A stretch of 64,000 bases of DNA from Ignavibacteriota bacterium (GTDB lineage: Bacteria > Bacteroidota > Ignavibacteria > UBA10030), in assembly GCA_963727825.1 (NCBI GenBank), contig CAVSHO010000001.1:288001-352000 (forward strand), written 5' to 3'. This document shows positions 1 to 64,000 of the stretch, one piece after another (position 1 is the stretch's first letter; every line of letters begins with the position of its first letter). The position numbers and the translations under genes were made by a program. The notes beneath the pieces were generated by a model. It was given only the letters and a program-made list of their open reading frames with translations. It ran no database searches and was not told where the DNA came from.

Positions 1-58
1 CATGAAAAGATTTGCCAACGCGTTGCTGTATGGAAAGATTGAGAATGAAGAGTGTCGC

Positions 59-538
59 TCATCTTTGCTTGAAGTGTTTGTTTGCCCCGGTGTTCACCAA
101 TCCTCTTCCTGATTTCTTTATGCGGCCATCCTTTTTTAGATCATCAAGAATTGAATCGAGCACGCCATTAACAAATTTATCGCTTTTCTCGGTACTGAAA
201 TCACGGGCGATTTCTATGGCTTCGTTGATAGTGACTTTTGGTGGAATGTCATCGAAGTACAATAATTCACATATACTCATTCGCAGTACAATCCTATCGA
301 TAATAGCGAGGCGGTTAAACTCCCAATGTTCGATCCGCTGCCGTATCAAATCATCCAGCTCTTTGTTGCATTCAATAACTTTGAGGATTAACTGTTTTGC
401 GAAGGCGAACGATGCTGGCTGTTTCTCCAAATCAGCAACAACGTTCTCAATGATAAACTGGATAGGTTCATGAGAAAGTTCGTACGCATAAAGCGCCTGC
501 AAAACCCGTTCTCGTACTATTCGTCGTCGGAGAGACAT
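59..538 (-). CDS. nusB: Transcription antitermination factor NusB
   Basis: MSLRRRIVRERVLQALYAYE...DRIVLRMSICEL...INEAIEIARDFS...FVNGVLD motifs; start reassigned to the ATG at 538. Confidence 0.95.
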   Translation of the reverse strand: MSLRRRIVRERVLQALYAYELSHEPIQFIIENVVADLEKQPASFAFAKQLILKVIECNKELDDLIRQRIEHWEFNRLAIIDRIVLRMSICELLYFDDIPPKVTINEAIEIARDFSTEKSDKFVNGVLDSILDDLKKDGRIKKSGRGLVNTGANKHFKQR

Positions 539-681
539 GGCATTATCAATGAAAGAACTTATAAATGGAATGAATACGCTGCACACCTGTAACTTATGCA
601 AAAAATGGGAGGGAGGCAACAGGTGATTTGTTGAAGTGATAATGGGCAAATAGTAATTGGCAACAAAGGAGAAGTTCACCT

Positions 682-3630
682 CTATTTCATTGGCCAATTG
701 CCATCGATCTTTCTTGTTACTGCTGGGAGAAATCCTGATTCGTGTTCAATGAAGGAAAAATCTGCATTCAATAACTCAGTGAAATTATACTTTCGGCGCA
801 ATGCTTTTTCTAATGCAGAAAATGTCTTTTGTATGTCACGCTGGATAGAATATAGTTCTGCACTTCGGTATAAAATCGAAGGCGAATTGTTATTAATTTG
901 CATTGCCTTGTTCATTGCTGTTTCGCCATCAGAAAAATTTCCAAGTCGTGAATGGAACAGACCGACATATGAAAGAGCTTCAGCATTTCCAGGATTGATT
1001 TCAATTGTTTGTTCCGCTATTGCCAATCCATCTGCCAACCACTTTTGTGCGATGCTGATTTGGAGTGAGAGCTGGTAGGCGCGTCCAATCCAATAATAAT
1101 ATCGATAATCTTTGGGAGATGTGAGAAGCTTTTGCCGGAAATATTCAATTACACTGTCGTATTTTCCTTCATTAAGCCAAATATTTTGAATAAAATTAAT
1201 TGTTAGCGCTTCCTCATCTTCTCCAAATAATTGTGCCTGCTTATAGGACATTTCTGCGGCGGGGTATTCCTGTTTCATCTGTTGAATTATTGCGATAGTT
1301 AAATGTGATTTTGCATTTAACGGATCGTATAAAATGGCGTTGGAGGCATACATAGAAGCATCGTCAAGCTTGCCGGCGATGATAGAAAGAAAAGCAAGTT
1401 CCCGGTAACATTCCGGATCTTGTGGAAATAAAGCCACACTCTGAGCCACAGAAGAAAGAGCCTGACTATAATTCTGTTTAATACGAGCGTAGATTGCCAG
1501 AACCTTGTAGGCAAGAGCATTGTTGGGGGAATATCGCAGCGCGCGCTGTGCGTAGTCAAAGGCAGATTCTATAAACTGTGAATCGTCCGTTGCAGAGAAC
1601 ATACGTAACTTAATATCAGCAAGCATTGCATAAGCCAGACCGAAGGATGGATCAATTTGTACCGCTGTGAGCAATAGAGCTTTTGCAGAATCTAATTCTG
1701 TGCTGGAGTTTAGTTGTAGCAGATGAAAGGCTTTTAGATATTTTTCAAACGCAGTGATATTGGAAATCTGTGCAATCTCTGGCAGTTTGCATTTTATCTC
1801 CATTTTATCGATAACTTTTTGAAGGATATTTGCACGCATTTCACTCAGCGCAGATATCTGTCCTTCCACCGATCCAATAAAGATAACCTTCTGTTGATCT
1901 GGGTTGAACATGCGTATAAATATAGTATAGCCTCCACGATATTCTTGAACAGTCAACATCACTAGATAGCTTGTGGGAAGCAAGGAAGTGATCTTTTGGA
2001 TGTGTGCTTGATCAGGTACATATAAAAGTGAAGAAGATGGAGCAATAACAGTCAAGTGCTCGCATCGTGAGAAATCTTCCGCCAGCAAAGCTGGAAGTGC
2101 ATCAAATACGTCAATATTACTCGTATCGTGTGGAGCATTCATTAATTGCAAGATGGCAATCGATGCTTTCTTGGGGAAAATGATGTCTAATAGTTTTGGA
2201 ACACCAAGCAACGCTATTCCTATCGTTATAATCGCGGCTATGGTGAAGTACAATCTTTTGTGCCGAGATTTATGATCGATTTGTTGGCGATGATGTGCTT
2301 GCTGCCGTCTTTGTTCTTCTACTTTTTGTTGAAGCCTAGCAAGTTCATGAGCGCGTTGCTCTTCGTGTGCCTGCTTCGCTTGAATACGCAACAACTCCGC
2401 CTTTGCCTGTTCAGTTTGATGAATACTTTCTTCCAATCGTCGTGCTGCAGCATGGTTTGGGTCAATAACAAAGAGTTCGTGCAATGTAAAAGTCGCTTCT
2501 GTGAATTTTTCTTCCTGAAGAAGTGCCCGTGCCTGTTCAAGCAGTTCTTCAATATGCCGCTCTTCATCTGATACTTGCTTAGAAGCGTTTTCTAATCGCG
2601 TGGTTCTCTTCTTTTCCTCAAGTCGGTAACGTTCTTCCTCAATTTGCGCAATAAGTTGTTGGGCACCGACATGCAATGGACGGAGGCGGAAGATTTCATT
2701 TACTTCACTTTCAGCCGCGTCTAACTGGCCTTCCGCAAAATACTCATTAGCTTTTTGAAGATACTCTTGTAATATTTTCTCTTGTTCTTCTTCTGCCTTC
2801 TTGCGTTCAGTGTTAATTCGCTGCTGAGGGTCGAGTTGATAGATTTTATTTAATTCTGCCTCGGCTTCGTTTGTTTTGCCTTCTTCATAGTATTTCTCGG
2901 CATTCGCATAATGTTCCGCAATTTCTTTTCTTTGCTCTTCCTCTCTCTTTTCAAATCCTTGTTTGGCCCGTTGTTTTGCCTCTTCAACATGCCTGGCTTC
3001 AAGTGCTTCTTCAGTTTCCACTTTCTGCGCTAACTCTTCTTGATTATGTGCCAGTGTCTCCAACGCCTTGGCAGATGGTGTTGCAAATTCAGCAATGTTA
3101 TCGATTAAGATTTCATACACTTCTACTTGTTCAGGTATATTCTTCAATTGCTGAAGACCGAGTGGAAAAACCCGTAGCTGTATCTTATTGCGTATCTGTT
3201 GGTACACATCTTGTGAAATCCAAATTCGGTTCGTTCCAGCCATAGCTTCAATACGGGAAGCGATGTTCACGCCATCTCCAATAATATCCTCGTCACGGAT
3301 GATCACATCACCTAGATGAATACCTACGCGAATTTCGATTTTATCTATTTCCGACTTGTTCTTGTTGAAATGCAAAAATCGCTTTTGTACTTCAATAGCG
3401 CATCTTACCGCATTGACAGCGCTTGCGAAATCAATCATAAACGAATCGCCGATGGATTTTATGACGCGTCCATCAAATTTTGCGGCAAGCACACGTAAAA
3501 GAGCATCATGTGTTTTCAATAACTCAAAAGCGGTAGTTTCACTCTTAGCCATCTTTTTTGAAAAACCTTTGATGTCTGTAAACATAATCGCAGTGAGTTT
3601 GCGGGTTTCAATATCGGTTGGGAACATCAT
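682..3630 (-). CDS. Class III adenylate cyclase with coiled-coil/TPR linker, one TM helix, TolB-like and TPR domains
   Basis: AIMFTDIKGFS, KSIGDSFM, RVGIHLGDV and GDGVNIASRIE cyclase motifs; hydrophobic LYFTIAAIITIGIALLGV segment; many TPR-like repeats. Confidence 0.9.
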   Translation of the reverse strand: MMFPTDIETRKLTAIMFTDIKGFSKKMAKSETTAFELLKTHDALLRVLAAKFDGRVIKSIGDSFMIDFASAVNAVRCAIEVQKRFLHFNKNKSEIDKIEIRVGIHLGDVIIRDEDIIGDGVNIASRIEAMAGTNRIWISQDVYQQIRNKIQLRVFPLGLQQLKNIPEQVEVYEILIDNIAEFATPSAKALETLAHNQEELAQKVETEEALEARHVEEAKQRAKQGFEKREEEQRKEIAEHYANAEKYYEEGKTNEAEAELNKIYQLDPQQRINTERKKAEEEQEKILQEYLQKANEYFAEGQLDAAESEVNEIFRLRPLHVGAQQLIAQIEEERYRLEEKKRTTRLENASKQVSDEERHIEELLEQARALLQEEKFTEATFTLHELFVIDPNHAAARRLEESIHQTEQAKAELLRIQAKQAHEEQRAHELARLQQKVEEQRRQQAHHRQQIDHKSRHKRLYFTIAAIITIGIALLGVPKLLDIIFPKKASIAILQLMNAPHDTSNIDVFDALPALLAEDFSRCEHLTVIAPSSSLLYVPDQAHIQKITSLLPTSYLVMLTVQEYRGGYTIFIRMFNPDQQKVIFIGSVEGQISALSEMRANILQKVIDKMEIKCKLPEIAQISNITAFEKYLKAFHLLQLNSSTELDSAKALLLTAVQIDPSFGLAYAMLADIKLRMFSATDDSQFIESAFDYAQRALRYSPNNALAYKVLAIYARIKQNYSQALSSVAQSVALFPQDPECYRELAFLSIIAGKLDDASMYASNAILYDPLNAKSHLTIAIIQQMKQEYPAAEMSYKQAQLFGEDEEALTINFIQNIWLNEGKYDSVIEYFRQKLLTSPKDYRYYYWIGRAYQLSLQISIAQKWLADGLAIAEQTIEINPGNAEALSYVGLFHSRLGNFSDGETAMNKAMQINNNSPSILYRSAELYSIQRDIQKTFSALEKALRRKYNFTELLNADFSFIEHESGFLPAVTRKIDGNWPMK

Positions 3631-3773
3631 TATAATATACGCTCTATCGAAAAATCGTAAGTCATCGGATAACTCATCTATCTAAAGATAGGTGTGGAGA
3701 GATTGAATGTCAACACTTTCTCCAAAAAAGGTCAGGGGTTCTTGTCGGAAAATGAGAAAAACTGTATCGTGGA

Positions 3774-5925
3774 TCACACTTCTTTCTTAAAATTGAAATT
3801 AGTTGTTTTATTAATGTAATATTTCTTCACATATTCCTCCAGCATCCTATCCGAACTAAACTGTGACAACAATGTCTGCATTGCGTTGCGGATACGTTTT
3901 AACCACATATGCGGAATGCCTCGATCGTCACGATTATAAAATTCTGGAATGACCGATTTGGAAAGGACTTCTTCCAAGTTTTCAAAATCATGTTCATCTT
4001 GCATCTCCCAATCGACTTCATCCTCATCGTTGCCTATAGTCCAACCATTTTTACCGTTGTAACCTTCACGCCACCAACCATCCATAATACTCAGATTTAA
4101 TCCTCCGTGGATCGTAATTTTCATGCCGCTTGTTCCGCTGGCTTCGAGCGGACGGCGCGGAGTATTTAGCCATACATCGGCGCCGGAAATGAGATGACGA
4201 GCTACATTAATATCATAATTTTCAAGAAACACTACCTTTCCATTTAACTCTGGTTGACGCGATATTTCTATGATGCGCTGAATGAATCGTTTGCCTTCGT
4301 TATCATGTGGATGCGCCTTGCCAGCGAAGATGATTTGAACCGGATGTTGTGTATCTGTTAATAAAGGAACTATTTTTTCTAAATGCCGGAATATCAATGG
4401 CGCGCGTTTGTAGGTTGCGAATCGGCGAGCAAATCCAATCGTCAATGCATCGGGAGATAAGATGTGGCTTGTCGCAAGAGATGTACCGCCCATACGAATA
4501 TATTTTTGCCGGCGGGCGTAATCCACTAAATCACGTCGTAATGAATAACGCAATGCCCAGAGTTCTTCGTCGGTGGCAAGTTCGTTGTCCGCTATCTTCT
4601 TCCAAAATTTTTGTTCCATTAACTTAGCTGTCCAATCAAAACCAAGTCGTTTGTTCCAAAAATCGTGCGCATGTGCTGTTGCCCATCCCGGTGTGTGGAC
4701 ACCGTTTGTTACATATCCTATAGGAATGTCGTCTACCGATCTTCCAGGAAATAATTCTTTCCACATTTCTCTGCTCACATGTCCGTGTAATTCGCTGACG
4801 CCATTTGCTGCGCGAGACATCTTTATTGCAAGCACTGTCATCGTAAATGGTTCATTCCTCTCAGCAGGATGAACACGACCGTAAGACATTAAAATTTCGT
4901 GCGACAATCCTGTGGGATTCCAGAACTTGCCAAGCGCGTATGTCATTAACTCGGAATTGAACCGGTCGTGCCCTGCCTGCACAGGTGTATGAGTTGTGAA
5001 GACGCACTTTGAGCGAACTGCTCGTTCAGCTTCTTCCTGTAATTTTCCGGATTCTAATTCCTGCTTAAGTAATTCCAATACTAGAAACGCGGAATGTCCT
5101 TCATTCATATGAAAAACAGATGGCGTTATTCCAAGCGATTGCAGAAGCCGCACACCTCCGATGCCAAGGACAATTTCTTGCCCGATGCGTGTGTCTATGT
5201 TGCCACCGTACACCGTGGCTGTTAGTTCCTGAAAATGCTGGTCATTCTCTGGAAGATTTGTATCGAGCAAATAAAGAATTACTCGCCCGATATGGACAGC
5301 CCATGTTTGGAAGTACACAGTACCTGTGTCCTATTTCAACAGAGTTCAGTAAGCGGCCGCCTTCGGGTTGAAGTACGAGTTCCATCGGAAGGTTATCTGT
5401 ATTATTTGTCGGATATGACTCTTCCTGCCATCCATCGGCATTTATTCGTTGTTGGAAATATCCTTTACGATAGAATAGTCCGATTCCGACGAAAGGCATA
5501 CCAAGGTCGCTTGCAGATTTTGTCTGATCACCGGAAAGAATCCCAAGACCGCCAGAATAAATCGGTAGTGATTCATGTATACCGAATTCGGCGCTAAAAT
5601 ATGCTATTGGATCTTTCAAAGTTGATGCATAGCGTTTCGACCAAGTTGCAGGTTCCGCCATATACAAATCGAATTCTTCAAGTACATTGTGTACACGCCG
5701 GGAGAATTCATGGTCTCGTAGCCGGGCTTCTAATTCCAATTCGGAAATATCTTGCATTACCTCAACCGCGTTGTGATTGGAATAGCGCCATATAAGCGGT
5801 GAAAGTTCGTTGAAAAGATCTTGAGCTTCCGGATTCCAAGTCCACCACATATTTCTAGAAAGAGTTCGTAGGCGTTTTGCAAGGGAAAAGTGAGAGTGAT
5901 TTTTCAACTTGAAGATTGTCGACAT
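3774..5925 (-). pseudogene. glgP: Alpha-glucan (glycogen/starch) phosphorylase interrupted by a +1 frameshift near 5323 (may be a sequencing error)
   Basis: YFSAEFG...YSGGLGILSGD in the upstream ORF; HMNEGH, FARRFATYKR and EASGTSGMK in the downstream ORF; removing one base joins VEIGH to TVYFQTW. Confidence 0.9.
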
Positions 5926-6007
5926 TTTACCTCTGTTAATTGATTTAATATTATGCTATTAAAAATGTAAAATAATTGGTAATAAAACCATTTAGAGGTG
6001 AGTCTAT

Positions 6008-6043
6008 GAAAAACGAAAAGCGCGAACCTCCAAGTCCGCGCTT
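6008..6043 (-). terminator. Rho-independent terminator downstream of ackA
   Basis: Minus strand AAGCGCGGAC-ttggag-GTTCGCGCTT followed by a T-rich run. Confidence 0.6.
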
Positions 6044-6071
6044 ATGTTAGAATTTAATTTCGGAGTTGTTC

Positions 6072-7319
6072 CTATATTTTTCGAGGCACATTAAGAACAC
6101 ATCGAACGGTATCGCGCGCGATCAGCAGTTCTTCGTTGGTCGGGATAACGAACACTTTTACACGGCTTTTCTTCGTGCCGATTTCTCCTTCTTTGCCCAT
6201 AACCATTTCAATATTTAGTTGTTTGTCGATTTCGATGCCGAGCCATTCGAGATTTGTGCAAATGTGTTGCCTGATCACTGCGGAATTTTCACCAATACCT
6301 CCTGTGAAAATGACGGCATCAGCGCCATTCAATTCTGCTAGATAAGAACCGAGATACTTCTTGGCACGTTGCACAAAAATGTTGATAGCGAGCGTAGCGC
6401 GGCGATCCTGATGATTCTCCACCTCATCCATCAAATCCCGCATATCGTTTGTTAATCCGGAAAGGCCGAGTAATCCAGATTGTTTGTTAAGTAGAGTGCC
6501 GATTTCGCTCATCGACATACCTTCTTTGTGCGATAAAAACTCAAGAACTGCTGGATCGATATCACCGCTACGCGTTCCCATTACCAATCCTTCCAATGGA
6601 GAAAATCCCATCGACGTATCGAAAGATGCTCCATTCTTGATGGCACAAGCTGAACATCCATTGCCGAGATGCATAGTGATTACGTTGGTCTCTTCACGTG
6701 TCTTACCAGTTAACTGTCGATATCGGAACGCTACATAACGGTGCGAAGTTCCATGAAATCCGTATCGCCGTATTTTATGTCTTTGATAAAGTTGGTACGG
6801 AATAGCGTACAGGAAGGATGACTCCGGCATTGTAGAATGGAATGATGTGTCGAATACTGCAGCTGCTGGAACGCCGGGTCCGAAAAGTTCGCGCGCGGCA
6901 TTAATGCCTTTTAAGTTTGCCGGATTATGCAATGGAGCAAGGTCAATGCAGTCTTCAATTCCACGAATTACTGAGTCGTTAATGATGATAGATTTTGTGA
7001 ATAACTCAGCACCGTGCACCACACGATGACCAACAGCATGAATATCCGAGAGTGATTCAATGCCAGGAATTTGTGCATCAGTGGAGATAATCCATTTAAC
7101 AATATAGTCAAGTGCTGCTTTATGATCGCGTAACGGAGCTACATGTTTTATTGGAGCTTTACCTGCAGCTTGAAATGTAACTAGTGCTTGATTGCTGATC
7201 CGTTCAATGACACCTTTCGCAAGTTGTTTATCTGCATCTTTCTCAATCATCTCAAGATCGGTTTGAATGATTTGGAATTTTAGAGAAGAACTGCCGCAAT
7301 TTAAAACGAGAATATTCAT
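6072..7319 (-). CDS. ackA: Acetate kinase
   Basis: LVLNCGSSSLK, GHRVVHG, APLHNP, YGFHGTSH, GTRSGDIDP, IPTNEE. Confidence 0.97.
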   Translation of the reverse strand: MNILVLNCGSSSLKFQIIQTDLEMIEKDADKQLAKGVIERISNQALVTFQAAGKAPIKHVAPLRDHKAALDYIVKWIISTDAQIPGIESLSDIHAVGHRVVHGAELFTKSIIINDSVIRGIEDCIDLAPLHNPANLKGINAARELFGPGVPAAAVFDTSFHSTMPESSFLYAIPYQLYQRHKIRRYGFHGTSHRYVAFRYRQLTGKTREETNVITMHLGNGCSACAIKNGASFDTSMGFSPLEGLVMGTRSGDIDPAVLEFLSHKEGMSMSEIGTLLNKQSGLLGLSGLTNDMRDLMDEVENHQDRRATLAINIFVQRAKKYLGSYLAELNGADAVIFTGGIGENSAVIRQHICTNLEWLGIEIDKQLNIEMVMGKEGEIGTKKSRVKVFVIPTNEELLIARDTVRCVLNVPRKI

Positions 7320-7521
7320 ATGTTCAATCTGAAAGTTTAGGTGATAAAAAAAGTAACGATTTCTATTCGGAAATTACATCACTAAGTTATTAAAAAAGAC
7401 GCTTCAAACTTACGGCTTTGTTGCTGAAAACTCAAGTTAGGTTTGTTTCATTTTACGGGTTTTTTCAGCTATCTTCATGACAGTAATTCCTGAATCCATT
7501 TATTAAAGAATTCATTACTTC

Positions 7522-8532
7522 TTGAAAAAATTCACACTCAAATCGCTTCCTGGTGATCATCTTCACCTTGTTCAACCGCAGCACCTGCGCATTAACTATC
7601 AACAGGAGTTGAATTCGGCACAGTATGCAGCGGCTACATCGGTCAATGGCCCGCATCTCATCATAGCCGGAGCGGGAACTGGAAAAACGCGCACAATTGT
7701 GTACCGCGTGGCGTATCTTGTGGAGTTAGGTGTAAAACCGGATTCTGTGCTGTTACTCACGTTTACACGAAAAGCCGCGCAAGAAATGTTGCGAAAGGCA
7801 TCGATATTATTGGACAGCCGATGCGATCAAATCTCTGGGGGAACATTTCACTCATTCGCTAATAACGTCTTGCGGAAGTACGTCAATCAAATAGGCTATG
7901 AAAGTAATTTCACTATTCTGGATCAGACTGATGCTGAAGATGTTGTTAATCTTATTCGGACAAGGCAAAAATTAGATACGAAAGAAAGACGCTTCCCGCG
8001 CAAGGAAACGCTTTATGATCTTTACAGCCGTTCACTTAATACGATGACACCGGTGAAAGAATTGCTGGCGATGGATTACCCGCAATACCTTGAAATCGAA
8101 ACCGACATCGTAGCGCTCCATGCTGCTTATGTGAAATACAAGCATGAACACAACCTGATGGATTACGATGATCTACTGCTTAATCTTGCAGTGCTTCTCC
8201 GTAAGAACGAAGCCGTACGCGCAGCGCTCTCAGATCGCTATAAATATATTATGGTGGATGAATACCAAGACACGAATAGACTGCAAGCAGAGATTGTGAA
8301 GCTGCTGGCATTTAAGCACCGAAACCTAATGGTTGTCGGTGATGATGCGCAGTGTATTTACTCCTTTCGCGGCTCTACGATTCAGAATATTCTTTCATTC
8401 GGAAAAGAATTCAAGGATTGTAAAATTATTAAATTAGAAGAAAATTTTCGAAGCACTCAGCCGATTCTAAATTTAGCGAATGAAATCTTATTGAAGGGTG
8501 GAGAAAGATTGGGTGAGACTAAGAAACGGTAG
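7522..8532 (+). CDS. UvrD/PcrA-family helicase, N-terminal half (1A/1B domains)
   Basis: AGAGTGKT Walker A, TFTRKAA, VDEYQDTN, VGDDAQCIYSFRG, LEENFRST. Confidence 0.9.
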   Translation: MKKFTLKSLPGDHLHLVQPQHLRINYQQELNSAQYAAATSVNGPHLIIAGAGTGKTRTIVYRVAYLVELGVKPDSVLLLTFTRKAAQEMLRKASILLDSRCDQISGGTFHSFANNVLRKYVNQIGYESNFTILDQTDAEDVVNLIRTRQKLDTKERRFPRKETLYDLYSRSLNTMTPVKELLAMDYPQYLEIETDIVALHAAYVKYKHEHNLMDYDDLLLNLAVLLRKNEAVRAALSDRYKYIMVDEYQDTNRLQAEIVKLLAFKHRNLMVVGDDAQCIYSFRGSTIQNILSFGKEFKDCKIIKLEENFRSTQPILNLANEILLKGGERLGETKKR

Positions 8533-8619
8533 TGGAATGTTCAACTAACAATAAACAATGATCAGTTACCAATAACAAATTACTTTTTCCTTTTGATTTT
8601 GCACTTTTAGCGTGAACCG

Positions 8620-9645
8620 ATGTACACAAAAGAACTTTTCACAAAAAAATCAGGCGGAAATTTACCGCAGCTTGTTTCTGCACAAACGGAAAACCAGCAA
8701 TCACGATACGTAGTGCAAAAGATTCTTGAATACCGTGAGGCGGGCATTCCACTGGAAGAAATGGCTGTCCTATTCCGCTCATCTTTTCATTCATTTGATC
8801 TGGAAATTGAACTGGCAAAAGCGAATATTCCATTTCTAAAATTTGGCGGATTTAAGTTTATTGAAACAGCACATGTGAAGGATGTTATTGCCTATTTGCG
8901 CGTGCTGGAAAATCCACGCGATGTTGTCTCGTGGAATCGAATCCTGTTGTTGATTGATGGTGTTGGCCCGCGCACAGCTGAAAAAGTTGTGGATGATATA
9001 CTAAAACGGCGCGTTGGTTTAGCGAAGGAATTTAAGGAAGCCGTCACGGCTACTACGAAGTTTTGGATGGACTACGGCAGCTATCCGGACAATGTCCGTA
9101 AGTTATTCAATATACTAAAAGATATTGCCGCGCCTAATATTCCACCGTCAGAGAAGACATTTCAGATTCTTCAATATTATGAACCAATTCTACGGGCAAG
9201 GTATGAAGATCATTTAAAAAGGAAAAAAGATCTCGATACATTTCAGAATATCACCGAGCGTTACAAATCGGTAGATGAACTGCTGACCGATCTCGCGCTT
9301 GAGCCGCCAAATGAAAGCATAGCCGACATCGAATCACCTGGTCCAGAAACAGAATACTTGACGCTTTCAACCATCCATAGCGCCAAAGGATTGGAGTGGA
9401 ATACCGTGTTTGTTATCTACGCGCTCGAAGGAAGATTCCCGACTATGCGTTCTGCTGCAAGCGATGAAGAAATGGAGGAGGAACGCCGCTTGATGTACGT
9501 TGCTTGCACGCGTGCAAAAGAACATCTTATCATCACGTATCCAATGAATATCTATGATCGTGAAAGCGGTTTGATACTGACAAAACCTTCGCGATTTATC
9601 GAGGGCATTGGTGAAAATTTGTTGGAGCCATGGGTGGTGGAATAG
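8620..9645 (+). CDS. UvrD/PcrA-family helicase, C-terminal half (2A/2B domains)
   Basis: AVLFRS, STIHSAKGLEW, EEERRLMYVACTRAK; same frame as the N-terminal half. Confidence 0.9.
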   Translation: MYTKELFTKKSGGNLPQLVSAQTENQQSRYVVQKILEYREAGIPLEEMAVLFRSSFHSFDLEIELAKANIPFLKFGGFKFIETAHVKDVIAYLRVLENPRDVVSWNRILLLIDGVGPRTAEKVVDDILKRRVGLAKEFKEAVTATTKFWMDYGSYPDNVRKLFNILKDIAAPNIPPSEKTFQILQYYEPILRARYEDHLKRKKDLDTFQNITERYKSVDELLTDLALEPPNESIADIESPGPETEYLTLSTIHSAKGLEWNTVFVIYALEGRFPTMRSAASDEEMEEERRLMYVACTRAKEHLIITYPMNIYDRESGLILTKPSRFIEGIGENLLEPWVVE

Positions 9646-9754
9646 ATGCAATGAATAGCGAAAAATGACAAGTGATTGCTAAAGAATTCTAAAATTCAAA
9701 TTTCTAAGTGACTGAAGATCAAAATAGCAGAACAGCTAATGATCGGTTAATAAA

Positions 9755-10651
9755 ATGTATTCCTATCGCGATTCTGTTAAATCTGATAAATCCGACGAAC
9801 TCATCAATACATATCTGCTTCGTCCAATTGCAGGCGTCATTGTCTGGGCACTCTACTATACTCCGATCACGCCAAACCAAGTTACCATTATCGCAATCTT
9901 ATCGGGTATTATAGCCGCACTTTTTTATTTAAAAGGAACAGCAAGCGCGTTCGTTATTGCTGGACTGCTTATTACATTAAAAGATATTCTTGATTCTGCC
10001 GATGGACAGCTTGCACGAGCTAAACAACAACAAAGTCGTACTGGAAGATTCTTAGATTCAATCGGTGATTTTGTAGTGGATGCTGCCGTCTTCGGTTCTA
10101 TCGGATGGACATTGTATAAATTAAACAATGAGTGGGTTATGTTATTTTTGGCTTTGTTCGGACTCATTGGAATTTCTCTGCGAGTGTCATATCACGTGTT
10201 TTATCAGGTACAATTTCTTCACTTACAGAAACAATACAAAAACAATCGTATCACAGAAGAAGTGAGAATTGAAGATCTCGCCACAGGTGGAATTGAATTG
10301 AAACTCCAGTACATTTTTCAAATCATCTACGGTTGGCAGGATAGATTGATAGCATGGATTAATTTATGGAATTTAAATAAACCCGTGCAAAATTCTCCAG
10401 AGTCTGAACAAAGAGGACTTTTAGAAAGTTATAAAGCTTGGTATTCGGATACACTTGCTCTTCGTATCTCCGGGTTACTTGGTTTCGGTACGGAGTTATT
10501 TCTGTTGACGCTATGTTCTATTTTCAATCATTTAGAATTATATCTTTATCTTAATATATTTCTTATGAATGGGATTCTGATAATTTGTATCTTGTACAGA
10601 AGATTTATTCTGTCCGCACGATGCTTTGCTGAGAAAAGATATCTGAATTGA
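9755..10651 (+). CDS. CDP-alcohol phosphatidyltransferase family protein
   Basis: ITPNQVT and DSADGQLAR...GRFLDSIGD signature; several TM helices. Confidence 0.9.
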   Translation: MYSYRDSVKSDKSDELINTYLLRPIAGVIVWALYYTPITPNQVTIIAILSGIIAALFYLKGTASAFVIAGLLITLKDILDSADGQLARAKQQQSRTGRFLDSIGDFVVDAAVFGSIGWTLYKLNNEWVMLFLALFGLIGISLRVSYHVFYQVQFLHLQKQYKNNRITEEVRIEDLATGGIELKLQYIFQIIYGWQDRLIAWINLWNLNKPVQNSPESEQRGLLESYKAWYSDTLALRISGLLGFGTELFLLTLCSIFNHLELYLYLNIFLMNGILIICILYRRFILSARCFAEKRYLN

Positions 10652-10673
10652 CATTTGAACTGAGGAGAATAAC

Positions 10674-13028
10674 TTGAAAATACATTTTCTATCAATTCTA
10701 ACGTTTACAGTAGTTGTTACGCTTAATTCTCAAATTCCAGGTGAGAAAGATAACCGCGTGCTCCTGCCAAATGGGTGGTGGCTCTCACCGGCCGGCGAGC
10801 AAATTCGATTGGGCGATTTTCCCATGAATGCAGCGCTTTCAGAAGATGAAAAATATCTTGCAATTTCGCACAGCGGAGAGTCGAAAGCAGAAATCTGGTT
10901 GATGGACTTAAAAGCGAGGAAAAATCTGCAGAAAATCGAACTGCCGGACACATGGTACGGAATAAAGTTTGCAAGCAGGAAACTCTACGTTTCAGGCGGT
11001 TATCAGAATTGCGTATTCACGTTCAAATTGATAAAAGAAAAATTGGTAATGGCAGACACGATTTCCTTTGCCGAACCACATCCAAAGTATAATGGTTCTC
11101 TGCAAGGATTGGATGTACAAAAGAATTTGCTTGCAGTCGTCTTTCGCAATGACAGCACTTTCCGGGTGATGAATCTGAAATCAAAAAAGCAAGAAGTAGT
11201 GAAGTTGGATGGAATGCCATATACCTGTGTTTTCCTGAAAGACGGTTCAGTGATGGTTTCCATTTGGGGATCGAAGAAAGTAGAAATATTTAAGAGAATG
11301 AAGCTTCAATATGAAATTCAAACCGGTGACCATCCCAATGAAATAACGCTTTCGAGCGATGGTAAGTTTGCCTATATCGCTTGTTCTAACGACAATACAG
11401 TAACTATCATTGACATTGCAAAGAAGAAAGCCATTGCATCTGTTTCTACAGCAATTCATCCGGATGCACCGGAAGGCTCGACGACGAATTCTATTGCATT
11501 GATTCCAGATCAAAAAAAAATACTTGCGGCAAATGCGGATAATAATTCGCTTACTGTCATCGATATTAAAGAAATGGATAAACCAATGCCGGTCGGATTC
11601 ATTCCGGTTGGTTGGTATCCTACAAAAGTAATGGTTTTAAAAAACAGAACGGTTCTTGTACTGAATGGCAAAGGCAGCCGTTCGTTCGCAAATCCGGATG
11701 GACAATATATTGCTAGTCTAATGGAAGGTTCGCTTTCAATCTTTCAGATGCCGGATGAAAAAAAATTGGAAGATTACTCAAAGCGAGTTTTTTCAAACAC
11801 ACCGTACAAGCATGAACAGTTACTTAATGTTCCTTTCTCAGACGAAAGTGCGATTCCTCACAAAGTAGGCGATCCTTCGCCGATTAAGTATGTCTTTTAT
11901 ATTATAAAAGAAAATCGGACGTACGATCAAGTGCTTGGTGATATGAAAGAAGGTAATGGTGATTCATCGCTCTGCATTTTTGGAGAAAAGGTGACCCCGA
12001 ATCATCACAAGTTGGCGCGTGAGTTCGCGTTGTTTGATAACTTCTACGTTAATTCGGAAGTCAGCGCTGATGGACATAACTGGTCTATGGCTGGCTATGC
12101 AACGGATTATATCGAGAAGACATGGCCCACGCAGTATGGAGGGCGCGGTGGCGAGTATGATTTTGAAGGGGGGCAAGTCGCTGGTGCTCCAGCGTCGGGA
12201 TATTTGTGGACACTTGCTGCGAAACATAATGTTAGTTTCCGGAGTTATGGTGAGTTTATTACGGCTGATAAAATAATTGGGAAAGCTGGTGTTCCGCGCG
12301 AAAAAGGATTGGAAGGGCATTTTGCACCGTTCTATCGCGGCTGGGATTTGAGTTATTCAGATGTAGATCGTTTCAAAGAGTGGAATAAAGAATTTTCAGA
12401 GTTTGAGAAGAAAGGTACATTGCCGCAACTTTGCATTATGCATTTACCAAACGATCACACTGCCGGATCAAAAAAAGGTGCCTTGTCGCCGCGTGCATAT
12501 GTTGCTCAAAATGATTGCGGACTTGGTCTGATTATAGATCGAATTTCAAAAAGTAAATTTTGGATGGAGACTGCGATTTTTGTGCTGGAGGATGATGCAC
12601 AAAACGGTCCTGACCATGTGGATGCGCATCGTTCAGTATGCCTTGTTGTAAGTCCATTCGTCAAGAAACGCGATATTAATCACACACTTTACACTACAGC
12701 TTCAATGCTGCGTTCGATGGAATTGATTCTTGGGCTGCCTCCGATGAGCCAGTACGATGCAGCCGCTACACCGATGTTTAATGCTTTTACAACTCTGGCA
12801 GATACTACTCGCTATACAGCCGAAGAACCGCGCTGGGATTTAACTGAGAGAAATAAAAGCGGTTCTTATGGTGAAGCATTGATGGATAAATTTAATTTGA
12901 AGAAAGAAGATGATGTACCGGATCGTGAGTTCAACGAAATCATCTGGCGGGTAGTTACAGACAAGCCAATGCCTGCACCGCGATATTCTATATTTTCAAA
13001 AAAGAAAACTTCGGAAGAACGCGATTAA
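10674..13028 (+). CDS. Secreted YncE-type beta-propeller / alkaline-phosphatase-superfamily phosphoesterase
   Basis: Signal peptide; YVTN-like propeller repeats; IIKENRTYDQ, SADGH, LPNDHT, EDDAQNGPDHVDAHRS. Confidence 0.85.
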   Translation: MKIHFLSILTFTVVVTLNSQIPGEKDNRVLLPNGWWLSPAGEQIRLGDFPMNAALSEDEKYLAISHSGESKAEIWLMDLKARKNLQKIELPDTWYGIKFASRKLYVSGGYQNCVFTFKLIKEKLVMADTISFAEPHPKYNGSLQGLDVQKNLLAVVFRNDSTFRVMNLKSKKQEVVKLDGMPYTCVFLKDGSVMVSIWGSKKVEIFKRMKLQYEIQTGDHPNEITLSSDGKFAYIACSNDNTVTIIDIAKKKAIASVSTAIHPDAPEGSTTNSIALIPDQKKILAANADNNSLTVIDIKEMDKPMPVGFIPVGWYPTKVMVLKNRTVLVLNGKGSRSFANPDGQYIASLMEGSLSIFQMPDEKKLEDYSKRVFSNTPYKHEQLLNVPFSDESAIPHKVGDPSPIKYVFYIIKENRTYDQVLGDMKEGNGDSSLCIFGEKVTPNHHKLAREFALFDNFYVNSEVSADGHNWSMAGYATDYIEKTWPTQYGGRGGEYDFEGGQVAGAPASGYLWTLAAKHNVSFRSYGEFITADKIIGKAGVPREKGLEGHFAPFYRGWDLSYSDVDRFKEWNKEFSEFEKKGTLPQLCIMHLPNDHTAGSKKGALSPRAYVAQNDCGLGLIIDRISKSKFWMETAIFVLEDDAQNGPDHVDAHRSVCLVVSPFVKKRDINHTLYTTASMLRSMELILGLPPMSQYDAAATPMFNAFTTLADTTRYTAEEPRWDLTERNKSGSYGEALMDKFNLKKEDDVPDREFNEIIWRVVTDKPMPAPRYSIFSKKKTSEERD

Positions 13029-13166
13029 TATTCTAACAAGACGAGTTATAAATATATAATTTGAGATGATTTTGGAGGCGAGTAAATCGTAACGTATTAC
13101 ATAATATAAACTATAAGTATTTTATATAATTCTCAATCGCACTATGTTATAACTTCAACAAATAGC

Positions 13167-14372
13167 TTATGCCGCCGCCATCGCATGAGTAGTAGCAGTC
13201 ATTATTTTATTAAGTTGTCTAAACCGCTTCAATTTGCCGTGTAGAGTCGAAACCAGTGTTTGTTCAGAAATTGGCTTCATCAAGTAATCATCCACGCCAA
13301 GTTCTTTGCCGGTGCGAACTAAAGCTTCATCTGTTAGGCCGGTTAAGAAAACGAATGGAATGCTCTGAATATTTTTCAGTTCCTGCACTTTTTCATAGAA
13401 TGTAAATCCACCCATTGTAGAGGTTTCGAGGTTAATATCACACAAAATTAAATCGGGAACGAATTTACGGAGAAGTGCATACGCCTCATCAGATGTGGAA
13501 AGTGCGGTAACGTCAAATCCGTTGTCCTCCAACGAGGTTGCAAGCAACTCCAAGAGCCTTGTGTCATCATCAATGACAAGCACTTTGTCCCGCTGTTTGT
13601 GCTGTATTGTATCCATCAATTGTGTCTGAATATGCAAATGTTCCTCGTCAGAAATTTGGAAAGTGCGCTGTAAATCGGCGAGAGATTTTGTGTTAGAAAA
13701 AGATGTTGAATTATCGGATAGTTGTCTAAGTAATGCATTCCGATAGCATTCATGTTTCACATTCTTTTCAATCTGCTCATGTTCAACTTTCGCAATATCA
13801 AATACCGTTCGGAGTTCACTCAACTGTCGTTCTTCGTTTTCAGTTAACGCACCGTCGTACCATGCATGAGTTAAAGCTTGTCGATAGGACTCCAAATCGG
13901 CGGGTCGATCAAGAAGGCGATCTTCCCGTTTTTCTTGGGGTTTTGCTGCATTATCAGTAGAAAGTGGTAAAGGTGTGATAAGTGGAGCCTTTAAATTCGG
14001 AGCCGGTAAAGAAATTGTAATAGTTGGTCCTGGCTCCAGTGAAGTAAGTATCTGCGGAACCTCAGTTTCCGTTTTGGGAATATGTCCGATCACGGGCGAG
14101 GGGATTGGTTTGTTAATATGCCGGGTTTCTTCCAATCGTTCAAATTCAGCTTTAAGAATAGAGATACGTTCTTCCAAGGCAAGTGCATAAACGTTGCGCG
14201 GATCTACTTCTTTTGCCTTTTTAACTTCTAATTGTGCATGGTCAAGATTACCAGTTCGAATAAGTTGATCTACACGTTTTAAAACTTCGCTAACCGTTTT
14301 CTTAGCATCATCGCGCGGGGTTGGCTCATGTGGAACGGGAATCTTCTGCTGGGGTATTGTTTGTCCAATCAT
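13167..14372 (-). CDS. Response regulator with N-terminal TPR-like/helical repeats and a C-terminal receiver domain
   Basis: KVLVIDDD, PDLILCD, FVFLTG and DDYLMKP at the C-terminus. Confidence 0.85.
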   Translation of the reverse strand: MIGQTIPQQKIPVPHEPTPRDDAKKTVSEVLKRVDQLIRTGNLDHAQLEVKKAKEVDPRNVYALALEERISILKAEFERLEETRHINKPIPSPVIGHIPKTETEVPQILTSLEPGPTITISLPAPNLKAPLITPLPLSTDNAAKPQEKREDRLLDRPADLESYRQALTHAWYDGALTENEERQLSELRTVFDIAKVEHEQIEKNVKHECYRNALLRQLSDNSTSFSNTKSLADLQRTFQISDEEHLHIQTQLMDTIQHKQRDKVLVIDDDTRLLELLATSLEDNGFDVTALSTSDEAYALLRKFVPDLILCDINLETSTMGGFTFYEKVQELKNIQSIPFVFLTGLTDEALVRTGKELGVDDYLMKPISEQTLVSTLHGKLKRFRQLNKIMTATTHAMAAA

Positions 14373-14667
14373 TTTCTCAATCCTTCAGATCGCTAATTTG
14401 CAAACGACTGTAATTATAAATTTATCACTTCTATTAACACGAGCACGCTATCTATTTCTTGTCTCTGAATCTAATACCACAATAACTGTTCCGACTTATA
14501 GCAGCTTAATGCCAGAATAAAGCTGCCATCGAAACGGCTTATTTCATCTAAAAAAGAGGATAATTTGCCATTAATTATCAAAACTGAAATTGTTAAGTTG
14601 ATAATTGTAGAAAAGTAAATTTTTAGAATAGGAAAAGGATGAAGGGGAGGTATAATAATGATTATGG

Positions 14668-15375
14668 TTATTTGGCAATCGCTGCAGATGCGGCTATGAT
14701 TCTTATCGCACCCGCCGATAATATTACTTGTGCGCATGAATTCGTTGTCGCGCCGGTGGTAATGACATCGTCCACTAAAAGACATTTTTTCCCTGATAAG
14801 ACGTCAGACGAATATGGAATTAATTCAAACGCATGCTCCATATTCTTGCGCCGTTCTTCGACGTTTAGTTTTGTTTGCGTCTGTGTGTGACGTGTACGTC
14901 GAACTGCTTCCGGAACAATCGGCTTGCCAATGATGGAACTAATACCGCGTGCAATGAATTCGGATTGGTTATAACCACGCTCGCGGTGCTTTATTTGATG
15001 AAGAGGTATTGGAATAAGAATATCAACATTTAGGTCCCATTTTTTCAATGCATCCCCAAGGCGTATTCCCAAATCTATACCAACAGACTTATATTCTTTG
15101 TATTTCAACGCATGTGCAATATGCTGAAAAGGTCCCTTCTCCTCGAAAACAAAACACGAAACAAGATCGCTGATAGTGCCTTCGGCGAGAAGTTTTGTGC
15201 GTGTTTCTTGGTAGAGAGGGAGATTCTTAGTCACCAGCGGAATTGCATTCCAGCAGTCAGCACAGACTTTTTGGTTTCCATCCGACAGAGGTTTATTACA
15301 AGCGATGCACACCGGCGGGTAGAGAAAGTCGAGAAAAGGAGTGGCAAGACGATTTGTTAAGTTGCGGATTTTCAA
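14668..15375 (-). CDS. comF: ComF family protein (zinc ribbon + PRTase)
   Basis: CIAC...CADC, RERGYNQS, LLVDDVITTGAT. Confidence 0.9.
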   Translation of the reverse strand: MKIRNLTNRLATPFLDFLYPPVCIACNKPLSDGNQKVCADCWNAIPLVTKNLPLYQETRTKLLAEGTISDLVSCFVFEEKGPFQHIAHALKYKEYKSVGIDLGIRLGDALKKWDLNVDILIPIPLHQIKHRERGYNQSEFIARGISSIIGKPIVPEAVRRTRHTQTQTKLNVEERRKNMEHAFELIPYSSDVLSGKKCLLVDDVITTGATTNSCAQVILSAGAIRIIAASAAIAK

Positions 15376-15454
15376 TGTTCAATCTATAATAACAATATTA
15401 ATTTGTATGTATTCATATTTTAGTTATTATTGATCACTCATCACTGCTTACTGT

Positions 15455-17470
15455 TCATTGCTTCTTATCTTCAAGCCTCTCAATCTCGTTTCGTAGTTCC
15501 GCTGCGCGTTCGAACTCTAAATCTTTTGCCGCTCGTTTCATCTCTACCCTTAATTCTTCCAGCATGTCTTTCTTCTGGTCACTGGTTAGATATTTTGCAA
15601 CTGTCTCGGCAATAGCCATTGGTTTTGATTTTTGATAGCGTTCATCATGTTTCATCTTCACGTCGGCAATAGATGTGGCGGCAAGAATTTCGTCCGTCGT
15701 TTTGTAGATAGTTGTTGGTGTAATGCCATGCTTCGTATTGTAAGATATCTGCTTTTTGCGGCGGCGATTTGTCTCACCAATCATTCGCTCCATCGAGCCG
15801 GTCATTTTGTCGGCATAAAGAATAACTTTGCCGTTCGAGTTGCGCGCAGTGCGGCCTGCAGTTTGGATGAGCGAACGTTCGGAGCGGAGAAAACCTTCCT
15901 TATCAGCATCTATGATGGCGACGAGTGAGACTTCAGGTAAATCAAGCCCTTCGCGAAGCAAATTCACGCCAACAAGAACATCGAATTCACCTAATCGCAA
16001 ATCGCGTAACGTTTCAACACGTTCAAGCGCGCCTACTTCGGAATGAATATACCTTACTTTGATATTAATATTTGATAGATACTCGGTCAAGTCTTCAGCC
16101 ATGCGCTTCGTAAGAGTTGTGACGAGCGTGCGTTCTTTCTTCGAGGCGCGAGAACGAATCTCCCCAATCAAGTCGTCAATCTGATGCTTGCTTACACGTA
16201 CTTCCACTTCCGGATCAATTAATCCGGTGGGACGAATCACTTGTTCTACAACGACGCCTTGGCATTTCTGCAATTCGTATGGTCCAGGTGTTGCACTGAC
16301 GTAAATAACTTGCTTCTCCATTGCTTCCCATTCATCAAACATTAATGGACGATTATCGAGTGCTGATGGAAGGCGAAATCCATACTCCACGAGTGTGGTC
16401 TTACGCGAACGATCGCCGGCATGCATGGCACCGATTTGTGGTACAGTAACGTGCGACTCGTCAATAATTGTAAGAAAATCTTTTGGAAAGTAATCTAATA
16501 GGCACGAGGGGCGAGAACCCGGCGGCCTGCCTGCAAAGTGCCGCGAATAATTTTCGATGCCGGAGCAGTATCCAACTTCGCGCAACATTTCCATATCGAA
16601 CCGCGTTCGCTGTTCGATTCTCTGCGCCTCAACAAGTTTGCCAAGCGAACGAAGTTCGGTGGTTCGCTCGCGCAATTCATCGTAAATGCCGCTCATTGCA
16701 CGTTCTATCGTCTCGCGCGAAGTGATAAATTGTTTTGCAGGATAAATCATTTCGTTATCCGCTTCGCCAAGAACCTGTCCATCAACTTTATTGATATAAG
16801 AAATACGTTCTATTTCATCGCCAAAGAATTCGATGCGAATCGCTTCTTCGTTTTCATAACTTGGAATCACTTCCACAACATCACCGCGCACACGGAATGT
16901 GCCGCGCGCAAATTCGTAATCATTTCGTGCGTACAAAAGATCGACAAGCCGCTTGAGCAATCCTTGACGGCCGATGCGATCGCCTTTTTTGATCATTAAT
17001 GTCTGGCTGATCCATTCATCCGGCGCACCAATTCCATATATGCAACTGACAGATGCGACGACGATGACATTTGGATCGCCGCTCAACAACGCACTTGTCG
17101 CCCGCAACCGCAAGCGGTCAATTTCATCATTCACGGATGAATCTTTGGCAATATATGTGTCAGTTGTAGGAACATACGCCTCCGGCTGATAGTAATCATA
17201 ATAACTAATGAAAAACTCGACGCGGTTTTTAGGAAAATAATTTTTGAATTCCGCATATAATTGTGCCGCCAGCGTTTTATTGTGGGACATCACCAAAACG
17301 GGCTTGTTGATGTGTGTGATAACGTTAGAGATAGTAAATGTTTTTCCGCTACCAGTTACACCAAGAAGTGTTTGGTGCCGATCTCCGCGTTCTATTCCTT
17401 CTACAAGCTGTTTGATTGCTTCCGGTTGATCGCCGGAAGGGGTTAAATCAGAGATGAGTTGATAAGCCAT
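15455..17470 (-). CDS. uvrB: Excinuclease ABC subunit B
   Basis: [28 protein letters not shown]-terminal [10 protein letters not shown]. Confidence 0.98.
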
Positions 17471-17494
17471 AAATAAATATAATCTTCTAATTAT

Positions 17495-17689
17495 TAGAAG
17501 CTATCTTAAAAATACGTTGTTACAGTCAGACTGAGCGTTCGCCTGAACGTTCGACCGAGCTCACATCGAGGTCTCACGCCGAAGGCTTGTCGAAGTCTGG
17601 CTGTAGAGTGCTTAGTCACATTTCGACCCGCCTGTCGGACGGGCAGGCAAGCTCAATGTGACTTCAAATCATTTTTGAGATAGGTTCGA
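17495..17689. mobile_element. MITE-like non-coding element, copy 1, with nested REP-type hairpins
   Basis: Terminal inverted repeats TAGAAGCTATCTTAAAAAT / ATTTTTGAGATAGGTTCGA; internal sequence shared with copies at 22536 and 30241. Confidence 0.75.
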
Positions 17690-18333
17690 GATATTGATTC
17701 AGGATTACTTTTAAAATAACATATTGATTAAAATACATATTTTATTTGCTTGAGAAAAGACTTAATAATAGTCCAATTAATGCCATATATTTTTTGATTG
17801 CGTGAGATTTAACTTGTTTTGATTTTGATAATATTATAGAGTAACTTAAAATATATATTTATGTTTTATACAGATGTTATTCGGCGAAAGTGAAAGAATT
17901 GAATGATAAAGTAATTGCTCGTTGGTGTACGCACTGTTAATTCTTCAAAATGCCTTCTTTAATTAGCGCCACAGTGCCTTTCCTTCAAAAAGAGATATAT
18001 TTTGCCCATTTATACTTGAGCTAATATCTGTTTTTTGAAGATTTTATTTACTTCTGACATTCCTGCGCTTTTTACTCAATGGCATGGTTTGTGATAATTA
18101 CTATTGTTGTGACCATCGAAGCGGGGAAAATCGTATGACCCGTTTTATTATAAATATCCTTCAAAGTTGTGCATTATTATTCTAACAAATGCAATGCAAT
18201 GTGATTGCGGGGATATTTTATAACTAAGATGAATGATTAGATCATGAAGATGGATGGAATTTGTCGATCAGTAAAAGATAGGAAAGAACGGTTGCTGTCT
18301 ATGGCAACTCGTATAAGTAAAGGATTCTGGAAA

Positions 18334-21300
18334 ATGAAAAATAAATCTTCAGGAATTTTAGTTAAATCATTTTTGTCGTTATTAATGCTTGCAGGGATTT
18401 TTATTTTTACATTCCCTCGTCTTGCGAATGCACAGTCGCAAAATATCCGATTTAAACATCTTACAAGGGAAGATGGACTTTCACAAAGTTGGGCTCATTC
18501 TATTATTCAGGATAAGTATGGTTTTATGTGGATAGGAACCGAAAGCGGCTTGAACCGCTATGATGGGCATAGTTTCCGTGTATATAAAAATAATTATCGA
18601 GATCAATATTCAATCAGCAACAATTGTGTTTTGGCTTTATTTGAAAATAGTAATGGAGATTTATGGGTTGGTACTCGAAAAGGCTTGAATCTTTACGATA
18701 GAAAAAACGATAAATTCATTCGGTATCCTAGATTGTCAGAAAGAATAACATCAATTACAGAAGATAAAAACAAAATATTGTGGGTAGGTACGGATGTTGG
18801 CCTGTACACTCTCGATTTAAAGAATGATAGTATTAATACTTATAGTAGCCCGGGTGATCTATCTCGCAATAGTGTGAGCCGCTTGGTTAGTGGAGAAATA
18901 TTGAAAATATATGTTGATAGCAAGAATAACGTATGGATAGGCTCCTCCAGAGGTTTGCATTTATATGTCAGAGATAACAACTCATTTATTAATTATTATC
19001 ACGATGAAAAAAATCCGAATAGCATAAGTAGTGATGAAATACGCCCGATATTGGAAGACAATGCCGGCAGATTATGGATGGGCACATCGGCGGGTTTAGA
19101 TTTGTTTGTAAACAATCAGGAGCATTCCACAAAAGGTAGATTCATACACTATCAAAATATTATCGGCAATAAAAACAGTATTTCTAATGGCCCAGTTATG
19201 TCTCTTCTTGAAGACGATAAACATAATTTATGGATAGGTATACAAAATGGCGGATTGGACGTAATTAATCTCAAAACCTATAATAAGAATACCGCCATCT
19301 TCAATCATTTCAAGAATGATCCTAATAAAGAAAACAGTTTAAGTAATAATTCGATTTATTCGATAACTCAGGACAATCAAGGTAATATCTGGATCAGTAC
19401 ATTTGGAAAGGGATTAAATATAATAAATCCGTTAGGAGACAGATTTATCCATTATAAAAGTGAAAGCGGGAGTAAAAATTCGCTAAGTAATAATCAGGTT
19501 AATACTTTTCTTGAAGATAATGACTTTCTCTGGATTGGCACAGAAGGCGGTTTAAACCTATATAATAAAAAAGACGATACTTTTAAGCATTATGTCCATG
19601 AACCTTTAAATAAAAGAAGTATCGGCTCCAATGCTGTCTGGGCTATTTGTAAGGACAGACGAGGGAATTTATGGATTGGAACATGGGGCGGCGGTCTAAA
19701 TAAATTCGACTATAAGACCGAGACGTTTGAACATTTTTATAATGATCCGGACGACACCAATAGTATCAGCAGCAATAATATGTTCTCCATTTTTGAAGAC
19801 AATAAAGGGAATTTGTGGATAGGAACCATGGGCGGTGGATTGAATATGTTCGACTATAAAAATAATAGATTTATCAGATATACAGAATCAAATTCCCATA
19901 TATATACGAACTATGTTCCTTCAATAATAGAAACGAAAAGTGGTGATTTATGGTTATCGAATGAAAACTCATTTGAACGGTTTAATATAAAAACGAAAGA
20001 ATTCGAAAACTTCACTCATTCTGACGATGATAGTACAAGTTTGAGTAGCAATAAATCAATATCAATTTTTGAAGACAGTAATGGAAATCTATGGATGGGG
20101 ACAGACGCAGGCCTTAATCTTTTTAATAAGGCTACTAAAGGATTTAAATGCTATCGAATAGAAGATGGGCTGCCTGATAATGCCATTAACAGCATCGTTG
20201 AGGATAATCATGGAAATCTTTGGCTGAGTACAGATAAAGGCCTTTCAAATTTTATTAATGCAATAAATCTTCCAGCAAAGCCAGAGTTCCGAAATTATGG
20301 ATACGAGGATGGTTTACAAGGCAATGAATTTTGTCCCAGATCAAGCTGCAAAGGCGCTGATGGCAAGTTGTATTTTGGTGGACCAAACGGATTCAATGTG
20401 TTTGATCCTGATAAAATAGTAGAAAATACATATGTCCCACCAATAGTTATCACAGGTTTTAGTATTTTTAATAAACCTGAACCTCTTGGTGAAAGAGGGA
20501 TTAAGCAAGGCCTCGATAGCACTGAAGATATTGTTCTCTCCTATAAACAATCCGTATTTTCATTCGATTTTGCAGCATTGAATTATATTTCATCATATAA
20601 AAACCAATTCGCATATAAAATGGAAGGATTTGATAAAGATTGGAACTATGTCGGCACAAAATACACTGCGACCTATACGAATTTAGATCCGGGAAAATAT
20701 ATTTTCCGAGTGAAAGGATCCAATAACGACGGAGTGTGGAATGAGAAAGGCATTGCTTTGCCGATCATTATAACACCACCGTACTGGGAAACTATCTGGT
20801 TCCGACTTCTCTTAGTAGCCGTTGCAGCGGGAATTGTTTTCTGGATATACCATTGGCGGGTGCAAGCGAGAGACTTAGAAGCACGGAAACGGATGGAAAC
20901 GGCTGTTACTAAGGAACGTAATCTTCTTCGTGCATTAATCGATCTGATCCCCGATTATATCTATCTCAAGGACACCGATAGCCGCTTCATTCTCGGCAAT
21001 AATGGACTCTTACGAAGCTTTGGGAAGGAGACCATTGATGAAATCTATGGGAAGACCGACTTCGACTTTCACCCTATAGAAAATGCCCGCGAGTATTTTG
21101 CCGATGAGCAGGAAATTATCCGTTCCGGTCAGCCGCTGATTAATAAAGAAGAGCTTGTGGTTGAATCTACCGGTCAACGGAAATGGAGCATATCCACAAA
21201 ATTGCCTTTCCTAGATTCGCAGGGAAAAGTCGTAGGCATAGTAGGCATAGGCCGCGATGTTACCGCAAGTAAACAAGCAGCAGAGGAGCGCGAAAAGTTA

Positions 21301-21567
21301 ATTAGAGAATTGCAAGATGCCGCTGCCGATATTAAAGTTTTAAGCGGACTTGTCCCAATTTGTTCAAGTTGTAAAAAAATACGAGACGATAAAGGATATT
21401 GGACACAACTCGAAGGATATATACAGGCGCACTCAGAAGCTAAGTTTAGCCATGGTGTCTGCCCAGAATGTGCCCAAAAATTATATGGTGAGCTTTATGC
21501 AAAGGTTAAAAAACAGCAAGAAGAAGCTTCCGCAAAATTGCCACCATCAAATTCATCGAAGGGATAA
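18334..21567 (+). CDS. Periplasmic Reg_prop beta-propeller / Y_Y_Y sensor with TM, PAS and a C-terminal Cys/His zinc-ribbon-like domain; no kinase domain
   Basis: Repeated D..G.LWIGT.GGL motifs, ATYTNLDPGKYIF, PAS with GKTDFDF, tail PICSSCKKIRDDKGYW...FSHGVCPEC; start placed at MKNKSSG. Confidence 0.88.
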   Translation: MKNKSSGILVKSFLSLLMLAGIFIFTFPRLANAQSQNIRFKHLTREDGLSQSWAHSIIQDKYGFMWIGTESGLNRYDGHSFRVYKNNYRDQYSISNNCVLALFENSNGDLWVGTRKGLNLYDRKNDKFIRYPRLSERITSITEDKNKILWVGTDVGLYTLDLKNDSINTYSSPGDLSRNSVSRLVSGEILKIYVDSKNNVWIGSSRGLHLYVRDNNSFINYYHDEKNPNSISSDEIRPILEDNAGRLWMGTSAGLDLFVNNQEHSTKGRFIHYQNIIGNKNSISNGPVMSLLEDDKHNLWIGIQNGGLDVINLKTYNKNTAIFNHFKNDPNKENSLSNNSIYSITQDNQGNIWISTFGKGLNIINPLGDRFIHYKSESGSKNSLSNNQVNTFLEDNDFLWIGTEGGLNLYNKKDDTFKHYVHEPLNKRSIGSNAVWAICKDRRGNLWIGTWGGGLNKFDYKTETFEHFYNDPDDTNSISSNNMFSIFEDNKGNLWIGTMGGGLNMFDYKNNRFIRYTESNSHIYTNYVPSIIETKSGDLWLSNENSFERFNIKTKEFENFTHSDDDSTSLSSNKSISIFEDSNGNLWMGTDAGLNLFNKATKGFKCYRIEDGLPDNAINSIVEDNHGNLWLSTDKGLSNFINAINLPAKPEFRNYGYEDGLQGNEFCPRSSCKGADGKLYFGGPNGFNVFDPDKIVENTYVPPIVITGFSIFNKPEPLGERGIKQGLDSTEDIVLSYKQSVFSFDFAALNYISSYKNQFAYKMEGFDKDWNYVGTKYTATYTNLDPGKYIFRVKGSNNDGVWNEKGIALPIIITPPYWETIWFRLLLVAVAAGIVFWIYHWRVQARDLEARKRMETAVTKERNLLRALIDLIPDYIYLKDTDSRFILGNNGLLRSFGKETIDEIYGKTDFDFHPIENAREYFADEQEIIRSGQPLINKEELVVESTGQRKWSISTKLPFLDSQGKVVGIVGIGRDVTASKQAAEEREKLIRELQDAAADIKVLSGLVPICSSCKKIRDDKGYWTQLEGYIQAHSEAKFSHGVCPECAQKLYGELYAKVKKQQEEASAKLPPSNSSKG

Positions 21568-21924
21568 ACTGTCAGTATTGATTTTTATTACTGTACATAT
21601 TTTTAGAAGCAATAGTCTTTTATTCACATACCTCATATATTCGTCGTTGAATGCTCTTTCTCATCCGCTTGATGTTTTGCAACACATACCGGCGTATGGA
21701 AAATGAAACATAGCTTGCTAAAGACAACCCTTCGGGCAAACCAACTCTCGCTCTACTAAGCCGCAAGGTGAGGAGACTTTCTATTGAGGATTTTCCAAGG
21801 CTCAAGAATTCAGCACTTTTATCCTTGCCCTCCCAATCGGGAAAATGTATATTTAAGGCAAGAACAATTCCGAACCGCTGCAGTTACCATTATAGAAGTT
21901 TAACGCGAAATTGAAATTGGTTAT

Positions 21925-21976
21925 GCGGCAGCTTTTTACTCGCTGTTTTAGTAGCGGATGTTACCATCTGTTAGGT
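21925..21976 (+). repeat. attC-like right arm (GCAGCTT...ATCTGTTAGGT) with an internal hairpin
   Basis: GTTRRRY core at 21970-21976 just upstream of an ORF; matches the arm at 48126-48221. Confidence 0.5.
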
Positions 21977-21996
21977 GGGTACAATTATTAATTACA

Positions 21997-22377
21997 ATGA
22001 TTTGCAAATACGAATATAAAAACGGTCTCTTATTCCAGATATTTCCCGATGTTCTAACTGTTCATGACATTTATCCACTTGCTAAGGAAATGGATATTAT
22101 TGACAATGAATATTCTATTATGCCAAATCGTCTTGTTAATCTCCAACCAATAAAATATTTTAATGGAGACTTCAATTCAGTACTTGATCTAGCAAATATA
22201 CGTATAGCAAAAAAATTCCCAAATCAATTTAAATCAGCATTGTTAGTTGCAAATGATTTACAGTTAGGATTTGCCCGTATGTTTCATACTCTCAGCGATA
22301 ATCCGCAAATAACAATGGAAATATATATGGATGAGTTAAAAGCTATTGAGTGGTTAAAAACCAAAGGTACTCACTAA
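21997..22377 (+). CDS. Hypothetical protein (STAS/SEC14-like small alpha/beta protein), cassette-like
   Basis: ALLVANDLQLGFARMF...EAIEWL-type C-terminus; flanked by attC-like arms. Confidence 0.6.
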   Translation: MICKYEYKNGLLFQIFPDVLTVHDIYPLAKEMDIIDNEYSIMPNRLVNLQPIKYFNGDFNSVLDLANIRIAKKFPNQFKSALLVANDLQLGFARMFHTLSDNPQITMEIYMDELKAIEWLKTKGTH

Positions 22378-22535
22378 ACTAGACGCTCTAGGTTATCAAA
22401 TAGCGGAATTTCACAAGCAATGCTCCTCAACAAGCTGAGGGAATAAGTTCGACTACGTTAAAAAGCAAACTTCGGCGTGCAGGCTTAATGTAAGATTTAT
22501 TACGTGCATAGGTGTTGTATAAATTTTAAAGTTAT

Positions 22536-22702
22536 TAAAAGGCGTCTCAAAAACAACATTTGCTGTCAGGCTGAGGGTTCGTCTGAGCTCACGCCGAAGG
22601 CTTGTCGAAGTCTGATCTGTAGCAAATTCCGTCACCCTTCGTGCTTCGACCTTGCTTAGCATGGCTCAGGGTGACTTATAATCATTTTTGAGATAACTTC
22701 TA
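22536..22702. mobile_element. MITE-like element, copy 2
   Basis: TAAAAGGCGTCTCAAAAAC / ATTTTTGAGATAACTTCTA ends; shared core GAGCTCACGCCGAAGGCTTGTCGAAGTCTG. Confidence 0.75.
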
Positions 22703-22791
22703 GAATGAACTTCTTACGTTTTCTACATTTTGATGGTTAGAAACGCTGCAGGTTTTGAGATATAACAGGATTATTTTCATAAGGATAAAGA

Positions 22792-23601
22792 ATGATACAA
22801 TCGATTTTCAAAGATAAGGTGGTCATCATTACCGGAGCTTCAAGTGGAATTGGCAGGGAGCTCGCTTATCAGCTAGCAGAGCAAGGTTCATGGTTATCGC
22901 TTGCTGCACGTAACAAAGAACGCTTAGAATCGGTAAAAACAGAATGTGAAAGTCGCGGGGGCAAAGCGATTGCTCTTTTGACAGATGTGAGTGAGCCTAC
23001 ACAGTGTGCTGCATTGATTCATCAGACTTTGGAACACTATTCGCGACTTGATATGCTTATCAATAATGCCGGAAGGACGATGTATGCGAATTTTGAAGAT
23101 GTCCGTGATCCGAGTATTTTTGAGAAACTCATGCGCGTAAATTATCTGGGAAGTGTTTATTGTACATATTACGCTTTGCCGTACCTGAAACAAACGCATG
23201 GACGCATTATCGGTATATCTAGTTTGACCGGTAAAACGGGTGTGCCGACGCGGAGCGGCTATGCGGCGAGTAAACATGCGATGGCGGGATTTTTTGACTC
23301 TCTGCGCATCGAAGTGTCACAATATAACATAAGTGTAACGATGATCTATCCTGGCTTTGTGGCGACGACTGTGCGAGAACAAGCAGTTGGCGAGGATGGC
23401 CAGTCTGTAGGTCGAAGTACAGTACAAGAGAGTAAAGTAATGCCGGTTGAGACATGTGCGAAAATAATTCTTCGAGCTGCTGCACAGCGTAAGCGGGAAG
23501 TGGTGATGACGCTGCGGGGCAAACTCGGGATGTGGCTAAAGCTGATTGCACCCGGACTGGTTGATTACATTGCTCGCCGTGCTATCCGCACAGGGTATTA
23601 A
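22792..23601 (+). CDS. Short-chain dehydrogenase/reductase
   Basis: TGASSGIG, NNAG, YAASK. Confidence 0.93.
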   Translation: MIQSIFKDKVVIITGASSGIGRELAYQLAEQGSWLSLAARNKERLESVKTECESRGGKAIALLTDVSEPTQCAALIHQTLEHYSRLDMLINNAGRTMYANFEDVRDPSIFEKLMRVNYLGSVYCTYYALPYLKQTHGRIIGISSLTGKTGVPTRSGYAASKHAMAGFFDSLRIEVSQYNISVTMIYPGFVATTVREQAVGEDGQSVGRSTVQESKVMPVETCAKIILRAAAQRKREVVMTLRGKLGMWLKLIAPGLVDYIARRAIRTGY

Positions 23602-23627
23602 TGTAGATTGACATCAGAGGAACATCA

Positions 23628-23819
23628 ATGAATTTTGCAAAGTTTATAGCAGCGCAGCTCCGTCAGCCGTCAGGTTTTTTTGGGCGATATGTGATGGTGC
23701 ATCTCCTCAATCGCTTAAACGTATCCATAAACACTCTGGCGTTTGAAGCTCTGCAACTTGATCCTTGTGACTTTGTACTGGAAGTTGGCTTCGGCGGTGG
23801 TGAAATCGAATGCGGATGA
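23628..23819 (+). pseudogene. Truncated class I SAM-dependent methyltransferase (N-terminus only)
   Basis: AQLRQPSGFFG...VLEVGFGGG motif I, then an immediate stop. Confidence 0.7.
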
Positions 23820-23883
23820 GTCCTTTAATAATTCTATTGGTGAGATTGCAGAGAAAAATAATATAGAAATGGAAGGGAAGTAG

Positions 23884-24300
23884 ATGGAAAATTTTCAAAT
23901 GGTCGCAGCAAAGATGATAACTGAAATGGAGAGTCATGCAAGAAAACTTGGAGTGAAAGGAGTCATAGTGATCGCGAGTATGGATGATTCCGGTTTTTCA
24001 TGGATGTCTCAAATGAAAGCCGTGGATAGCATAAAGGTGCTTGACGATAGTCCCGAAAAGAAACAATACTCCGGTTATAACTTTATTGGGATTGCTTACT
24101 CGAAAGCAGCAGAAATGGCTGACACGAAGTTAGATAGTGGAAGTAAGGTAAGACCAGCTTACCAGGGAGAATTTGGTTATCAGGGTGGTGTGATAAAAGA
24201 AGTTCAGTCGGGATATATATTGTCGGTTTTTAGCGGCGCTACTAGTGAACAGGATTTAGAAATAGCCAAAGCCGGGATGAGCGTATATCAGATAGAATAA
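23884..24300 (+). CDS. Hypothetical protein, possibly GlcG/HbpS-like fold
   Basis: IAYSKAAEMADT, GEFGYQGG, FSGATSEQDLEIA; upstream RBS-like GGAAG. Confidence 0.6.
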   Translation: MENFQMVAAKMITEMESHARKLGVKGVIVIASMDDSGFSWMSQMKAVDSIKVLDDSPEKKQYSGYNFIGIAYSKAAEMADTKLDSGSKVRPAYQGEFGYQGGVIKEVQSGYILSVFSGATSEQDLEIAKAGMSVYQIE

Positions 24301-24519
24301 AACAAATAATTTCATTATGATTTACTATTACGATTGCCTCTTGTAGCTGTTAATTTTTCAGTTCTAATGCAGGACGCAATGAATTATACGCCTGCCGAAG
24401 AAAGAGTTCTCAGTTATAGAGAATTACTTGATAATTATCTATATGTAAAGGAACCCTTTCGCTTACTGCAGATGTTTATATTATTGTTCCACATAATAAA
24501 TTATCCAAGGAGATGTCCT

Positions 24520-25350
24520 ATGATTAAGAAAACTATTTTCATCATGCTTGCTGTTGCATTAATTGTAACACTGGTCAATGCGCAAACGCAGTTGCGCATC
24601 CCACAGCTAAGTCAAGCGGCTAAAATCTCTCAGTCTATTGGTTTAAGTGAAGTTTCGATTTCTTATCATCGTCCGGGTGTGAAAGGACGTGAAATCTGGG
24701 GTGGATTGTTACCATATGACGTCGTCTGGCGGGCTGGCGCTAACGAACCAACTCTCATAACTTTTAATGACGATGTGACAATCGAAGGGAAGAAACTCAA
24801 AGCCGGAACATATCGGTTCGTAGTAATTCCTTCAAAGACTGGGGATTGGGCTTTGATCTTCAACACAGAGATCAAGAATTGGGGAACAGTGTATGATGCA
24901 AAGTATGACACATTAAAAATAATGGTAAAACCGGAAAGCGGATCGCATGAAGAGTGGATGTCATTTAGTTTCACAGATCTGACTCCAGCCTCTGCCCGTA
25001 TTGTGCTCGCGTGGGAAAAAATCCGATTGAGCTTTAAGTTCGAAATCAACTTGCTTGCGAAATTGCAGGCGTCGTTGGGAACGTGGCAAATGCTCAACAG
25101 TGCGGCGCGGTTCGCACTCGACAATAAAATGTACCTTGAAGAAGGACTTGGGTGGGCAGAACGCTCTATCTCTCTTGAAAAGAATGCGCGTAACCTCCAG
25201 ACCAAAGCAGAACTCCTTGCTCAAATCGGTAAGATTGATGGCGCAATCGCAACGGCTGAAGAAGCCGTGAAGATAACGAAGGAAAAAGATCCGAAAGCAA
25301 ATACAAGCGGATTAGAAAAGATGATTGCAGATTGGAAAGCGAAGAAGTAA
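24520..25350 (+). CDS. DUF2911 family secreted protein with a TPR tail
   Basis: Signal peptide, ISYHRPGVKGREIWG, VWRAGANE; AGGAG RBS upstream of 24520. Confidence 0.85.
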   Translation: MIKKTIFIMLAVALIVTLVNAQTQLRIPQLSQAAKISQSIGLSEVSISYHRPGVKGREIWGGLLPYDVVWRAGANEPTLITFNDDVTIEGKKLKAGTYRFVVIPSKTGDWALIFNTEIKNWGTVYDAKYDTLKIMVKPESGSHEEWMSFSFTDLTPASARIVLAWEKIRLSFKFEINLLAKLQASLGTWQMLNSAARFALDNKMYLEEGLGWAERSISLEKNARNLQTKAELLAQIGKIDGAIATAEEAVKITKEKDPKANTSGLEKMIADWKAKK

Positions 25351-25368
25351 AAACGAATATTACACACG

Positions 25369-25410
25369 ACGCCTTCCGGGAAATTATATCTTTCGGAAGG
25401 CGTTTTTATT
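25369..25410 (+). terminator. Rho-independent terminator
   Basis: ACGCCTTCCG...CGGAAGGCGT stem followed by TTTTATT. Confidence 0.8.
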
Positions 25411-25483
25411 TCTGGTTAACTGATGTTATACAAAGCCATCATATGTGTTGATAAACATAACATGTAATAGAGTAAAGAATACC

Positions 25484-25560
25484 AACCCTTAATCCCCTCC
25501 TCGTTTGAGGAGGGGAAATTCCGACGTTTGATATTATATCGCGTCGGGATGGGGAGGTGG
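25484..25560. repeat. REP-like imperfect palindrome (CCCCTCCTC-gttt-GAGGAGGGG)
   Basis: Hairpin at about 25494-25515 and a second GGGATGGGGAGG arm, between convergent genes. Confidence 0.5.
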
Positions 25561-25631
25561 ACAATTATATAATCCTTTGAAGAAAAACATGCAGTGCATA
25601 ACATAAATGATCAAAATATTTTTCGCAGTAG

Positions 25632-27341
25632 CTATGATGATGTCAAAATGCCGGAAGTTTTACTTCTCTCGAAAACGGATAGAATAATGCCAATACCAAC
25701 CACAACAAAACACCCGATTACGTTATACCACAACCAGGCGATAGATGTGAATCGAAAACAATACAATACTACAATCTCACCAAACAAGGCGCCAACGAAT
25801 GCGGCTGTTCCCTTGACCGATTTGAAATAGAACGCCAGAAGAAAAACACCAAGCATCGTTCCATAAAAGAGTGAACCAAGAATATTTACCGCCTCAATCA
25901 GAGATCCCATCCTGCCCGCATACTGCGCGAATGCAATTCCATATAAACCCCAGAATGCCATCATTATACGCGAGACTAAAAGATAATGCTTTTCATTTGC
26001 CTCACGTTTAATGAAACGTTTATAGATATCAATGATAGAGGTTGTTGCCAGAGCGCTTAATTCACCGGATGATGAAGACATCGAAGCAGCAAAAATACAC
26101 GCAAAGATTAGTCCTACCAATCCTACTGGCAAGTAGGTCAACACAAAACTTAGGAAAATATAATTTGTATCACTTGTGTCGGATTTGCGGTTGTTTTCTG
26201 CAATAAGTTGAGATGCATCTGCGCGGACTGCATCATATTGTTGTTGGAGCAACTGTAGTTCTTTTTTTTTCTCGGTGACCCGGACATCATCGTGTTGATG
26301 CCGAGCTTGCAGGTATTCTTTTATCTCTTCCGATTTCTTCTGAAATAAATTATTGTGCTTATCTTCCAATTGCCGGAAATCTTGTGCATGCACTCCCGAT
26401 TTTACTTTTCCTGCTTCAACAGGATTAAAAATAAGCGGGGGTTGAACGAATTGAAAGAATACAAATACCATCACTCCAATGAACAGTATAAAGAACTGCA
26501 TCGGCACTTTTGCCAGACCGTTGAATAACAACGCAAGACGACTTTGCGTGACCGATTCGCCGGTCAAATACCGCTGAACCTGCGACTGATCTGTTCCGAA
26601 ATAGGCAAGCGCAACGAACATACCGCCAATAATGCCCGACCAAACATTATATCGGTTACTGAAATCGAGAGAGAAATCGACTGTGTTTAGCTTTCCCATT
26701 ACAGCGGAGACAGAAAGAGCGTCGGTGAAAGAGATTTCTTTGGGAAGTAAATAAAGAGCAACACCAAGCGCGATACACATTCCAGCCATAATTATAATGA
26801 GTTGAAAAAAATCTGTATAGTTAACTGCTTTAACGCCTCCGGAGGTTGTATAGATGATTACGATGCCACCGATGATAATAGAGGTAATCCTTATATCCAT
26901 ACCAAGCATAACAGAAAGGATAAGCGATGGCGCATATATTGTTATTCCGGCAGCGAGTCCTCTTGAGATGAGGAAGATTAGAGTTATCAGCACTCTGGTT
27001 TTTGTATCGAAACGATTTTCAAGATATTCGTAAGCTGTATAGACCCCGAGTTTGTGGAAGATAGGAACGGCAGTGATGCAAAGAATTACCATCGCTATTG
27101 GCAGGCCAAAATAGAACTGCACAAATCGCATCCCGTCCGTGTATGCTTGACCTGGGGTCGATGTAAAGGTGATGGCGCTTGCTTGCGTTGCCATAATTGC
27201 GAGCGCGACCGTATACCACTTCATTGATCTATCTGCTAATAAAAAGCCCTTTATGTTTCGGCTTCCGCGTCCTTTCCACATCCCATAGAGAACGATGAAG
27301 AGGAGAGTTGTTGCAAGCACAATCCAGTCAAGTTGTTTCAT
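25632..27341 (-). CDS. Sodium:solute symporter
   Basis: ATQASAITF, YTAYEYLENRF, GTDQSQVQRYL; many TM helices. Confidence 0.92.
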   Translation of the reverse strand: MKQLDWIVLATTLLFIVLYGMWKGRGSRNIKGFLLADRSMKWYTVALAIMATQASAITFTSTPGQAYTDGMRFVQFYFGLPIAMVILCITAVPIFHKLGVYTAYEYLENRFDTKTRVLITLIFLISRGLAAGITIYAPSLILSVMLGMDIRITSIIIGGIVIIYTTSGGVKAVNYTDFFQLIIIMAGMCIALGVALYLLPKEISFTDALSVSAVMGKLNTVDFSLDFSNRYNVWSGIIGGMFVALAYFGTDQSQVQRYLTGESVTQSRLALLFNGLAKVPMQFFILFIGVMVFVFFQFVQPPLIFNPVEAGKVKSGVHAQDFRQLEDKHNNLFQKKSEEIKEYLQARHQHDDVRVTEKKKELQLLQQQYDAVRADASQLIAENNRKSDTSDTNYIFLSFVLTYLPVGLVGLIFACIFAASMSSSSGELSALATTSIIDIYKRFIKREANEKHYLLVSRIMMAFWGLYGIAFAQYAGRMGSLIEAVNILGSLFYGTMLGVFLLAFYFKSVKGTAAFVGALFGEIVVLYCFRFTSIAWLWYNVIGCFVVVGIGIILSVFERSKTSGILTSS

Positions 27342-27481
27342 TTAAACGCTTCGGAAAAGGAATAGAAAAGAATTATCAATACCAATAAATTCAGAAGAAC
27401 GACAAGATAGATTTTTTTCCAAGAACCGAGGATGGGCGGCTTCTCTTCAATGATGACTTTATCAGAATTCAAGTATTCCAT
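27338..27481 (-). CDS. 47-aa membrane protein, probable symporter accessory subunit (not in the ORF track)
   Basis: MEYLNSDKVIIEEKPPILGSWKKIYLVVLLNLLVLIILFYSFSEAFK; GGAGA RBS; ATGA overlap with the symporter start. Confidence 0.75.
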   Translation of the reverse strand: MEYLNSDKVIIEEKPPILGSWKKIYLVVLLNLLVLIILFYSFSEAFK

Positions 27482-27519
27482 CTTTCTCCGTCCTGAGTGG
27501 TTGGCGCTTATTTTTTATT

Positions 27520-30024
27520 TCAGCGATATGCGGCTTTCTGTAATGGTTGGCGATTACCATGCAGTGAAAGAATGTTAGCAAATAAACGATACGCCCCTTC
27601 CACGCCTGCAGGCAATTGACGGAAGAATGCGTAGGCACAAAACACATAGTATCCTTTTCCATACTTTGCTGCCAACAAACCACCTGCCCGATCCGGTTCA
27701 TTCGTATCGTGGCAACTAATAACTGAGTCATACTTTGTGTCCCAACGATCGGCAAAATACAGTCCCCGTTCTTGAACCCATCCCTTGAAATCTTCCTCAG
27801 TGATTTTGTTGGGGGTCGTCAATAAAGGATGCTCCCGATTCACGAAAGTGATTTTAGCATCTTCTTCTGTAACTCGATCGCGTGATATATTCAATGGATA
27901 TGGTCCAATATTTTCCGATTCAATTCTCTGCGCAGTAACATATTGGACTACATATGTTCCTCCGCGTTTAATATAGTCCAGAAGACGTTGCTGGTGAATT
28001 CGAAGTTTCGGTCGTGTGTTGTACGCCCTCACTCCTGCGACGATAACATCGTATTGATCAAGATTTCCCTTAGCAAGTTCTTCATCTGAAAGAAGTGCAA
28101 CTGAATATCCCATCTGCCGGATTGCGGAAGGTACATCGTCTCCGGCTCCCATAATGTATCCGACAGAGCGGCCATTTTTTCTTAGATCAATTTTTAAAAG
28201 TCTTCCCTCAGCGAGTGGAAACATTATCTGCGGTGGAATGTGCTTATACTGCGCAATTTGTAGACCTCGGTCAACAATTGTTTTCCCAATCTCAACTTCT
28301 CCAGTGAACGTACCGCTCTTCGCCCCTTTAAGTGGATGCACAGCAAAGGAGAAAGTCTGCTCCTCGTCCTTATTTTGAAATTGAAACTCAGACTGTTCAG
28401 GCTTAACACTCCAAAATTCCGGTAGTTTTAATTTTACTATTCCATGTGTATTCGATATTGAGGTTTTGAGAGAAAGTATTATTTGTCGTTCGAATAAATC
28501 CGGAAATAACACAATTGGTTCCTGAATATTAACTACAACCGGGGGAACAATTTCAAAAGGACGCAATAATTCTCCATCTATTGGGTCAATGACTCTTTGA
28601 TGCAACGGGATATCAATTTTCAATTTACCATCTGGTGAAGAGAGTATAACTGTGATATTGATAGGCGGCTCGTTTTCCGGTTGACCAATCAATAAATGGT
28701 TTGAAATATTGTATGAGCCAATATCAGGTTTCTCCAACAACCAGTACGGTTGAGTATAATTGATTTGTTCTGGCAGTTTCAATGTAAAGTTTGAACGGAT
28801 GGGCTTGTTTGTTTCAAGTTTTGAGCGGAAGAGAGTATCAATTCCGCCAAATGGCAATATGATGCGTTCAAGAATAAAAGGATATGCCGACCGGTTGACA
28901 AACGAAGTGGTGAGTTTCACTTCACCGCCCGGAATTGCGGAATTATCTGGAGTTGCGGCGTCAATCCATAATCCTGCACAAGAAAGAATCACATGTGTCA
29001 ATTTTTCCTTTTTGAAAATAACCCATGGGTCTTGTGTGAGAGAGTTAAGCAAATTCAAGGCTTTGAATAGCAATGGAATCGATTGAGCCGGTGCTTCACC
29101 ATCGAACTTCCGATAGGCTTCGTCAAGAATTTTTCCTACGCTATCCGCGCCTTTTACTCTTGACCATCCAGTGTTGATTCCATCAAAAAGATCTTTTTTT
29201 GCAGTATCCCCGGCAACGTGTTGGAAGTAGTTCAAAGACTCACCGCGGCTTTGCCCGGCACCCATACCTTGACTTTTGTGCATACTCCGTCCCTCGCCGG
29301 CAATTTCTGTAAATGATTTTCCAAGCAGAGGAGAATAAGTTCCAACGTCTATGGTCATCATAGGCATAGCTTTCTGCATTGTATCGGTTTGTAATGGACG
29401 GAATCCATTCCACACAATTCGCTTCGCTTGCCATGTCGATACATACTGAAGCTGTTTCGGGAAACGAGATGGATCTGCAGCGGCACGAAATGCTTCCTCT
29501 GCAAGTATCGCAGATGCTGTGTGATTTCCGTGACCTCCAAGTGTCGGTGTGAAACGCGTTATGATAACATCAGGTCTGAATGTACGAATGACCCAAACTA
29601 CATCAGCAAGAGCTTTTTCTTTTCCCCAGAAGCGAAGAGTTTCTTCCGATGTCTTGGAGAAGCCGAAGTCAATTGCGCTCGTGAAGTATTGTTCTGCGCC
29701 ATCAATTCTTCGTGCAGCAAGAAGTTCCTGAGTTCGGATTAATCCCAGCATTTCCCCCTGTTCGGGGCCAAGTAGGTTTTGACCTCCTTCGCCGCGTGTA
29801 ATCGATAGATATGCAGTTCGATAACACCTATCCTGTGCAAGAGTAGCAAGCAATGCTGTATTTTCATCATCTGGATGTGCAGCGATGTAAAGAACCGATC
29901 CCAGCACCGTGAGTTTCTTTAATGCTAATTTGATCTCTGCAGCGTCCCGTGGATCTGATGATTGAGCATATACTGATTGAGCAATGAGAAATATTAGTAG
30001 AAGCAACGAGGTTCGTCGAATCAT
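27520..30024 (-). CDS. Secreted PIG-L/LmbE family deacetylase with C-terminal Ig-like and GATase-like domains
   Basis: Signal peptide, AAHPDDE, TRGEGGQN, HGNH. Confidence 0.9.
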   Translation of the reverse strand: MIRRTSLLLLIFLIAQSVYAQSSDPRDAAEIKLALKKLTVLGSVLYIAAHPDDENTALLATLAQDRCYRTAYLSITRGEGGQNLLGPEQGEMLGLIRTQELLAARRIDGAEQYFTSAIDFGFSKTSEETLRFWGKEKALADVVWVIRTFRPDVIITRFTPTLGGHGNHTASAILAEEAFRAAADPSRFPKQLQYVSTWQAKRIVWNGFRPLQTDTMQKAMPMMTIDVGTYSPLLGKSFTEIAGEGRSMHKSQGMGAGQSRGESLNYFQHVAGDTAKKDLFDGINTGWSRVKGADSVGKILDEAYRKFDGEAPAQSIPLLFKALNLLNSLTQDPWVIFKKEKLTHVILSCAGLWIDAATPDNSAIPGGEVKLTTSFVNRSAYPFILERIILPFGGIDTLFRSKLETNKPIRSNFTLKLPEQINYTQPYWLLEKPDIGSYNISNHLLIGQPENEPPINITVILSSPDGKLKIDIPLHQRVIDPIDGELLRPFEIVPPVVVNIQEPIVLFPDLFERQIILSLKTSISNTHGIVKLKLPEFWSVKPEQSEFQFQNKDEEQTFSFAVHPLKGAKSGTFTGEVEIGKTIVDRGLQIAQYKHIPPQIMFPLAEGRLLKIDLRKNGRSVGYIMGAGDDVPSAIRQMGYSVALLSDEELAKGNLDQYDVIVAGVRAYNTRPKLRIHQQRLLDYIKRGGTYVVQYVTAQRIESENIGPYPLNISRDRVTEEDAKITFVNREHPLLTTPNKITEEDFKGWVQERGLYFADRWDTKYDSVISCHDTNEPDRAGGLLAAKYGKGYYVFCAYAFFRQLPAGVEGAYRLFANILSLHGNRQPLQKAAYR

Positions 30025-30240
30025 ATATGATTATCCAGTGTTTTATTTTTATTTGAAGAGGTGCATTTTTTCACTTACAATTTACGATTCACGCCCTCAA
30101 CCTGCAAGGACGATTAAATATTGAGGATCCGTCCTAACAAAGGGAAGAGATATGATATTAGTATTGAATGCAGATAAAAAGTGAGGTGGAGTTCCCTTTG
30201 AAAAGACATTAAAGAGATAGGAATATTATCTATAATTTAT

Positions 30241-30407
30241 TAGAAGTTATCACAAAAATACAATTTACTGTCAGACTGAGCGTTCGCCTGAGCTCACGCC
30301 GAAGGATTGTCGAAGTCTGATCTGTGGAATATTCCGTCACTCCTCGTGCTTCGACTTTGCTCAGCATGATTCAGGGTGACTTAAAATCATTTTTAAGAGG
30401 GCTTCTA
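30241..30407. mobile_element. MITE-like element, copy 3
   Basis: TAGAAGTTATCACAAAAAT / ATTTTTAAGAGGGCTTCTA ends; core nearly identical to copy 2. Confidence 0.75.
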
Positions 30408-30415
30408 ATAAACTT

Positions 30416-31078
30416 CTATTTTTCTTCTGCATGGTGCTTGACTACGCGTGCTTGAATATAGAAAATTACTTCTTCTGCAATGTTGGTTGTTAGATCTGCA
30501 ACGCGCTCTAAGTTCCGGCTCACACGGCTCAATTCCAATCCACATTCGATTGTTTGAGTATTGCTCTTCACCAATTCAATAATTCTTCTGGCCACCAATC
30601 GATTCAAGTCATCAATCTGATCGTCAGTTTCTAAGACGAGAAGCGCTTTTGCAGGATCAAGGAGGATAAAGCTATCGAGTGCTTCTTTGAGCATCATCTT
30701 TGTGATATCTGCCATCTTTGGAATTTCTTCCAGCATCTCTACAGTCGGAAATGAGCAGAGCGTTTGAGCAGCTTCTGCGATATTTACTGCATGGTCGCCA
30801 ATTCGCTCAAGATCATTGTTGATTTTTTGCGCTGCGATGATAAATCGCAAATCACTGGCTACCGGCTGCTGCAATGCGAGCAAATCGATAACTGCATTGT
30901 CGATTTCAATTTCAAGCGAATCAACGCGTTTGTCTGTTTCGATAACCTTGTGAGCAAGCTCGTCGCTCTTTTCCAGAACTGCACGGATCGCTAATGCGAT
31001 ATTTTCTTCTACCACACTTCCCATTTTAATAAGTGAGGTTTTAAGACTTTCTAATTCCCTTTGAAAGTGGCGTTCCAT
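30416..31078 (-). CDS. phoU: Phosphate signalling protein PhoU (operon 2)
   Basis: QQPVASDLR, DLERIGDHAVNIAE, NLERVAD. Confidence 0.96.
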   Translation of the reverse strand: MERHFQRELESLKTSLIKMGSVVEENIALAIRAVLEKSDELAHKVIETDKRVDSLEIEIDNAVIDLLALQQPVASDLRFIIAAQKINNDLERIGDHAVNIAEAAQTLCSFPTVEMLEEIPKMADITKMMLKEALDSFILLDPAKALLVLETDDQIDDLNRLVARRIIELVKSNTQTIECGLELSRVSRNLERVADLTTNIAEEVIFYIQARVVKHHAEEK

Positions 31079-31099
31079 TGCTTTTATCTCCTATCGTTA

Positions 31100-31858
31100 T
31101 TATCCAAATCTTCCTGTAAGATAATCTTCTGTTCGTTTCTCTTTTGGTGAAGAATAAATATGTCTCGTTTCTCCATATTCTACAAGTTCTCCGAGATAGA
31201 GAAACGCGGTGTTGTCACTTGTGCGCGCAGCTTGCTGCATATTATGCGTAACAATGACAATAGTATAATTCTTTTTCAACTCCTGCATTAACTCTTCAAT
31301 TTTCAATGTCGCTATCGGATCGAGAGCTGAGCAAGGTTCATCCATTAATATAATCTGTGGTTTCATTGCAAGCACACGGGCGATACATAAGCGCTGCTGT
31401 TGTTCAAGCGAGAGTCTGAGTGCTGAATGATCAAGACGATCTTTCAGATCATTCCATAGCAAAACGTCTTTCAGGGATGCTTCGACGATAGAATTATGCT
31501 CTCTCTTTTCGTGTTTATCGTGAATCTCAAGGCCAAAAGCAATATTCTCGCGCACTGACAGGGGAAATGGATTCGGCCTCTGAAATACCATGCCAACCTT
31601 TTGTCGGAGTATAATAAGATCAGTCTCAGGCGAAAAAATATTATCGCCTAATACATTAACATCGCCGGTTATCCGAACTCCATCTATCAAATCGTTCATT
31701 CTATTGAAGACCCGCACAAGAGTCGATTTTCCACATCCTGATGGACCTATAAGCGCCGTAATCTTTTTTTCTTCGATGTTGAGATTAATATTGATCAGCG
31801 CCTGAAAGCTGCCATAAAACAAATCAAGATGTCGTGTTTCAATAACGATATTATTCAT
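31100..31858 (-). CDS. pstB: Phosphate ABC ATPase PstB with a degenerate signature (LSLEQQQR)
   Basis: [38 protein letters not shown]. Confidence 0.93.
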
Positions 31859-31860
31859 GA

Positions 31861-32622
31861 TTATCCGAATTTTCCAGTGATATAATCATCTGTACGCTTG
31901 TCCATCGCCGATGTAAAGAGCCGTTTTGTTTCATTAAGTTCGACCAATTCACCCATCAGGAGAAATGCAGTTCTGTCTCCTACACGCGCCGCCTGCGCAA
32001 CGTTGTTAGTAACAAGAATAATCGTATATCGCTCCTTCAGCACGCGCATGGTTTCTTCAACACGTGCAGTCGAAATCGGATCAAGTCCGGATGTTGGCTC
32101 GTCAAACATAATTACTTCCGGTTCTACTGCCAGAATTCGGGCAATGCAAAGACGCTGTTGCTGTCCGCCTGAAAGATTCATAGCTGGAGTATGAAGCCGG
32201 TCTTTAACTTCATCCCACAAATACGCCTCACGCAAACCTTTCTCAACAATTTCTGAGAGCTTGGTTTTGTTTTTAATGCCATGCATACGCGGTCCATACG
32301 TAATATTGTCGTAAATGGATAACGGAAGTGGAAAGGGCAGTGCGAAGACAATGCTTACCCGTTTGCGGAGCGATTCTACATCAAGGTCGTCGATGTCTAT
32401 GCCGTCCATCAATATTTTCCCGGTTTTGCTGTATGTTGAATTTAGATCATTAAGACGATTCAACGACTGCAATAATGATGACTTACCGGAATTTGCCGGA
32501 CCAATGATTGTAAAAATTTCGTTGTTGTAAATATCAAGGTTCAAATTTTTAAGCGCTGTAACATTTCCAAAGTGGATTGTCAGGTCTTGAACAGAGATTT
32601 TTATGGTTTTTGCATCTACCAT
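31861..32622 (-). CDS. pstB: Phosphate ABC ATPase PstB with degenerate Q-loop and H-switch
   Basis: [14 protein letters not shown] in place of VFQx[13 protein letters not shown] in place of VTHN. Confidence 0.9.
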
Positions 32623-33461
32623 CTTTTTCTCTTTCTAAATTGATAGCGGAGAATGATGGCGGCAAGATTGAGTGTGAGCACGAGCAAAAGCAAAACAAGC
32701 GCAGTTCCATAGCGAATGTTTTCCGGAATACCCGGCACTTGTGTGGAGATGACATATAAATGATACGGAAGCGCCATTGTTTGGTCGAACATAGATTGAG
32801 GCAGCTTTGGGAGATAAAACGCCGCGACTGTGAAAAGTATAGGTGCCGTTTCGCCAGCGGCGCGGCCGAGACCGAGAATAGTGCCGGTGAGAATTCCGGG
32901 CAACGCGTGCGGCAGTACCGAATGACGAATCGTTTGCCACTTGCTTGCTCCGAGTGACAAGCTAACAATGCGGAAAGATTGTGGAACACTTTCCAAGGCC
33001 TCGCGTGATGAAGTGATAATCACCGGTAAAATCATGATTCCGAGTGTCAGCGAACCGGAAAGAATAGAAGCGCCAAAACCTAAGAAAAGTACAAAGATAC
33101 CTAATCCGAAAAGACCATACACAACCGACGGCACGCCGGCAAGATTCACAATTGCCAGCTTTACTATTCGGCTTAATGCATTATCACGAGAGTACTCAAC
33201 AAGGTAAATTGCAGAAAGAACTCCGAGCGGCACAGCAAAAATTATTGCTCCCAGAACCAGATACAGTGTTCCTAAAATTGCCGGAAAAATTCCGCCTGCT
33301 GTCATTCCGTTTGTTGGCATCTCAAACAGAAAACTTAAACTTATTGCGCTTGCTCCCTTGATAAAAATAATGACAAGAATTATTACTACAGGCACTACGA
33401 CTAACAGTGTGCAGAGGAAGAGAACACTGAATGCGATTTTTTGTTTAAGCTGAACGTTCAT
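32616..33461 (-). CDS. pstA: Phosphate ABC permease PstA
   Basis: [18 protein letters not shown]. Confidence 0.95.
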   Translation of the reverse strand: MNVQLKQKIAFSVLFLCTLLVVVPVVIILVIIFIKGASAISLSFLFEMPTNGMTAGGIFPAILGTLYLVLGAIIFAVPLGVLSAIYLVEYSRDNALSRIVKLAIVNLAGVPSVVYGLFGLGIFVLFLGFGASILSGSLTLGIMILPVIITSSREALESVPQSFRIVSLSLGASKWQTIRHSVLPHALPGILTGTILGLGRAAGETAPILFTVAAFYLPKLPQSMFDQTMALPYHLYVISTQVPGIPENIRYGTALVLLLLVLTLNLAAIILRYQFRKRKRW

Positions 33462-33475
33462 CTATTCAGGATTTC

Positions 33476-34348
33476 TTATTTTTTGACTTTGTGAAGATAG
33501 ATATCGGCCACACCGTTAATTAGAAATGTAATGATGAATAACACAATGCCGATTGCGAAGAGAGCTGCATAATGCTCTCCGCCTTGCACAGTCTCGCCCA
33601 TTTCCGCGGCGACGGTTGCCGTCAAAGTGCGGACTGGTTGCAGAATACTGTGCGGAATCAGTGCCGCATTCCCGGTTACCATCATTACCGCCATCGTCTC
33701 GCCGATAACACGACCGATACCGAGCATGACTGCCGCGACCATGCCGGGGCGCGCTGCGTATGCGACGATGCGCCACGTTGTCTGCCATTTTGTTGCGCCC
33801 ATTGCGATTGCAGCTTCGCGGTACTGGCGCGGAACAGCAGTGACGGCGTCTTCGGCAATTGAAACAATTGTCGGCATAGCCATGAAAGCGAGCGTGATGG
33901 AACCGGTGAGTGCTGTGAGTCCCGTTGAAAGATTAAATATCTCTTTAATGAATGGACCCAGCGTTACCATGCCGATGAAACCTATCACAACAGAAGGAAT
34001 GGCTGCAAGAAGCTCAATGCCGGCTTTCAATACTTCCTTCGTTTTACGAGGTGCAATCTCTGCGATGAAGAGGGCGCTTGCAATTCCTATTGGAATAGAA
34101 ATAATTCCCGCGCCAGCTGTTACTAAAATTGAACCGATAATAAGCGGTAAGATTCCGAATTGCGGCGGGTCAGAGATCGGATACCAATTGCGGGCGAATA
34201 AGAAGTCCGATATCGGAACTCTCCAGAAAATTGAGAGCCCTTCCTTAAGCAGAAATGCAAAGATCAGCGCGACAATCACAATAGACATAATGCCGCTCAG
34301 GAAAATCATTCGCTCGATAAAGAACTCTTTTATTTTACGCAGTTGCAT
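33476..34348 (-). CDS. pstC: Phosphate ABC permease PstC
   Basis: ELLAAIPSV, RVIGETMAV. Confidence 0.95.
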   Translation of the reverse strand: MQLRKIKEFFIERMIFLSGIMSIVIVALIFAFLLKEGLSIFWRVPISDFLFARNWYPISDPPQFGILPLIIGSILVTAGAGIISIPIGIASALFIAEIAPRKTKEVLKAGIELLAAIPSVVIGFIGMVTLGPFIKEIFNLSTGLTALTGSITLAFMAMPTIVSIAEDAVTAVPRQYREAAIAMGATKWQTTWRIVAYAARPGMVAAVMLGIGRVIGETMAVMMVTGNAALIPHSILQPVRTLTATVAAEMGETVQGGEHYAALFAIGIVLFIITFLINGVADIYLHKVKK

Positions 34349-34355
34349 TTCGACT

Positions 34356-35240
34356 TTACTTGCTCTGTTCCAAAGATTTCACGGGAACAAAATCCAACTT
34401 CTTTACAACCTGTTGTCCTGCGGGTGAAAGCACATAATCGATGAACGTTTTTGATAATCCCTTAGCTTCGCCTTTTGTGTACATTAATAGCGGTCGCGAA
34501 ATAGGATATGCGCCGCTTATCACGTTCTCCATCGTCGGTGGGATTGCCGGAGAATTTTTATCTTTTGCTACTTTGAGCGCTTTTTCTTTGGCGGTGATAT
34601 AACCCATGCCGTAATAACCGATTGCATCCTGGTTTTGTGCAACTTCATCTGCAATCGCCTGCGAGCTTGACAGCAGCAATGCTTCTGCAGCAAATTCTTC
34701 CTTGCCGTCTGCTTTTCCGTGTCGAAGGACGTGCTCTTTAAAATAAACGTGAGTACCGGAATTCACTTCTCGCGATAAAAGTACGATCTTTGCATCGCGC
34801 CCGCCAAGTTCTTTCCAGTTCTTGATCTTTCCGGTGAAGATGTCAGCGAGCTGATCAATAGTCAGTTCCGAAATTTTATTTGCTGGGCTTACCACTACAG
34901 CCAGACCATCGAGAGCAACGATGATTTTCTTTGGAGCCGCCCCTTTCGATGCGACGAGTTCGATTTCGCTTTCTTTCATCTCACGTGATACTTCAGCAAT
35001 GTCGCACGTGCCGTTGATTAATGCTGTAATGCCGGTACCCGATCCGCCGCCGGTTACGGCAATTGAAGTGCCGGGATTTTGTTTCATGTAATCTTCTGCC
35101 CATGCTTGCCCAAGGTTCACCATTGTATCAGAACCTTTAATCTGCAGGGAATTTGATTGATTGCTGCTTCTCCGTGCACAGCCACTGAGGAGAAGCAATC
35201 CGATGACGGCTGGAACGATAAAGTTGATCGATTTAATCAT
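34356..35240 (-). CDS. pstS: Phosphate-binding lipoprotein PstS (short type)
   Basis: Lipobox LLSGC, KGSDTM, GGGSGTG, SREVNSGT, YPISRPL. Confidence 0.93.
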   Translation of the reverse strand: MIKSINFIVPAVIGLLLLSGCARRSSNQSNSLQIKGSDTMVNLGQAWAEDYMKQNPGTSIAVTGGGSGTGITALINGTCDIAEVSREMKESEIELVASKGAAPKKIIVALDGLAVVVSPANKISELTIDQLADIFTGKIKNWKELGGRDAKIVLLSREVNSGTHVYFKEHVLRHGKADGKEEFAAEALLLSSSQAIADEVAQNQDAIGYYGMGYITAKEKALKVAKDKNSPAIPPTMENVISGAYPISRPLLMYTKGEAKGLSKTFIDYVLSPAGQQVVKKLDFVPVKSLEQSK

Positions 35241-35308
35241 TTGATTGTTCCTTTATACAATGGTCAATTAATTCATTTTTTTTGTGATTTAAATATAGGT
35301 AAACATTC

Positions 35309-35336
35309 TGTAACAAGGTTGTTAAGAAATTGTTAA
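35309..35336 (-). promoter_or_regulatory. Putative Pho box upstream of pst operon 2
   Basis: Minus strand TTAACA-N5-TTAACA-N5-GTTACA (11-bp period), then a TATATT -10-like hexamer. Confidence 0.75.
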
Positions 35337-35423
35337 CAAATAGAACGGACGCAGATTGAATAGTACCCTAACGAGTAACATTAAAAGATAGAAGAAAGAA
35401 ACAGAGTGAGGAGATGGACGGTT

Positions 35424-36086
35424 CTACTTCTCTTCGGCGTGATGCTTCACAACGCGTGCTTGTGTATGGAAGATAACCTCTTCGGCTATATTCGTCGTCA
35501 TGTCTGCTACACGTTCAAGGTTCCGGCTTATGCGAATGAGCTCTAGGCCGATTTCGACGGATTTCTTTTCGGATTTTAGCAACTCAATTACTTCGTTAAC
35601 CAATGTACGGTTAAGTTCATCGATCTGGTCATCGGTTTCGAGCACGGAACGTGCCATTATAGGGTCAAGTAGGATGAAGCTATCAATTGAATGGCGCAGC
35701 ATCAATTTCGTCGCTGCTGACATTTTTGGAATTTCCAGCAAAGATTCAGGCTTTCTATACTTGAGCAGATTTAAAGCGGATTCAGCTATGTTCACAGCGT
35801 GATCGCCGATGCGTTCGAGATCGTTGTTAATCTTTTGCGCTGCGATAATGAAACGGAGATCGCTTGCGACCGGTTGCTGAAGTGCAAGGAGATCGATTAT
35901 GGAGTTATCGATCTCAATTTCCAATGAGTTCACTCTATTATCCGTATCGATGACATGCTGTGCTAGGCTGCTATTCTGTTCCAGCACTGATTGGATGGCA
36001 AAGTCGAAGTTTTCTTCAACTACACTTCCCATTTTGATAAGTGTGGTTTTAATACTTTCTAATTCATGCTGAAAATGACGTTCCAT
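35424..36086 (-). CDS. phoU: PhoU (operon 1)
   Basis: Close paralogue of the 30416 gene with the same motifs. Confidence 0.96.
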   Translation of the reverse strand: MERHFQHELESIKTTLIKMGSVVEENFDFAIQSVLEQNSSLAQHVIDTDNRVNSLEIEIDNSIIDLLALQQPVASDLRFIIAAQKINNDLERIGDHAVNIAESALNLLKYRKPESLLEIPKMSAATKLMLRHSIDSFILLDPIMARSVLETDDQIDELNRTLVNEVIELLKSEKKSVEIGLELIRISRNLERVADMTTNIAEEVIFHTQARVVKHHAEEK

Positions 36087-36115
36087 AAGGTCTGCTTCCT
36101 TCTTAAAGAGAATGA

Positions 36116-36913
36116 TTAACCAAATCTACCTGTAACATAATCTTCTGTTTGCTTGATCGATGGTGCGGTGAATATTTTCTTTGTATTGTCAAATTCAATA
36201 AGCTCGCCTATATAAAAGAAGGCTGTCTCATCGCTTACACGGGCGGCTTGCTGCATATTGTGCGTTACGATGACTATCGTATAGTCTTTCTTCAACTCAT
36301 AGATCAGTTCTTCAATTTTTGCCGTTGAGATGGGATCGAGTGCGCTTGCAGGCTCATCCATGAGAAGTACTTCCGGATTAACGGCAAGGGCGCGGGCGAT
36401 ACATAAGCGCTGTTGTTGCCCTCCAGAGATGCTCATACCGCTCTTCGAAAGGGAATCTTTCACTTCATTCCAGAGTGCTGCCTGCTGAAGGCTTCGCTCA
36501 ACTGTTTCTGCAAGGTGGCCGTTGTGCGCCATACCGTTAAACCGAAGACCTGCTGCAACATTATCAAAGATCGACATAGTTGGGAAGGGGTTGGCTTTTT
36601 GAAATACCATGCCAACTCGCCGCCTTAAATTCACAGGGTCGTTCTCATGAATATCTTCACCGTCCAGCAGGATAGTGCCGTTCATTGTTCCGCCTGCCAC
36701 TTCGTGCATTCTATTCAGGCATCGAAGGAAGGTTGATTTACCACAACCAGATGGGCCGATGATAGCAACGACATGATTTTTTTCAATTGAGAGTGATATA
36801 TTCCGGAGTGCCTGTGTTTTTCCGAAGAAGGCATTCACATTTTTCGCTTCGAGTTTGAGGTTCATTTCATGAGATACAAATGCTGATGACGGTTTTTGGA
36901 GTGTCTCTATCAT
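36116..36913 (-). CDS. pstB: Phosphate ABC ATPase PstB (canonical)
   Basis: [29 protein letters not shown]; start moved to MIETLQ behind an AAGGA RBS. Confidence 0.95.
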
Positions 36914-36923
36914 TACGGTTTCC

Positions 36924-37787
36924 TTAATTCTGATGATCACCATAACGCCCGCGCGTAACAAAACGGAACGTAATGTTTACAATGAAAATGAGTACGATAA
37001 GTACAAATGCCGCGCCCCAGGCTTGTCTGTTCCAGTCTTCAAATGGAGCCTTAGCATAATCGTAAATAAAAACGGTTAACGATGCCATAGGGTGAAAAAT
37101 ATCGGTTGACCAAAACCGGTTTCCCAGAGCGGTAAATATCAACGGAGCAGTTTCGCCCGCCGCACGGGCTATGGCAAGAAGGACTCCGGTCATTATTCCT
37201 TTGAGCGCCGTCGGGAGAATAATTCTCAAAGTTGCCTTCCATTGTGGTATGCCGATTGCAAGCGCAGCTTCGCGGTACGAATGAGGGACAAGTTTGATCA
37301 TTTCTTCGGTGGTGCGCGTTGCTGTCGGAATCATAAGTATCCCGAGTGCGACACCTCCTGCAAGCGCTGAGTATTGTTTCATCGGAACGACCACTAAAAT
37401 ATATGCAACGACGCCAATGACGATGGATGGTACACCGCTGAGAACGTCAGTGAAGAATCTGACTATTTGTCCAAACGGGTTATTGCCATACTCTGCAAGG
37501 TAAATGCCGGCAAAGATACTGATGGGCAGTCCGAAGAGACATCCTAATCCAATGAGGATTGCAGTACCCATAAGTGCGTTTGCCATACCACCGCCTGTCT
37601 CGCCGACGGGTTTCGGCATATGAATAAGGAAATCAACATTAAGAGAACTGATTCCTTGTGCTAAAGTATAAAAGAAAATAAGAAACAGCGGAATAACAGC
37701 AATAACTACACTCATAATAGAGAGCGCGGTCATAGTCGTACTTTTTATCTTCCGCCAATTATATTTTTTAAAATCCATGTTCATCAT
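36924..37787 (-). CDS. pstA: Phosphate ABC permease PstA
   Basis: [18 protein letters not shown]. Confidence 0.95.
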
Positions 37788-38707
37788 GTAATTTTAAATT
37801 TCTTTGTGATACTCCAGACAATCAATCGAGCAATGACATTCAGAACAATTGTGACCATAAAGAGAATTAATGCGATTTCGATAAGAGAGCTTGAATAAAG
37901 CTCGGTTGTTGCTTCAGCAAATTCATTTGCAATGACACTTGCCATGGAATGACCTGGATCAAGAAGCGAGGCGGAAATTTCAGCCCGGTTACCGATAACC
38001 ATCGTGACTGCCATTGTTTCACCGACGGCGCGGCCGAGGCCAAGTAATGCCGCGCCGAGAATACCGGATTTTCCGTCAGCAAGGATAATCTTTGTCGCTT
38101 CCCATTTTGTTGCGCCGAGGGCAAGGGCTGCTTCACGCTGCGAGTTTGGAATTGCCCGAAGCACATCTCGTGAAATAGAGGAGATGATAGGTAATATCAT
38201 AATAGCCAATATAATTCCCGCCGCAAGCATCCCAAATCCATAAGGAGCGCCACGGAAGAACGGTAAAGAACCGAGGTTGTCTGATAAGAAAGGTTCCACA
38301 GAAGTCCTCAGCCAGGGAACAAGAACAAATATTCCCCAGAGGCCATACACAATACTCGGAATAGCCGCCAGTAATTCAACGAGAAAAGAGACAGGACGTT
38401 CGATCCATTGCGGTGCGAGCTCAGAGAGGAAAACAGCTATACCAATGCTTAATGGAAGAGCTAACAACATTGCTAAAAACGAGGAAGTCACCGTACCGAA
38501 AATGTAGGGGAGAGCTCCGTATACATCCGCAACCGGGTCCCACACTGTGCCCGTAAGAAAGTTCCATCCGAATTTTTGAAGTGACAATTCTGATCCGCGG
38601 ATCATCTCGTATGCCATAAGGAATACAAGTCCGAACACGACGATCCCAAAGAACATCGTTATGTTCTTAAAAATTTTGTCTCCAGTATTTATATTTGTTT
38701 GTCTCAT
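37784..38707 (-). CDS. pstC: Phosphate ABC permease PstC
   Basis: ELLAAIPSIVYG, RAVGETMAV, IANEFAEA. Confidence 0.95.
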   Translation of the reverse strand: MRQTNINTGDKIFKNITMFFGIVVFGLVFLMAYEMIRGSELSLQKFGWNFLTGTVWDPVADVYGALPYIFGTVTSSFLAMLLALPLSIGIAVFLSELAPQWIERPVSFLVELLAAIPSIVYGLWGIFVLVPWLRTSVEPFLSDNLGSLPFFRGAPYGFGMLAAGIILAIMILPIISSISRDVLRAIPNSQREAALALGATKWEATKIILADGKSGILGAALLGLGRAVGETMAVTMVIGNRAEISASLLDPGHSMASVIANEFAEATTELYSSSLIEIALILFMVTIVLNVIARLIVWSITKKFKIT

Positions 38708-38726
38708 AATTTACGATCAACATAAC

Positions 38727-38765
38727 GCCGGGCAGTAACAATTCACCATTTGCTACTACCCGGCC
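38727..38765 (-). promoter_or_regulatory. pstS-pstC intergenic stem-loop (mRNA stabiliser or partial terminator)
   Basis: GCCGGGCAGTA...TACTACCCGGC imperfect inverted repeat. Confidence 0.45.
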
Positions 38766-38814
38766 ATTGCGCAGTAATAGTTGATGTTTCCAACCAAGGA
38801 GCTACACTGCGAAG

Positions 38815-39852
38815 TTATTTTGTTACGATAGAAGAAATTTTCTTTTCGCACATTTTAATTACATCTTTAGGCAATGGTGCATAATAGAGATCTTTTGCAT
38901 AGGATTGGCCTTCATTCATTGCCCATTTTAAAAACTTTACAATCTCTTGGGCTTTTTCCTTGTCTTTCATGTTCTTATAGATTAACAACCAGGTAAACCC
39001 GCTGATGGGATAAGAATCTTTTCCCGGTGCATCAGTCAGGGAGACACGGAAGTCCTCCGGCATATTCTTCGATGCGCCTGCAGCTGCAGCCGATACCGCA
39101 TCAAAGTTTGGTACGATAAAGTTCCCTTCCTTATTTTGGATGGCAGCATAGGATAATCCATTTTGGACAGCATAGGCTAACTCGATATACCCGATTGCAC
39201 CTTCCGATTGTTTCACTAAACCTGCAACGCCTTCATTTCCCTTTCCACCCAAGCCAATCGGCCAGTTAACCGATGTGCCTTTACCAATATTCATAGCCCA
39301 AGTTTTACTGATTTTATTCAAATAATCTGTAAATATATTTGTTGTGCCGCTTCCGTCTGAACGATGAGCAACGATAATCGATACATTGGGCAGCGTCTTT
39401 CCCGGGTTGATATCGGCAATCGATTTGTCATTCCACTTTCTTATCTGACCGAGGAAAATTTTTGCAAGAACATCTGGAGACAGGCGAAGGTCTTTGCCTG
39501 CTGCCGGAAGGTTGTAGGTTACTACAACAGCACCCATTACGGTCGGGATGTGCAATACATCTGAACCTTGCTTTTCTTTGATGGTATTCAATTGTCCATC
39601 TGTCAAAGCAGCATCAGAAGCACCAAAGTCTACTGTTCCGTCGGTAACTGCCTTGATGCCGCCGCCGCTACCAATAGATTGATAATTGAATTGCACGCCA
39701 TTTTGTTTGCTATACACGTCGAACCACTTTGAATAAATGACGTACGGGAATGTAGCACCGGCGCCATTGAGCTTCATCTGTGCAAGCGTTGTTCCGAAAA
39801 GGATAACAACAAGCGCCAGACTCATATATACTTTTGTAAATTTCATTTCCAT
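38815..39852 (-). CDS. pstS: Periplasmic phosphate-binding protein PstS (E. coli-like long type)
   Basis: GAGATFP, YQSIGSGGG, DFGASD, HRSDGSGTT, GKGNEGVA. Confidence 0.96.
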   Translation of the reverse strand: MEMKFTKVYMSLALVVILFGTTLAQMKLNGAGATFPYVIYSKWFDVYSKQNGVQFNYQSIGSGGGIKAVTDGTVDFGASDAALTDGQLNTIKEKQGSDVLHIPTVMGAVVVTYNLPAAGKDLRLSPDVLAKIFLGQIRKWNDKSIADINPGKTLPNVSIIVAHRSDGSGTTNIFTDYLNKISKTWAMNIGKGTSVNWPIGLGGKGNEGVAGLVKQSEGAIGYIELAYAVQNGLSYAAIQNKEGNFIVPNFDAVSAAAAGASKNMPEDFRVSLTDAPGKDSYPISGFTWLLIYKNMKDKEKAQEIVKFLKWAMNEGQSYAKDLYYAPLPKDVIKMCEKKISSIVTK

Positions 39853-39870
39853 CTCCTGAGTTATAAAATG

Positions 39871-39900
39871 GAATTCCGAAATCTTCCGATTTCGGAATTC
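39871..39900. repeat. Perfect 13-bp-stem hairpin between the porin gene and pstS
   Basis: GAATTCCGAAATC-ttcc-GATTTCGGAATTC. Confidence 0.7.
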
Positions 39901-39913
39901 TTACAATTATTGA

Positions 39914-41059
39914 TTAAAGAAAAACATAATACAATGTGAGGCGAGCGGTAACGGAAGCATTCGGTGTTGTACCGCCTTTTTGCGCTTCATACGTCTCATA
40001 GAGAATGTTCGGCATGATGGAAACATTCTTGTCAACTTTCCATGAAAGGCCGGCAATAATATAATTGCGAGCGAGGTAGCTGGCTGTGCCTGTTCCAAAA
40101 TGTGCCGGATCTTTCGGAGTATCATCTGTACTCGGATTGTAATTGTCATACCGCGCTACAATAGCAAGTTCCGGAATAATGTAGTACGAACCGAACACAG
40201 AAAATCCCATGGCATTCAAATCACTATAGGATTTTGCCGCGGTATCTTTCAGTGCGTTGGAAGTGGTTTGTAAGAACCCTTCGACACCGATGTTATAGCT
40301 GAACGGCTCACTGTAACCGATGAACAACGCAGTTGTCAGGGCACCGTTATTCACATAACTCTTCGTATAGCTATTTTGAATGTTTGCGACGTCTTTATAA
40401 TCTACATACAACGTTGCTTGAAGATTTGTCGTCGGTTTGAGCTGAATATGTGCATAGTAGCGTTTGTATTTATCTGTTTCCACATTGTTGCCGCTGCCAT
40501 TGGCAAACATTGCCCAGTAGTTTATCATTCCATCGTCCGTGATTTTTCCTTTGAGTGAAATTCCGAGATCACGTGAAGAAACGATCCCGCGTAAATCCAT
40601 AATCGTTTTTTCAAGAGAACGATATCCCCACGCTGCTTCAGAGACATCGTAGGCGGGGGTCGGTTGAACGCCGAAAATCAAATTGCTCCCGCTGAAAATA
40701 TTTTTCCACATCAAGTACGCATCTTTGACAAATACGCTAACCTTGGCGCTGGGGAGAACATCACCCGAAGCGGTCGGCGCACTTGTTGCAGCCGCCTGGT
40801 CGGCTTCTAATCGAAACCGGCTAGTAAACTGATCAGAAATGTCGTTATCATAAGCGAAATAGATGCGGCGGAGTTGGAATGCTTGAAATGCAGTTCCACC
40901 GGCCGGGCTCGCAACATTTTTCAGGTTTAGGATGTTTGCGTCTCGTTCGACATTATAATAGTAATCTCCAAACATGTACCCACTGAATTTTCCCTGGCCA
41001 ACGGCTACAGATAATCCAAGAACAATGAGAAGTGTAGAAATTGCTAGCATCTTCTTCAT
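39914..41059 (-). CDS. Outer-membrane beta-barrel, putative phosphate/polyphosphate porin
   Basis: Signal peptide, FQLRRIYF, VKDAYL, SSRDLG, amphipathic C-terminal ARLTLYYVFL; lies directly upstream of pstS. Confidence 0.75.
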   Translation of the reverse strand: MKKMLAISTLLIVLGLSVAVGQGKFSGYMFGDYYYNVERDANILNLKNVASPAGGTAFQAFQLRRIYFAYDNDISDQFTSRFRLEADQAAATSAPTASGDVLPSAKVSVFVKDAYLMWKNIFSGSNLIFGVQPTPAYDVSEAAWGYRSLEKTIMDLRGIVSSRDLGISLKGKITDDGMINYWAMFANGSGNNVETDKYKRYYAHIQLKPTTNLQATLYVDYKDVANIQNSYTKSYVNNGALTTALFIGYSEPFSYNIGVEGFLQTTSNALKDTAAKSYSDLNAMGFSVFGSYYIIPELAIVARYDNYNPSTDDTPKDPAHFGTGTASYLARNYIIAGLSWKVDKNVSIMPNILYETYEAQKGGTTPNASVTARLTLYYVFL

Positions 41060-41135
41060 AATTATTTATTCCTTTATATTAATGTTAGTGAAATGGATTG
41101 AGTTATTTTAAATCGAGAAGAAACGATTTCATGCG

Positions 41136-41324
41136 TTAGGTGATGAATGCTTTGACAAGAGTGCTCAAGATGAACATTGCAATTGTCACAAAGACTAAAA
41201 AGAAATAGAATTTTTTATTGGCTATCTCCTGAATTTCAACCCCTTGCGTTTCGTCAAAACCGAAGAGGTTGTAGATAAGTCGAAAGAGAAAGAGTTCGCG
41301 TTGGATTTTCTTTTTTGTTGTCAT
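41136..41324 (-). CDS. Small membrane protein (about 62 aa)
   Basis: C-terminal hydrophobic helix FYFFLVFVTIAMFILSTLV; co-oriented with the porin gene. Confidence 0.5.
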   Translation of the reverse strand: MTTKKKIQRELFLFRLIYNLFGFDETQGVEIQEIANKKFYFFLVFVTIAMFILSTLVKAFIT

Positions 41325-41339
41325 CTTCAAGGGTAAGAG

Positions 41340-41495
41340 TTATGCACCAAGCACTTGCACAATAATTGCAAAGAGTGCAAGAGCGAAACAAACCATACTA
41401 AGTGATACAATGAGCTCTATATTGCTGATGGGAATATTTTCTTCCATCCTAAAATCGTCAGCGGTAAGTATATTTCCTGCTATCCATTGTTTCAT
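41340..41495 (-). CDS. 51-aa membrane protein (not in the ORF track)
   Basis: MKQWIAGNILTADDFRMEENIPISNIELIVSLSMVCFALALFAIIVQVLGA; strong AGGAG RBS. Confidence 0.6.
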   Translation of the reverse strand: MKQWIAGNILTADDFRMEENIPISNIELIVSLSMVCFALALFAIIVQVLGA

Positions 41496-41551
41496 TTGAT
41501 ACTCCTAAATCTTCATTGTTCTCAACTTGCGATACAAATATCGCATGAAGA

Positions 41552-41597
41552 CATTGCCGGAAGTTAACCGAAAGATTACCAAATTGTTAAATGTAAA
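41552..41597 (-). promoter_or_regulatory. Putative Pho box upstream of the small-ORF/porin/pst operon 1
   Basis: Minus strand TTAACA, GTAATC, GTTAAC, GCAATG at 11-bp period, plus an upstream TTTACA. Confidence 0.55.
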
Positions 41598-41861
41598 TGG
41601 AAGCCGGACTGTGGTATTTCTGGAAAACAGGAACAACGATTTTATTGTAGCCAGGGATGGAGTTGCGGTTATAGCTTGATGCCAAAGAATGTTTTGGCTA
41701 AATTAATATAAGTGAAGACTATTCTGAATAAAAGACTCTAATGAAACAAGCATTCGAGAAGGTCAAGCAACTTGTGGCAGACTTCAATGAGCAAGAATCT
41801 GTACTAACACATTAAGCAGGCAAATTTAAATTATAACATAGTATAGTGGAGTATATAATAG

Positions 41862-42245
41862 ATGAAAGATATCAGCAAAAAAATAGTATTTAAGCTTTTA
41901 TTTTTTACGGGATTTACGACCGCACTTATTATGACCTGTTTTGAAATACTAAAGCAGCTTATCCATTCCAATATAACTATTTGGGAATCTCATTTGACTA
42001 CAATTATTTTCACTACAGTCGTAGCCGTAGCTCTTACATATCTGGCTTTAAGAAAGCATGATTCTGTACTAAGAATATTAAGTGGAATAATCCCGGTATG
42101 TGCATGGTGCAGGAAAGTTCGTGATGAGGAAGGGAATTGGGTTTCTTTTGAAGAGTATATAAGAAAAAATTCTGATGCTCATATTACACACGGTATTTGT
42201 ACAGAATGCGGAGACAAATTTCCAGTAGAAGAAGAATACGATTAA
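41862..42245 (+). CDS. Two-TM protein with a C-terminal CxxC...HxxCxxC domain
   Basis: LSGIIPVCAWCRKVRDEEGNW...ITHGICTEC. Confidence 0.8.
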   Translation: MKDISKKIVFKLLFFTGFTTALIMTCFEILKQLIHSNITIWESHLTTIIFTTVVAVALTYLALRKHDSVLRILSGIIPVCAWCRKVRDEEGNWVSFEEYIRKNSDAHITHGICTECGDKFPVEEEYD

Positions 42246-42278
42246 CCAGACATGAATTTTAACGCCCGTCCGTTAGGC
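42240..42278 (+). repeat. Short, internally deleted attC-like site
   Basis: ATTAACCAGAC...CCGTTAGGC at the end of a gene. Confidence 0.45.
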
Positions 42279-42440
42279 AGTAGCAATGGCAGGCGAGAAG
42301 GTGCGCTTCCATATACTCTTTTCTTGTGCACCAACCCACTTCGGAAAAACGAATATACCTGTCAACATCATGACCATTGACAGGATCATTAGCTGATTTT
42401 CTATGGAAGCCGCATTTCATAATGTTAGAGGAGCATATCA

Positions 42441-43805
42441 ATGAACGCACTATCAGCCGCCCGGGTTGCCGTTTATATTTCAACGGTGGATTCCTTCTTT
42501 GTCGAGCATCCGGCCATCGACGCCGGTTCAACCCTGCCAGACATCACCGTATACCCCAACAAGAGCCGCCAGACCATTGAAGGCTTCGGCGGCTGTTTCA
42601 ATGAAAAAGGTTGGGAGGCGCTCTCGGTGTTGAGCCGGGAAGAACGCGGAGCGGTTATGCACAGAATCTTCAATCCGGTTGACGGCCTCGGTTTTTCCAT
42701 CTGCCGTGTACCCATCGGCGCAAACGATTATGCGCTTGATCGCTACACTCTGAATGAAACTCCATTTGATTACGAGATGAAGAACTTCTCCATTGAGCGT
42801 GACCGGATCAATCTTATTCCTTACATCAAAGATGCAATGTCCATCCAGCCGAAGCTCCGTCTCTGGGCGTCGGCCTGGACTCCTCCGACCTGGATGAAGG
42901 ATAACCGGAAATTTGATTCGGGCAACTTCCTCGATGACCCGAAGATCTACCGGGCATATGCACTCTACCTTCTTAAGTTCATCCAGGCCTACCGGCAGGA
43001 AAGCCTGCCCATTGAGGCAGTAGCAGTGCAGAATGAACCCGGTACTCTCACCAACTACCCCTCCTGCGACTGGACTGCGGTCCAGTATCTGAGCTTCATC
43101 CGCGATTACTTAGGCCCACTCTTTCAAAAGGAAGAGATGTACGATGCGATCATGCTCGGCACATTCAACCAGCCGAAACTTGCCGGTCACGCGCTCACCG
43201 TTCTTCTCGATCCGCAGGTCCGACGGTTCGTTTCCCTTGCCGGCATGCAGTGGGACAGTCTGAGCTTTATGGACCAGTTGAAGACGGCCGCGCCCGGCCT
43301 TACCGTCTGGCAGACCGAAACCGACTGCGGGAATTGGTTCTGGCTGCCGAACTTTAATCCTGATAAACCGGCGAACGACATTTTCTATGCGGGGTTCACC
43401 TGGGAAAAAATCCGCGACTGGCTAAAAGCCGGCGTAACAGTTTACGAACTTTGGAATATGGTGCTCAAACCGGAAGGGAAGAACATCGATTCGATAAGAC
43501 CCTGGCCACAGAACTCGCTTATTACGGTTGATCCTGCAACTCACGCAATCCGATATACACCACTATTCGGTGCTGTCGGAAGTTTCTCGAGATTCGTACC
43601 CCCCGGCTCGCGAATGATCGAAACGGAGGGAATATCCGCCGAAGCGGATGTCGTTGCATTTCTTGATACGTCCGGCCGCGTCGTCATAGTGCTTTACAAC
43701 AGGAAAGAAGCTTCTGCTTCCATCAAAGTGCAAGTGCGCAACAGCGTTCACGCGGTGAATATGCCGCCGCAGAGCTTCGCAACGCTGGTGGTGCCCGGAA
43801 AATGA
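42441..43805 (+). CDS. Glycoside hydrolase family 30 (glucosylceramidase-like)
   Basis: QTIEGFGGCFNE, ASAWTPPTWMK, VQNEP acid/base, WQTETDCG nucleophile. Confidence 0.9.
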   Translation: MNALSAARVAVYISTVDSFFVEHPAIDAGSTLPDITVYPNKSRQTIEGFGGCFNEKGWEALSVLSREERGAVMHRIFNPVDGLGFSICRVPIGANDYALDRYTLNETPFDYEMKNFSIERDRINLIPYIKDAMSIQPKLRLWASAWTPPTWMKDNRKFDSGNFLDDPKIYRAYALYLLKFIQAYRQESLPIEAVAVQNEPGTLTNYPSCDWTAVQYLSFIRDYLGPLFQKEEMYDAIMLGTFNQPKLAGHALTVLLDPQVRRFVSLAGMQWDSLSFMDQLKTAAPGLTVWQTETDCGNWFWLPNFNPDKPANDIFYAGFTWEKIRDWLKAGVTVYELWNMVLKPEGKNIDSIRPWPQNSLITVDPATHAIRYTPLFGAVGSFSRFVPPGSRMIETEGISAEADVVAFLDTSGRVVIVLYNRKEASASIKVQVRNSVHAVNMPPQSFATLVVPGK

Positions 43806-43956
43806 TAGACAAACACTTATGTCATGTAACTGTATTGAAAGATTCGCTTACTTTCGTGAAATTAGAAATTACATACAGGCAACATTTAATTCATTAGCAT
43901 AAAGGATCTAGCGTGCGTTATATTTTACCAACAATTCGATAACAGAATAAATTACT

Positions 43957-44765
43957 ATGAAAATGATAAAGAGAAATATTATTATTAATTCTACTATGTT
44001 ATTTGTCATCGCTTCCATATTAGCCATGACATTGCATGAATTAGGACATTTCTTCACATCTCTTCTGGTTCATGCGCAACATATTTCCATCCATCATAAT
44101 TACACATCGAGTTCTGGTGAAGGACTTTCAGGTACTAGGTAACATATTGATTAAAGGTGCTGGGCCGGTAGTGAGCTTAATAATAGGAATCATTTTCCAT
44201 TTTATTTGTTCCCGACAAGTTCAACGCAATGCTCTCTTCCTCTTCAACGTTTATATGTCCCTAAACGGGTATATTAGTTTTTGGGGCTATTTAATAATTG
44301 CTTATTTGGTCCCTGGAGGTGATACCGGCTATGTCTGTTCTGTTTTGGGCTTTCCTGCTTGGCTCACCATTCTATTGGGATTTGCAGGAGCGGTTGCCTT
44401 ATATTTCACTATAAATAGTTTAATGAAGTATTTTGTATCGATGGGTTCAAAAGAGATCATAGAAAATGAAAAAGACAGGAAAGAGTTTATCCGTTTCTTA
44501 ATTCTTTTCCCTCTATTTAATCTGTCTTGTGATAATTACTTTACTCAATTTGCCAGTGCCAACTCTAGCAAGTATGATTGCTCCTATTTGTGGTCCTCTT
44601 ACCATTCTTTGTGGCTATAATAATGCGGCAGAGAAAAAGTATATTTTAAATGATGTGAATACAGAGTTTGAACAGTTTAATAAATTTAATTTTCAATTAT
44701 TTGGATTCTTTTTGTTAACAGTAATTCTCAACAGACTATTGGTATACGGCATTTATGTGAGCTGA
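43957..44765 (+). pseudogene. Membrane protein with an HExxH motif (M50-like), broken by two +1 frameshifts (about 44131 and 44519)
   Basis: TLHELGHF, AGPVVSL and GGDTG spread over three overlapping ORFs that join if single bases are removed. Confidence 0.7.
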
Positions 44766-44796
44766 TATATCAATTTGAAAAACTCTATTAAATGTT

Positions 44797-45064
44797 GTCT
44801 AACCAGCGGTTCCACTGTCGAAGGTATCAATTTGTGAGAAGTGGTCACTTCGTGACAAGCTGACGGTTGCCAGATGGGTACGTTAAACATGGCTCGTATA
44901 GGTTTTAGTCTTAATAATTTCTTTTTCAGTCTGAACTCACTTCGTTAGTTGCATTGCGAAAATTATCAGTGCCGCAGTGGCGCTGTACGTTATGTCGTAG
45001 ATGGCGCTAAAAGCGACAGCACGGAACATGATAGTGTGAGGCGCCACTTAGCTTCGATTAGGCG
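44797..45064 (+). repeat. Long attC-like site with insertions in both arms
   Basis: GTCTAACCAGCGGTT[insert]CAAGCTGAC ... CCGCAG[insert]CTTAGC...ATTAGGC. Confidence 0.6.
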
Positions 45065-45096
45065 GCGAGCTGGTTTGTCGCAAAGGAGAATTTAAT

Positions 45097-45693
45097 TTGA
45101 GTAAAATCATTGTGCACTTAGGTTTGACCCTCGATGGTGTCATGCAGGCGCCAGCCAGGCCCGACGAAGATACCCGCGGTGGTTTCAAATATGGTGGTTG
45201 GTCAGTGCCTTATGTCGATCCTGTCTTCGCCGATGGTGTGCGGGAAGGAAATGCCCAGAAGCGTGCTTTTCTTTTCGGGAGGCGTACATATGAAGACTTT
45301 TATTCCGTCTGGCCTAAGCGCACGGACGGCAACCCATTTACTGAAGTGCTCAACAACTATCAAAAGTATGTGGCTTCAACGACATTGAAGGAACCGCTCC
45401 CGTGGATTAACTCCACACTTCTTAAAGGAGACGTGCCCTCAGCGGTCGGCGCACTCAAGGAGCATTTGGACATGAACCTCATTGTCCTCGGCAGTGGAGT
45501 CCTTATCCGATCGTTAATAAAACACAACCTCATTGACGAATATGCGATTTCTATTCATCCACTCGTTCTTGGCTCAGGAAGCCGTCTCTTTTCCGATGGA
45601 TGTCCCTTTGCGAATCTCAAACTTATTGATACTAAAACAACCAAAACCGGCGTAATAATTGCAACCTATCGACCGGACGAGAAACAAGAGTGA
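45097..45693 (+). CDS. Dihydrofolate reductase / RibD C-terminal family protein
   Basis: TLDGVMQAP, LFGRRTYE, LGSGVL, IHPLVLGSG; AGGAG RBS with a TTG start. Confidence 0.9.
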   Translation: MSKIIVHLGLTLDGVMQAPARPDEDTRGGFKYGGWSVPYVDPVFADGVREGNAQKRAFLFGRRTYEDFYSVWPKRTDGNPFTEVLNNYQKYVASTTLKEPLPWINSTLLKGDVPSAVGALKEHLDMNLIVLGSGVLIRSLIKHNLIDEYAISIHPLVLGSGSRLFSDGCPFANLKLIDTKTTKTGVIIATYRPDEKQE

Positions 45694-45768
45694 CGCTGCC
45701 GACCTATTATGGCAACAACACTAGAAAAAAATATTTCACGTCAAGTGAATAAATAGAAAAGAGAAAAT

Positions 45769-47277
45769 ATGATGATGTCTTCTAAATCTACAATACATAA
45801 TATCTATGTTAGTGGCCTTTTTAATTCATTACGCTATTTTTTAAATACCTTAGCGGTTTTAACTATAGTGCTTTTAATTTTTAGTTTTCTCTCTTATTGT
45901 TATTCAGAACCGAAAGGCGTATCCAATTCTGCAAAAAAATGGGTTGGGACCTGGAGTACAGCACCACAGCTTGTGGAAACACGTAATATGCCTCCCTCAC
46001 CGGGCTTGACCAACAATTCATTGCGACAGATCATCCGGGTTTCAATCGGTGGAGACACTCTACAGATAAAATTCTCCAATGAATTCAGCACAAGCGCTGT
46101 TACGATGAAATCTGTTCAAATTGCCGTATCAACCGGAGGTAACACCATTAACGTGTCCACCAATAAAGAATTGAAATTTAATGGTAGCTCCGAGGTCACA
46201 ATGAATGCAGGTGTTGCGGTTACGTCAGATCCAATTGCATTCAATGTGACACCAAGGATGGATTTAGCAATCACCATTTACTTTGGCCAAACATCTGCCA
46301 CTGTGACTGGCCATCCTGGGTCTCGCACGACTTCATACATTATAACAGGAAACACGACTACGACAACCGATTTCACGGGTGCTGTCACAACAGATCATTG
46401 GTACAATATCAATGTGGTTGATGTACTGGCACCACCAAATGCAGCTTGTGTTGCTATTCTTGGTAACTCCATTACCGATGGACGAGGTTCAACGACAAAC
46501 ATGCAAAACCGATGGACAGATGTATTTTCAGAATCTCTTCTTAAAGATTCAAGTACTCAGCAAGTAGGTGTTCTCAATCTAGGCATTGGAGGTAATTGCG
46601 TGCTTTCCGGCGGTTTAGGTCCAACTGGAGTAAGCCGGTATGATCGAGACATTCTTAATCAGCAAGGTGTACGTTGGGCCATCATTTTTGATGGGGTGAA
46701 TGATATTGGCGGGGTCAGCTCTGCTGCTGCTGCAACAACAACAGCTAATAATCTTATTGCTGCCTACAAGCAGATGATTGTTAAAGCTCATACTAAAAAT
46801 ATCAAGATTTACGGTTGCACCATTCTACCTTTTAAGGGTAATGGTTACTATAATCAATACAGTGAATTATGCCGCAATACCATTAATCAATGGATTCGTA
46901 CCAAGGGCAATTATGATGGATGTATTGATTTCGATAAGGTGATGCGAGATCCGCAGGATACTACGAGACTCATGTCAACATATCAAAATGATGGTCTGCA
47001 CCCTGATGCGGCAGGATACAAAACGATGGGCGAGTCCATTGATCTAAACTTGTTTAATAAATCAGATACTACAACGCTTGGGATAAATTCTATAAGAACA
47101 TTTAATGGTTATATATTAGGGCAGAATTATCCAAATCCATTTAATCCGTCGACAAATACTTCTTTCAGTCTTCAATCAAAATCATTCGTGTCATTTAAAG
47201 CATTTAATACGATAAGAATAGAGTTGGCAACAATTGTCTCTGGAGTAGAGTCGATCGGAATTACTCGGCAACATTAA
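45769..47277 (+). CDS. SGNH/GDSL hydrolase with a decayed T9SS C-terminal sorting domain
   Basis: GNSITDG, GIGGN, GVNDI, DGLHP; tail LGQNYPNPFNPST. Confidence 0.88.
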   Translation: MMMSSKSTIHNIYVSGLFNSLRYFLNTLAVLTIVLLIFSFLSYCYSEPKGVSNSAKKWVGTWSTAPQLVETRNMPPSPGLTNNSLRQIIRVSIGGDTLQIKFSNEFSTSAVTMKSVQIAVSTGGNTINVSTNKELKFNGSSEVTMNAGVAVTSDPIAFNVTPRMDLAITIYFGQTSATVTGHPGSRTTSYIITGNTTTTTDFTGAVTTDHWYNINVVDVLAPPNAACVAILGNSITDGRGSTTNMQNRWTDVFSESLLKDSSTQQVGVLNLGIGGNCVLSGGLGPTGVSRYDRDILNQQGVRWAIIFDGVNDIGGVSSAAAATTTANNLIAAYKQMIVKAHTKNIKIYGCTILPFKGNGYYNQYSELCRNTINQWIRTKGNYDGCIDFDKVMRDPQDTTRLMSTYQNDGLHPDAAGYKTMGESIDLNLFNKSDTTTLGINSIRTFNGYILGQNYPNPFNPSTNTSFSLQSKSFVSFKAFNTIRIELATIVSGVESIGITRQH

Positions 47278-47370
47278 ATGCAGCAAATATATCGAGCGGA
47301 ATTTTTTATATTTCACAGGTTGGCTCATTCATTGAAACTAAAAATTTATTTTACCAAGATAATAATTGCT

Positions 47371-47421
47371 GTCTAACCAAGCGCTTCCCGAGAGGATAAA
47401 CTTAGCGCCGATCCATTAGGG
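47371..47421 (+). repeat. Short attC-like site
   Basis: GTCTAACCAAGCGCT...CTTAGCGCCGATCCATTAGGG. Confidence 0.55.
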
Positions 47422-47435
47422 CGAATAAATATTTT

Positions 47436-47924
47436 ATGAAAGGTAGTCATATGAAACAACAGTGTCATATTTCCTTTGTCTACGGTAGTTGGCTCGTTCT
47501 TTTGTGCGGATTAATATTCTATTTGCTTAAAGGTGATTTTCTTCAAGCTTGTTTTTGGGTCATTTTTATCTCACTCTTTCTTTGGCTCTACATTCGCTAT
47601 TTCCCGGCTTTTTCTCGTTATATGGGATATGGATCAGTTGCAGATCAGCCTGCAAACGATATTCAACGAACAGAGACAAAAGTCATTCTCTATACCGGAA
47701 TCGGCTGCCCTTTTTGTCCGATTGTTAAAAGACGACTTATGGAGCTGCGATCTAAAATGGGTTTCGAACTAAGTGAAATTGATGTTACCCTTAGACCGAA
47801 TATATTAATTGCAAAAGGCATAAGAGCATTACCAGTAGTCGAGGTTGGGAAAGCTCATTGGATTGGAAATGCTACCAGTGATCAATTAGCAATATTTATA
47901 AAAAATAATTCTGTTGAAATTTAG
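47436..47924 (+). CDS. Membrane-anchored glutaredoxin-like protein
   Basis: Two N-terminal TM helices, CPFC active site, RALPVV cis-Pro motif. Confidence 0.8.
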   Translation: MKGSHMKQQCHISFVYGSWLVLLCGLIFYLLKGDFLQACFWVIFISLFLWLYIRYFPAFSRYMGYGSVADQPANDIQRTETKVILYTGIGCPFCPIVKRRLMELRSKMGFELSEIDVTLRPNILIAKGIRALPVVEVGKAHWIGNATSDQLAIFIKNNSVEI

Positions 47925-47928
47925 ACGG

Positions 47929-48221
47929 ATCTATCCGGGCACTCCCACCCACCAGCCTGCGATCTGAGAATGTTATTGCACAAAGTGCAATACAACTTTA
48001 TATTTAAATACTTTTTAACTTTGAACCCATTACAATTAGCATGGCGCTTAACGGTTGAGTATATTTTTAAAAGTAATATGCTGAAACGTGGTTTGTTTAA
48101 TACAAATATAAAAGTAAACATCACAGCAGCTTACTTGTTCGCCCTGCTTGACCGGCAGGCGAGTGTCTTTCCTGCCAGAATGAGTATCGGACTGGTTGGC
48201 GGAGTGCCAAATCCGTTAGGT
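47929..48221 (+). repeat. Long degenerate attC-like spacer
   Basis: GATCTATCCGGGCACT left arm; GCAGCTTA[insert]ATCCGTTAGGT right arm; 47969-48046 is repeated at 49094-49173. Confidence 0.55.
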
Positions 48222-48241
48222 AGCGCGAGAAAAGGACTACA

Positions 48242-48982
48242 ATGACATATTCTGCTCAACAATGGTCACAGATTTGGTCTTCAATAGATATTTTGGTATT
48301 CACAGTTGCTTTTATGATTTTTTTCCCGATTGCTGGATACTTGCTATTTCGAAGTCTCAAGAAATCGGACGATCTTAATCTTACATCAAGAAAGCTTTAT
48401 ACCTATGCATATATCATTCTATCAGAGTGGGCGTTTGTTATCGCTTTACTCTGGCTAACGCATCAACATGGTTTCTCGATAAGTGATCTCGGAGAGAACA
48501 TTGGAAATGTAAATCTAACTGTCATTGCCACCATTGTGCTACTTTTTGTTTTTATGGTGATGGTTTATTTCAATGTCAGACAGCTCCGTCAAATGAAGCT
48601 TGAGAAACTCGAAGCTGAGCTTGGTCATCTAAAAATGTTTCTTCCAAGTAATAGACTAGAGTTTATTGCCTTTATACTAATTGCTTTTACAGCTGGTATT
48701 TGTGAAGAGCTGCTTTATCGAGGTTGGTTGCAAAATCTACTTGCTTATGGAACAGGATCTGTTTGGGTTGGTCTTGTGTTGGGATCAGTGATCTTTGGTT
48801 TTGGGCATACGTACCAAGGTAAAATGGGAATAGTCCAGACAGGAATCATTGGGTTGATTTTTGGAGTTGTGTTTATTTTTACAAAGAGTCTCATAGCTAG
48901 CCAGATATTGCACGTAATTGTTGACGTTGTTAATGGTATTGTTGGCGGTTATGCATTTTCGCTTTTGAAAGCGAAATCATGA
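48242..48982 (+). CDS. CPBP (CAAX/Abi) intramembrane metalloprotease
   Basis: ICEELLYRG, FGFGHTYQG, ILHVIVD. Confidence 0.92.
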   Translation: MTYSAQQWSQIWSSIDILVFTVAFMIFFPIAGYLLFRSLKKSDDLNLTSRKLYTYAYIILSEWAFVIALLWLTHQHGFSISDLGENIGNVNLTVIATIVLLFVFMVMVYFNVRQLRQMKLEKLEAELGHLKMFLPSNRLEFIAFILIAFTAGICEELLYRGWLQNLLAYGTGSVWVGLVLGSVIFGFGHTYQGKMGIVQTGIIGLIFGVVFIFTKSLIASQILHVIVDVVNGIVGGYAFSLLKAKS

Positions 48983-49001
48983 AAATATTTTTTAGTCACG
49001 C

Positions 49002-49304
49002 GACCTAATCAAATCAGACACTCCCCAAAGGGATCTGCCAAGGATATGGCTTCAGCCCCCTTAAGTGGAAAGCTGACCAACCGGAGGCCTGATAATGTTA
49101 TTGCACGAAGTATAATACAACTTTATATATAGGTACTTTATTTAACATTGAACCCACTACAATTTACATTGCGTGTATGGGTTTTGTTTTTGAATGAAAG
49201 TTAAATAAATGGGCTATACAAAGAGAAAATCCCGCAAAGCGGGATTACATTTTTATGGCTGCGCCTGTCTAGTATATATTGAAAATATACATCGCCATAG
49301 CTTA
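49002..49304 (+). repeat. Long degenerate attC-like spacer (right core lost)
   Basis: GACCTAAT...CAGACACT[insert]AAGCTGAC; centre homologous to 47969-48046; ATAGCTTA right arm. Confidence 0.5.
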
Positions 49305-49347
49305 TTTGGTAATTTTGAAAGCCACAAAGGTTGGAAAATATTGAACT

Positions 49348-50514
49348 ATGAATTTTATTAAGACTTTTTCCATAATTCTGTTTCTTGCACTTACATCCTG
49401 TTCACTTTTTAGATCTAGAGAACTGACGAAGTTACCAATCACAAACAATCCTAACTCGCTTGATTCGTCACAGGCGCAGGCCGTATTTGATCGCGCGCAA
49501 TATTTTCCAAACGGGACACAACTTTCTATTTGCATCATCACAGGCGATTCAGAAAAGTATGTTGGTATCGAGCGCCGCAACGATTCTCTAGTCTACGTCG
49601 AGAACAGTGACAGCGTTTTTGAAATAGGATCCATCACAAAAACATTTACCGGTACTATACTTGCAAAGCTCGTGTATGATAAGAAGGTCAACCTCGACGA
49701 CCCTATAAAGAATTATCTTCCTATCACTTTGAATCAATCTGCCCTTAATGGGAAGGAGATAACACTTGTTCAACTTGCCGAACATACATCAGGTCTGCCC
49801 TTTGAGCCAATCAATGTGAAGAATGATGACAAACATCCCTTTGATCCATATGCACCATACAAAAGCTATAGCATAGAACGGCTCTATGATTACCTATCGC
49901 ATCAACTGGTGTTACAGTCTACGCCAGGGGAAAAGCGTACATACTCCAATCTTGGCGGTGGCCTGTTGGGTCACATTCTGACATTATTTTCAAAAAAATC
50001 GTACGAAGAACTTTTGTTTGAAACGGTTTGTAAACCATTAAGAATGCAAAACACATTTGTTGACCTTACACCCGAGCGCATTCATCGAATGGTTCAGGGC
50101 AGATATCCGAATGGCGATTTGCTCCCTTTCGAAGATGGTGATTGTGGTGCGCTTACCGGCTGCGGCGGGATAAAATCCTCGGCCAGGGACCTCGTGAAAT
50201 ATCTCAAAGCGAACATAACTGATACGACTTACTTCTTCCTCGCCCAGAAACCTACAAAACAATTCGACGAGCACTTTTCGGGAGCGCTTGGTTGGGCACC
50301 CTACAGTGAGCGCGGTAAACATCATCAAGGAGCGTTCGGAGCCACCCCAGGCTATACATCCGGAATAATCTTTGAACGGAACTCACGGGTAGGGGTAGTT
50401 CTGCTGACGAATGTCTCTTCCTATCTGGCGGTGAAGGGCAACTATACGGAAGGACTTTGTCGTGCTCTCTACGATCCTCTTCCGTTTGCTGTTATAGATA
50501 AGAAGGGAAAGTAA
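49348..50514 (+). CDS. Serine hydrolase, beta-lactamase/class C-like lipoprotein
   Basis: LTSC lipobox, FEIGSITK (SxxK), HTSGLP, YSN, HQG. Confidence 0.88.
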   Translation: MNFIKTFSIILFLALTSCSLFRSRELTKLPITNNPNSLDSSQAQAVFDRAQYFPNGTQLSICIITGDSEKYVGIERRNDSLVYVENSDSVFEIGSITKTFTGTILAKLVYDKKVNLDDPIKNYLPITLNQSALNGKEITLVQLAEHTSGLPFEPINVKNDDKHPFDPYAPYKSYSIERLYDYLSHQLVLQSTPGEKRTYSNLGGGLLGHILTLFSKKSYEELLFETVCKPLRMQNTFVDLTPERIHRMVQGRYPNGDLLPFEDGDCGALTGCGGIKSSARDLVKYLKANITDTTYFFLAQKPTKQFDEHFSGALGWAPYSERGKHHQGAFGATPGYTSGIIFERNSRVGVVLLTNVSSYLAVKGNYTEGLCRALYDPLPFAVIDKKGK

Positions 50515-50696
50515 GCTTGTCAATTATGTTGAAGCAGCGATGATATTAGAATAGGGCACTGCGCCAAATCAGAGGCGCTTCCCCAAGTGATTCTTTTGGA
50601 CAAGCTAATCACGGTTTGAAACGTGCTGAGATAGGCTCCTAAGCTATTATACTAATTATTTCAGTTCATAGGTACTCAATTGGATCCAAAATATAG

Positions 50697-52374
50697 CTAC
50701 ACCAGCAATGGTGCGAGCGGTTGAATGTATTGCTTATTCTGATTACTTAGAACTTGTTGAATCAACTGCGAAAACTCTGTGTGATCGAAAGGTTTGCGAA
50801 TAAATCCTGAAGCGCCATCCTGCAATACGGCACGCGTCGCTGTTTCATCGGTGTAACCGGTTGCAATGATCACTTTCACATCAGGATTAATTGTTTGCAA
50901 ATCGCGGAACGTTTCCTGTCCGCTTTTTCCGGGCATCAGCATATCGAGAATCACTAAATCGATCTTTTGGTCTTGAGCTTCGTAAATATGGATCGCTTCT
51001 TCACCGCTTGCAGCGCGAAGAACATGATAGCCGAGTGACTCAATAAATTCTCCATTGATAAAAAGAACCAGATCTTCATCATCCACGAGCAAGATTGTTC
51101 CTTCTCCCGAAATTGCAGGAGCCATCTGTATTTCTTCCTGTCGTATATGTGGTTTCTTGACAAGAGATCTAAAATAAATAGAGAACGTTGTTCCCTTACC
51201 GACTTCACTTGCGACTGTGATTTGTCCGCCATGGCGCTGCATTATGCCATACGCAACTGATAAACCAAGACCGGTGCCTTTTCCTACTGGCTTGGTAGTG
51301 AAGAATGGTTCAAAAATCTTTGGGAGAACCTCTGATGGAATTCCTGTGCCGCTGTCCTTGATATCCAATTGAACATAACTACCAGGATGAAATTGAGGTT
51401 TCCGTAAGCAATATTCCTCATTCAATTCAATCATCGAGGTCGAAATCCGAAGGGTTCCGCCGTTTGGCATTGCATCACGAGCATTCAACGAAAGATTCAT
51501 AATTACTTGCTGCAACTGCGTTTCATCTGCTTCGATTTGCTCAAGTTCTTGTTCAAGCGCTAATTCGACATGTATCCCTTTCCCGATCGAACGTTCCAAC
51601 ATACGGATGGTTTCACGGATGACTTCGTTGAGAGAAACAACTTTTTTATTGATAATATTCTTTTGAGAGAAGTCGAGCAATTGTCTGGTCAGTGATGCCG
51701 ATCGTTGAGCGGCGTTTTCGACAATCCTGCAATACTGCATCAGCTGGCGAGTCAGAAGGTATTTTCATTTTGAGCATTTGCGTGCCGGATAAAATGGCGC
51801 CAAGCATATTGTTAAAGTCATGGGCAATGCCGGCAGAGAGAGTGCCGATACTAGCCATCTTTTCTGACTGAAGAAGCTGATCGTCCTTGGTTTTGATCTC
51901 TTTCAATGCTTGCTGTAGCTGCTTATTTGCTTCGGCGAATTTGTTCCGATTCTGTTCCACCTCTTCGGCATGTTGAATTAATCGGATCCGCTGTTCCATC
52001 AAAACTCGGTCAATAGAGATCAGTCCTACATACTGGCCATCTCGCACGACTACAATATCTTCATAAACAGAATCGGATTTACGCACGAGTGCACGTTGTA
52101 CAATATCAGAGAACTGATGGTTAACACTCACAACCAGGAATTCTTTCAACATCAATTCTGTGACCGGTCGTTTTTGGTAAACCGCATAACCATATCGTGA
52201 GGAAAGAGCATCTGCGGTTTTCTTGGAGGATAGAAAACCAATTGGCTTATTGTCTTCAAGAACAACCAGAGATTGCGTTTTGTGTTTCTCAAACAATTCC
52301 ATGACTTGTTCACATGGTACTGTGGATTCGATTCCGGGAACAGGCGTAACTAACCGATCTGTTGTATTCTTCAT
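50697..52374 (-). pseudogene. CBS-pair hybrid histidine kinase (CBS-CBS-HisKA-HATPase-REC) with a +1 frameshift near 51746 (may be a sequencing error)
   Basis: CBS repeats and EKMASIGTLSAGIAHDFNN in the upstream ORF; NARDAM, FFTTKPVGKGTGLGL and a receiver domain in the downstream ORF. Confidence 0.88.
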
Positions 52375-52501
52375 GATATTTCCTCGAAATATATGCGCAG
52401 TGAAACTTCAGTATTACAAACGGCAAAATATGCCATGGAGATATTAGATGAGTATCATGAAAGAGTTATCAATTTGAAAAAAAACAGCCAGAAGGGTTTT
52501 A

Positions 52502-52548
52502 TTTACAGTTTTCTAATGACTTGATTATCTTCCGGTAACATAGTAACA
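52502..52548 (+). promoter_or_regulatory. Putative Pho box upstream of the OlsF-like gene
   Basis: TTTACA, CTAATG, ATTATC, GTAACA starting at 52502, 52513, 52524 and 52535 (exact 11-bp period). Confidence 0.6.
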
Positions 52549-52584
52549 GTATGTTATTCTACTTATTGTAAGGAAGACAAATTC

Positions 52585-54384
52585 GTGGTTTATGTGAATT
52601 ATAAAAATGTTCACATTGATTTGGAAGCAGTCCTTGCGAAATATGTACCTTCGTATTGGCAAAAACTTCCCTTAGTATTGCATGCACCTGTCGTTCGATT
52701 CTTCCATCGTATCTTATCGATGGACAGGATAGAAAAGTTCTTATTAGATCATCGCGGCGTTCGAGGTTTCAATCTAATCGATGATTTGTTCGATATGCTT
52801 GAAGTCTCGTTTCTTGTATCGTTACGCGAAATGGAGCGGATACCGACATCCGGTAAAGTCGTCTGCGTCAGTAATCATCCCTTAGGCGGACTTGACGGGC
52901 TTGTTATTTTAAAAGCTATTTACGAAGTCCGTTCCGATGTTCGCATTGTTGTAAACGATGTGCTGCTCAATTTGGAGAGCCTTGCAGATCTGTTTCTTCC
53001 TGTAGATATATTCTCCGGTGTGAACGCCCGCGCAAACAGTCGCAGGATTGATAAATCATTAGCATACGATGAAGCCGTTGTATTTTTTCCTGCTGCAGAA
53101 GTATCACGTATGTCATTGCGCGGTATTACCGATACGAAATGGCACACAGGAGCAGTACGATTTGCCCAACATCATAAAGCTCCGATTCTTCCAATGTATG
53201 TTGGCGCAAAAAATTCAAAATTCTTCTATGGAGTATCACTCATTTCGAAAAAAGCATCGATGCTTTGCTTACCTCATGAAATGCTTCGCAAGAAACCAAA
53301 ACCGATTCGCTTACATGTGGGTGAAATAATTCCGTATGATGCTTTTGCTCATCTACATGCAAAAGCAGCAACAAAACTCATGCGCAAACAAGTTGAAGCA
53401 TTACCTTTTGGTAGAAAAGGACCATTTAGAACAGAACGGGGCATTGCACGACCAATGGAGAAACGAGTACTTCGCCATGAGCTCGATGCTGCGATGTGTT
53501 TAGGATCACCAGCCTCGCGGAAGAAATTGTTCCTCATTACAGCTAATGAGTCGCCACTTGTTGTTCGTGAAATTGCCAGGCTGCGGGAGATAACATTCAG
53601 GCAGGTAAGCGAAGGAACTGGGAAAAGGCTGGATATTGACTCATACGATCAGAGCTATAGGCACTTAATTCTTTGGGATGATGAACGTATGGAAATTATC
53701 GGTGCCTATAGGCTTGGATTCTGCGATGAGATTTTGCCTATCCAAGGAGTACAAGGAATGTACGCTTCGTCTCTTTTTCATTTCTCGGAAGCATTTCTCC
53801 GATTGCTTCCTTTTGCAGTTGAAATGGGGCGCAGTTTCATTCAACGTCCGTATTGGAATTCGCATGCCCTTGAATATTTGTGGGCTGGAATTGGTGCGGT
53901 GATCGCTAATGAACCGACGGTGAAATATCTTTACGGGCCTGTTTCTATAAGCGGAACGTATACTGAGGAAGCGAAAGAAGCGATAGTGTATGTCTGTTCC
54001 AAATGGTACGGCGCACCGGATGGATATGTAACCTCGTTACACCCCTATCGCATAACATATGAAAAGAGAGCAACTCTACATGAATATTTTTGCGGAACAT
54101 CGTACCAGGAGGATTTAAATAAATTGAAGCTGCGTTTGCGTGCCATTGGTGTTTCCGTTCCTACATTGATACGACAGTATTCGGAACTCTGCTCGCCAGG
54201 GGGAGTGCGGTTCTGTGATTTTGGTATCGATGAAGGATTTGGGTCTTGCATCGATGGATTATTCCAATTAGATATGACACATCTGACTCCTGAAAAGTAT
54301 GATCGCTATATCGCACAATATGCATCTGTCCTCCGATATCCGGGGCGAACTATACCGCAGCTGGCCATTCCTTCTGTGTCATAG
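52585..54384 (+). CDS. Bifunctional PlsC-type O-acyltransferase / GNAT N-acyltransferase (OlsF-like aminolipid synthase)
   Basis: SNHPLGGLDG (HxxxxD), FPAAEVS; C-terminal REIARLREITFR, DIDSYD, GAYRLG, EMGRSF, LWAGIG. Confidence 0.82.
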   Translation: MVYVNYKNVHIDLEAVLAKYVPSYWQKLPLVLHAPVVRFFHRILSMDRIEKFLLDHRGVRGFNLIDDLFDMLEVSFLVSLREMERIPTSGKVVCVSNHPLGGLDGLVILKAIYEVRSDVRIVVNDVLLNLESLADLFLPVDIFSGVNARANSRRIDKSLAYDEAVVFFPAAEVSRMSLRGITDTKWHTGAVRFAQHHKAPILPMYVGAKNSKFFYGVSLISKKASMLCLPHEMLRKKPKPIRLHVGEIIPYDAFAHLHAKAATKLMRKQVEALPFGRKGPFRTERGIARPMEKRVLRHELDAAMCLGSPASRKKLFLITANESPLVVREIARLREITFRQVSEGTGKRLDIDSYDQSYRHLILWDDERMEIIGAYRLGFCDEILPIQGVQGMYASSLFHFSEAFLRLLPFAVEMGRSFIQRPYWNSHALEYLWAGIGAVIANEPTVKYLYGPVSISGTYTEEAKEAIVYVCSKWYGAPDGYVTSLHPYRITYEKRATLHEYFCGTSYQEDLNKLKLRLRAIGVSVPTLIRQYSELCSPGGVRFCDFGIDEGFGSCIDGLFQLDMTHLTPEKYDRYIAQYASVLRYPGRTIPQLAIPSVS

Positions 54385-54388
54385 CATC

Positions 54389-54416
54389 ATAATATATTCT
54401 TAATTCTCTAATAACA
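54389..54416 (+). promoter_or_regulatory. Putative Pho box upstream of the ulosonate operon
   Basis: ATAATA, TTAATT, ATAACA at 54389, 54400 and 54411 (11-bp period); AT-rich context weakens the call. Confidence 0.4.
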
Positions 54417-54562
54417 TCAAATAGTTATTTTAAACAAGAATTTTCGTTTACAAAGATATTTTGTTCTGTTCGTGGTTTTTATCTAGGAGCGTTTGTTCCC
54501 TCAGAAACGAAGTGATAGAGAAATATGACAAGAAAGATTATGAATAACAGGAAGAATGTTTT

Positions 54563-55552
54563 GTGAGTATGATCCAGCAGTTTAATTTCTCGATAATCCG
54601 CATTGATTGGATGTTACTGCTTCTGCCGATGCCCTTCTTCATCGGTATGCTGCTGGACACACTCGCATGGAAGCAATTGCTTCCGCCACATCTTACCTTG
54701 CGGTTCAAATCATTATTTGGTGCACAAGTGGGAACGGAAGCAGTGCTCCTTTCCATTCCCGGCGGCTTTGCCATGACGGATCCGATCAAACTGTATATTC
54801 TTAAACAACGGTTTCACATTCCGCCTTTGGAAGTGTTTACTAGCCTTATTACACGTCATTGGCTGTTGGGAATTACACAACTTATTTTTATAAGCTCAGT
54901 TTGTCTGTTTGGATTTGTCGTTTCAGAACAACAATTACTGACTTCCTATATCCAGGATGGAACATTGTTCATCGCGATAAGCGTACTCATCACTGTGAGT
55001 CTCGGCCTTGGTTTTGTCGTCCGAAAACTCATGCGCGGTACACTTGCCCGTGATGTCTGGAAAATCCTATATAGGATGAATATCCGATTGTTGAGAGAGA
55101 AATTGAAAAGAGCAATAGGTTCTTTCAAAGAGGCCGACCGTTGCTTCGAAGCATTATGTAAAAGAAATGCGTCGAGTATTATATACGCAGCAATGTTTTA
55201 TCTTCTCTTGTGGACAATGGATGTGTGGGAAACAATGCTGGTTGCCCACGCAACAGGATTTCAAATTTCCATTATTAATGCTTTTCTCATTGAAGCAGTT
55301 CTTTCTGCTGTCCGTTTAAGCGTATTCTTCCTTCCTGGAGGTGTCGTAGTAAAAGAACTCGGATATTTTGCTCTCTTTACATCATTTAATCTTGGTATTT
55401 CTATGATTCGGATTTGTTCATTTGTTTTAATAAAGCGTCTGGTATCCATTCTTTGTATTCTTATCGGTTATCTCGTTCTCCTAAGACAAAGAATAGGCAC
55501 GATTTGGAAACATTCATCGATTCCTTATCAAACTATTATGGAAAGTCAATGA
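54563..55552 (+). CDS. UPF0104 / lysylphosphatidylglycerol-synthase-TM (flippase-like) membrane protein
   Basis: Multiple TM helices, IPGGFAMTDPIK, FFLPGGVVVKE, LIKRL. Confidence 0.72.
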   Translation: MSMIQQFNFSIIRIDWMLLLLPMPFFIGMLLDTLAWKQLLPPHLTLRFKSLFGAQVGTEAVLLSIPGGFAMTDPIKLYILKQRFHIPPLEVFTSLITRHWLLGITQLIFISSVCLFGFVVSEQQLLTSYIQDGTLFIAISVLITVSLGLGFVVRKLMRGTLARDVWKILYRMNIRLLREKLKRAIGSFKEADRCFEALCKRNASSIIYAAMFYLLLWTMDVWETMLVAHATGFQISIINAFLIEAVLSAVRLSVFFLPGGVVVKELGYFALFTSFNLGISMIRICSFVLIKRLVSILCILIGYLVLLRQRIGTIWKHSSIPYQTIMESQ

Positions 55553-56547
55553 AAAAAAAGATCTTACATATTGGGGGAACGTGGAACCAAATTACTCAAC
55601 TACACCAGATTGCAGATATGCTCCCCGAGTATGATCACTGTTTTTCTCCACAGTATTGTGATGGATTATTACGCGTTATTCAGAAATGGGGTTGGTTGGA
55701 TTTCACTGCTCCTGGACGTCCTTGGGTCAAGAGGATAAAAAAGTATATCCATGATCACCAACTCCAGGAAGACTGCGGCGGTGAATCAGGAGATTACGAT
55801 TTAACATTGATTACGACGGATTTAATTGTGCCAAAAAATATTTTGAATGGAAAAGTTGTTCTTGTGCAAGAAGGAATGACCGATCCCGAGAACTTTATGT
55901 TTCGGATGGTTAAATGGTTTCCATTCCTGCCTCATTGGATTGCCAGCAGTTCTGCTAACGGATTGAGCAATAAGTACAATGTACTCTGCGTTGCAAGTGA
56001 GGGTTATCGTGATTTGTTTATACAGAAGGGCGTGAAACGCGAAAATATTATTGTAACAGGTATTCCGAATTTTGATAATTGTAAAAAGTTTTATAACAAC
56101 ACATTTCCATTCCACAAATATGTTTTAGTGTGTACTTCGGATTCGCGCGAAACTTTCAAGTTTGAGAACAGAAAGAAATTCGTGCGACAGGCATATGAAT
56201 TTGCTGACGGCCGACAACTAATTTTCAAACTTCATCCCAATGAAAATATTAAACGTGCAACGAAAGAAATCAATACCTATGCACCAGGTGCTTTAGTGTT
56301 TACAAATGGGAATACTGAAGAAATGATCGCAAACTGTGATGTATTGATAACACAATATTCAAGCGTTGTGTACGTAGGAATTGCTTTGGCAAAAGAAGTG
56401 TACTCGTATTTTGACGTCCAGATGCTGCGAAGATTATTGCCACTGCAGCATGCTTCTGCAGCAAAAAACATTGCACAGGTATGTCGTCTGCTCCTCGAAA
56501 CAGAATCGGTGAGTGTTCCTGACTTATCTTTCGAGATAGTTTCTTGA
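55549..56547 (+). CDS. Uncharacterised GT-B-like protein, candidate CMP-ulosonate glycosyltransferase
   Basis: VLVQEG, IIVTGIPNFD, FKLHPNE, DVLITQYSSV; ATGA overlap with the previous gene sets the start at 55549. Confidence 0.6.
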   Translation: MKKKILHIGGTWNQITQLHQIADMLPEYDHCFSPQYCDGLLRVIQKWGWLDFTAPGRPWVKRIKKYIHDHQLQEDCGGESGDYDLTLITTDLIVPKNILNGKVVLVQEGMTDPENFMFRMVKWFPFLPHWIASSSANGLSNKYNVLCVASEGYRDLFIQKGVKRENIIVTGIPNFDNCKKFYNNTFPFHKYVLVCTSDSRETFKFENRKKFVRQAYEFADGRQLIFKLHPNENIKRATKEINTYAPGALVFTNGNTEEMIANCDVLITQYSSVVYVGIALAKEVYSYFDVQMLRRLLPLQHASAAKNIAQVCRLLLETESVSVPDLSFEIVS

Positions 56548-57356
56548 AAAAGCTGATTATTATACAGGCACGGCTTGGTTCTTCGCGGCTGCCGCGGAAA
56601 GTGATGATGCCATTGAAGGGAAGTCCTTTGCTTCTGCGTATGATTCAACGGGTAACAACTGCGAAAGTAGATTGCGACCTCATTGTTGCGACAACAACGA
56701 ATCCCGAAGATGATGCTATCAGGGATCTTTGTCAGAAGTTCAATATTCCTTGCTACAGTGGTCATCCGATCGATTTGTTAGATCGGCATTACCAAGCTGC
56801 TCTGCAAGAACATGCCGATGTGGTTATTAAGATTCCTTCAGATTGTCCTTTGATCGATCCACGGGTCATTGATAAAGTAGTCAAATACTATGAAGATCAT
56901 GCGGATCAGTATGATTTTGTGAGTAATCTTCATCCTGCAACTTATCCGGACGGGAATGATGTAGAAGTGATGCCATTCGATATTCTTGAAATTGCATGGA
57001 GAGAAGCTGCTCGTTTACTGGAACGTGAGCATACCACACCATTTATCTGGGAACATCCAGAACGATTTAGAATTGGAAATGTACTCTGGGAAACTGGTAA
57101 AAATTTTTCAATGACTCATCGCTGGACGATCGATTATCCTGAGGATTATATCTTCATCAAAAAAGTATATGATTACCTGTGTACGCCAGACTCCCCAGTA
57201 TTTTCAATCTATGATATCCTGGAATTACTGAAGCAGGAACCGATCCTGCCTCTTTTGAATGTAAAATATGCAGGTGTCAATTGGTACAGGCATCATTTAA
57301 ATGAATTAAAAACAGTGACATCGAAAGAAACAAAAATATTATTAGAAACGGCTTAG
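56544..57356 (+). CDS. SpsF-type acylneuraminate/ulosonate cytidylyltransferase
   Basis: IIQARLGSSRLPRKVM, SDCPLIDP, REHTTPFI, RWTIDYPED. Confidence 0.88.
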   Translation: MKKLIIIQARLGSSRLPRKVMMPLKGSPLLLRMIQRVTTAKVDCDLIVATTTNPEDDAIRDLCQKFNIPCYSGHPIDLLDRHYQAALQEHADVVIKIPSDCPLIDPRVIDKVVKYYEDHADQYDFVSNLHPATYPDGNDVEVMPFDILEIAWREAARLLEREHTTPFIWEHPERFRIGNVLWETGKNFSMTHRWTIDYPEDYIFIKKVYDYLCTPDSPVFSIYDILELLKQEPILPLLNVKYAGVNWYRHHLNELKTVTSKETKILLETA

Positions 57357-57357
57357 C

Positions 57358-58215
57358 ATGTTAGATGAACAAACTCAAATTTTGAAAGATCGCGCGCTTC
57401 ATGTGCGTGAACATATTATCCGGATGGCAACTGACGGCGGTTGCTTTATAGGTGCATCCCTTTCATGTGTCGACCTTATTGTATTTATGTATTCCGACCT
57501 ATTAAATATTACACCGGATAGCATTGATAATCCTGAGCGTGATTATTTCTTTCTTTCTAAGGGGCATGGTGTCCCCGCGTTGTATGGAGCACTCGCCGAA
57601 TTAAACTTCATGCCAAAAGAACGGTTATTACAGCATTTAAAAATATCCAATTCCATGTATTGGCATCCGAATCGATCAATTCCAGGGGTTGAATTTCATT
57701 CGGGTTCGTTAGGACATTTGCTCGCAGTTGCAATCGGTGTTGCCTACGACATAAAGATTCGAGATGGAAACAATCGTGTCTTTGTACTTCTCGGTGATGG
57801 TGAATTGAACGAAGGTTCAATCTGGGAGGCATGCCTTTCTGCTGCAGCACACCAACTTGATAATCTTATCGTAGTCGTGGATCGGAACGAATTTCAGGCA
57901 AATGCACGGACAGAGGAACTTATTCCGCTCGAACCGATTGGAGCAAAATTTGGAGCATTTGGCTGGACCTGGAAAAGGATCGATGGTCATGACTTCAAAG
58001 CAATGGATGCTGTTTTTCATTGTCTTCCATTTCAACATGGGAAACCTAATGTTATTATCGCGAATACCGTACGCGGAAAAGGATTACCCAGCATAGAACA
58101 GCGGGCAGATAGATGGTTCGCCGACTTCACAAAACAGGAAATGGAAATGCTATTGCAAGAATTGCACAGTTCGGTTCCCACCGACATCTCCTCTGAAACT
58201 CTTATGGTTCAATAA
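57358..58215 (+). CDS. Transketolase, N-terminal (TPP-binding) subunit
   Basis: RDYFFLSKGH, GSLGH, GDGELNEG; GGCFIG where transketolases usually have GHxG. Confidence 0.9.
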   Translation: MLDEQTQILKDRALHVREHIIRMATDGGCFIGASLSCVDLIVFMYSDLLNITPDSIDNPERDYFFLSKGHGVPALYGALAELNFMPKERLLQHLKISNSMYWHPNRSIPGVEFHSGSLGHLLAVAIGVAYDIKIRDGNNRVFVLLGDGELNEGSIWEACLSAAAHQLDNLIVVVDRNEFQANARTEELIPLEPIGAKFGAFGWTWKRIDGHDFKAMDAVFHCLPFQHGKPNVIIANTVRGKGLPSIEQRADRWFADFTKQEMEMLLQELHSSVPTDISSETLMVQ

Positions 58216-58216
58216 C

Positions 58217-59185
58217 ATGACATACGAAGAGAAGCTTGCACAATTATGTGCACAAAATTCCAAGTTGATGATCCTCACCGCTGAAAATCGCGCAGTCATT
58301 CGATCTCTTCCAACGGGACTCGGCAAACGATTCATAGATTTCGGCATTGCAGAGCAAACAATGGTTGGGGCAGCCGCCGGCCTAGCATTGCGTGGGAGAA
58401 TTCCAATAGTACACGCCTTGGCGACATTTCTTACCATGCGTGCATTTGAGTTTATCAGGACGGATGTAGGAATCGCCAAATTGCCTGTAAAATTAATTGG
58501 CGCCGTTCCAGGATTCCTCTCCGATGGCAATGGCCCGACTCATCAAGCGATTGAAGATATTGCACTAATGCATTCGATTCCTTCTATGCAGATATTCTGC
58601 CCATCTGATATTGATGAACTTGTCGATGGACTTGATCAGGTAATCCAAAGTAAATATCCATGTTATGTTCGCTTTAATGCTCGGTCCTCAGTGATTAAGC
58701 ATTTTACGCCATTTGTGTTCGGAGTATCCGAAACAATTACCGATGGATTTGATATAACAATATTGACTTATGGTTTTTTATTGGAACAAGCACTCATTGC
58801 CAGGGAACTCCTGGAAAAGTCGGGAGTGTCAGTTCGTCTTATCAATCTTCGCAGTCTTCATCCTATTGATGAATCCACAATTTTACGAGCCGCTCGAGAG
58901 ACACGGCTGCTCGTGACAGTTGAAGATCATTTTTTAAACGGTGGCCTGTTTAGTATTCTCAGCGAGATTCTTGTTAGAACTCAAACAATGGTCAATGTAT
59001 TGCCAATCGCACTGGAACAATGCTGGTTCTCACCTGGCATATTGCAGGATGTACTTGAACATGAAGGATATACAGGCAAGCAGCTTTCTCAACGAATTCT
59101 TACCAAGTTTACATCAATTCATCAGAATCACATAAAAGTTTCCAAGCATCATAAAGTTTCATTTTTCATACGATCAATTTGTTAA
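58217..59185 (+). CDS. Transketolase, C-terminal subunit
   Basis: DFGIAEQTM, GPTHQAIED, VTVEDH. Confidence 0.9.
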   Translation: MTYEEKLAQLCAQNSKLMILTAENRAVIRSLPTGLGKRFIDFGIAEQTMVGAAAGLALRGRIPIVHALATFLTMRAFEFIRTDVGIAKLPVKLIGAVPGFLSDGNGPTHQAIEDIALMHSIPSMQIFCPSDIDELVDGLDQVIQSKYPCYVRFNARSSVIKHFTPFVFGVSETITDGFDITILTYGFLLEQALIARELLEKSGVSVRLINLRSLHPIDESTILRAARETRLLVTVEDHFLNGGLFSILSEILVRTQTMVNVLPIALEQCWFSPGILQDVLEHEGYTGKQLSQRILTKFTSIHQNHIKVSKHHKVSFFIRSIC

Positions 59186-59198
59186 AAAAGGGGTTGGT

Positions 59199-60548
59199 AT
59201 GGCAAACACTGTACAAAACAACGAACGATATCCGGATATTACTCAATCGAATAAATTGTATACTCGCGCCTTAACGCTTATTCCTTCACAAACTCAAACG
59301 CTTGCCAAAGGTCCGGGGCAATATATAAAAGGTGTCGCCCCTAAATATCTTGTGCGCGGGAAAGGTTCGCATGTGTGGGATGCAGACGGAAATGAGTTTA
59401 TCGATTATAATATGGGCATTGGTCCGCTATCCCTCGGATATTGCTACCCAGCTGTCGATGAAGCAATCAAGGAACAACTGCAGAACGGAATAACGTTTTC
59501 CATGATGCATCCGTTGGAAGTAGAGGTTGCAGAGTATATCCATGCACTTGTGCCGAGTGCAGAAATGGTTCGTTTCAGCAAGACCGGTGCCGACGTCACG
59601 AGTGCTGCCGTACGATTGGCGCGTGCCTTTACAGGAAGAAACAAAGTTCTTTGCTGTGGGTATCATGGCTGGCATGATTGGTATATAAGTGTCACGGATC
59701 GCGATAAAGGAATTCCGCGGGAAATAGCTAATCTCACACACACGTTCAATTACAACGACATCGATTCGGTTGTTGATTCGATCGACAGTGAGACTGCATG
59801 CGTTATCCTTGAGCCTATTGTGTTCGAAGAACCTAAGGACAACTTTCTTCATTTACTAAAGGGAATATGCGAACAGAATGGAACATTATTGATTTTCGAT
59901 GAAATGTGGACCGGCTTTCGCTTAGCGCTTGGTGGCGCGCAGGAATATTTCGGCGTGAAAGCGGACCTTATGACTTTTTCAAAAGCGATTGCTAACGGGA
60001 TGCCTCTTTCGGTTCTCACGGGGCGCGCCGATGTAATGCAGTTGCTTGAAAAGGATGTATTCTTCTTTACAACATTCGGTGGCGAGGCACTTTCTCTTGC
60101 AGCCGCAAAAGCGACAATTCTCGAAATGTTAGCTCACCAAGTTCCGCAGCGCATTGCCGCACAAGGCAAAAAGTTGCGCACAGGTCTCGATGCAATTCTG
60201 AAGGAAGAAGATATTTATTTTATAAATTGTCGTGGATTTGATTGCAGAACAATGCTTTCAATTGATTCATCTGTTAATAATCCGCTTGCATTAAAATCGT
60301 TTATTCAGCAAGAGTTCTTCAAGAGAGGCATTTTATGGAGTGGGTTTCATAACATCTCTTACTCTCATACCGACGAAGATATCGAATATACCCTAAAAGC
60401 ATATCGTGAAGTGCTAATATATGCAAAACGAGCTGTGCAGGATGATATTGTACTTAATTCTCTTTGCGGTGAAGTTGTGGAGCCGGTTTTTCGGAAGACC
60501 AGCAACTTTCACACTAAGCCAAAGATAGAGGTCGATGGGAAAAAATGA
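59199..60548 (+). CDS. Class III PLP aminotransferase (GSA-aminomutase-like)
   Basis: GYHGWHD, LIFDEMWTGFR, FSKAIANG, TTFGG. Confidence 0.9.
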   Translation: MANTVQNNERYPDITQSNKLYTRALTLIPSQTQTLAKGPGQYIKGVAPKYLVRGKGSHVWDADGNEFIDYNMGIGPLSLGYCYPAVDEAIKEQLQNGITFSMMHPLEVEVAEYIHALVPSAEMVRFSKTGADVTSAAVRLARAFTGRNKVLCCGYHGWHDWYISVTDRDKGIPREIANLTHTFNYNDIDSVVDSIDSETACVILEPIVFEEPKDNFLHLLKGICEQNGTLLIFDEMWTGFRLALGGAQEYFGVKADLMTFSKAIANGMPLSVLTGRADVMQLLEKDVFFFTTFGGEALSLAAAKATILEMLAHQVPQRIAAQGKKLRTGLDAILKEEDIYFINCRGFDCRTMLSIDSSVNNPLALKSFIQQEFFKRGILWSGFHNISYSHTDEDIEYTLKAYREVLIYAKRAVQDDIVLNSLCGEVVEPVFRKTSNFHTKPKIEVDGKK

Positions 60549-61363
60549 ATTCACTTTTTTCGTTGACGGATAAGGTTGCGTTAGTAACTGGCGCATTAGG
60601 TTTGCTTGGCAGGCAGCATTGCGATGCGCTTGCTCAATCAGGTGCGAATATCGTCGTAACCGATGTCGATCAGGAGGGATGCAATGCTTTTGCCAGAGAT
60701 CTTGCCTCAGAATACCATATCACTGCTTTTGGATGTGCAATGGATATTACCAACGAGGAATCGCTGTGTAGCGTTCGTGATGCGATGCTGAAACAATTCG
60801 GCAGGCTTAATATTTTGGTCAACAATGCTGCGATCAATGATTTAGTTGAAAAACGTAGCAACAAAGTAGATTATTCAAGTTTTGAATTTTTTCCGCTCCA
60901 AGAATGGAAACAATCTCTAGAAGTGAATGTAACCGGGCTTTTCTTGTGCTGCAGAATATTTGGTGCGCTTATGGTTGAAAACGGGAGCGGTAGTATTATT
61001 AATATCGCATCAACCTATGGAATGGTCGCACCTAACCAGTCTATCTATGTTCGCCCCGATGGTACGCGATTAATGTTCAAATCACCAGCATATCCTACAA
61101 CGAAAGGTGCAGTGTTGGCTTTGACAAAATACTTGGCGGCATATTGGGGAAGCAAGGGTATTCGCGTGAATGCTCTTTCACCGGGTGGAGTCGAAAATGG
61201 GCAGGAAGAATTTTTTGTCGAAAATTATTCTGCGAAAACACCTCTGCAGCGCATGGCACATCCAAATGATTATAAAGGCGCAATAGTTTTTCTAGCGAGC
61301 GATGCATCCCAGTATATGACCGGTGCAAATTTAGTCGTGGATGGTGGTTGGACAATCTGGTAA
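60545..61363 (+). CDS. SDR oxidoreductase of the PtmA-like type found in nonulosonate clusters
   Basis: TGALGLLG, NNAA, YPTTK, LSPGG, GANLVVDGG. Confidence 0.9.
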   Translation: MNSLFSLTDKVALVTGALGLLGRQHCDALAQSGANIVVTDVDQEGCNAFARDLASEYHITAFGCAMDITNEESLCSVRDAMLKQFGRLNILVNNAAINDLVEKRSNKVDYSSFEFFPLQEWKQSLEVNVTGLFLCCRIFGALMVENGSGSIINIASTYGMVAPNQSIYVRPDGTRLMFKSPAYPTTKGAVLALTKYLAAYWGSKGIRVNALSPGGVENGQEEFFVENYSAKTPLQRMAHPNDYKGAIVFLASDASQYMTGANLVVDGGWTIW

Positions 61364-61373
61364 TGAAAAGTTA

Positions 61374-61982
61374 ATGGGAAAAAACCCGATAAAACTTATA
61401 GCAACTACCAATAAAAGCGGATTAAAAAGACGCGCAGATCGAATACGGCTGTTATTAACCGATTGCGATGGCGTACTAACGGATAATGGTGTGTACTATT
61501 CTGATCATGGCGAGGAGATGAAACGATTCTCTATTCGTGACGGTATGGGAGTCGCTCGGTTGCGAAGTGCAGGAATTGAGATAGGGATCATTTCAGGAGA
61601 GGCGTCACGGAGTTTGCAGCAACGTGCCGAGAAACTATGTATTACTCATTTATATCTTGGTGTGAAAGATAAACTTCAGCAGGTAATATCTATTGCCAAA
61701 CATCATAACATTCCCCTGGAGGCCGTTGCATATATCGGAGATGATGTAAATGATATCAATGTTATGTCTAAGCTGTATGAAATAAGCTTGACTGCTGTTC
61801 CCAGTGATGCTTTACCTTCAGTACATCGCTTGGCACATTACGTATGTACATGCAATGGAGGACATGGTGCTTTCCGCGAATTTTCAGATTGGATTCTTGA
61901 TCTCCGCGGCACAGAAAAACCTGTCAATGAAACATATGAAAAAATAGATAATTCACTTATTCTTTCAAAGGTAAAAGTATGA
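61374..61982 (+). CDS. KdsC/Kdn-9-phosphate phosphatase-like HAD hydrolase
   Basis: DCDGVLTD, FSIRDG, YIGDDVND, GGHGAFRE. Confidence 0.9.
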   Translation: MGKNPIKLIATTNKSGLKRRADRIRLLLTDCDGVLTDNGVYYSDHGEEMKRFSIRDGMGVARLRSAGIEIGIISGEASRSLQQRAEKLCITHLYLGVKDKLQQVISIAKHHNIPLEAVAYIGDDVNDINVMSKLYEISLTAVPSDALPSVHRLAHYVCTCNGGHGAFREFSDWILDLRGTEKPVNETYEKIDNSLILSKVKV

Positions 61983-62908
61983 ATTCCGATGTTTTACGAG
62001 TTGGGCACAAATTTATAGGCGCTAATCAGCCTGTATATGTCATAGCCGAAATCGGCATCAATCACAATGGTTCATTAGAATTAGCAAAGAAGCTTATTGA
62101 TGCTGCATTTCTTGCTGGATGTGATGCGGTTAAATTTCAAAAACGAACCCCCGTAAAATGCGTTCCAATAGATCAATGGAATATCGAGCGCGATACACCA
62201 TGGGGACGCATGACATATATCAACTACCGCAATAAGATGGAATTTGGGAAGGAACAATTTGACGAGATCGATCAATACTGTCGTGTACGCGGAATTGCAT
62301 GGTTTGCATCTTGCTGGGATGAAGACTCCGTCGATTTTATGGAACAATATGCTGTCCCGTGTTACAAAGCACCTTCTGCCTCGCTTACAGACATAGAACT
62401 TCTTCGCAAGATGAAATCTACAGGCAAACCGTTAATCATCTCTACCGGTATGTCGACAATGGATGAAATTGAAACAGTCTTTGATTGTATAGGTCTCGAT
62501 AATCTTTTAATCGCACACACAACATCTACCTATCCTTGTCCGCTCCATGAAATTAATCTCCGGATGATTCAAACACTACAGGAAAAGTATATTAATAATC
62601 CTATCGGTTACTCAGGCCATGAAACGGGATTATCGCCTACATGGGCGGCTGTTGCACTGGGCGCAACGTTTGTCGAACGACATATCACACTTGATCGAGC
62701 GATGTGGGGAAGTGATCAGGCGGCTTCCGTGGAAATAGGCGGGCTTATACGACTTGTTCAAAATATTCGTGACATTGAGCGTGCATTTGGCGATGGTATC
62801 AAGCGGGTTTATCCGAGCGAGATTGGCCAGCGGAACAAATTACGTCGTATTAATTCTCTGGATCCGGTTTCCATATCAACTGAACGTTCCATGGTTTGTT
62901 CGCCATGA
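61979..62908 (+). CDS. NeuB-family PEP-dependent ulosonate synthase (short form without SAF domain)
   Basis: IAEIGINHNG, DAVKFQKR, ISTGMS, GYSGHE, VERHITLDR, GSDQAAS. Confidence 0.93.
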   Translation: MNSDVLRVGHKFIGANQPVYVIAEIGINHNGSLELAKKLIDAAFLAGCDAVKFQKRTPVKCVPIDQWNIERDTPWGRMTYINYRNKMEFGKEQFDEIDQYCRVRGIAWFASCWDEDSVDFMEQYAVPCYKAPSASLTDIELLRKMKSTGKPLIISTGMSTMDEIETVFDCIGLDNLLIAHTTSTYPCPLHEINLRMIQTLQEKYINNPIGYSGHETGLSPTWAAVALGATFVERHITLDRAMWGSDQAASVEIGGLIRLVQNIRDIERAFGDGIKRVYPSEIGQRNKLRRINSLDPVSISTERSMVCSP

Positions 62909-63046
62909 ATTGATTTTCTCGCTATGCCTTCGGTCAATTTCCCTATCTTCTATCCTGAGTTGTGAGGTTACTTTATCAGCAGTATGTCTATTTTTTACCA
63001 GTTCATTCCTGACTATACTGCATTTGAACACAATTTACGCAAATTA

Positions 63047-63074
63047 ATAATCCTTTGTTAACAGAAAGATAACA
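63047..63074 (+). promoter_or_regulatory. Putative Pho box upstream of sixA
   Basis: ATAATC-ctttg-TTAACA-gaaag-ATAACA (11-bp period). Confidence 0.7.
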
Positions 63075-63169
63075 GAAAGACAGGGAATGTTCTCTTACTT
63101 TATTGTGAGTAAAAAAAAACTGTATATTGTGTCTATAAATATGATCGCATGATATTTTATTAAGGATTA

Positions 63170-63667
63170 TTGATGCTGGTTTATATTCTTCGCCATGGAA
63201 TTGCAGCGCCACGCGGTGTCAAACCATACCCAAATGATGATCGTCCTCTCACAGAAGAAGGTATTGAGAAGATGTTAAAAGGCGCAATGGGAATTGTGCA
63301 TCTGGTAGATGATGTAGATATTATTTTAACGAGCCCAATGATACGGGCTGCCGAAACTGCTAAGATTGTCGCAAAGGCATTACACATTGAATCAAAACTC
63401 CAGATTTGTAATGAGCTAAGTCCGGGGAGTTCATTAAAGAATCTTCTTACGTACCTTGCAAAATTTAAAAAATTGAGAGGTATCATGATTGTCGGTCATG
63501 AACCGGATCTTGCTTATTTCGCTTCTGCATTGCTGGGTAAGAAAACACCAGTTATTGAATTTAAAAAGGGTTCACTTTGCTGCATAGAAGTGACCACAAT
63601 ACCATCGAAAAAAGATGGGAAATTACTCTGGCTTGTTACGCCAAAACAATTACGATTGATGGCATAA
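63170..63667 (+). CDS. sixA: Phosphohistidine phosphatase SixA
   Basis: ILRHG, DRPLT, TSPMIRAAETA, VGHEPDL. Confidence 0.9.
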   Translation: MMLVYILRHGIAAPRGVKPYPNDDRPLTEEGIEKMLKGAMGIVHLVDDVDIILTSPMIRAAETAKIVAKALHIESKLQICNELSPGSSLKNLLTYLAKFKKLRGIMIVGHEPDLAYFASALLGKKTPVIEFKKGSLCCIEVTTIPSKKDGKLLWLVTPKQLRLMA

Positions 63668-63682
63668 AAGAAAGAAGGAAAA

Positions 63683-64000
63683 ATGTCCCGCGTTTTTGAA
63701 CAAGATCACCAGCTACCCGGCCGATTAATTATTGTCGAAGGGATAGATGGATCCGGCAAGTCAACACAATTGCAATTGCTGCATAAGTGGCTCCTCAATT
63801 CGAAATATCGAACATTTTTTACAGAATGGAATTCATCAGCACTGGTAAAAGAAACAATTAAGTATGGGAAAAAGAAAAATCTTCTAACACCAACGACGTT
63901 TTCCATTTTGCATGCAACAGACTTTGCCGATCGTTTGATGCACTTGATCATTCCTCCGATGAAAGCAGGAATGATTGTCTGTGCAGATCGGTATATCTAT
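63683..64000 (+). CDS. Thymidylate-kinase-like protein, runs off the window end (not in the ORF track)
   Basis: MSRVFEQDHQLPGRLIIVEGIDGSGKSTQ...TEWNSS...DFADR...ADRYIY; AAGGA RBS. Confidence 0.85.
   Translation, partial: MSRVFEQDHQLPGRLIIVEGIDGSGKSTQLQLLHKWLLNSKYRTFFTEWNSSALVKETIKYGKKKNLLTPTTFSILHATDFADRLMHLIIPPMKAGMIVCADRYIY

Follow-up and report, generated by a model that had tools for sequence, protein, structure and literature searches.

Gene content of the nine-gene operon

Within the window (the whole 64,000-nucleotide stretch of DNA analysed), ORF analysis identified nine same-direction genes on the forward strand. Adjacent genes overlap by 4 to 23 nt or are separated by 1 to 13 nt, which bears out the tight coupling described in a first-pass annotation. 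The first gene had been placed from 54389; it starts instead at 54563 (GTG), and positions 54385-54562 are intergenic sequence upstream of the operon. The gene for OlsF lies directly 5′, 178 nt before the first gene.

52585..54384, + strand: OlsF, bifunctional ornithine-lipid synthase (NF052615, 653 bits; cut-off 620)
54563..55552, + strand: gene 1, UPF0104 / LPG_synthase_TM-like membrane protein, 329 aa (ORF and homologues)
55549..56547, + strand: gene 2, TagF-like GT-B transferase, 332 aa (PF04464, 26.5 bits; cut-off 22.1)
56544..57356, + strand: gene 3, SpsF-type cytidylyltransferase (CTP_transf_3), 270 aa (PF02348, 96.7 bits)
57358..58215, + strand: gene 4, transketolase-like N-terminal (ThDP/PP) subunit, atypical (PF00456, 95.8 bits)
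58217..59185, + strand: gene 5, transketolase-like C-terminal (Pyr + C) subunit (PF02779 and PF02780)
59199..60548, + strand: gene 6, class III (GSA-aminomutase-like) aminotransferase, 449 aa (PF00202, 170.6 bits)
60545..61363, + strand: gene 7, SDR oxidoreductase, 272 aa (PF13561 and PF00106)
61341..61982, + strand: gene 8, KdsC / Kdn-9-phosphate-phosphatase-type HAD-IIIA phosphatase, 213 aa (TIGR01670, 137.4 bits; cut-off 106.95)
61979..62908, + strand: gene 9, short NeuB-type synthase, 309 aa, without a C-terminal SAF domain (PF03102, 252 bits, residues 39-275)

Family assignment of the nine genes agreed with the earlier observation that genes for an acetyltransferase, a nucleotide-sugar dehydratase, wzx/wzy and kps are absent from the block, and a literature search found no published study of the operon. 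As to the description of the operon as sitting among phosphate-starvation genes, OlsF is its immediate upstream neighbour, the genes for SixA, Ppx, CHAD and two Tmk-like proteins are found downstream, and the distance to the two pst operons is 13 to 24 kb.

The sugar-pathway genes support the suggested Kdn-type route with an added amination, through the families of the NeuB, HAD phosphatase and cytidylyltransferase together with those of the SDR and aminotransferase. The closest structures were the 290-aa 6ncs for the short NeuB and 6oew (E 3.4e-34) for the cytidylyltransferase, whose orthologues in related loci (52-87% identical) come after the GT-B gene. For the aminotransferase, the best NCBIfam match was PRK06209 (383.8 bits, under the cut-off of 486) and the structure matches included aminoglycoside C-6′ aminotransferases; we propose that it aminates the sugar. 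The SDR (best NCBIfam match PRK09186, 186 bits, under the cut-off of 255), which adjoins the aminotransferase in related loci as well, is proposed to make the carbonyl to be aminated. The real start of the HAD phosphatase is perhaps later than 61341, and a second KdsC-like copy occurs on contig C9 of the same genome.

The CMP-Kdn route of Bacteroides thetaiotaomicron consists of Kdn-9-P synthase, Kdn-9-P phosphatase and CMP-Kdn synthetase. The operon likewise encodes a NeuB-type synthase for a sugar phosphate substrate, a HAD phosphatase of the KdsC type and a cytidylyltransferase, but this cytidylyltransferase is of the SpsF type, the phosphatase falls just below the Kdn-9-P phosphatase equivalog cut-off (NF058599, 157.5 vs 180 bits), the SDR, the class III aminotransferase and the atypical split ThDP enzyme come in addition, and the product is proposed to pass to a lipid-directed transferase. 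In the Shewanella Kdo8N pathway, the KdnB dehydrogenase and KdnA aminotransferase turn a ulosonic acid hydroxyl into an amine, as we propose for the pair encoded here; the operon differs in its enzyme families (SDR and class III) and in its NeuB-type rather than KdsA-type backbone synthase, and the Shewanella target is LPS.

The transketolase-like subunits had as closest structures the split transketolase 6yak (N-terminal subunit, E 1.8e-51) and 6yaj (C-terminal subunit, E 1.3e-46). In 28 of 28 operon sequences, the positions of human TKT His37 and His258 are occupied by I/V/T/A and F/Y, respectively, and those of His77, His110, GDG and Asn are invariant. Alignment of the C-terminal subunit showed Val for the first His of 'THAG..GEDG' and Asn for the Asp of GEDG, and DXS and transketolase models gave it similar scores. 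The role proposed earlier, supplying or extending the sugar backbone, is uncertain because several canonical catalytic residues are missing. Both subunits were present in 25 of the 32 loci that hold the five-gene set described below and neither in 7. This ThDP enzyme is thus an optional part of the operon, and its donor may be a compound other than a ketose, such as a 2-oxo acid.

Conservation of the operon and the proposed glycolipid pathway

The operon is present in hundreds of bacterial species. Among 80 related genome loci, an operon-type SpsF, aminotransferase (AT3) or NeuB gene lies beside the GT-B gene in 48, and GT-B, SpsF, AT3, SDR and NeuB are all present in 32, so that the conservation across phyla anticipated for the gene set was borne out. 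Most loci have unrelated neighbours, for example Rnf genes. When 301 genomes from the window's phylum were sampled, GT-B was found in 100; the short NeuB accompanied it in 99 of these (exception G102) and in none of the 201 non-carriers, and every one of the 43 genomes with AT3 orthologues was a GT-B carrier. Five GT-B genomes from Desulfobacterota and Planctomycetota lacked this NeuB, AT3 and SpsF, which counts against the pathway proposed below and indicates that close relatives of the GT-B protein use another donor.

The GT-B gene is not the orphan it had been called: it belongs to a large family without a name (6813 homologues), with at least 591 genome matches. Its structure model (pLDDT 84.8) has a GT-B fold, and the only PDB sequence match of its profile was the TagF-like Cps3D structure 8qoy (E 7.4e-5), covering the C-terminal nucleotide-binding half. 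The nearest folds, against our interpretation, were UDP-GlcNAc 2-epimerases (Z 17.9, vs about 15 for transferases), NeuC among them (5zlr, Z 17.3, rmsd 4.0 over 285 residues). The reported lack of NeuC therefore needed argument rather than assumption; PF04464 above its cut-off and PF02350 below (22.3 bits; cut-off 30.6) speak for it. Among 27 long homologues, a PF03706 (UPF0104/MprF-flippase-type) domain is fused to GT-B in 20, and the other fusions involve an ABC-2 permease (1), a PF02348 cytidylyltransferase (2), a PF04116 hydroxylase (1) and PF00202 (1). In one fused homologue checked for domain order, PF03706 is N-terminal and GT-B C-terminal.

The first gene had been annotated as UPF0104 flippase-like. 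Its protein has no Pfam match of its own and only a weak match to TIGR03476 HpnL (51.8 bits; cut-off 195.65), but it is tied to PF03706 through homologues: it is 24% identical (E 2e-20) to the product of L007:8946-10004, which matches PF03706 at 4.7e-31. It is a short form without the first N-terminal helix, and the closest relative, L001, has the same short start.

We consider that the operon has a somewhat better than even chance of being a self-contained module that makes a glycolipid, either acidic or zwitterionic. In it, a CMP-activated, sialic-acid-like amino-ulosonic acid would be placed on a membrane lipid, which in this organism is probably ceramide, before translocation of the product. 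A membrane-lipid target with a flippase-like partner, as first suggested, is most likely given the fusions, the lipid-gene neighbours and the strict NeuB co-occurrence. Judging from their families, the short NeuB would condense a sugar phosphate with PEP, the KdsC-type phosphatase would carry out the dephosphorylation known from the Kdn-type route, the SDR and class III aminotransferase would convert a hydroxyl to an amine, and the SpsF-type enzyme would form the CMP-sugar. Family, fusions, neighbours and co-occurrence together suggest that the TagF-like GT-B is a CMP-releasing transferase placing the ulosonic acid on the lipid at the cytoplasmic face, and that the UPF0104 protein moves the lipid product across the membrane like the flippase half of MprF; an ABC-2 exporter may take its place in other lineages. 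We infer from sequence which sugar is made, in what order the steps occur and what serves as donor.

Several known systems resemble parts of this scheme. MprF, lysyl-phosphatidylglycerol synthase plus flippase, likewise has a PF03706-type domain N-terminal to its cytoplasmic head-group enzyme, as in gene order here and in domain order in the fused UPF0104-GT-B forms, but its partner is an aminoacyl-tRNA-dependent GNAT-like domain rather than a GT-B proposed to use a CMP-sugar. TagF, TarL and Cps3D (PF04464) share the GT-B fold, and CMP would leave in both cases; those enzymes polymerise, moving polyol phosphates from CDP-alcohols, whereas the operon's GT-B is a single 332-aa domain associated with lipid genes and a CMP-ulosonic acid pathway. 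In the system of KpsS/KpsC and KpsMT, Kdo is transferred from CMP-Kdo onto lyso-phosphatidylglycerol, followed by ABC-2 export. In the scheme proposed here a membrane lipid similarly receives a ulosonic acid from a CMP-donor on the cytoplasmic side before export, and GT-B is paired with ABC-2 transporter genes in Desulfobacterota and Planctomycetota loci; the operon differs in that a Pfam search found no PF05159 match in its proteins, in carrying no capsule genes and in having UPF0104 in place of the ABC-2 exporter.

Candidate lipid acceptors

In 19 of the 32 loci without operon-type genes, from Desulfobacterota and Planctomycetota, there is a bCerS-like gene, an Spt-type gene or both (bCerS-like in 15, Spt-type in 10); of the 32, a CerR-like epimerase occurs in 13 and ABC-2 in 14. 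Against a ceramide acceptor, sphingolipid genes were found within 10 kb of none of the 48 operon-type loci, whose recurrent lipid neighbours are Ols-type genes. In the window's own genome, bCerS-like, Spt-like (best match NF047600, 487 bits, under the cut-off of 640) and CerR-like epimerase genes are grouped on contig C13, and this trio may supply (dihydro)ceramide as the acceptor. The bCerS-like gene does not discriminate within the phylum, being present in 286 of 301 genomes; in another phylum, all four GT-B carriers fall among the 61 of 181 genomes that have it. Ceramide is not a universal acceptor, since five genomes of family f19 have the full operon without a bCerS-like match at E<=1e-30, and their Spt-type matches are only 32%-identical paralogues in two of the five.

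The aminoglycosphingolipid of Chlorobium limicola reportedly contains neuraminic acid, a sphingoid base and myristate, and would thus be an amino-sugar-acid sphingolipid in a lineage that carries GT-B: in green sulfur bacteria (f20), GT-B was found in 55 of 63 sampled genomes. FMO protein was detected in five of five genomes tested (four from f20, one from f23). Four f20 genomes hold a UPF0104-GT-B pair, a separate HAD-NeuB pair (66-71% identity) and a bCerS-like gene. The Chlorobium lipid is on record (Jensen, Knudsen and Olson 1991, as cited in PMC11762602), and this precedent limits the claim of a new system. Our literature search found no gene tied to this lipid in print. If ceramide is the acceptor in the window's genome, the product may be a relative of this lipid. 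The four f20 genomes lack AT3 and SpsF orthologues (AT3 in 0/63 f20 genomes), and their GT-B and NeuB loci have no transketolase or SDR genes as neighbours, so the window's operon should make a further-modified sugar.

Phosphate starvation and other readings

Membership of the operon in the Pho regulon, with a product that stands in for phospholipid or for the phosphate of lipid A when phosphate is scarce, is possible but doubtful. The window and L001 share pst/phoU upstream and SixA, Tmk-like, Ppx and CHAD genes downstream, L005 has SixA and Ppx just upstream of the operon, L055 and L062 have it flanked by PstS-like genes and OlsF, and a metallophosphoesterase gene is divergent from GT-B in 8 loci. 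Phosphorus-free lipids are a known response to starvation. An example is a Caulobacter glycosphingolipid (PMC11087976). Against this, no Pho-box-like site was found upstream, where one had been suggested: the 11-bp-periodic TTAACA repeat that precedes pstS2, and again sixA, is absent from 54385-54562, and this stretch is not conserved with L001. The general pst/ppx/ols linkage proposed earlier also failed to appear, with Pst/PhoU/SixA/Ppx homologues (>=34% identity) in only 4 of the 80 loci, about chance level by a rough estimate, neighbours mostly unrelated, and Ols-type genes in 6 of the 48 operon loci. The link, seen in a few lineages, is circumstantial, and phosphate control of the operon is possible but unsupported.

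An unlikely variant keeps the same pathway and transferase but replaces ceramide with an amino-acid lipid of the ornithine type, either as such, in its lyso form or hydroxylated by the OlsE-like enzyme. It fits the adjoining OlsF, which also lies within 10 kb of the operon in L055 and L062, and the OlsB-like gene divergent from UPF0104 in L007, L024, L030 and L063. Of the 48 operon loci, 26 have an FA_hydroxylase gene after NeuB, and one long homologue carries a PF04116 domain fused to GT-B; both fit this variant, as do the f19 genomes, which have the operon and the hydroxylase but lack Spt and bCerS-like genes. However, the only NCBIfam match of this hydroxylase, OlsE (126 bits; cut-off 475), is not specific, as PF04116 also includes sphingolipid hydroxylases, and the window's own genome lacks a homologue. 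OlsF is found within 10 kb of only 2 of the 80 related loci and does not adjoin the operon in L001, Ols linkage spans about three lineages, and we know of no glycosylated ornithine lipid. OlsF is a neighbour outside the conserved set, possibly with a functional relation to the operon.

Glycans are the usual destination of NulO pathways, and the CMP-sugar could go to a polysaccharide, LPS core or glycoprotein through GT-B as an ordinary glycan transferase; GT-B matches TIGR04396 'surface carbohydrate biosynthesis protein' and the BFO_1060 glycosyltransferase family, both weakly and far under cut-offs, and a few loci (L012, L044, L052, L068) have GT9 heptosyltransferase genes nearby. We give this little credence, as wzx, wzy, kps, polymerase and additional GT genes are not recurrent neighbours of the operon in related loci, the neighbour survey placed operon loci outside O-antigen and flagellin loci, long homologues have GT-B fused to a membrane domain of the flippase type, to an ABC-2 permease or to a lipid hydroxylase, and GT-B lies within ceramide-type clusters in two phyla. 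It is highly improbable that the 'GT-B' is a NeuC-like UDP-sugar 2-epimerase or hydrolase feeding NeuB: the top structural matches, the sub-threshold PF02350 match and the near-perfect NeuB co-occurrence would fit, but the Pfam and PDB sequence matches favour a TagF-like polymerase relative, the protein is fused to membrane export domains, its gene occurs in NeuB-free genomes and ceramide clusters, and the presence of a HAD phosphatase implies that the NeuB substrate carries a phosphate, which the product of NeuC does not.

Layout and distribution of the nine-gene operon

Nine plus-strand genes span positions 54563-62908 in the order UPF0104 membrane protein, GT-B, SpsF-type cytidylyltransferase, N and C subunits of a transketolase-like enzyme, class III aminotransferase, SDR, HAD phosphatase and NeuB. 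The genes are tightly packed, with 4-nt overlaps at 55549, 56544, 60545 and 61979, a 23-nt overlap at 61341, and gaps of 1, 1 and 13 nt at the other junctions, and the G+C content of the operon resembles that of its surroundings. Pfam and NCBIfam searches mostly upheld the gene families assigned in a first-pass annotation made from the sequence alone, from the TagF-like GT-B to the SAF-less NeuB. The operon start was corrected in the course of this analysis: it had been placed within what is intergenic sequence (54385-54562), and the first ORF begins at 54563.

Features around the operon
30416-39852, minus strand: two complete pst operons with one phoU gene apiece
Between the pst region and the operon: glycoside hydrolase-like, esterase-like, CPBP protease and beta-lactamase-family genes
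178 nt upstream of the operon: OlsF (ornithine-lipid gene), above its equivalog cut-off
63170 onward: SixA, directly after the operon and before the window end

To define conservation, the best 80 of at least 591 GT-B loci were surveyed. Operon-type SpsF, aminotransferase or NeuB genes lay beside GT-B in 48 of these 80 loci, and GT-B, SpsF, aminotransferase, SDR and NeuB occurred together in 32; many others end at contig edges. Because both transketolase subunits were found in 25 of the 32 complete loci and neither in the remaining seven (Melioribacter-type), the transketolase-like enzyme can be regarded as optional. The same 32 loci included a HAD gene in 24 cases, a fatty-acid-hydroxylase gene after NeuB in 25 and UPF0104 before GT-B in eight. 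Carriers among the matches listed belonged to Ignavibacteriota, Bacteroidota, Chlorobi-type bacteria, Kapaibacteria, Sorangium and one Spirochaetia MAG, and the flanking genes, among them Rnf genes and two-component systems, varied by lineage. The first-pass annotation had named a location mainly in O-antigen or flagellin loci as the outcome that would speak against its interpretation; among the best 80 loci, wzx, wzy, kps and flagellin genes did not recur beside the operon, nor did any additional glycosyltransferase gene.

Other layouts were also observed. Poribacteria carried a GFO oxidoreductase, an SDR, a cytidylyltransferase-HAD fusion, NeuB, PAP2 and GT-B. In a Chlorobi-type MAG (L003:12072-18065), UPF0104-GT-B was followed by SpsF, a FabG-like SDR, KAS III, an MFS transporter and an acyl-CoA ligase; judged from its gene content, this arrangement is a different, lipid-flavoured variant that replaces the NeuB module.

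For co-occurrence we drew on a sample of 301 genomes belonging to the phylum of the window, with cut-offs of E<=1e-20 for GT-B, E<=1e-80 for NeuB and E<=1e-120 for the aminotransferase. GT-B was detected in 100 of the 301 genomes, window-type NeuB in 99 and the window-type aminotransferase in 43. The NeuB carriers were the GT-B carriers minus a single genome (G102), none of the 201 genomes lacking GT-B had NeuB, and all 43 aminotransferase carriers also had GT-B. The distribution was patchy within families (e.g., 2/14, 3/7 and 10/16), with GT-B and NeuB always in the same genomes. GT-B and NeuB are plainly coupled across these genomes, which are related and not independent, and the coupling holds even where the two genes are not adjacent. 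In the window's own genus, one of the five other genomes had GT-B, NeuB and the aminotransferase, and its GT-B match contains a TGA; with the operon in one of five, it is therefore accessory and often gained or lost.

The GT-B family and its membrane partner

The GT-B protein had been called an orphan, yet it has 6813 homologues among database proteins at E<=0.001, the best 120 of which share 53 to 99% identity with it. At least 591 GT-B stretches were found in species-representative genomes of about ten phylum-level groups, and the top named genome match was an Ignavibacteriota MAG (80% identity). The protein scored above the gathering score for PF04464 (TagF-like; 26.5 vs 22.1 bits) and below that for PF02350 (UDP-GlcNAc 2-epimerase/NeuC; 22.3 vs 30.6 bits). 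A model based on 23 family members predicted a GT-B fold (pLDDT 84.8). Its nearest solved folds were UDP-GlcNAc 2-epimerases including NeuC (Z 17-18, top 17.9), followed by PglA, MGD1, TarL, TagF, polysialyltransferase and MurG (Z 14.4-15.5), with TagF and TarL at 14.5-15.0 and polysialyltransferase 5wc6 at 14.8. Comparison of the family profile with solved proteins gave a single sequence match (E 7.4e-5), which covers the nucleotide-binding half and is to Cps3D, a TagF-like capsule polymerase.

CMP is the leaving product of TagF-type enzymes and of sialyl and Kdo transferases alike, which fits the cytidylyltransferase gene that follows GT-B. From the operon neighbours of GT-B, we infer that the sugar donor made is a CMP-ulosonic acid and not a CDP-alcohol. 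Bacterial CMP-sialic acid transferases reportedly contain D/E-D/E-G and HP motifs (attributed to Freiberger, 2007). Q107-E108-G109 and H229-P230 of GT-B, invariant in the 23 family members, are candidate counterparts of these motifs.

The domain composition of 27 longer GT-B homologues was surveyed using Pfam. PF03706 was fused to GT-B in 20 of them; the others carried a PF02348 cytidylyltransferase (two), an ABC-2 permease, a PF04116 hydroxylase, a class III aminotransferase, PF18939 (in a moss-labelled record) or no additional domain (one each). In the one PF03706 fusion that was checked, PF03706 was N-terminal and residues 352-672 corresponded to GT-B at 52% identity. This order, PF03706 and then GT-B, is the domain order of MprF and also the gene order in the window. 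A translocase-type membrane partner, with an ABC-2 exporter as the alternative, argues for a lipid substrate of GT-B. A soluble, NeuC-like role for GT-B was also considered, and the fusions to a translocase-type membrane partner count against it.

The protein encoded by the first gene of the operon had no Pfam match of its own at E<=0.01, and its tie to PF03706 runs through homologues: PF03706 matched L003:8843-9973 (3e-27) and L007:8946-10004 (5e-31) in two related loci, the latter of which shares 24% identity with the window protein (E 2e-20). The first N-terminal helix of other members is absent from the window protein and from its closest relative.

The proposed sugar and its probable lipid acceptor

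NeuB matched PF03102 with 252 bits, lacked the SAF part and fell below the equivalog cut-offs for Neu5Ac synthase (TIGR03569; 247 vs 400) and Pse synthase (193 vs 340). The HAD protein exceeded the TIGR01670 cut-off (137.4 vs 106.95), lying just under the equivalog for Kdn-9-P phosphatase (157.5 vs 180) and also below that for KdsC (153.9 vs 208). In the Kdn route and in that to animal sialic acids, the substrate is a phosphorylated aldose and the intermediate a 9-phosphate. The operon resembles these routes in pairing NeuB with a KdsC-type phosphatase, which points to a phosphorylated aldose as the probable substrate and to a 9-phosphate as the probable intermediate. The SDR and the class III aminotransferase may act like known oxidise-then-aminate pairs; the aminotransferase is GSA-aminomutase-like and has aminoglycoside C-6' aminotransferases among its solved relatives. 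The order of these steps and the final sugar product are proposed here from gene content.

The transketolase-like enzyme retains the ThDP motifs GDGEL and VDRN, both invariant in 28 of 28 operon sequences, as well as the cofactor-activating Glu ("AEQ") and two histidines. In human transketolase, His37, His258, His416 and Asp424 bind the C1 hydroxyl of the donor and the sugar phosphate. The His37 position was occupied by I, V, T or A and the His258 position by F or Y in all 28 operon sequences, and the C subunit of the window (this sequence only) has Val at the His416 position and Asn at the Asp424 position. The catalytic and substrate-binding set of His and Asp residues of transketolase (EC 2.2.1.1) is incomplete in this enzyme.

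A minimal version of the system was found in family f20 of the phylum sample, 55 of whose 63 genomes carry GT-B. All four f20 genomes tested for the FMO protein had it, as did one genome of family f23, while all 14 control genomes lacked it, which identifies these f20 and f23 genomes as green sulfur bacteria. The four f20 genomes each had a UPF0104-GT-B pair, a HAD-NeuB pair elsewhere (NeuB at 66-71% identity) and a gene resembling bCerS, the acyltransferase gene of bacterial ceramide synthesis. No orthologue of the aminotransferase or SpsF was detected in these four, and the aminotransferase was absent from all 63 f20 genomes; the f23 genome contained the full operon. The sugar of the aminoglycosphingolipid of Chlorobium limicola is said to be neuraminic acid. 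The minimal f20 gene set is a natural candidate for the synthesis of this lipid, and the window operon could then specify a further-tailored relative. The lipid was published as a "novel aminoglycosphingolipid" in 1991 (title cited in PMC11762602).

Bacterial ceramide synthesis is described, in a passage of PMC11087976, as proceeding through Spt, the acyltransferase bCerS and the NDUFA9-like reductase CerR; the flippases of bacterial sphingolipids are described there as still unidentified. In a Pseudomonas, a PKS together with an oxoamine synthase is reported to yield sphinganines and phosphoglycerol sphingolipids (passage of PMC12134224). Among the best 80 loci, 32 were of a non-operon type. 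Of these, 19, from Desulfobacterota and Planctomycetota, held a 373-aa protein (15 loci), an alpha-oxoamine synthase (10 loci) or both. NAD-epimerase-family genes were present in 13 and ABC-2 genes in 14 of the 32, some of which also had PKS, phosphopantetheinyl transferase and radical-SAM genes. The oxoamine synthase had serine palmitoyltransferase as its top model (496 bits, below the cut-off of 640). The 373-aa protein belonged to no family; its homologue in the window genome (372 aa) had a weak GNAT match (E 9e-5). This gene content ties the GT-B family to ceramide-type clusters.

In five genomes with non-operon loci, no window-type aminotransferase orthologue was detected (best 33-38% identity), window-type NeuB gave no match in three and a weak one in two, and SpsF gave N-terminal KdsB-like matches only in four and none in the fifth. 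Without these orthologues, their GT-B, at about 54% identity to that of the window, must use another donor, for which CMP-Kdo or a CDP-alcohol would be our guesses.

The window genome also encodes a putative ceramide-pathway trio.

Contig C13 of the window genome (L081:7942-15314): Spt-like, bCerS-like and NAD epimerase-family genes

The Spt-like gene had NF047600 as its top match (487 bits, below the cut-off of 640). In another phylum, all four GT-B carriers, one of which was the source of the query, fell among the 61 of 181 genomes with a bCerS-like gene; in the phylum of the window, this gene was present in 286 of 301 genomes and was uninformative for co-occurrence. The main rival to ceramide is an amino-acid lipid as acceptor. 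In family f19, five genomes with the full operon had no bCerS-like match, and Spt-type matches were limited to 32%-identical paralogues in two of the five; this counter-example speaks against ceramide as the general acceptor. No sphingolipid gene was found near the operon in the 48 operon loci, where the recurrent lipid neighbours were an OlsB-like gene (four loci) and OlsF (two loci and the window). A further recurrent neighbour in those loci, a hydroxylase, had OlsE as its sole NCBIfam match (126 bits, far below the cut-off), but this hydroxylase was not found in the window genome in a search with one hydroxylase query. Given family f19, the absence of sphingolipid neighbours and the Ols-type neighbours, the amino-acid lipid is therefore kept as the main rival.

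Taken jointly, these results allow a broader reading, which we offer tentatively and consider rather unlikely to hold in full. Many phyla would make "ganglioside-like" lipids, in which members of the TagF-like, CMP-dependent GT-B family attach a sugar of the sialic acid type directly to ceramide or to some other membrane lipid and a UPF0104 or ABC-2 partner exports the product; the genes for the green-sulfur aminoglycosphingolipid would thereby be identified. In the full operon, the atypical ThDP enzyme, SDR and aminotransferase would build an undescribed amino-ulosonic acid, possibly with an extended or rearranged carbon chain. We rate the system as combining a pathway to a CMP-ulosonic acid with an MprF-like arrangement of synthase and translocase, each of a known kind. 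In the literature outside subscription journals, we found no published study of the nine-gene set or of the GT-B family, no gene assignment for the Chlorobium aminoglycosphingolipid, nothing useful on an aminoglycolipid of Melioribacter and, by the titles and abstract openings of the papers listed, no bacterial nonulosonic-acid glycolipid or ceramide lipid of such a type.

If correct, this reading would assign a role to a large and well conserved GT-B family that has no name so far (6813 homologues; at least 591 species genomes), and likewise to a single branch of the UPF0104 membrane proteins, which are widespread. Bacterial sialic-acid-type sugars would also be tied to membrane lipids instead of surface glycans, the green-sulfur-bacterial lipid known since 1991 would have candidate genes, and bacterial sphingolipids would gain a head-group and a step for their export. 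New sugar chemistry may be carried out by the atypical ThDP enzyme. The system is widespread, and the hypothesis is testable in harmless cultured bacteria.

Phosphate-related surroundings and other features of the window

The operon had been described as sitting among phosphate-starvation genes behind a putative Pho box. The region is indeed rich in phosphate-related genes, but only OlsF and SixA adjoin the operon. Upstream of the second pstS gene (35309-35336), three to four TTAACA-like units recur with 11-bp spacing, and this repeat is a candidate Pho box of the lineage. The motif was drawn from this one promoter and is circular for that site. It had no match of at least 11/12 in the intergenic stretch before the operon (54385-54562), so that the Pho box proposed there was not recovered, and the true Pho box of the phylum may differ. 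A two-unit copy before sixA (63058-63074) was within chance, the window having three sites (two of them at the source) vs 1.4 in shuffles. Genome-wide, nine three-unit sites were found, one of which (G000:C1:375630-375657) is flanked on one side by a GT4 glycosyltransferase gene and on the other by an OmpR-type regulator-kinase pair. The stretch upstream of the operon was not conserved with the closest relative, L001.

Among the best 80 loci, Pst/PhoU homologues occurred near the operon only in L001, SixA with Ppx in L001 and L005, PstS-like genes in L055, L062 and, at 28% identity, L026, and OlsF in L055 and L062. The linkage to pst, ppx and ols genes expected in the first-pass annotation is thus confined to a few lineages and is no general rule. 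Phosphate control of the operon is possible.

Several additional features were observed. On contig C13, a stretch of about 2 kb with one aminopeptidase-like gene separates the putative ceramide-pathway trio from genes for a PitA-like phosphate transporter and a TIGR00153 (PhoU-like) protein. Rfam at gathering thresholds gave nothing within the window; scans for sigma-70 promoters and terminators gave 24 and five sites, respectively, vs 30.6 and 9.2 in shuffles. An 834-aa protein (27520-30024, minus strand) resembles LmbE/Mca-type deacetylases over its N-terminal 220 residues, and its remainder had no match in NCBIfam, the sole library searched. A hybrid histidine kinase gene (50697-52374, minus strand) is split into two overlapping ORFs (50697-51740 and 51646-52374), a split that may reflect a frameshift, an error in sequencing or a broken gene. 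After the operon (63170-64000, continued in L094:171-4827), SixA is followed by two adjacent thymidylate-kinase-family genes, Ppx/GppA and two CHAD-domain ORFs, all of which lie past the end of the window. This stretch from SixA to CHAD forms a polyphosphate-type cluster that is also present after the operon in L001.
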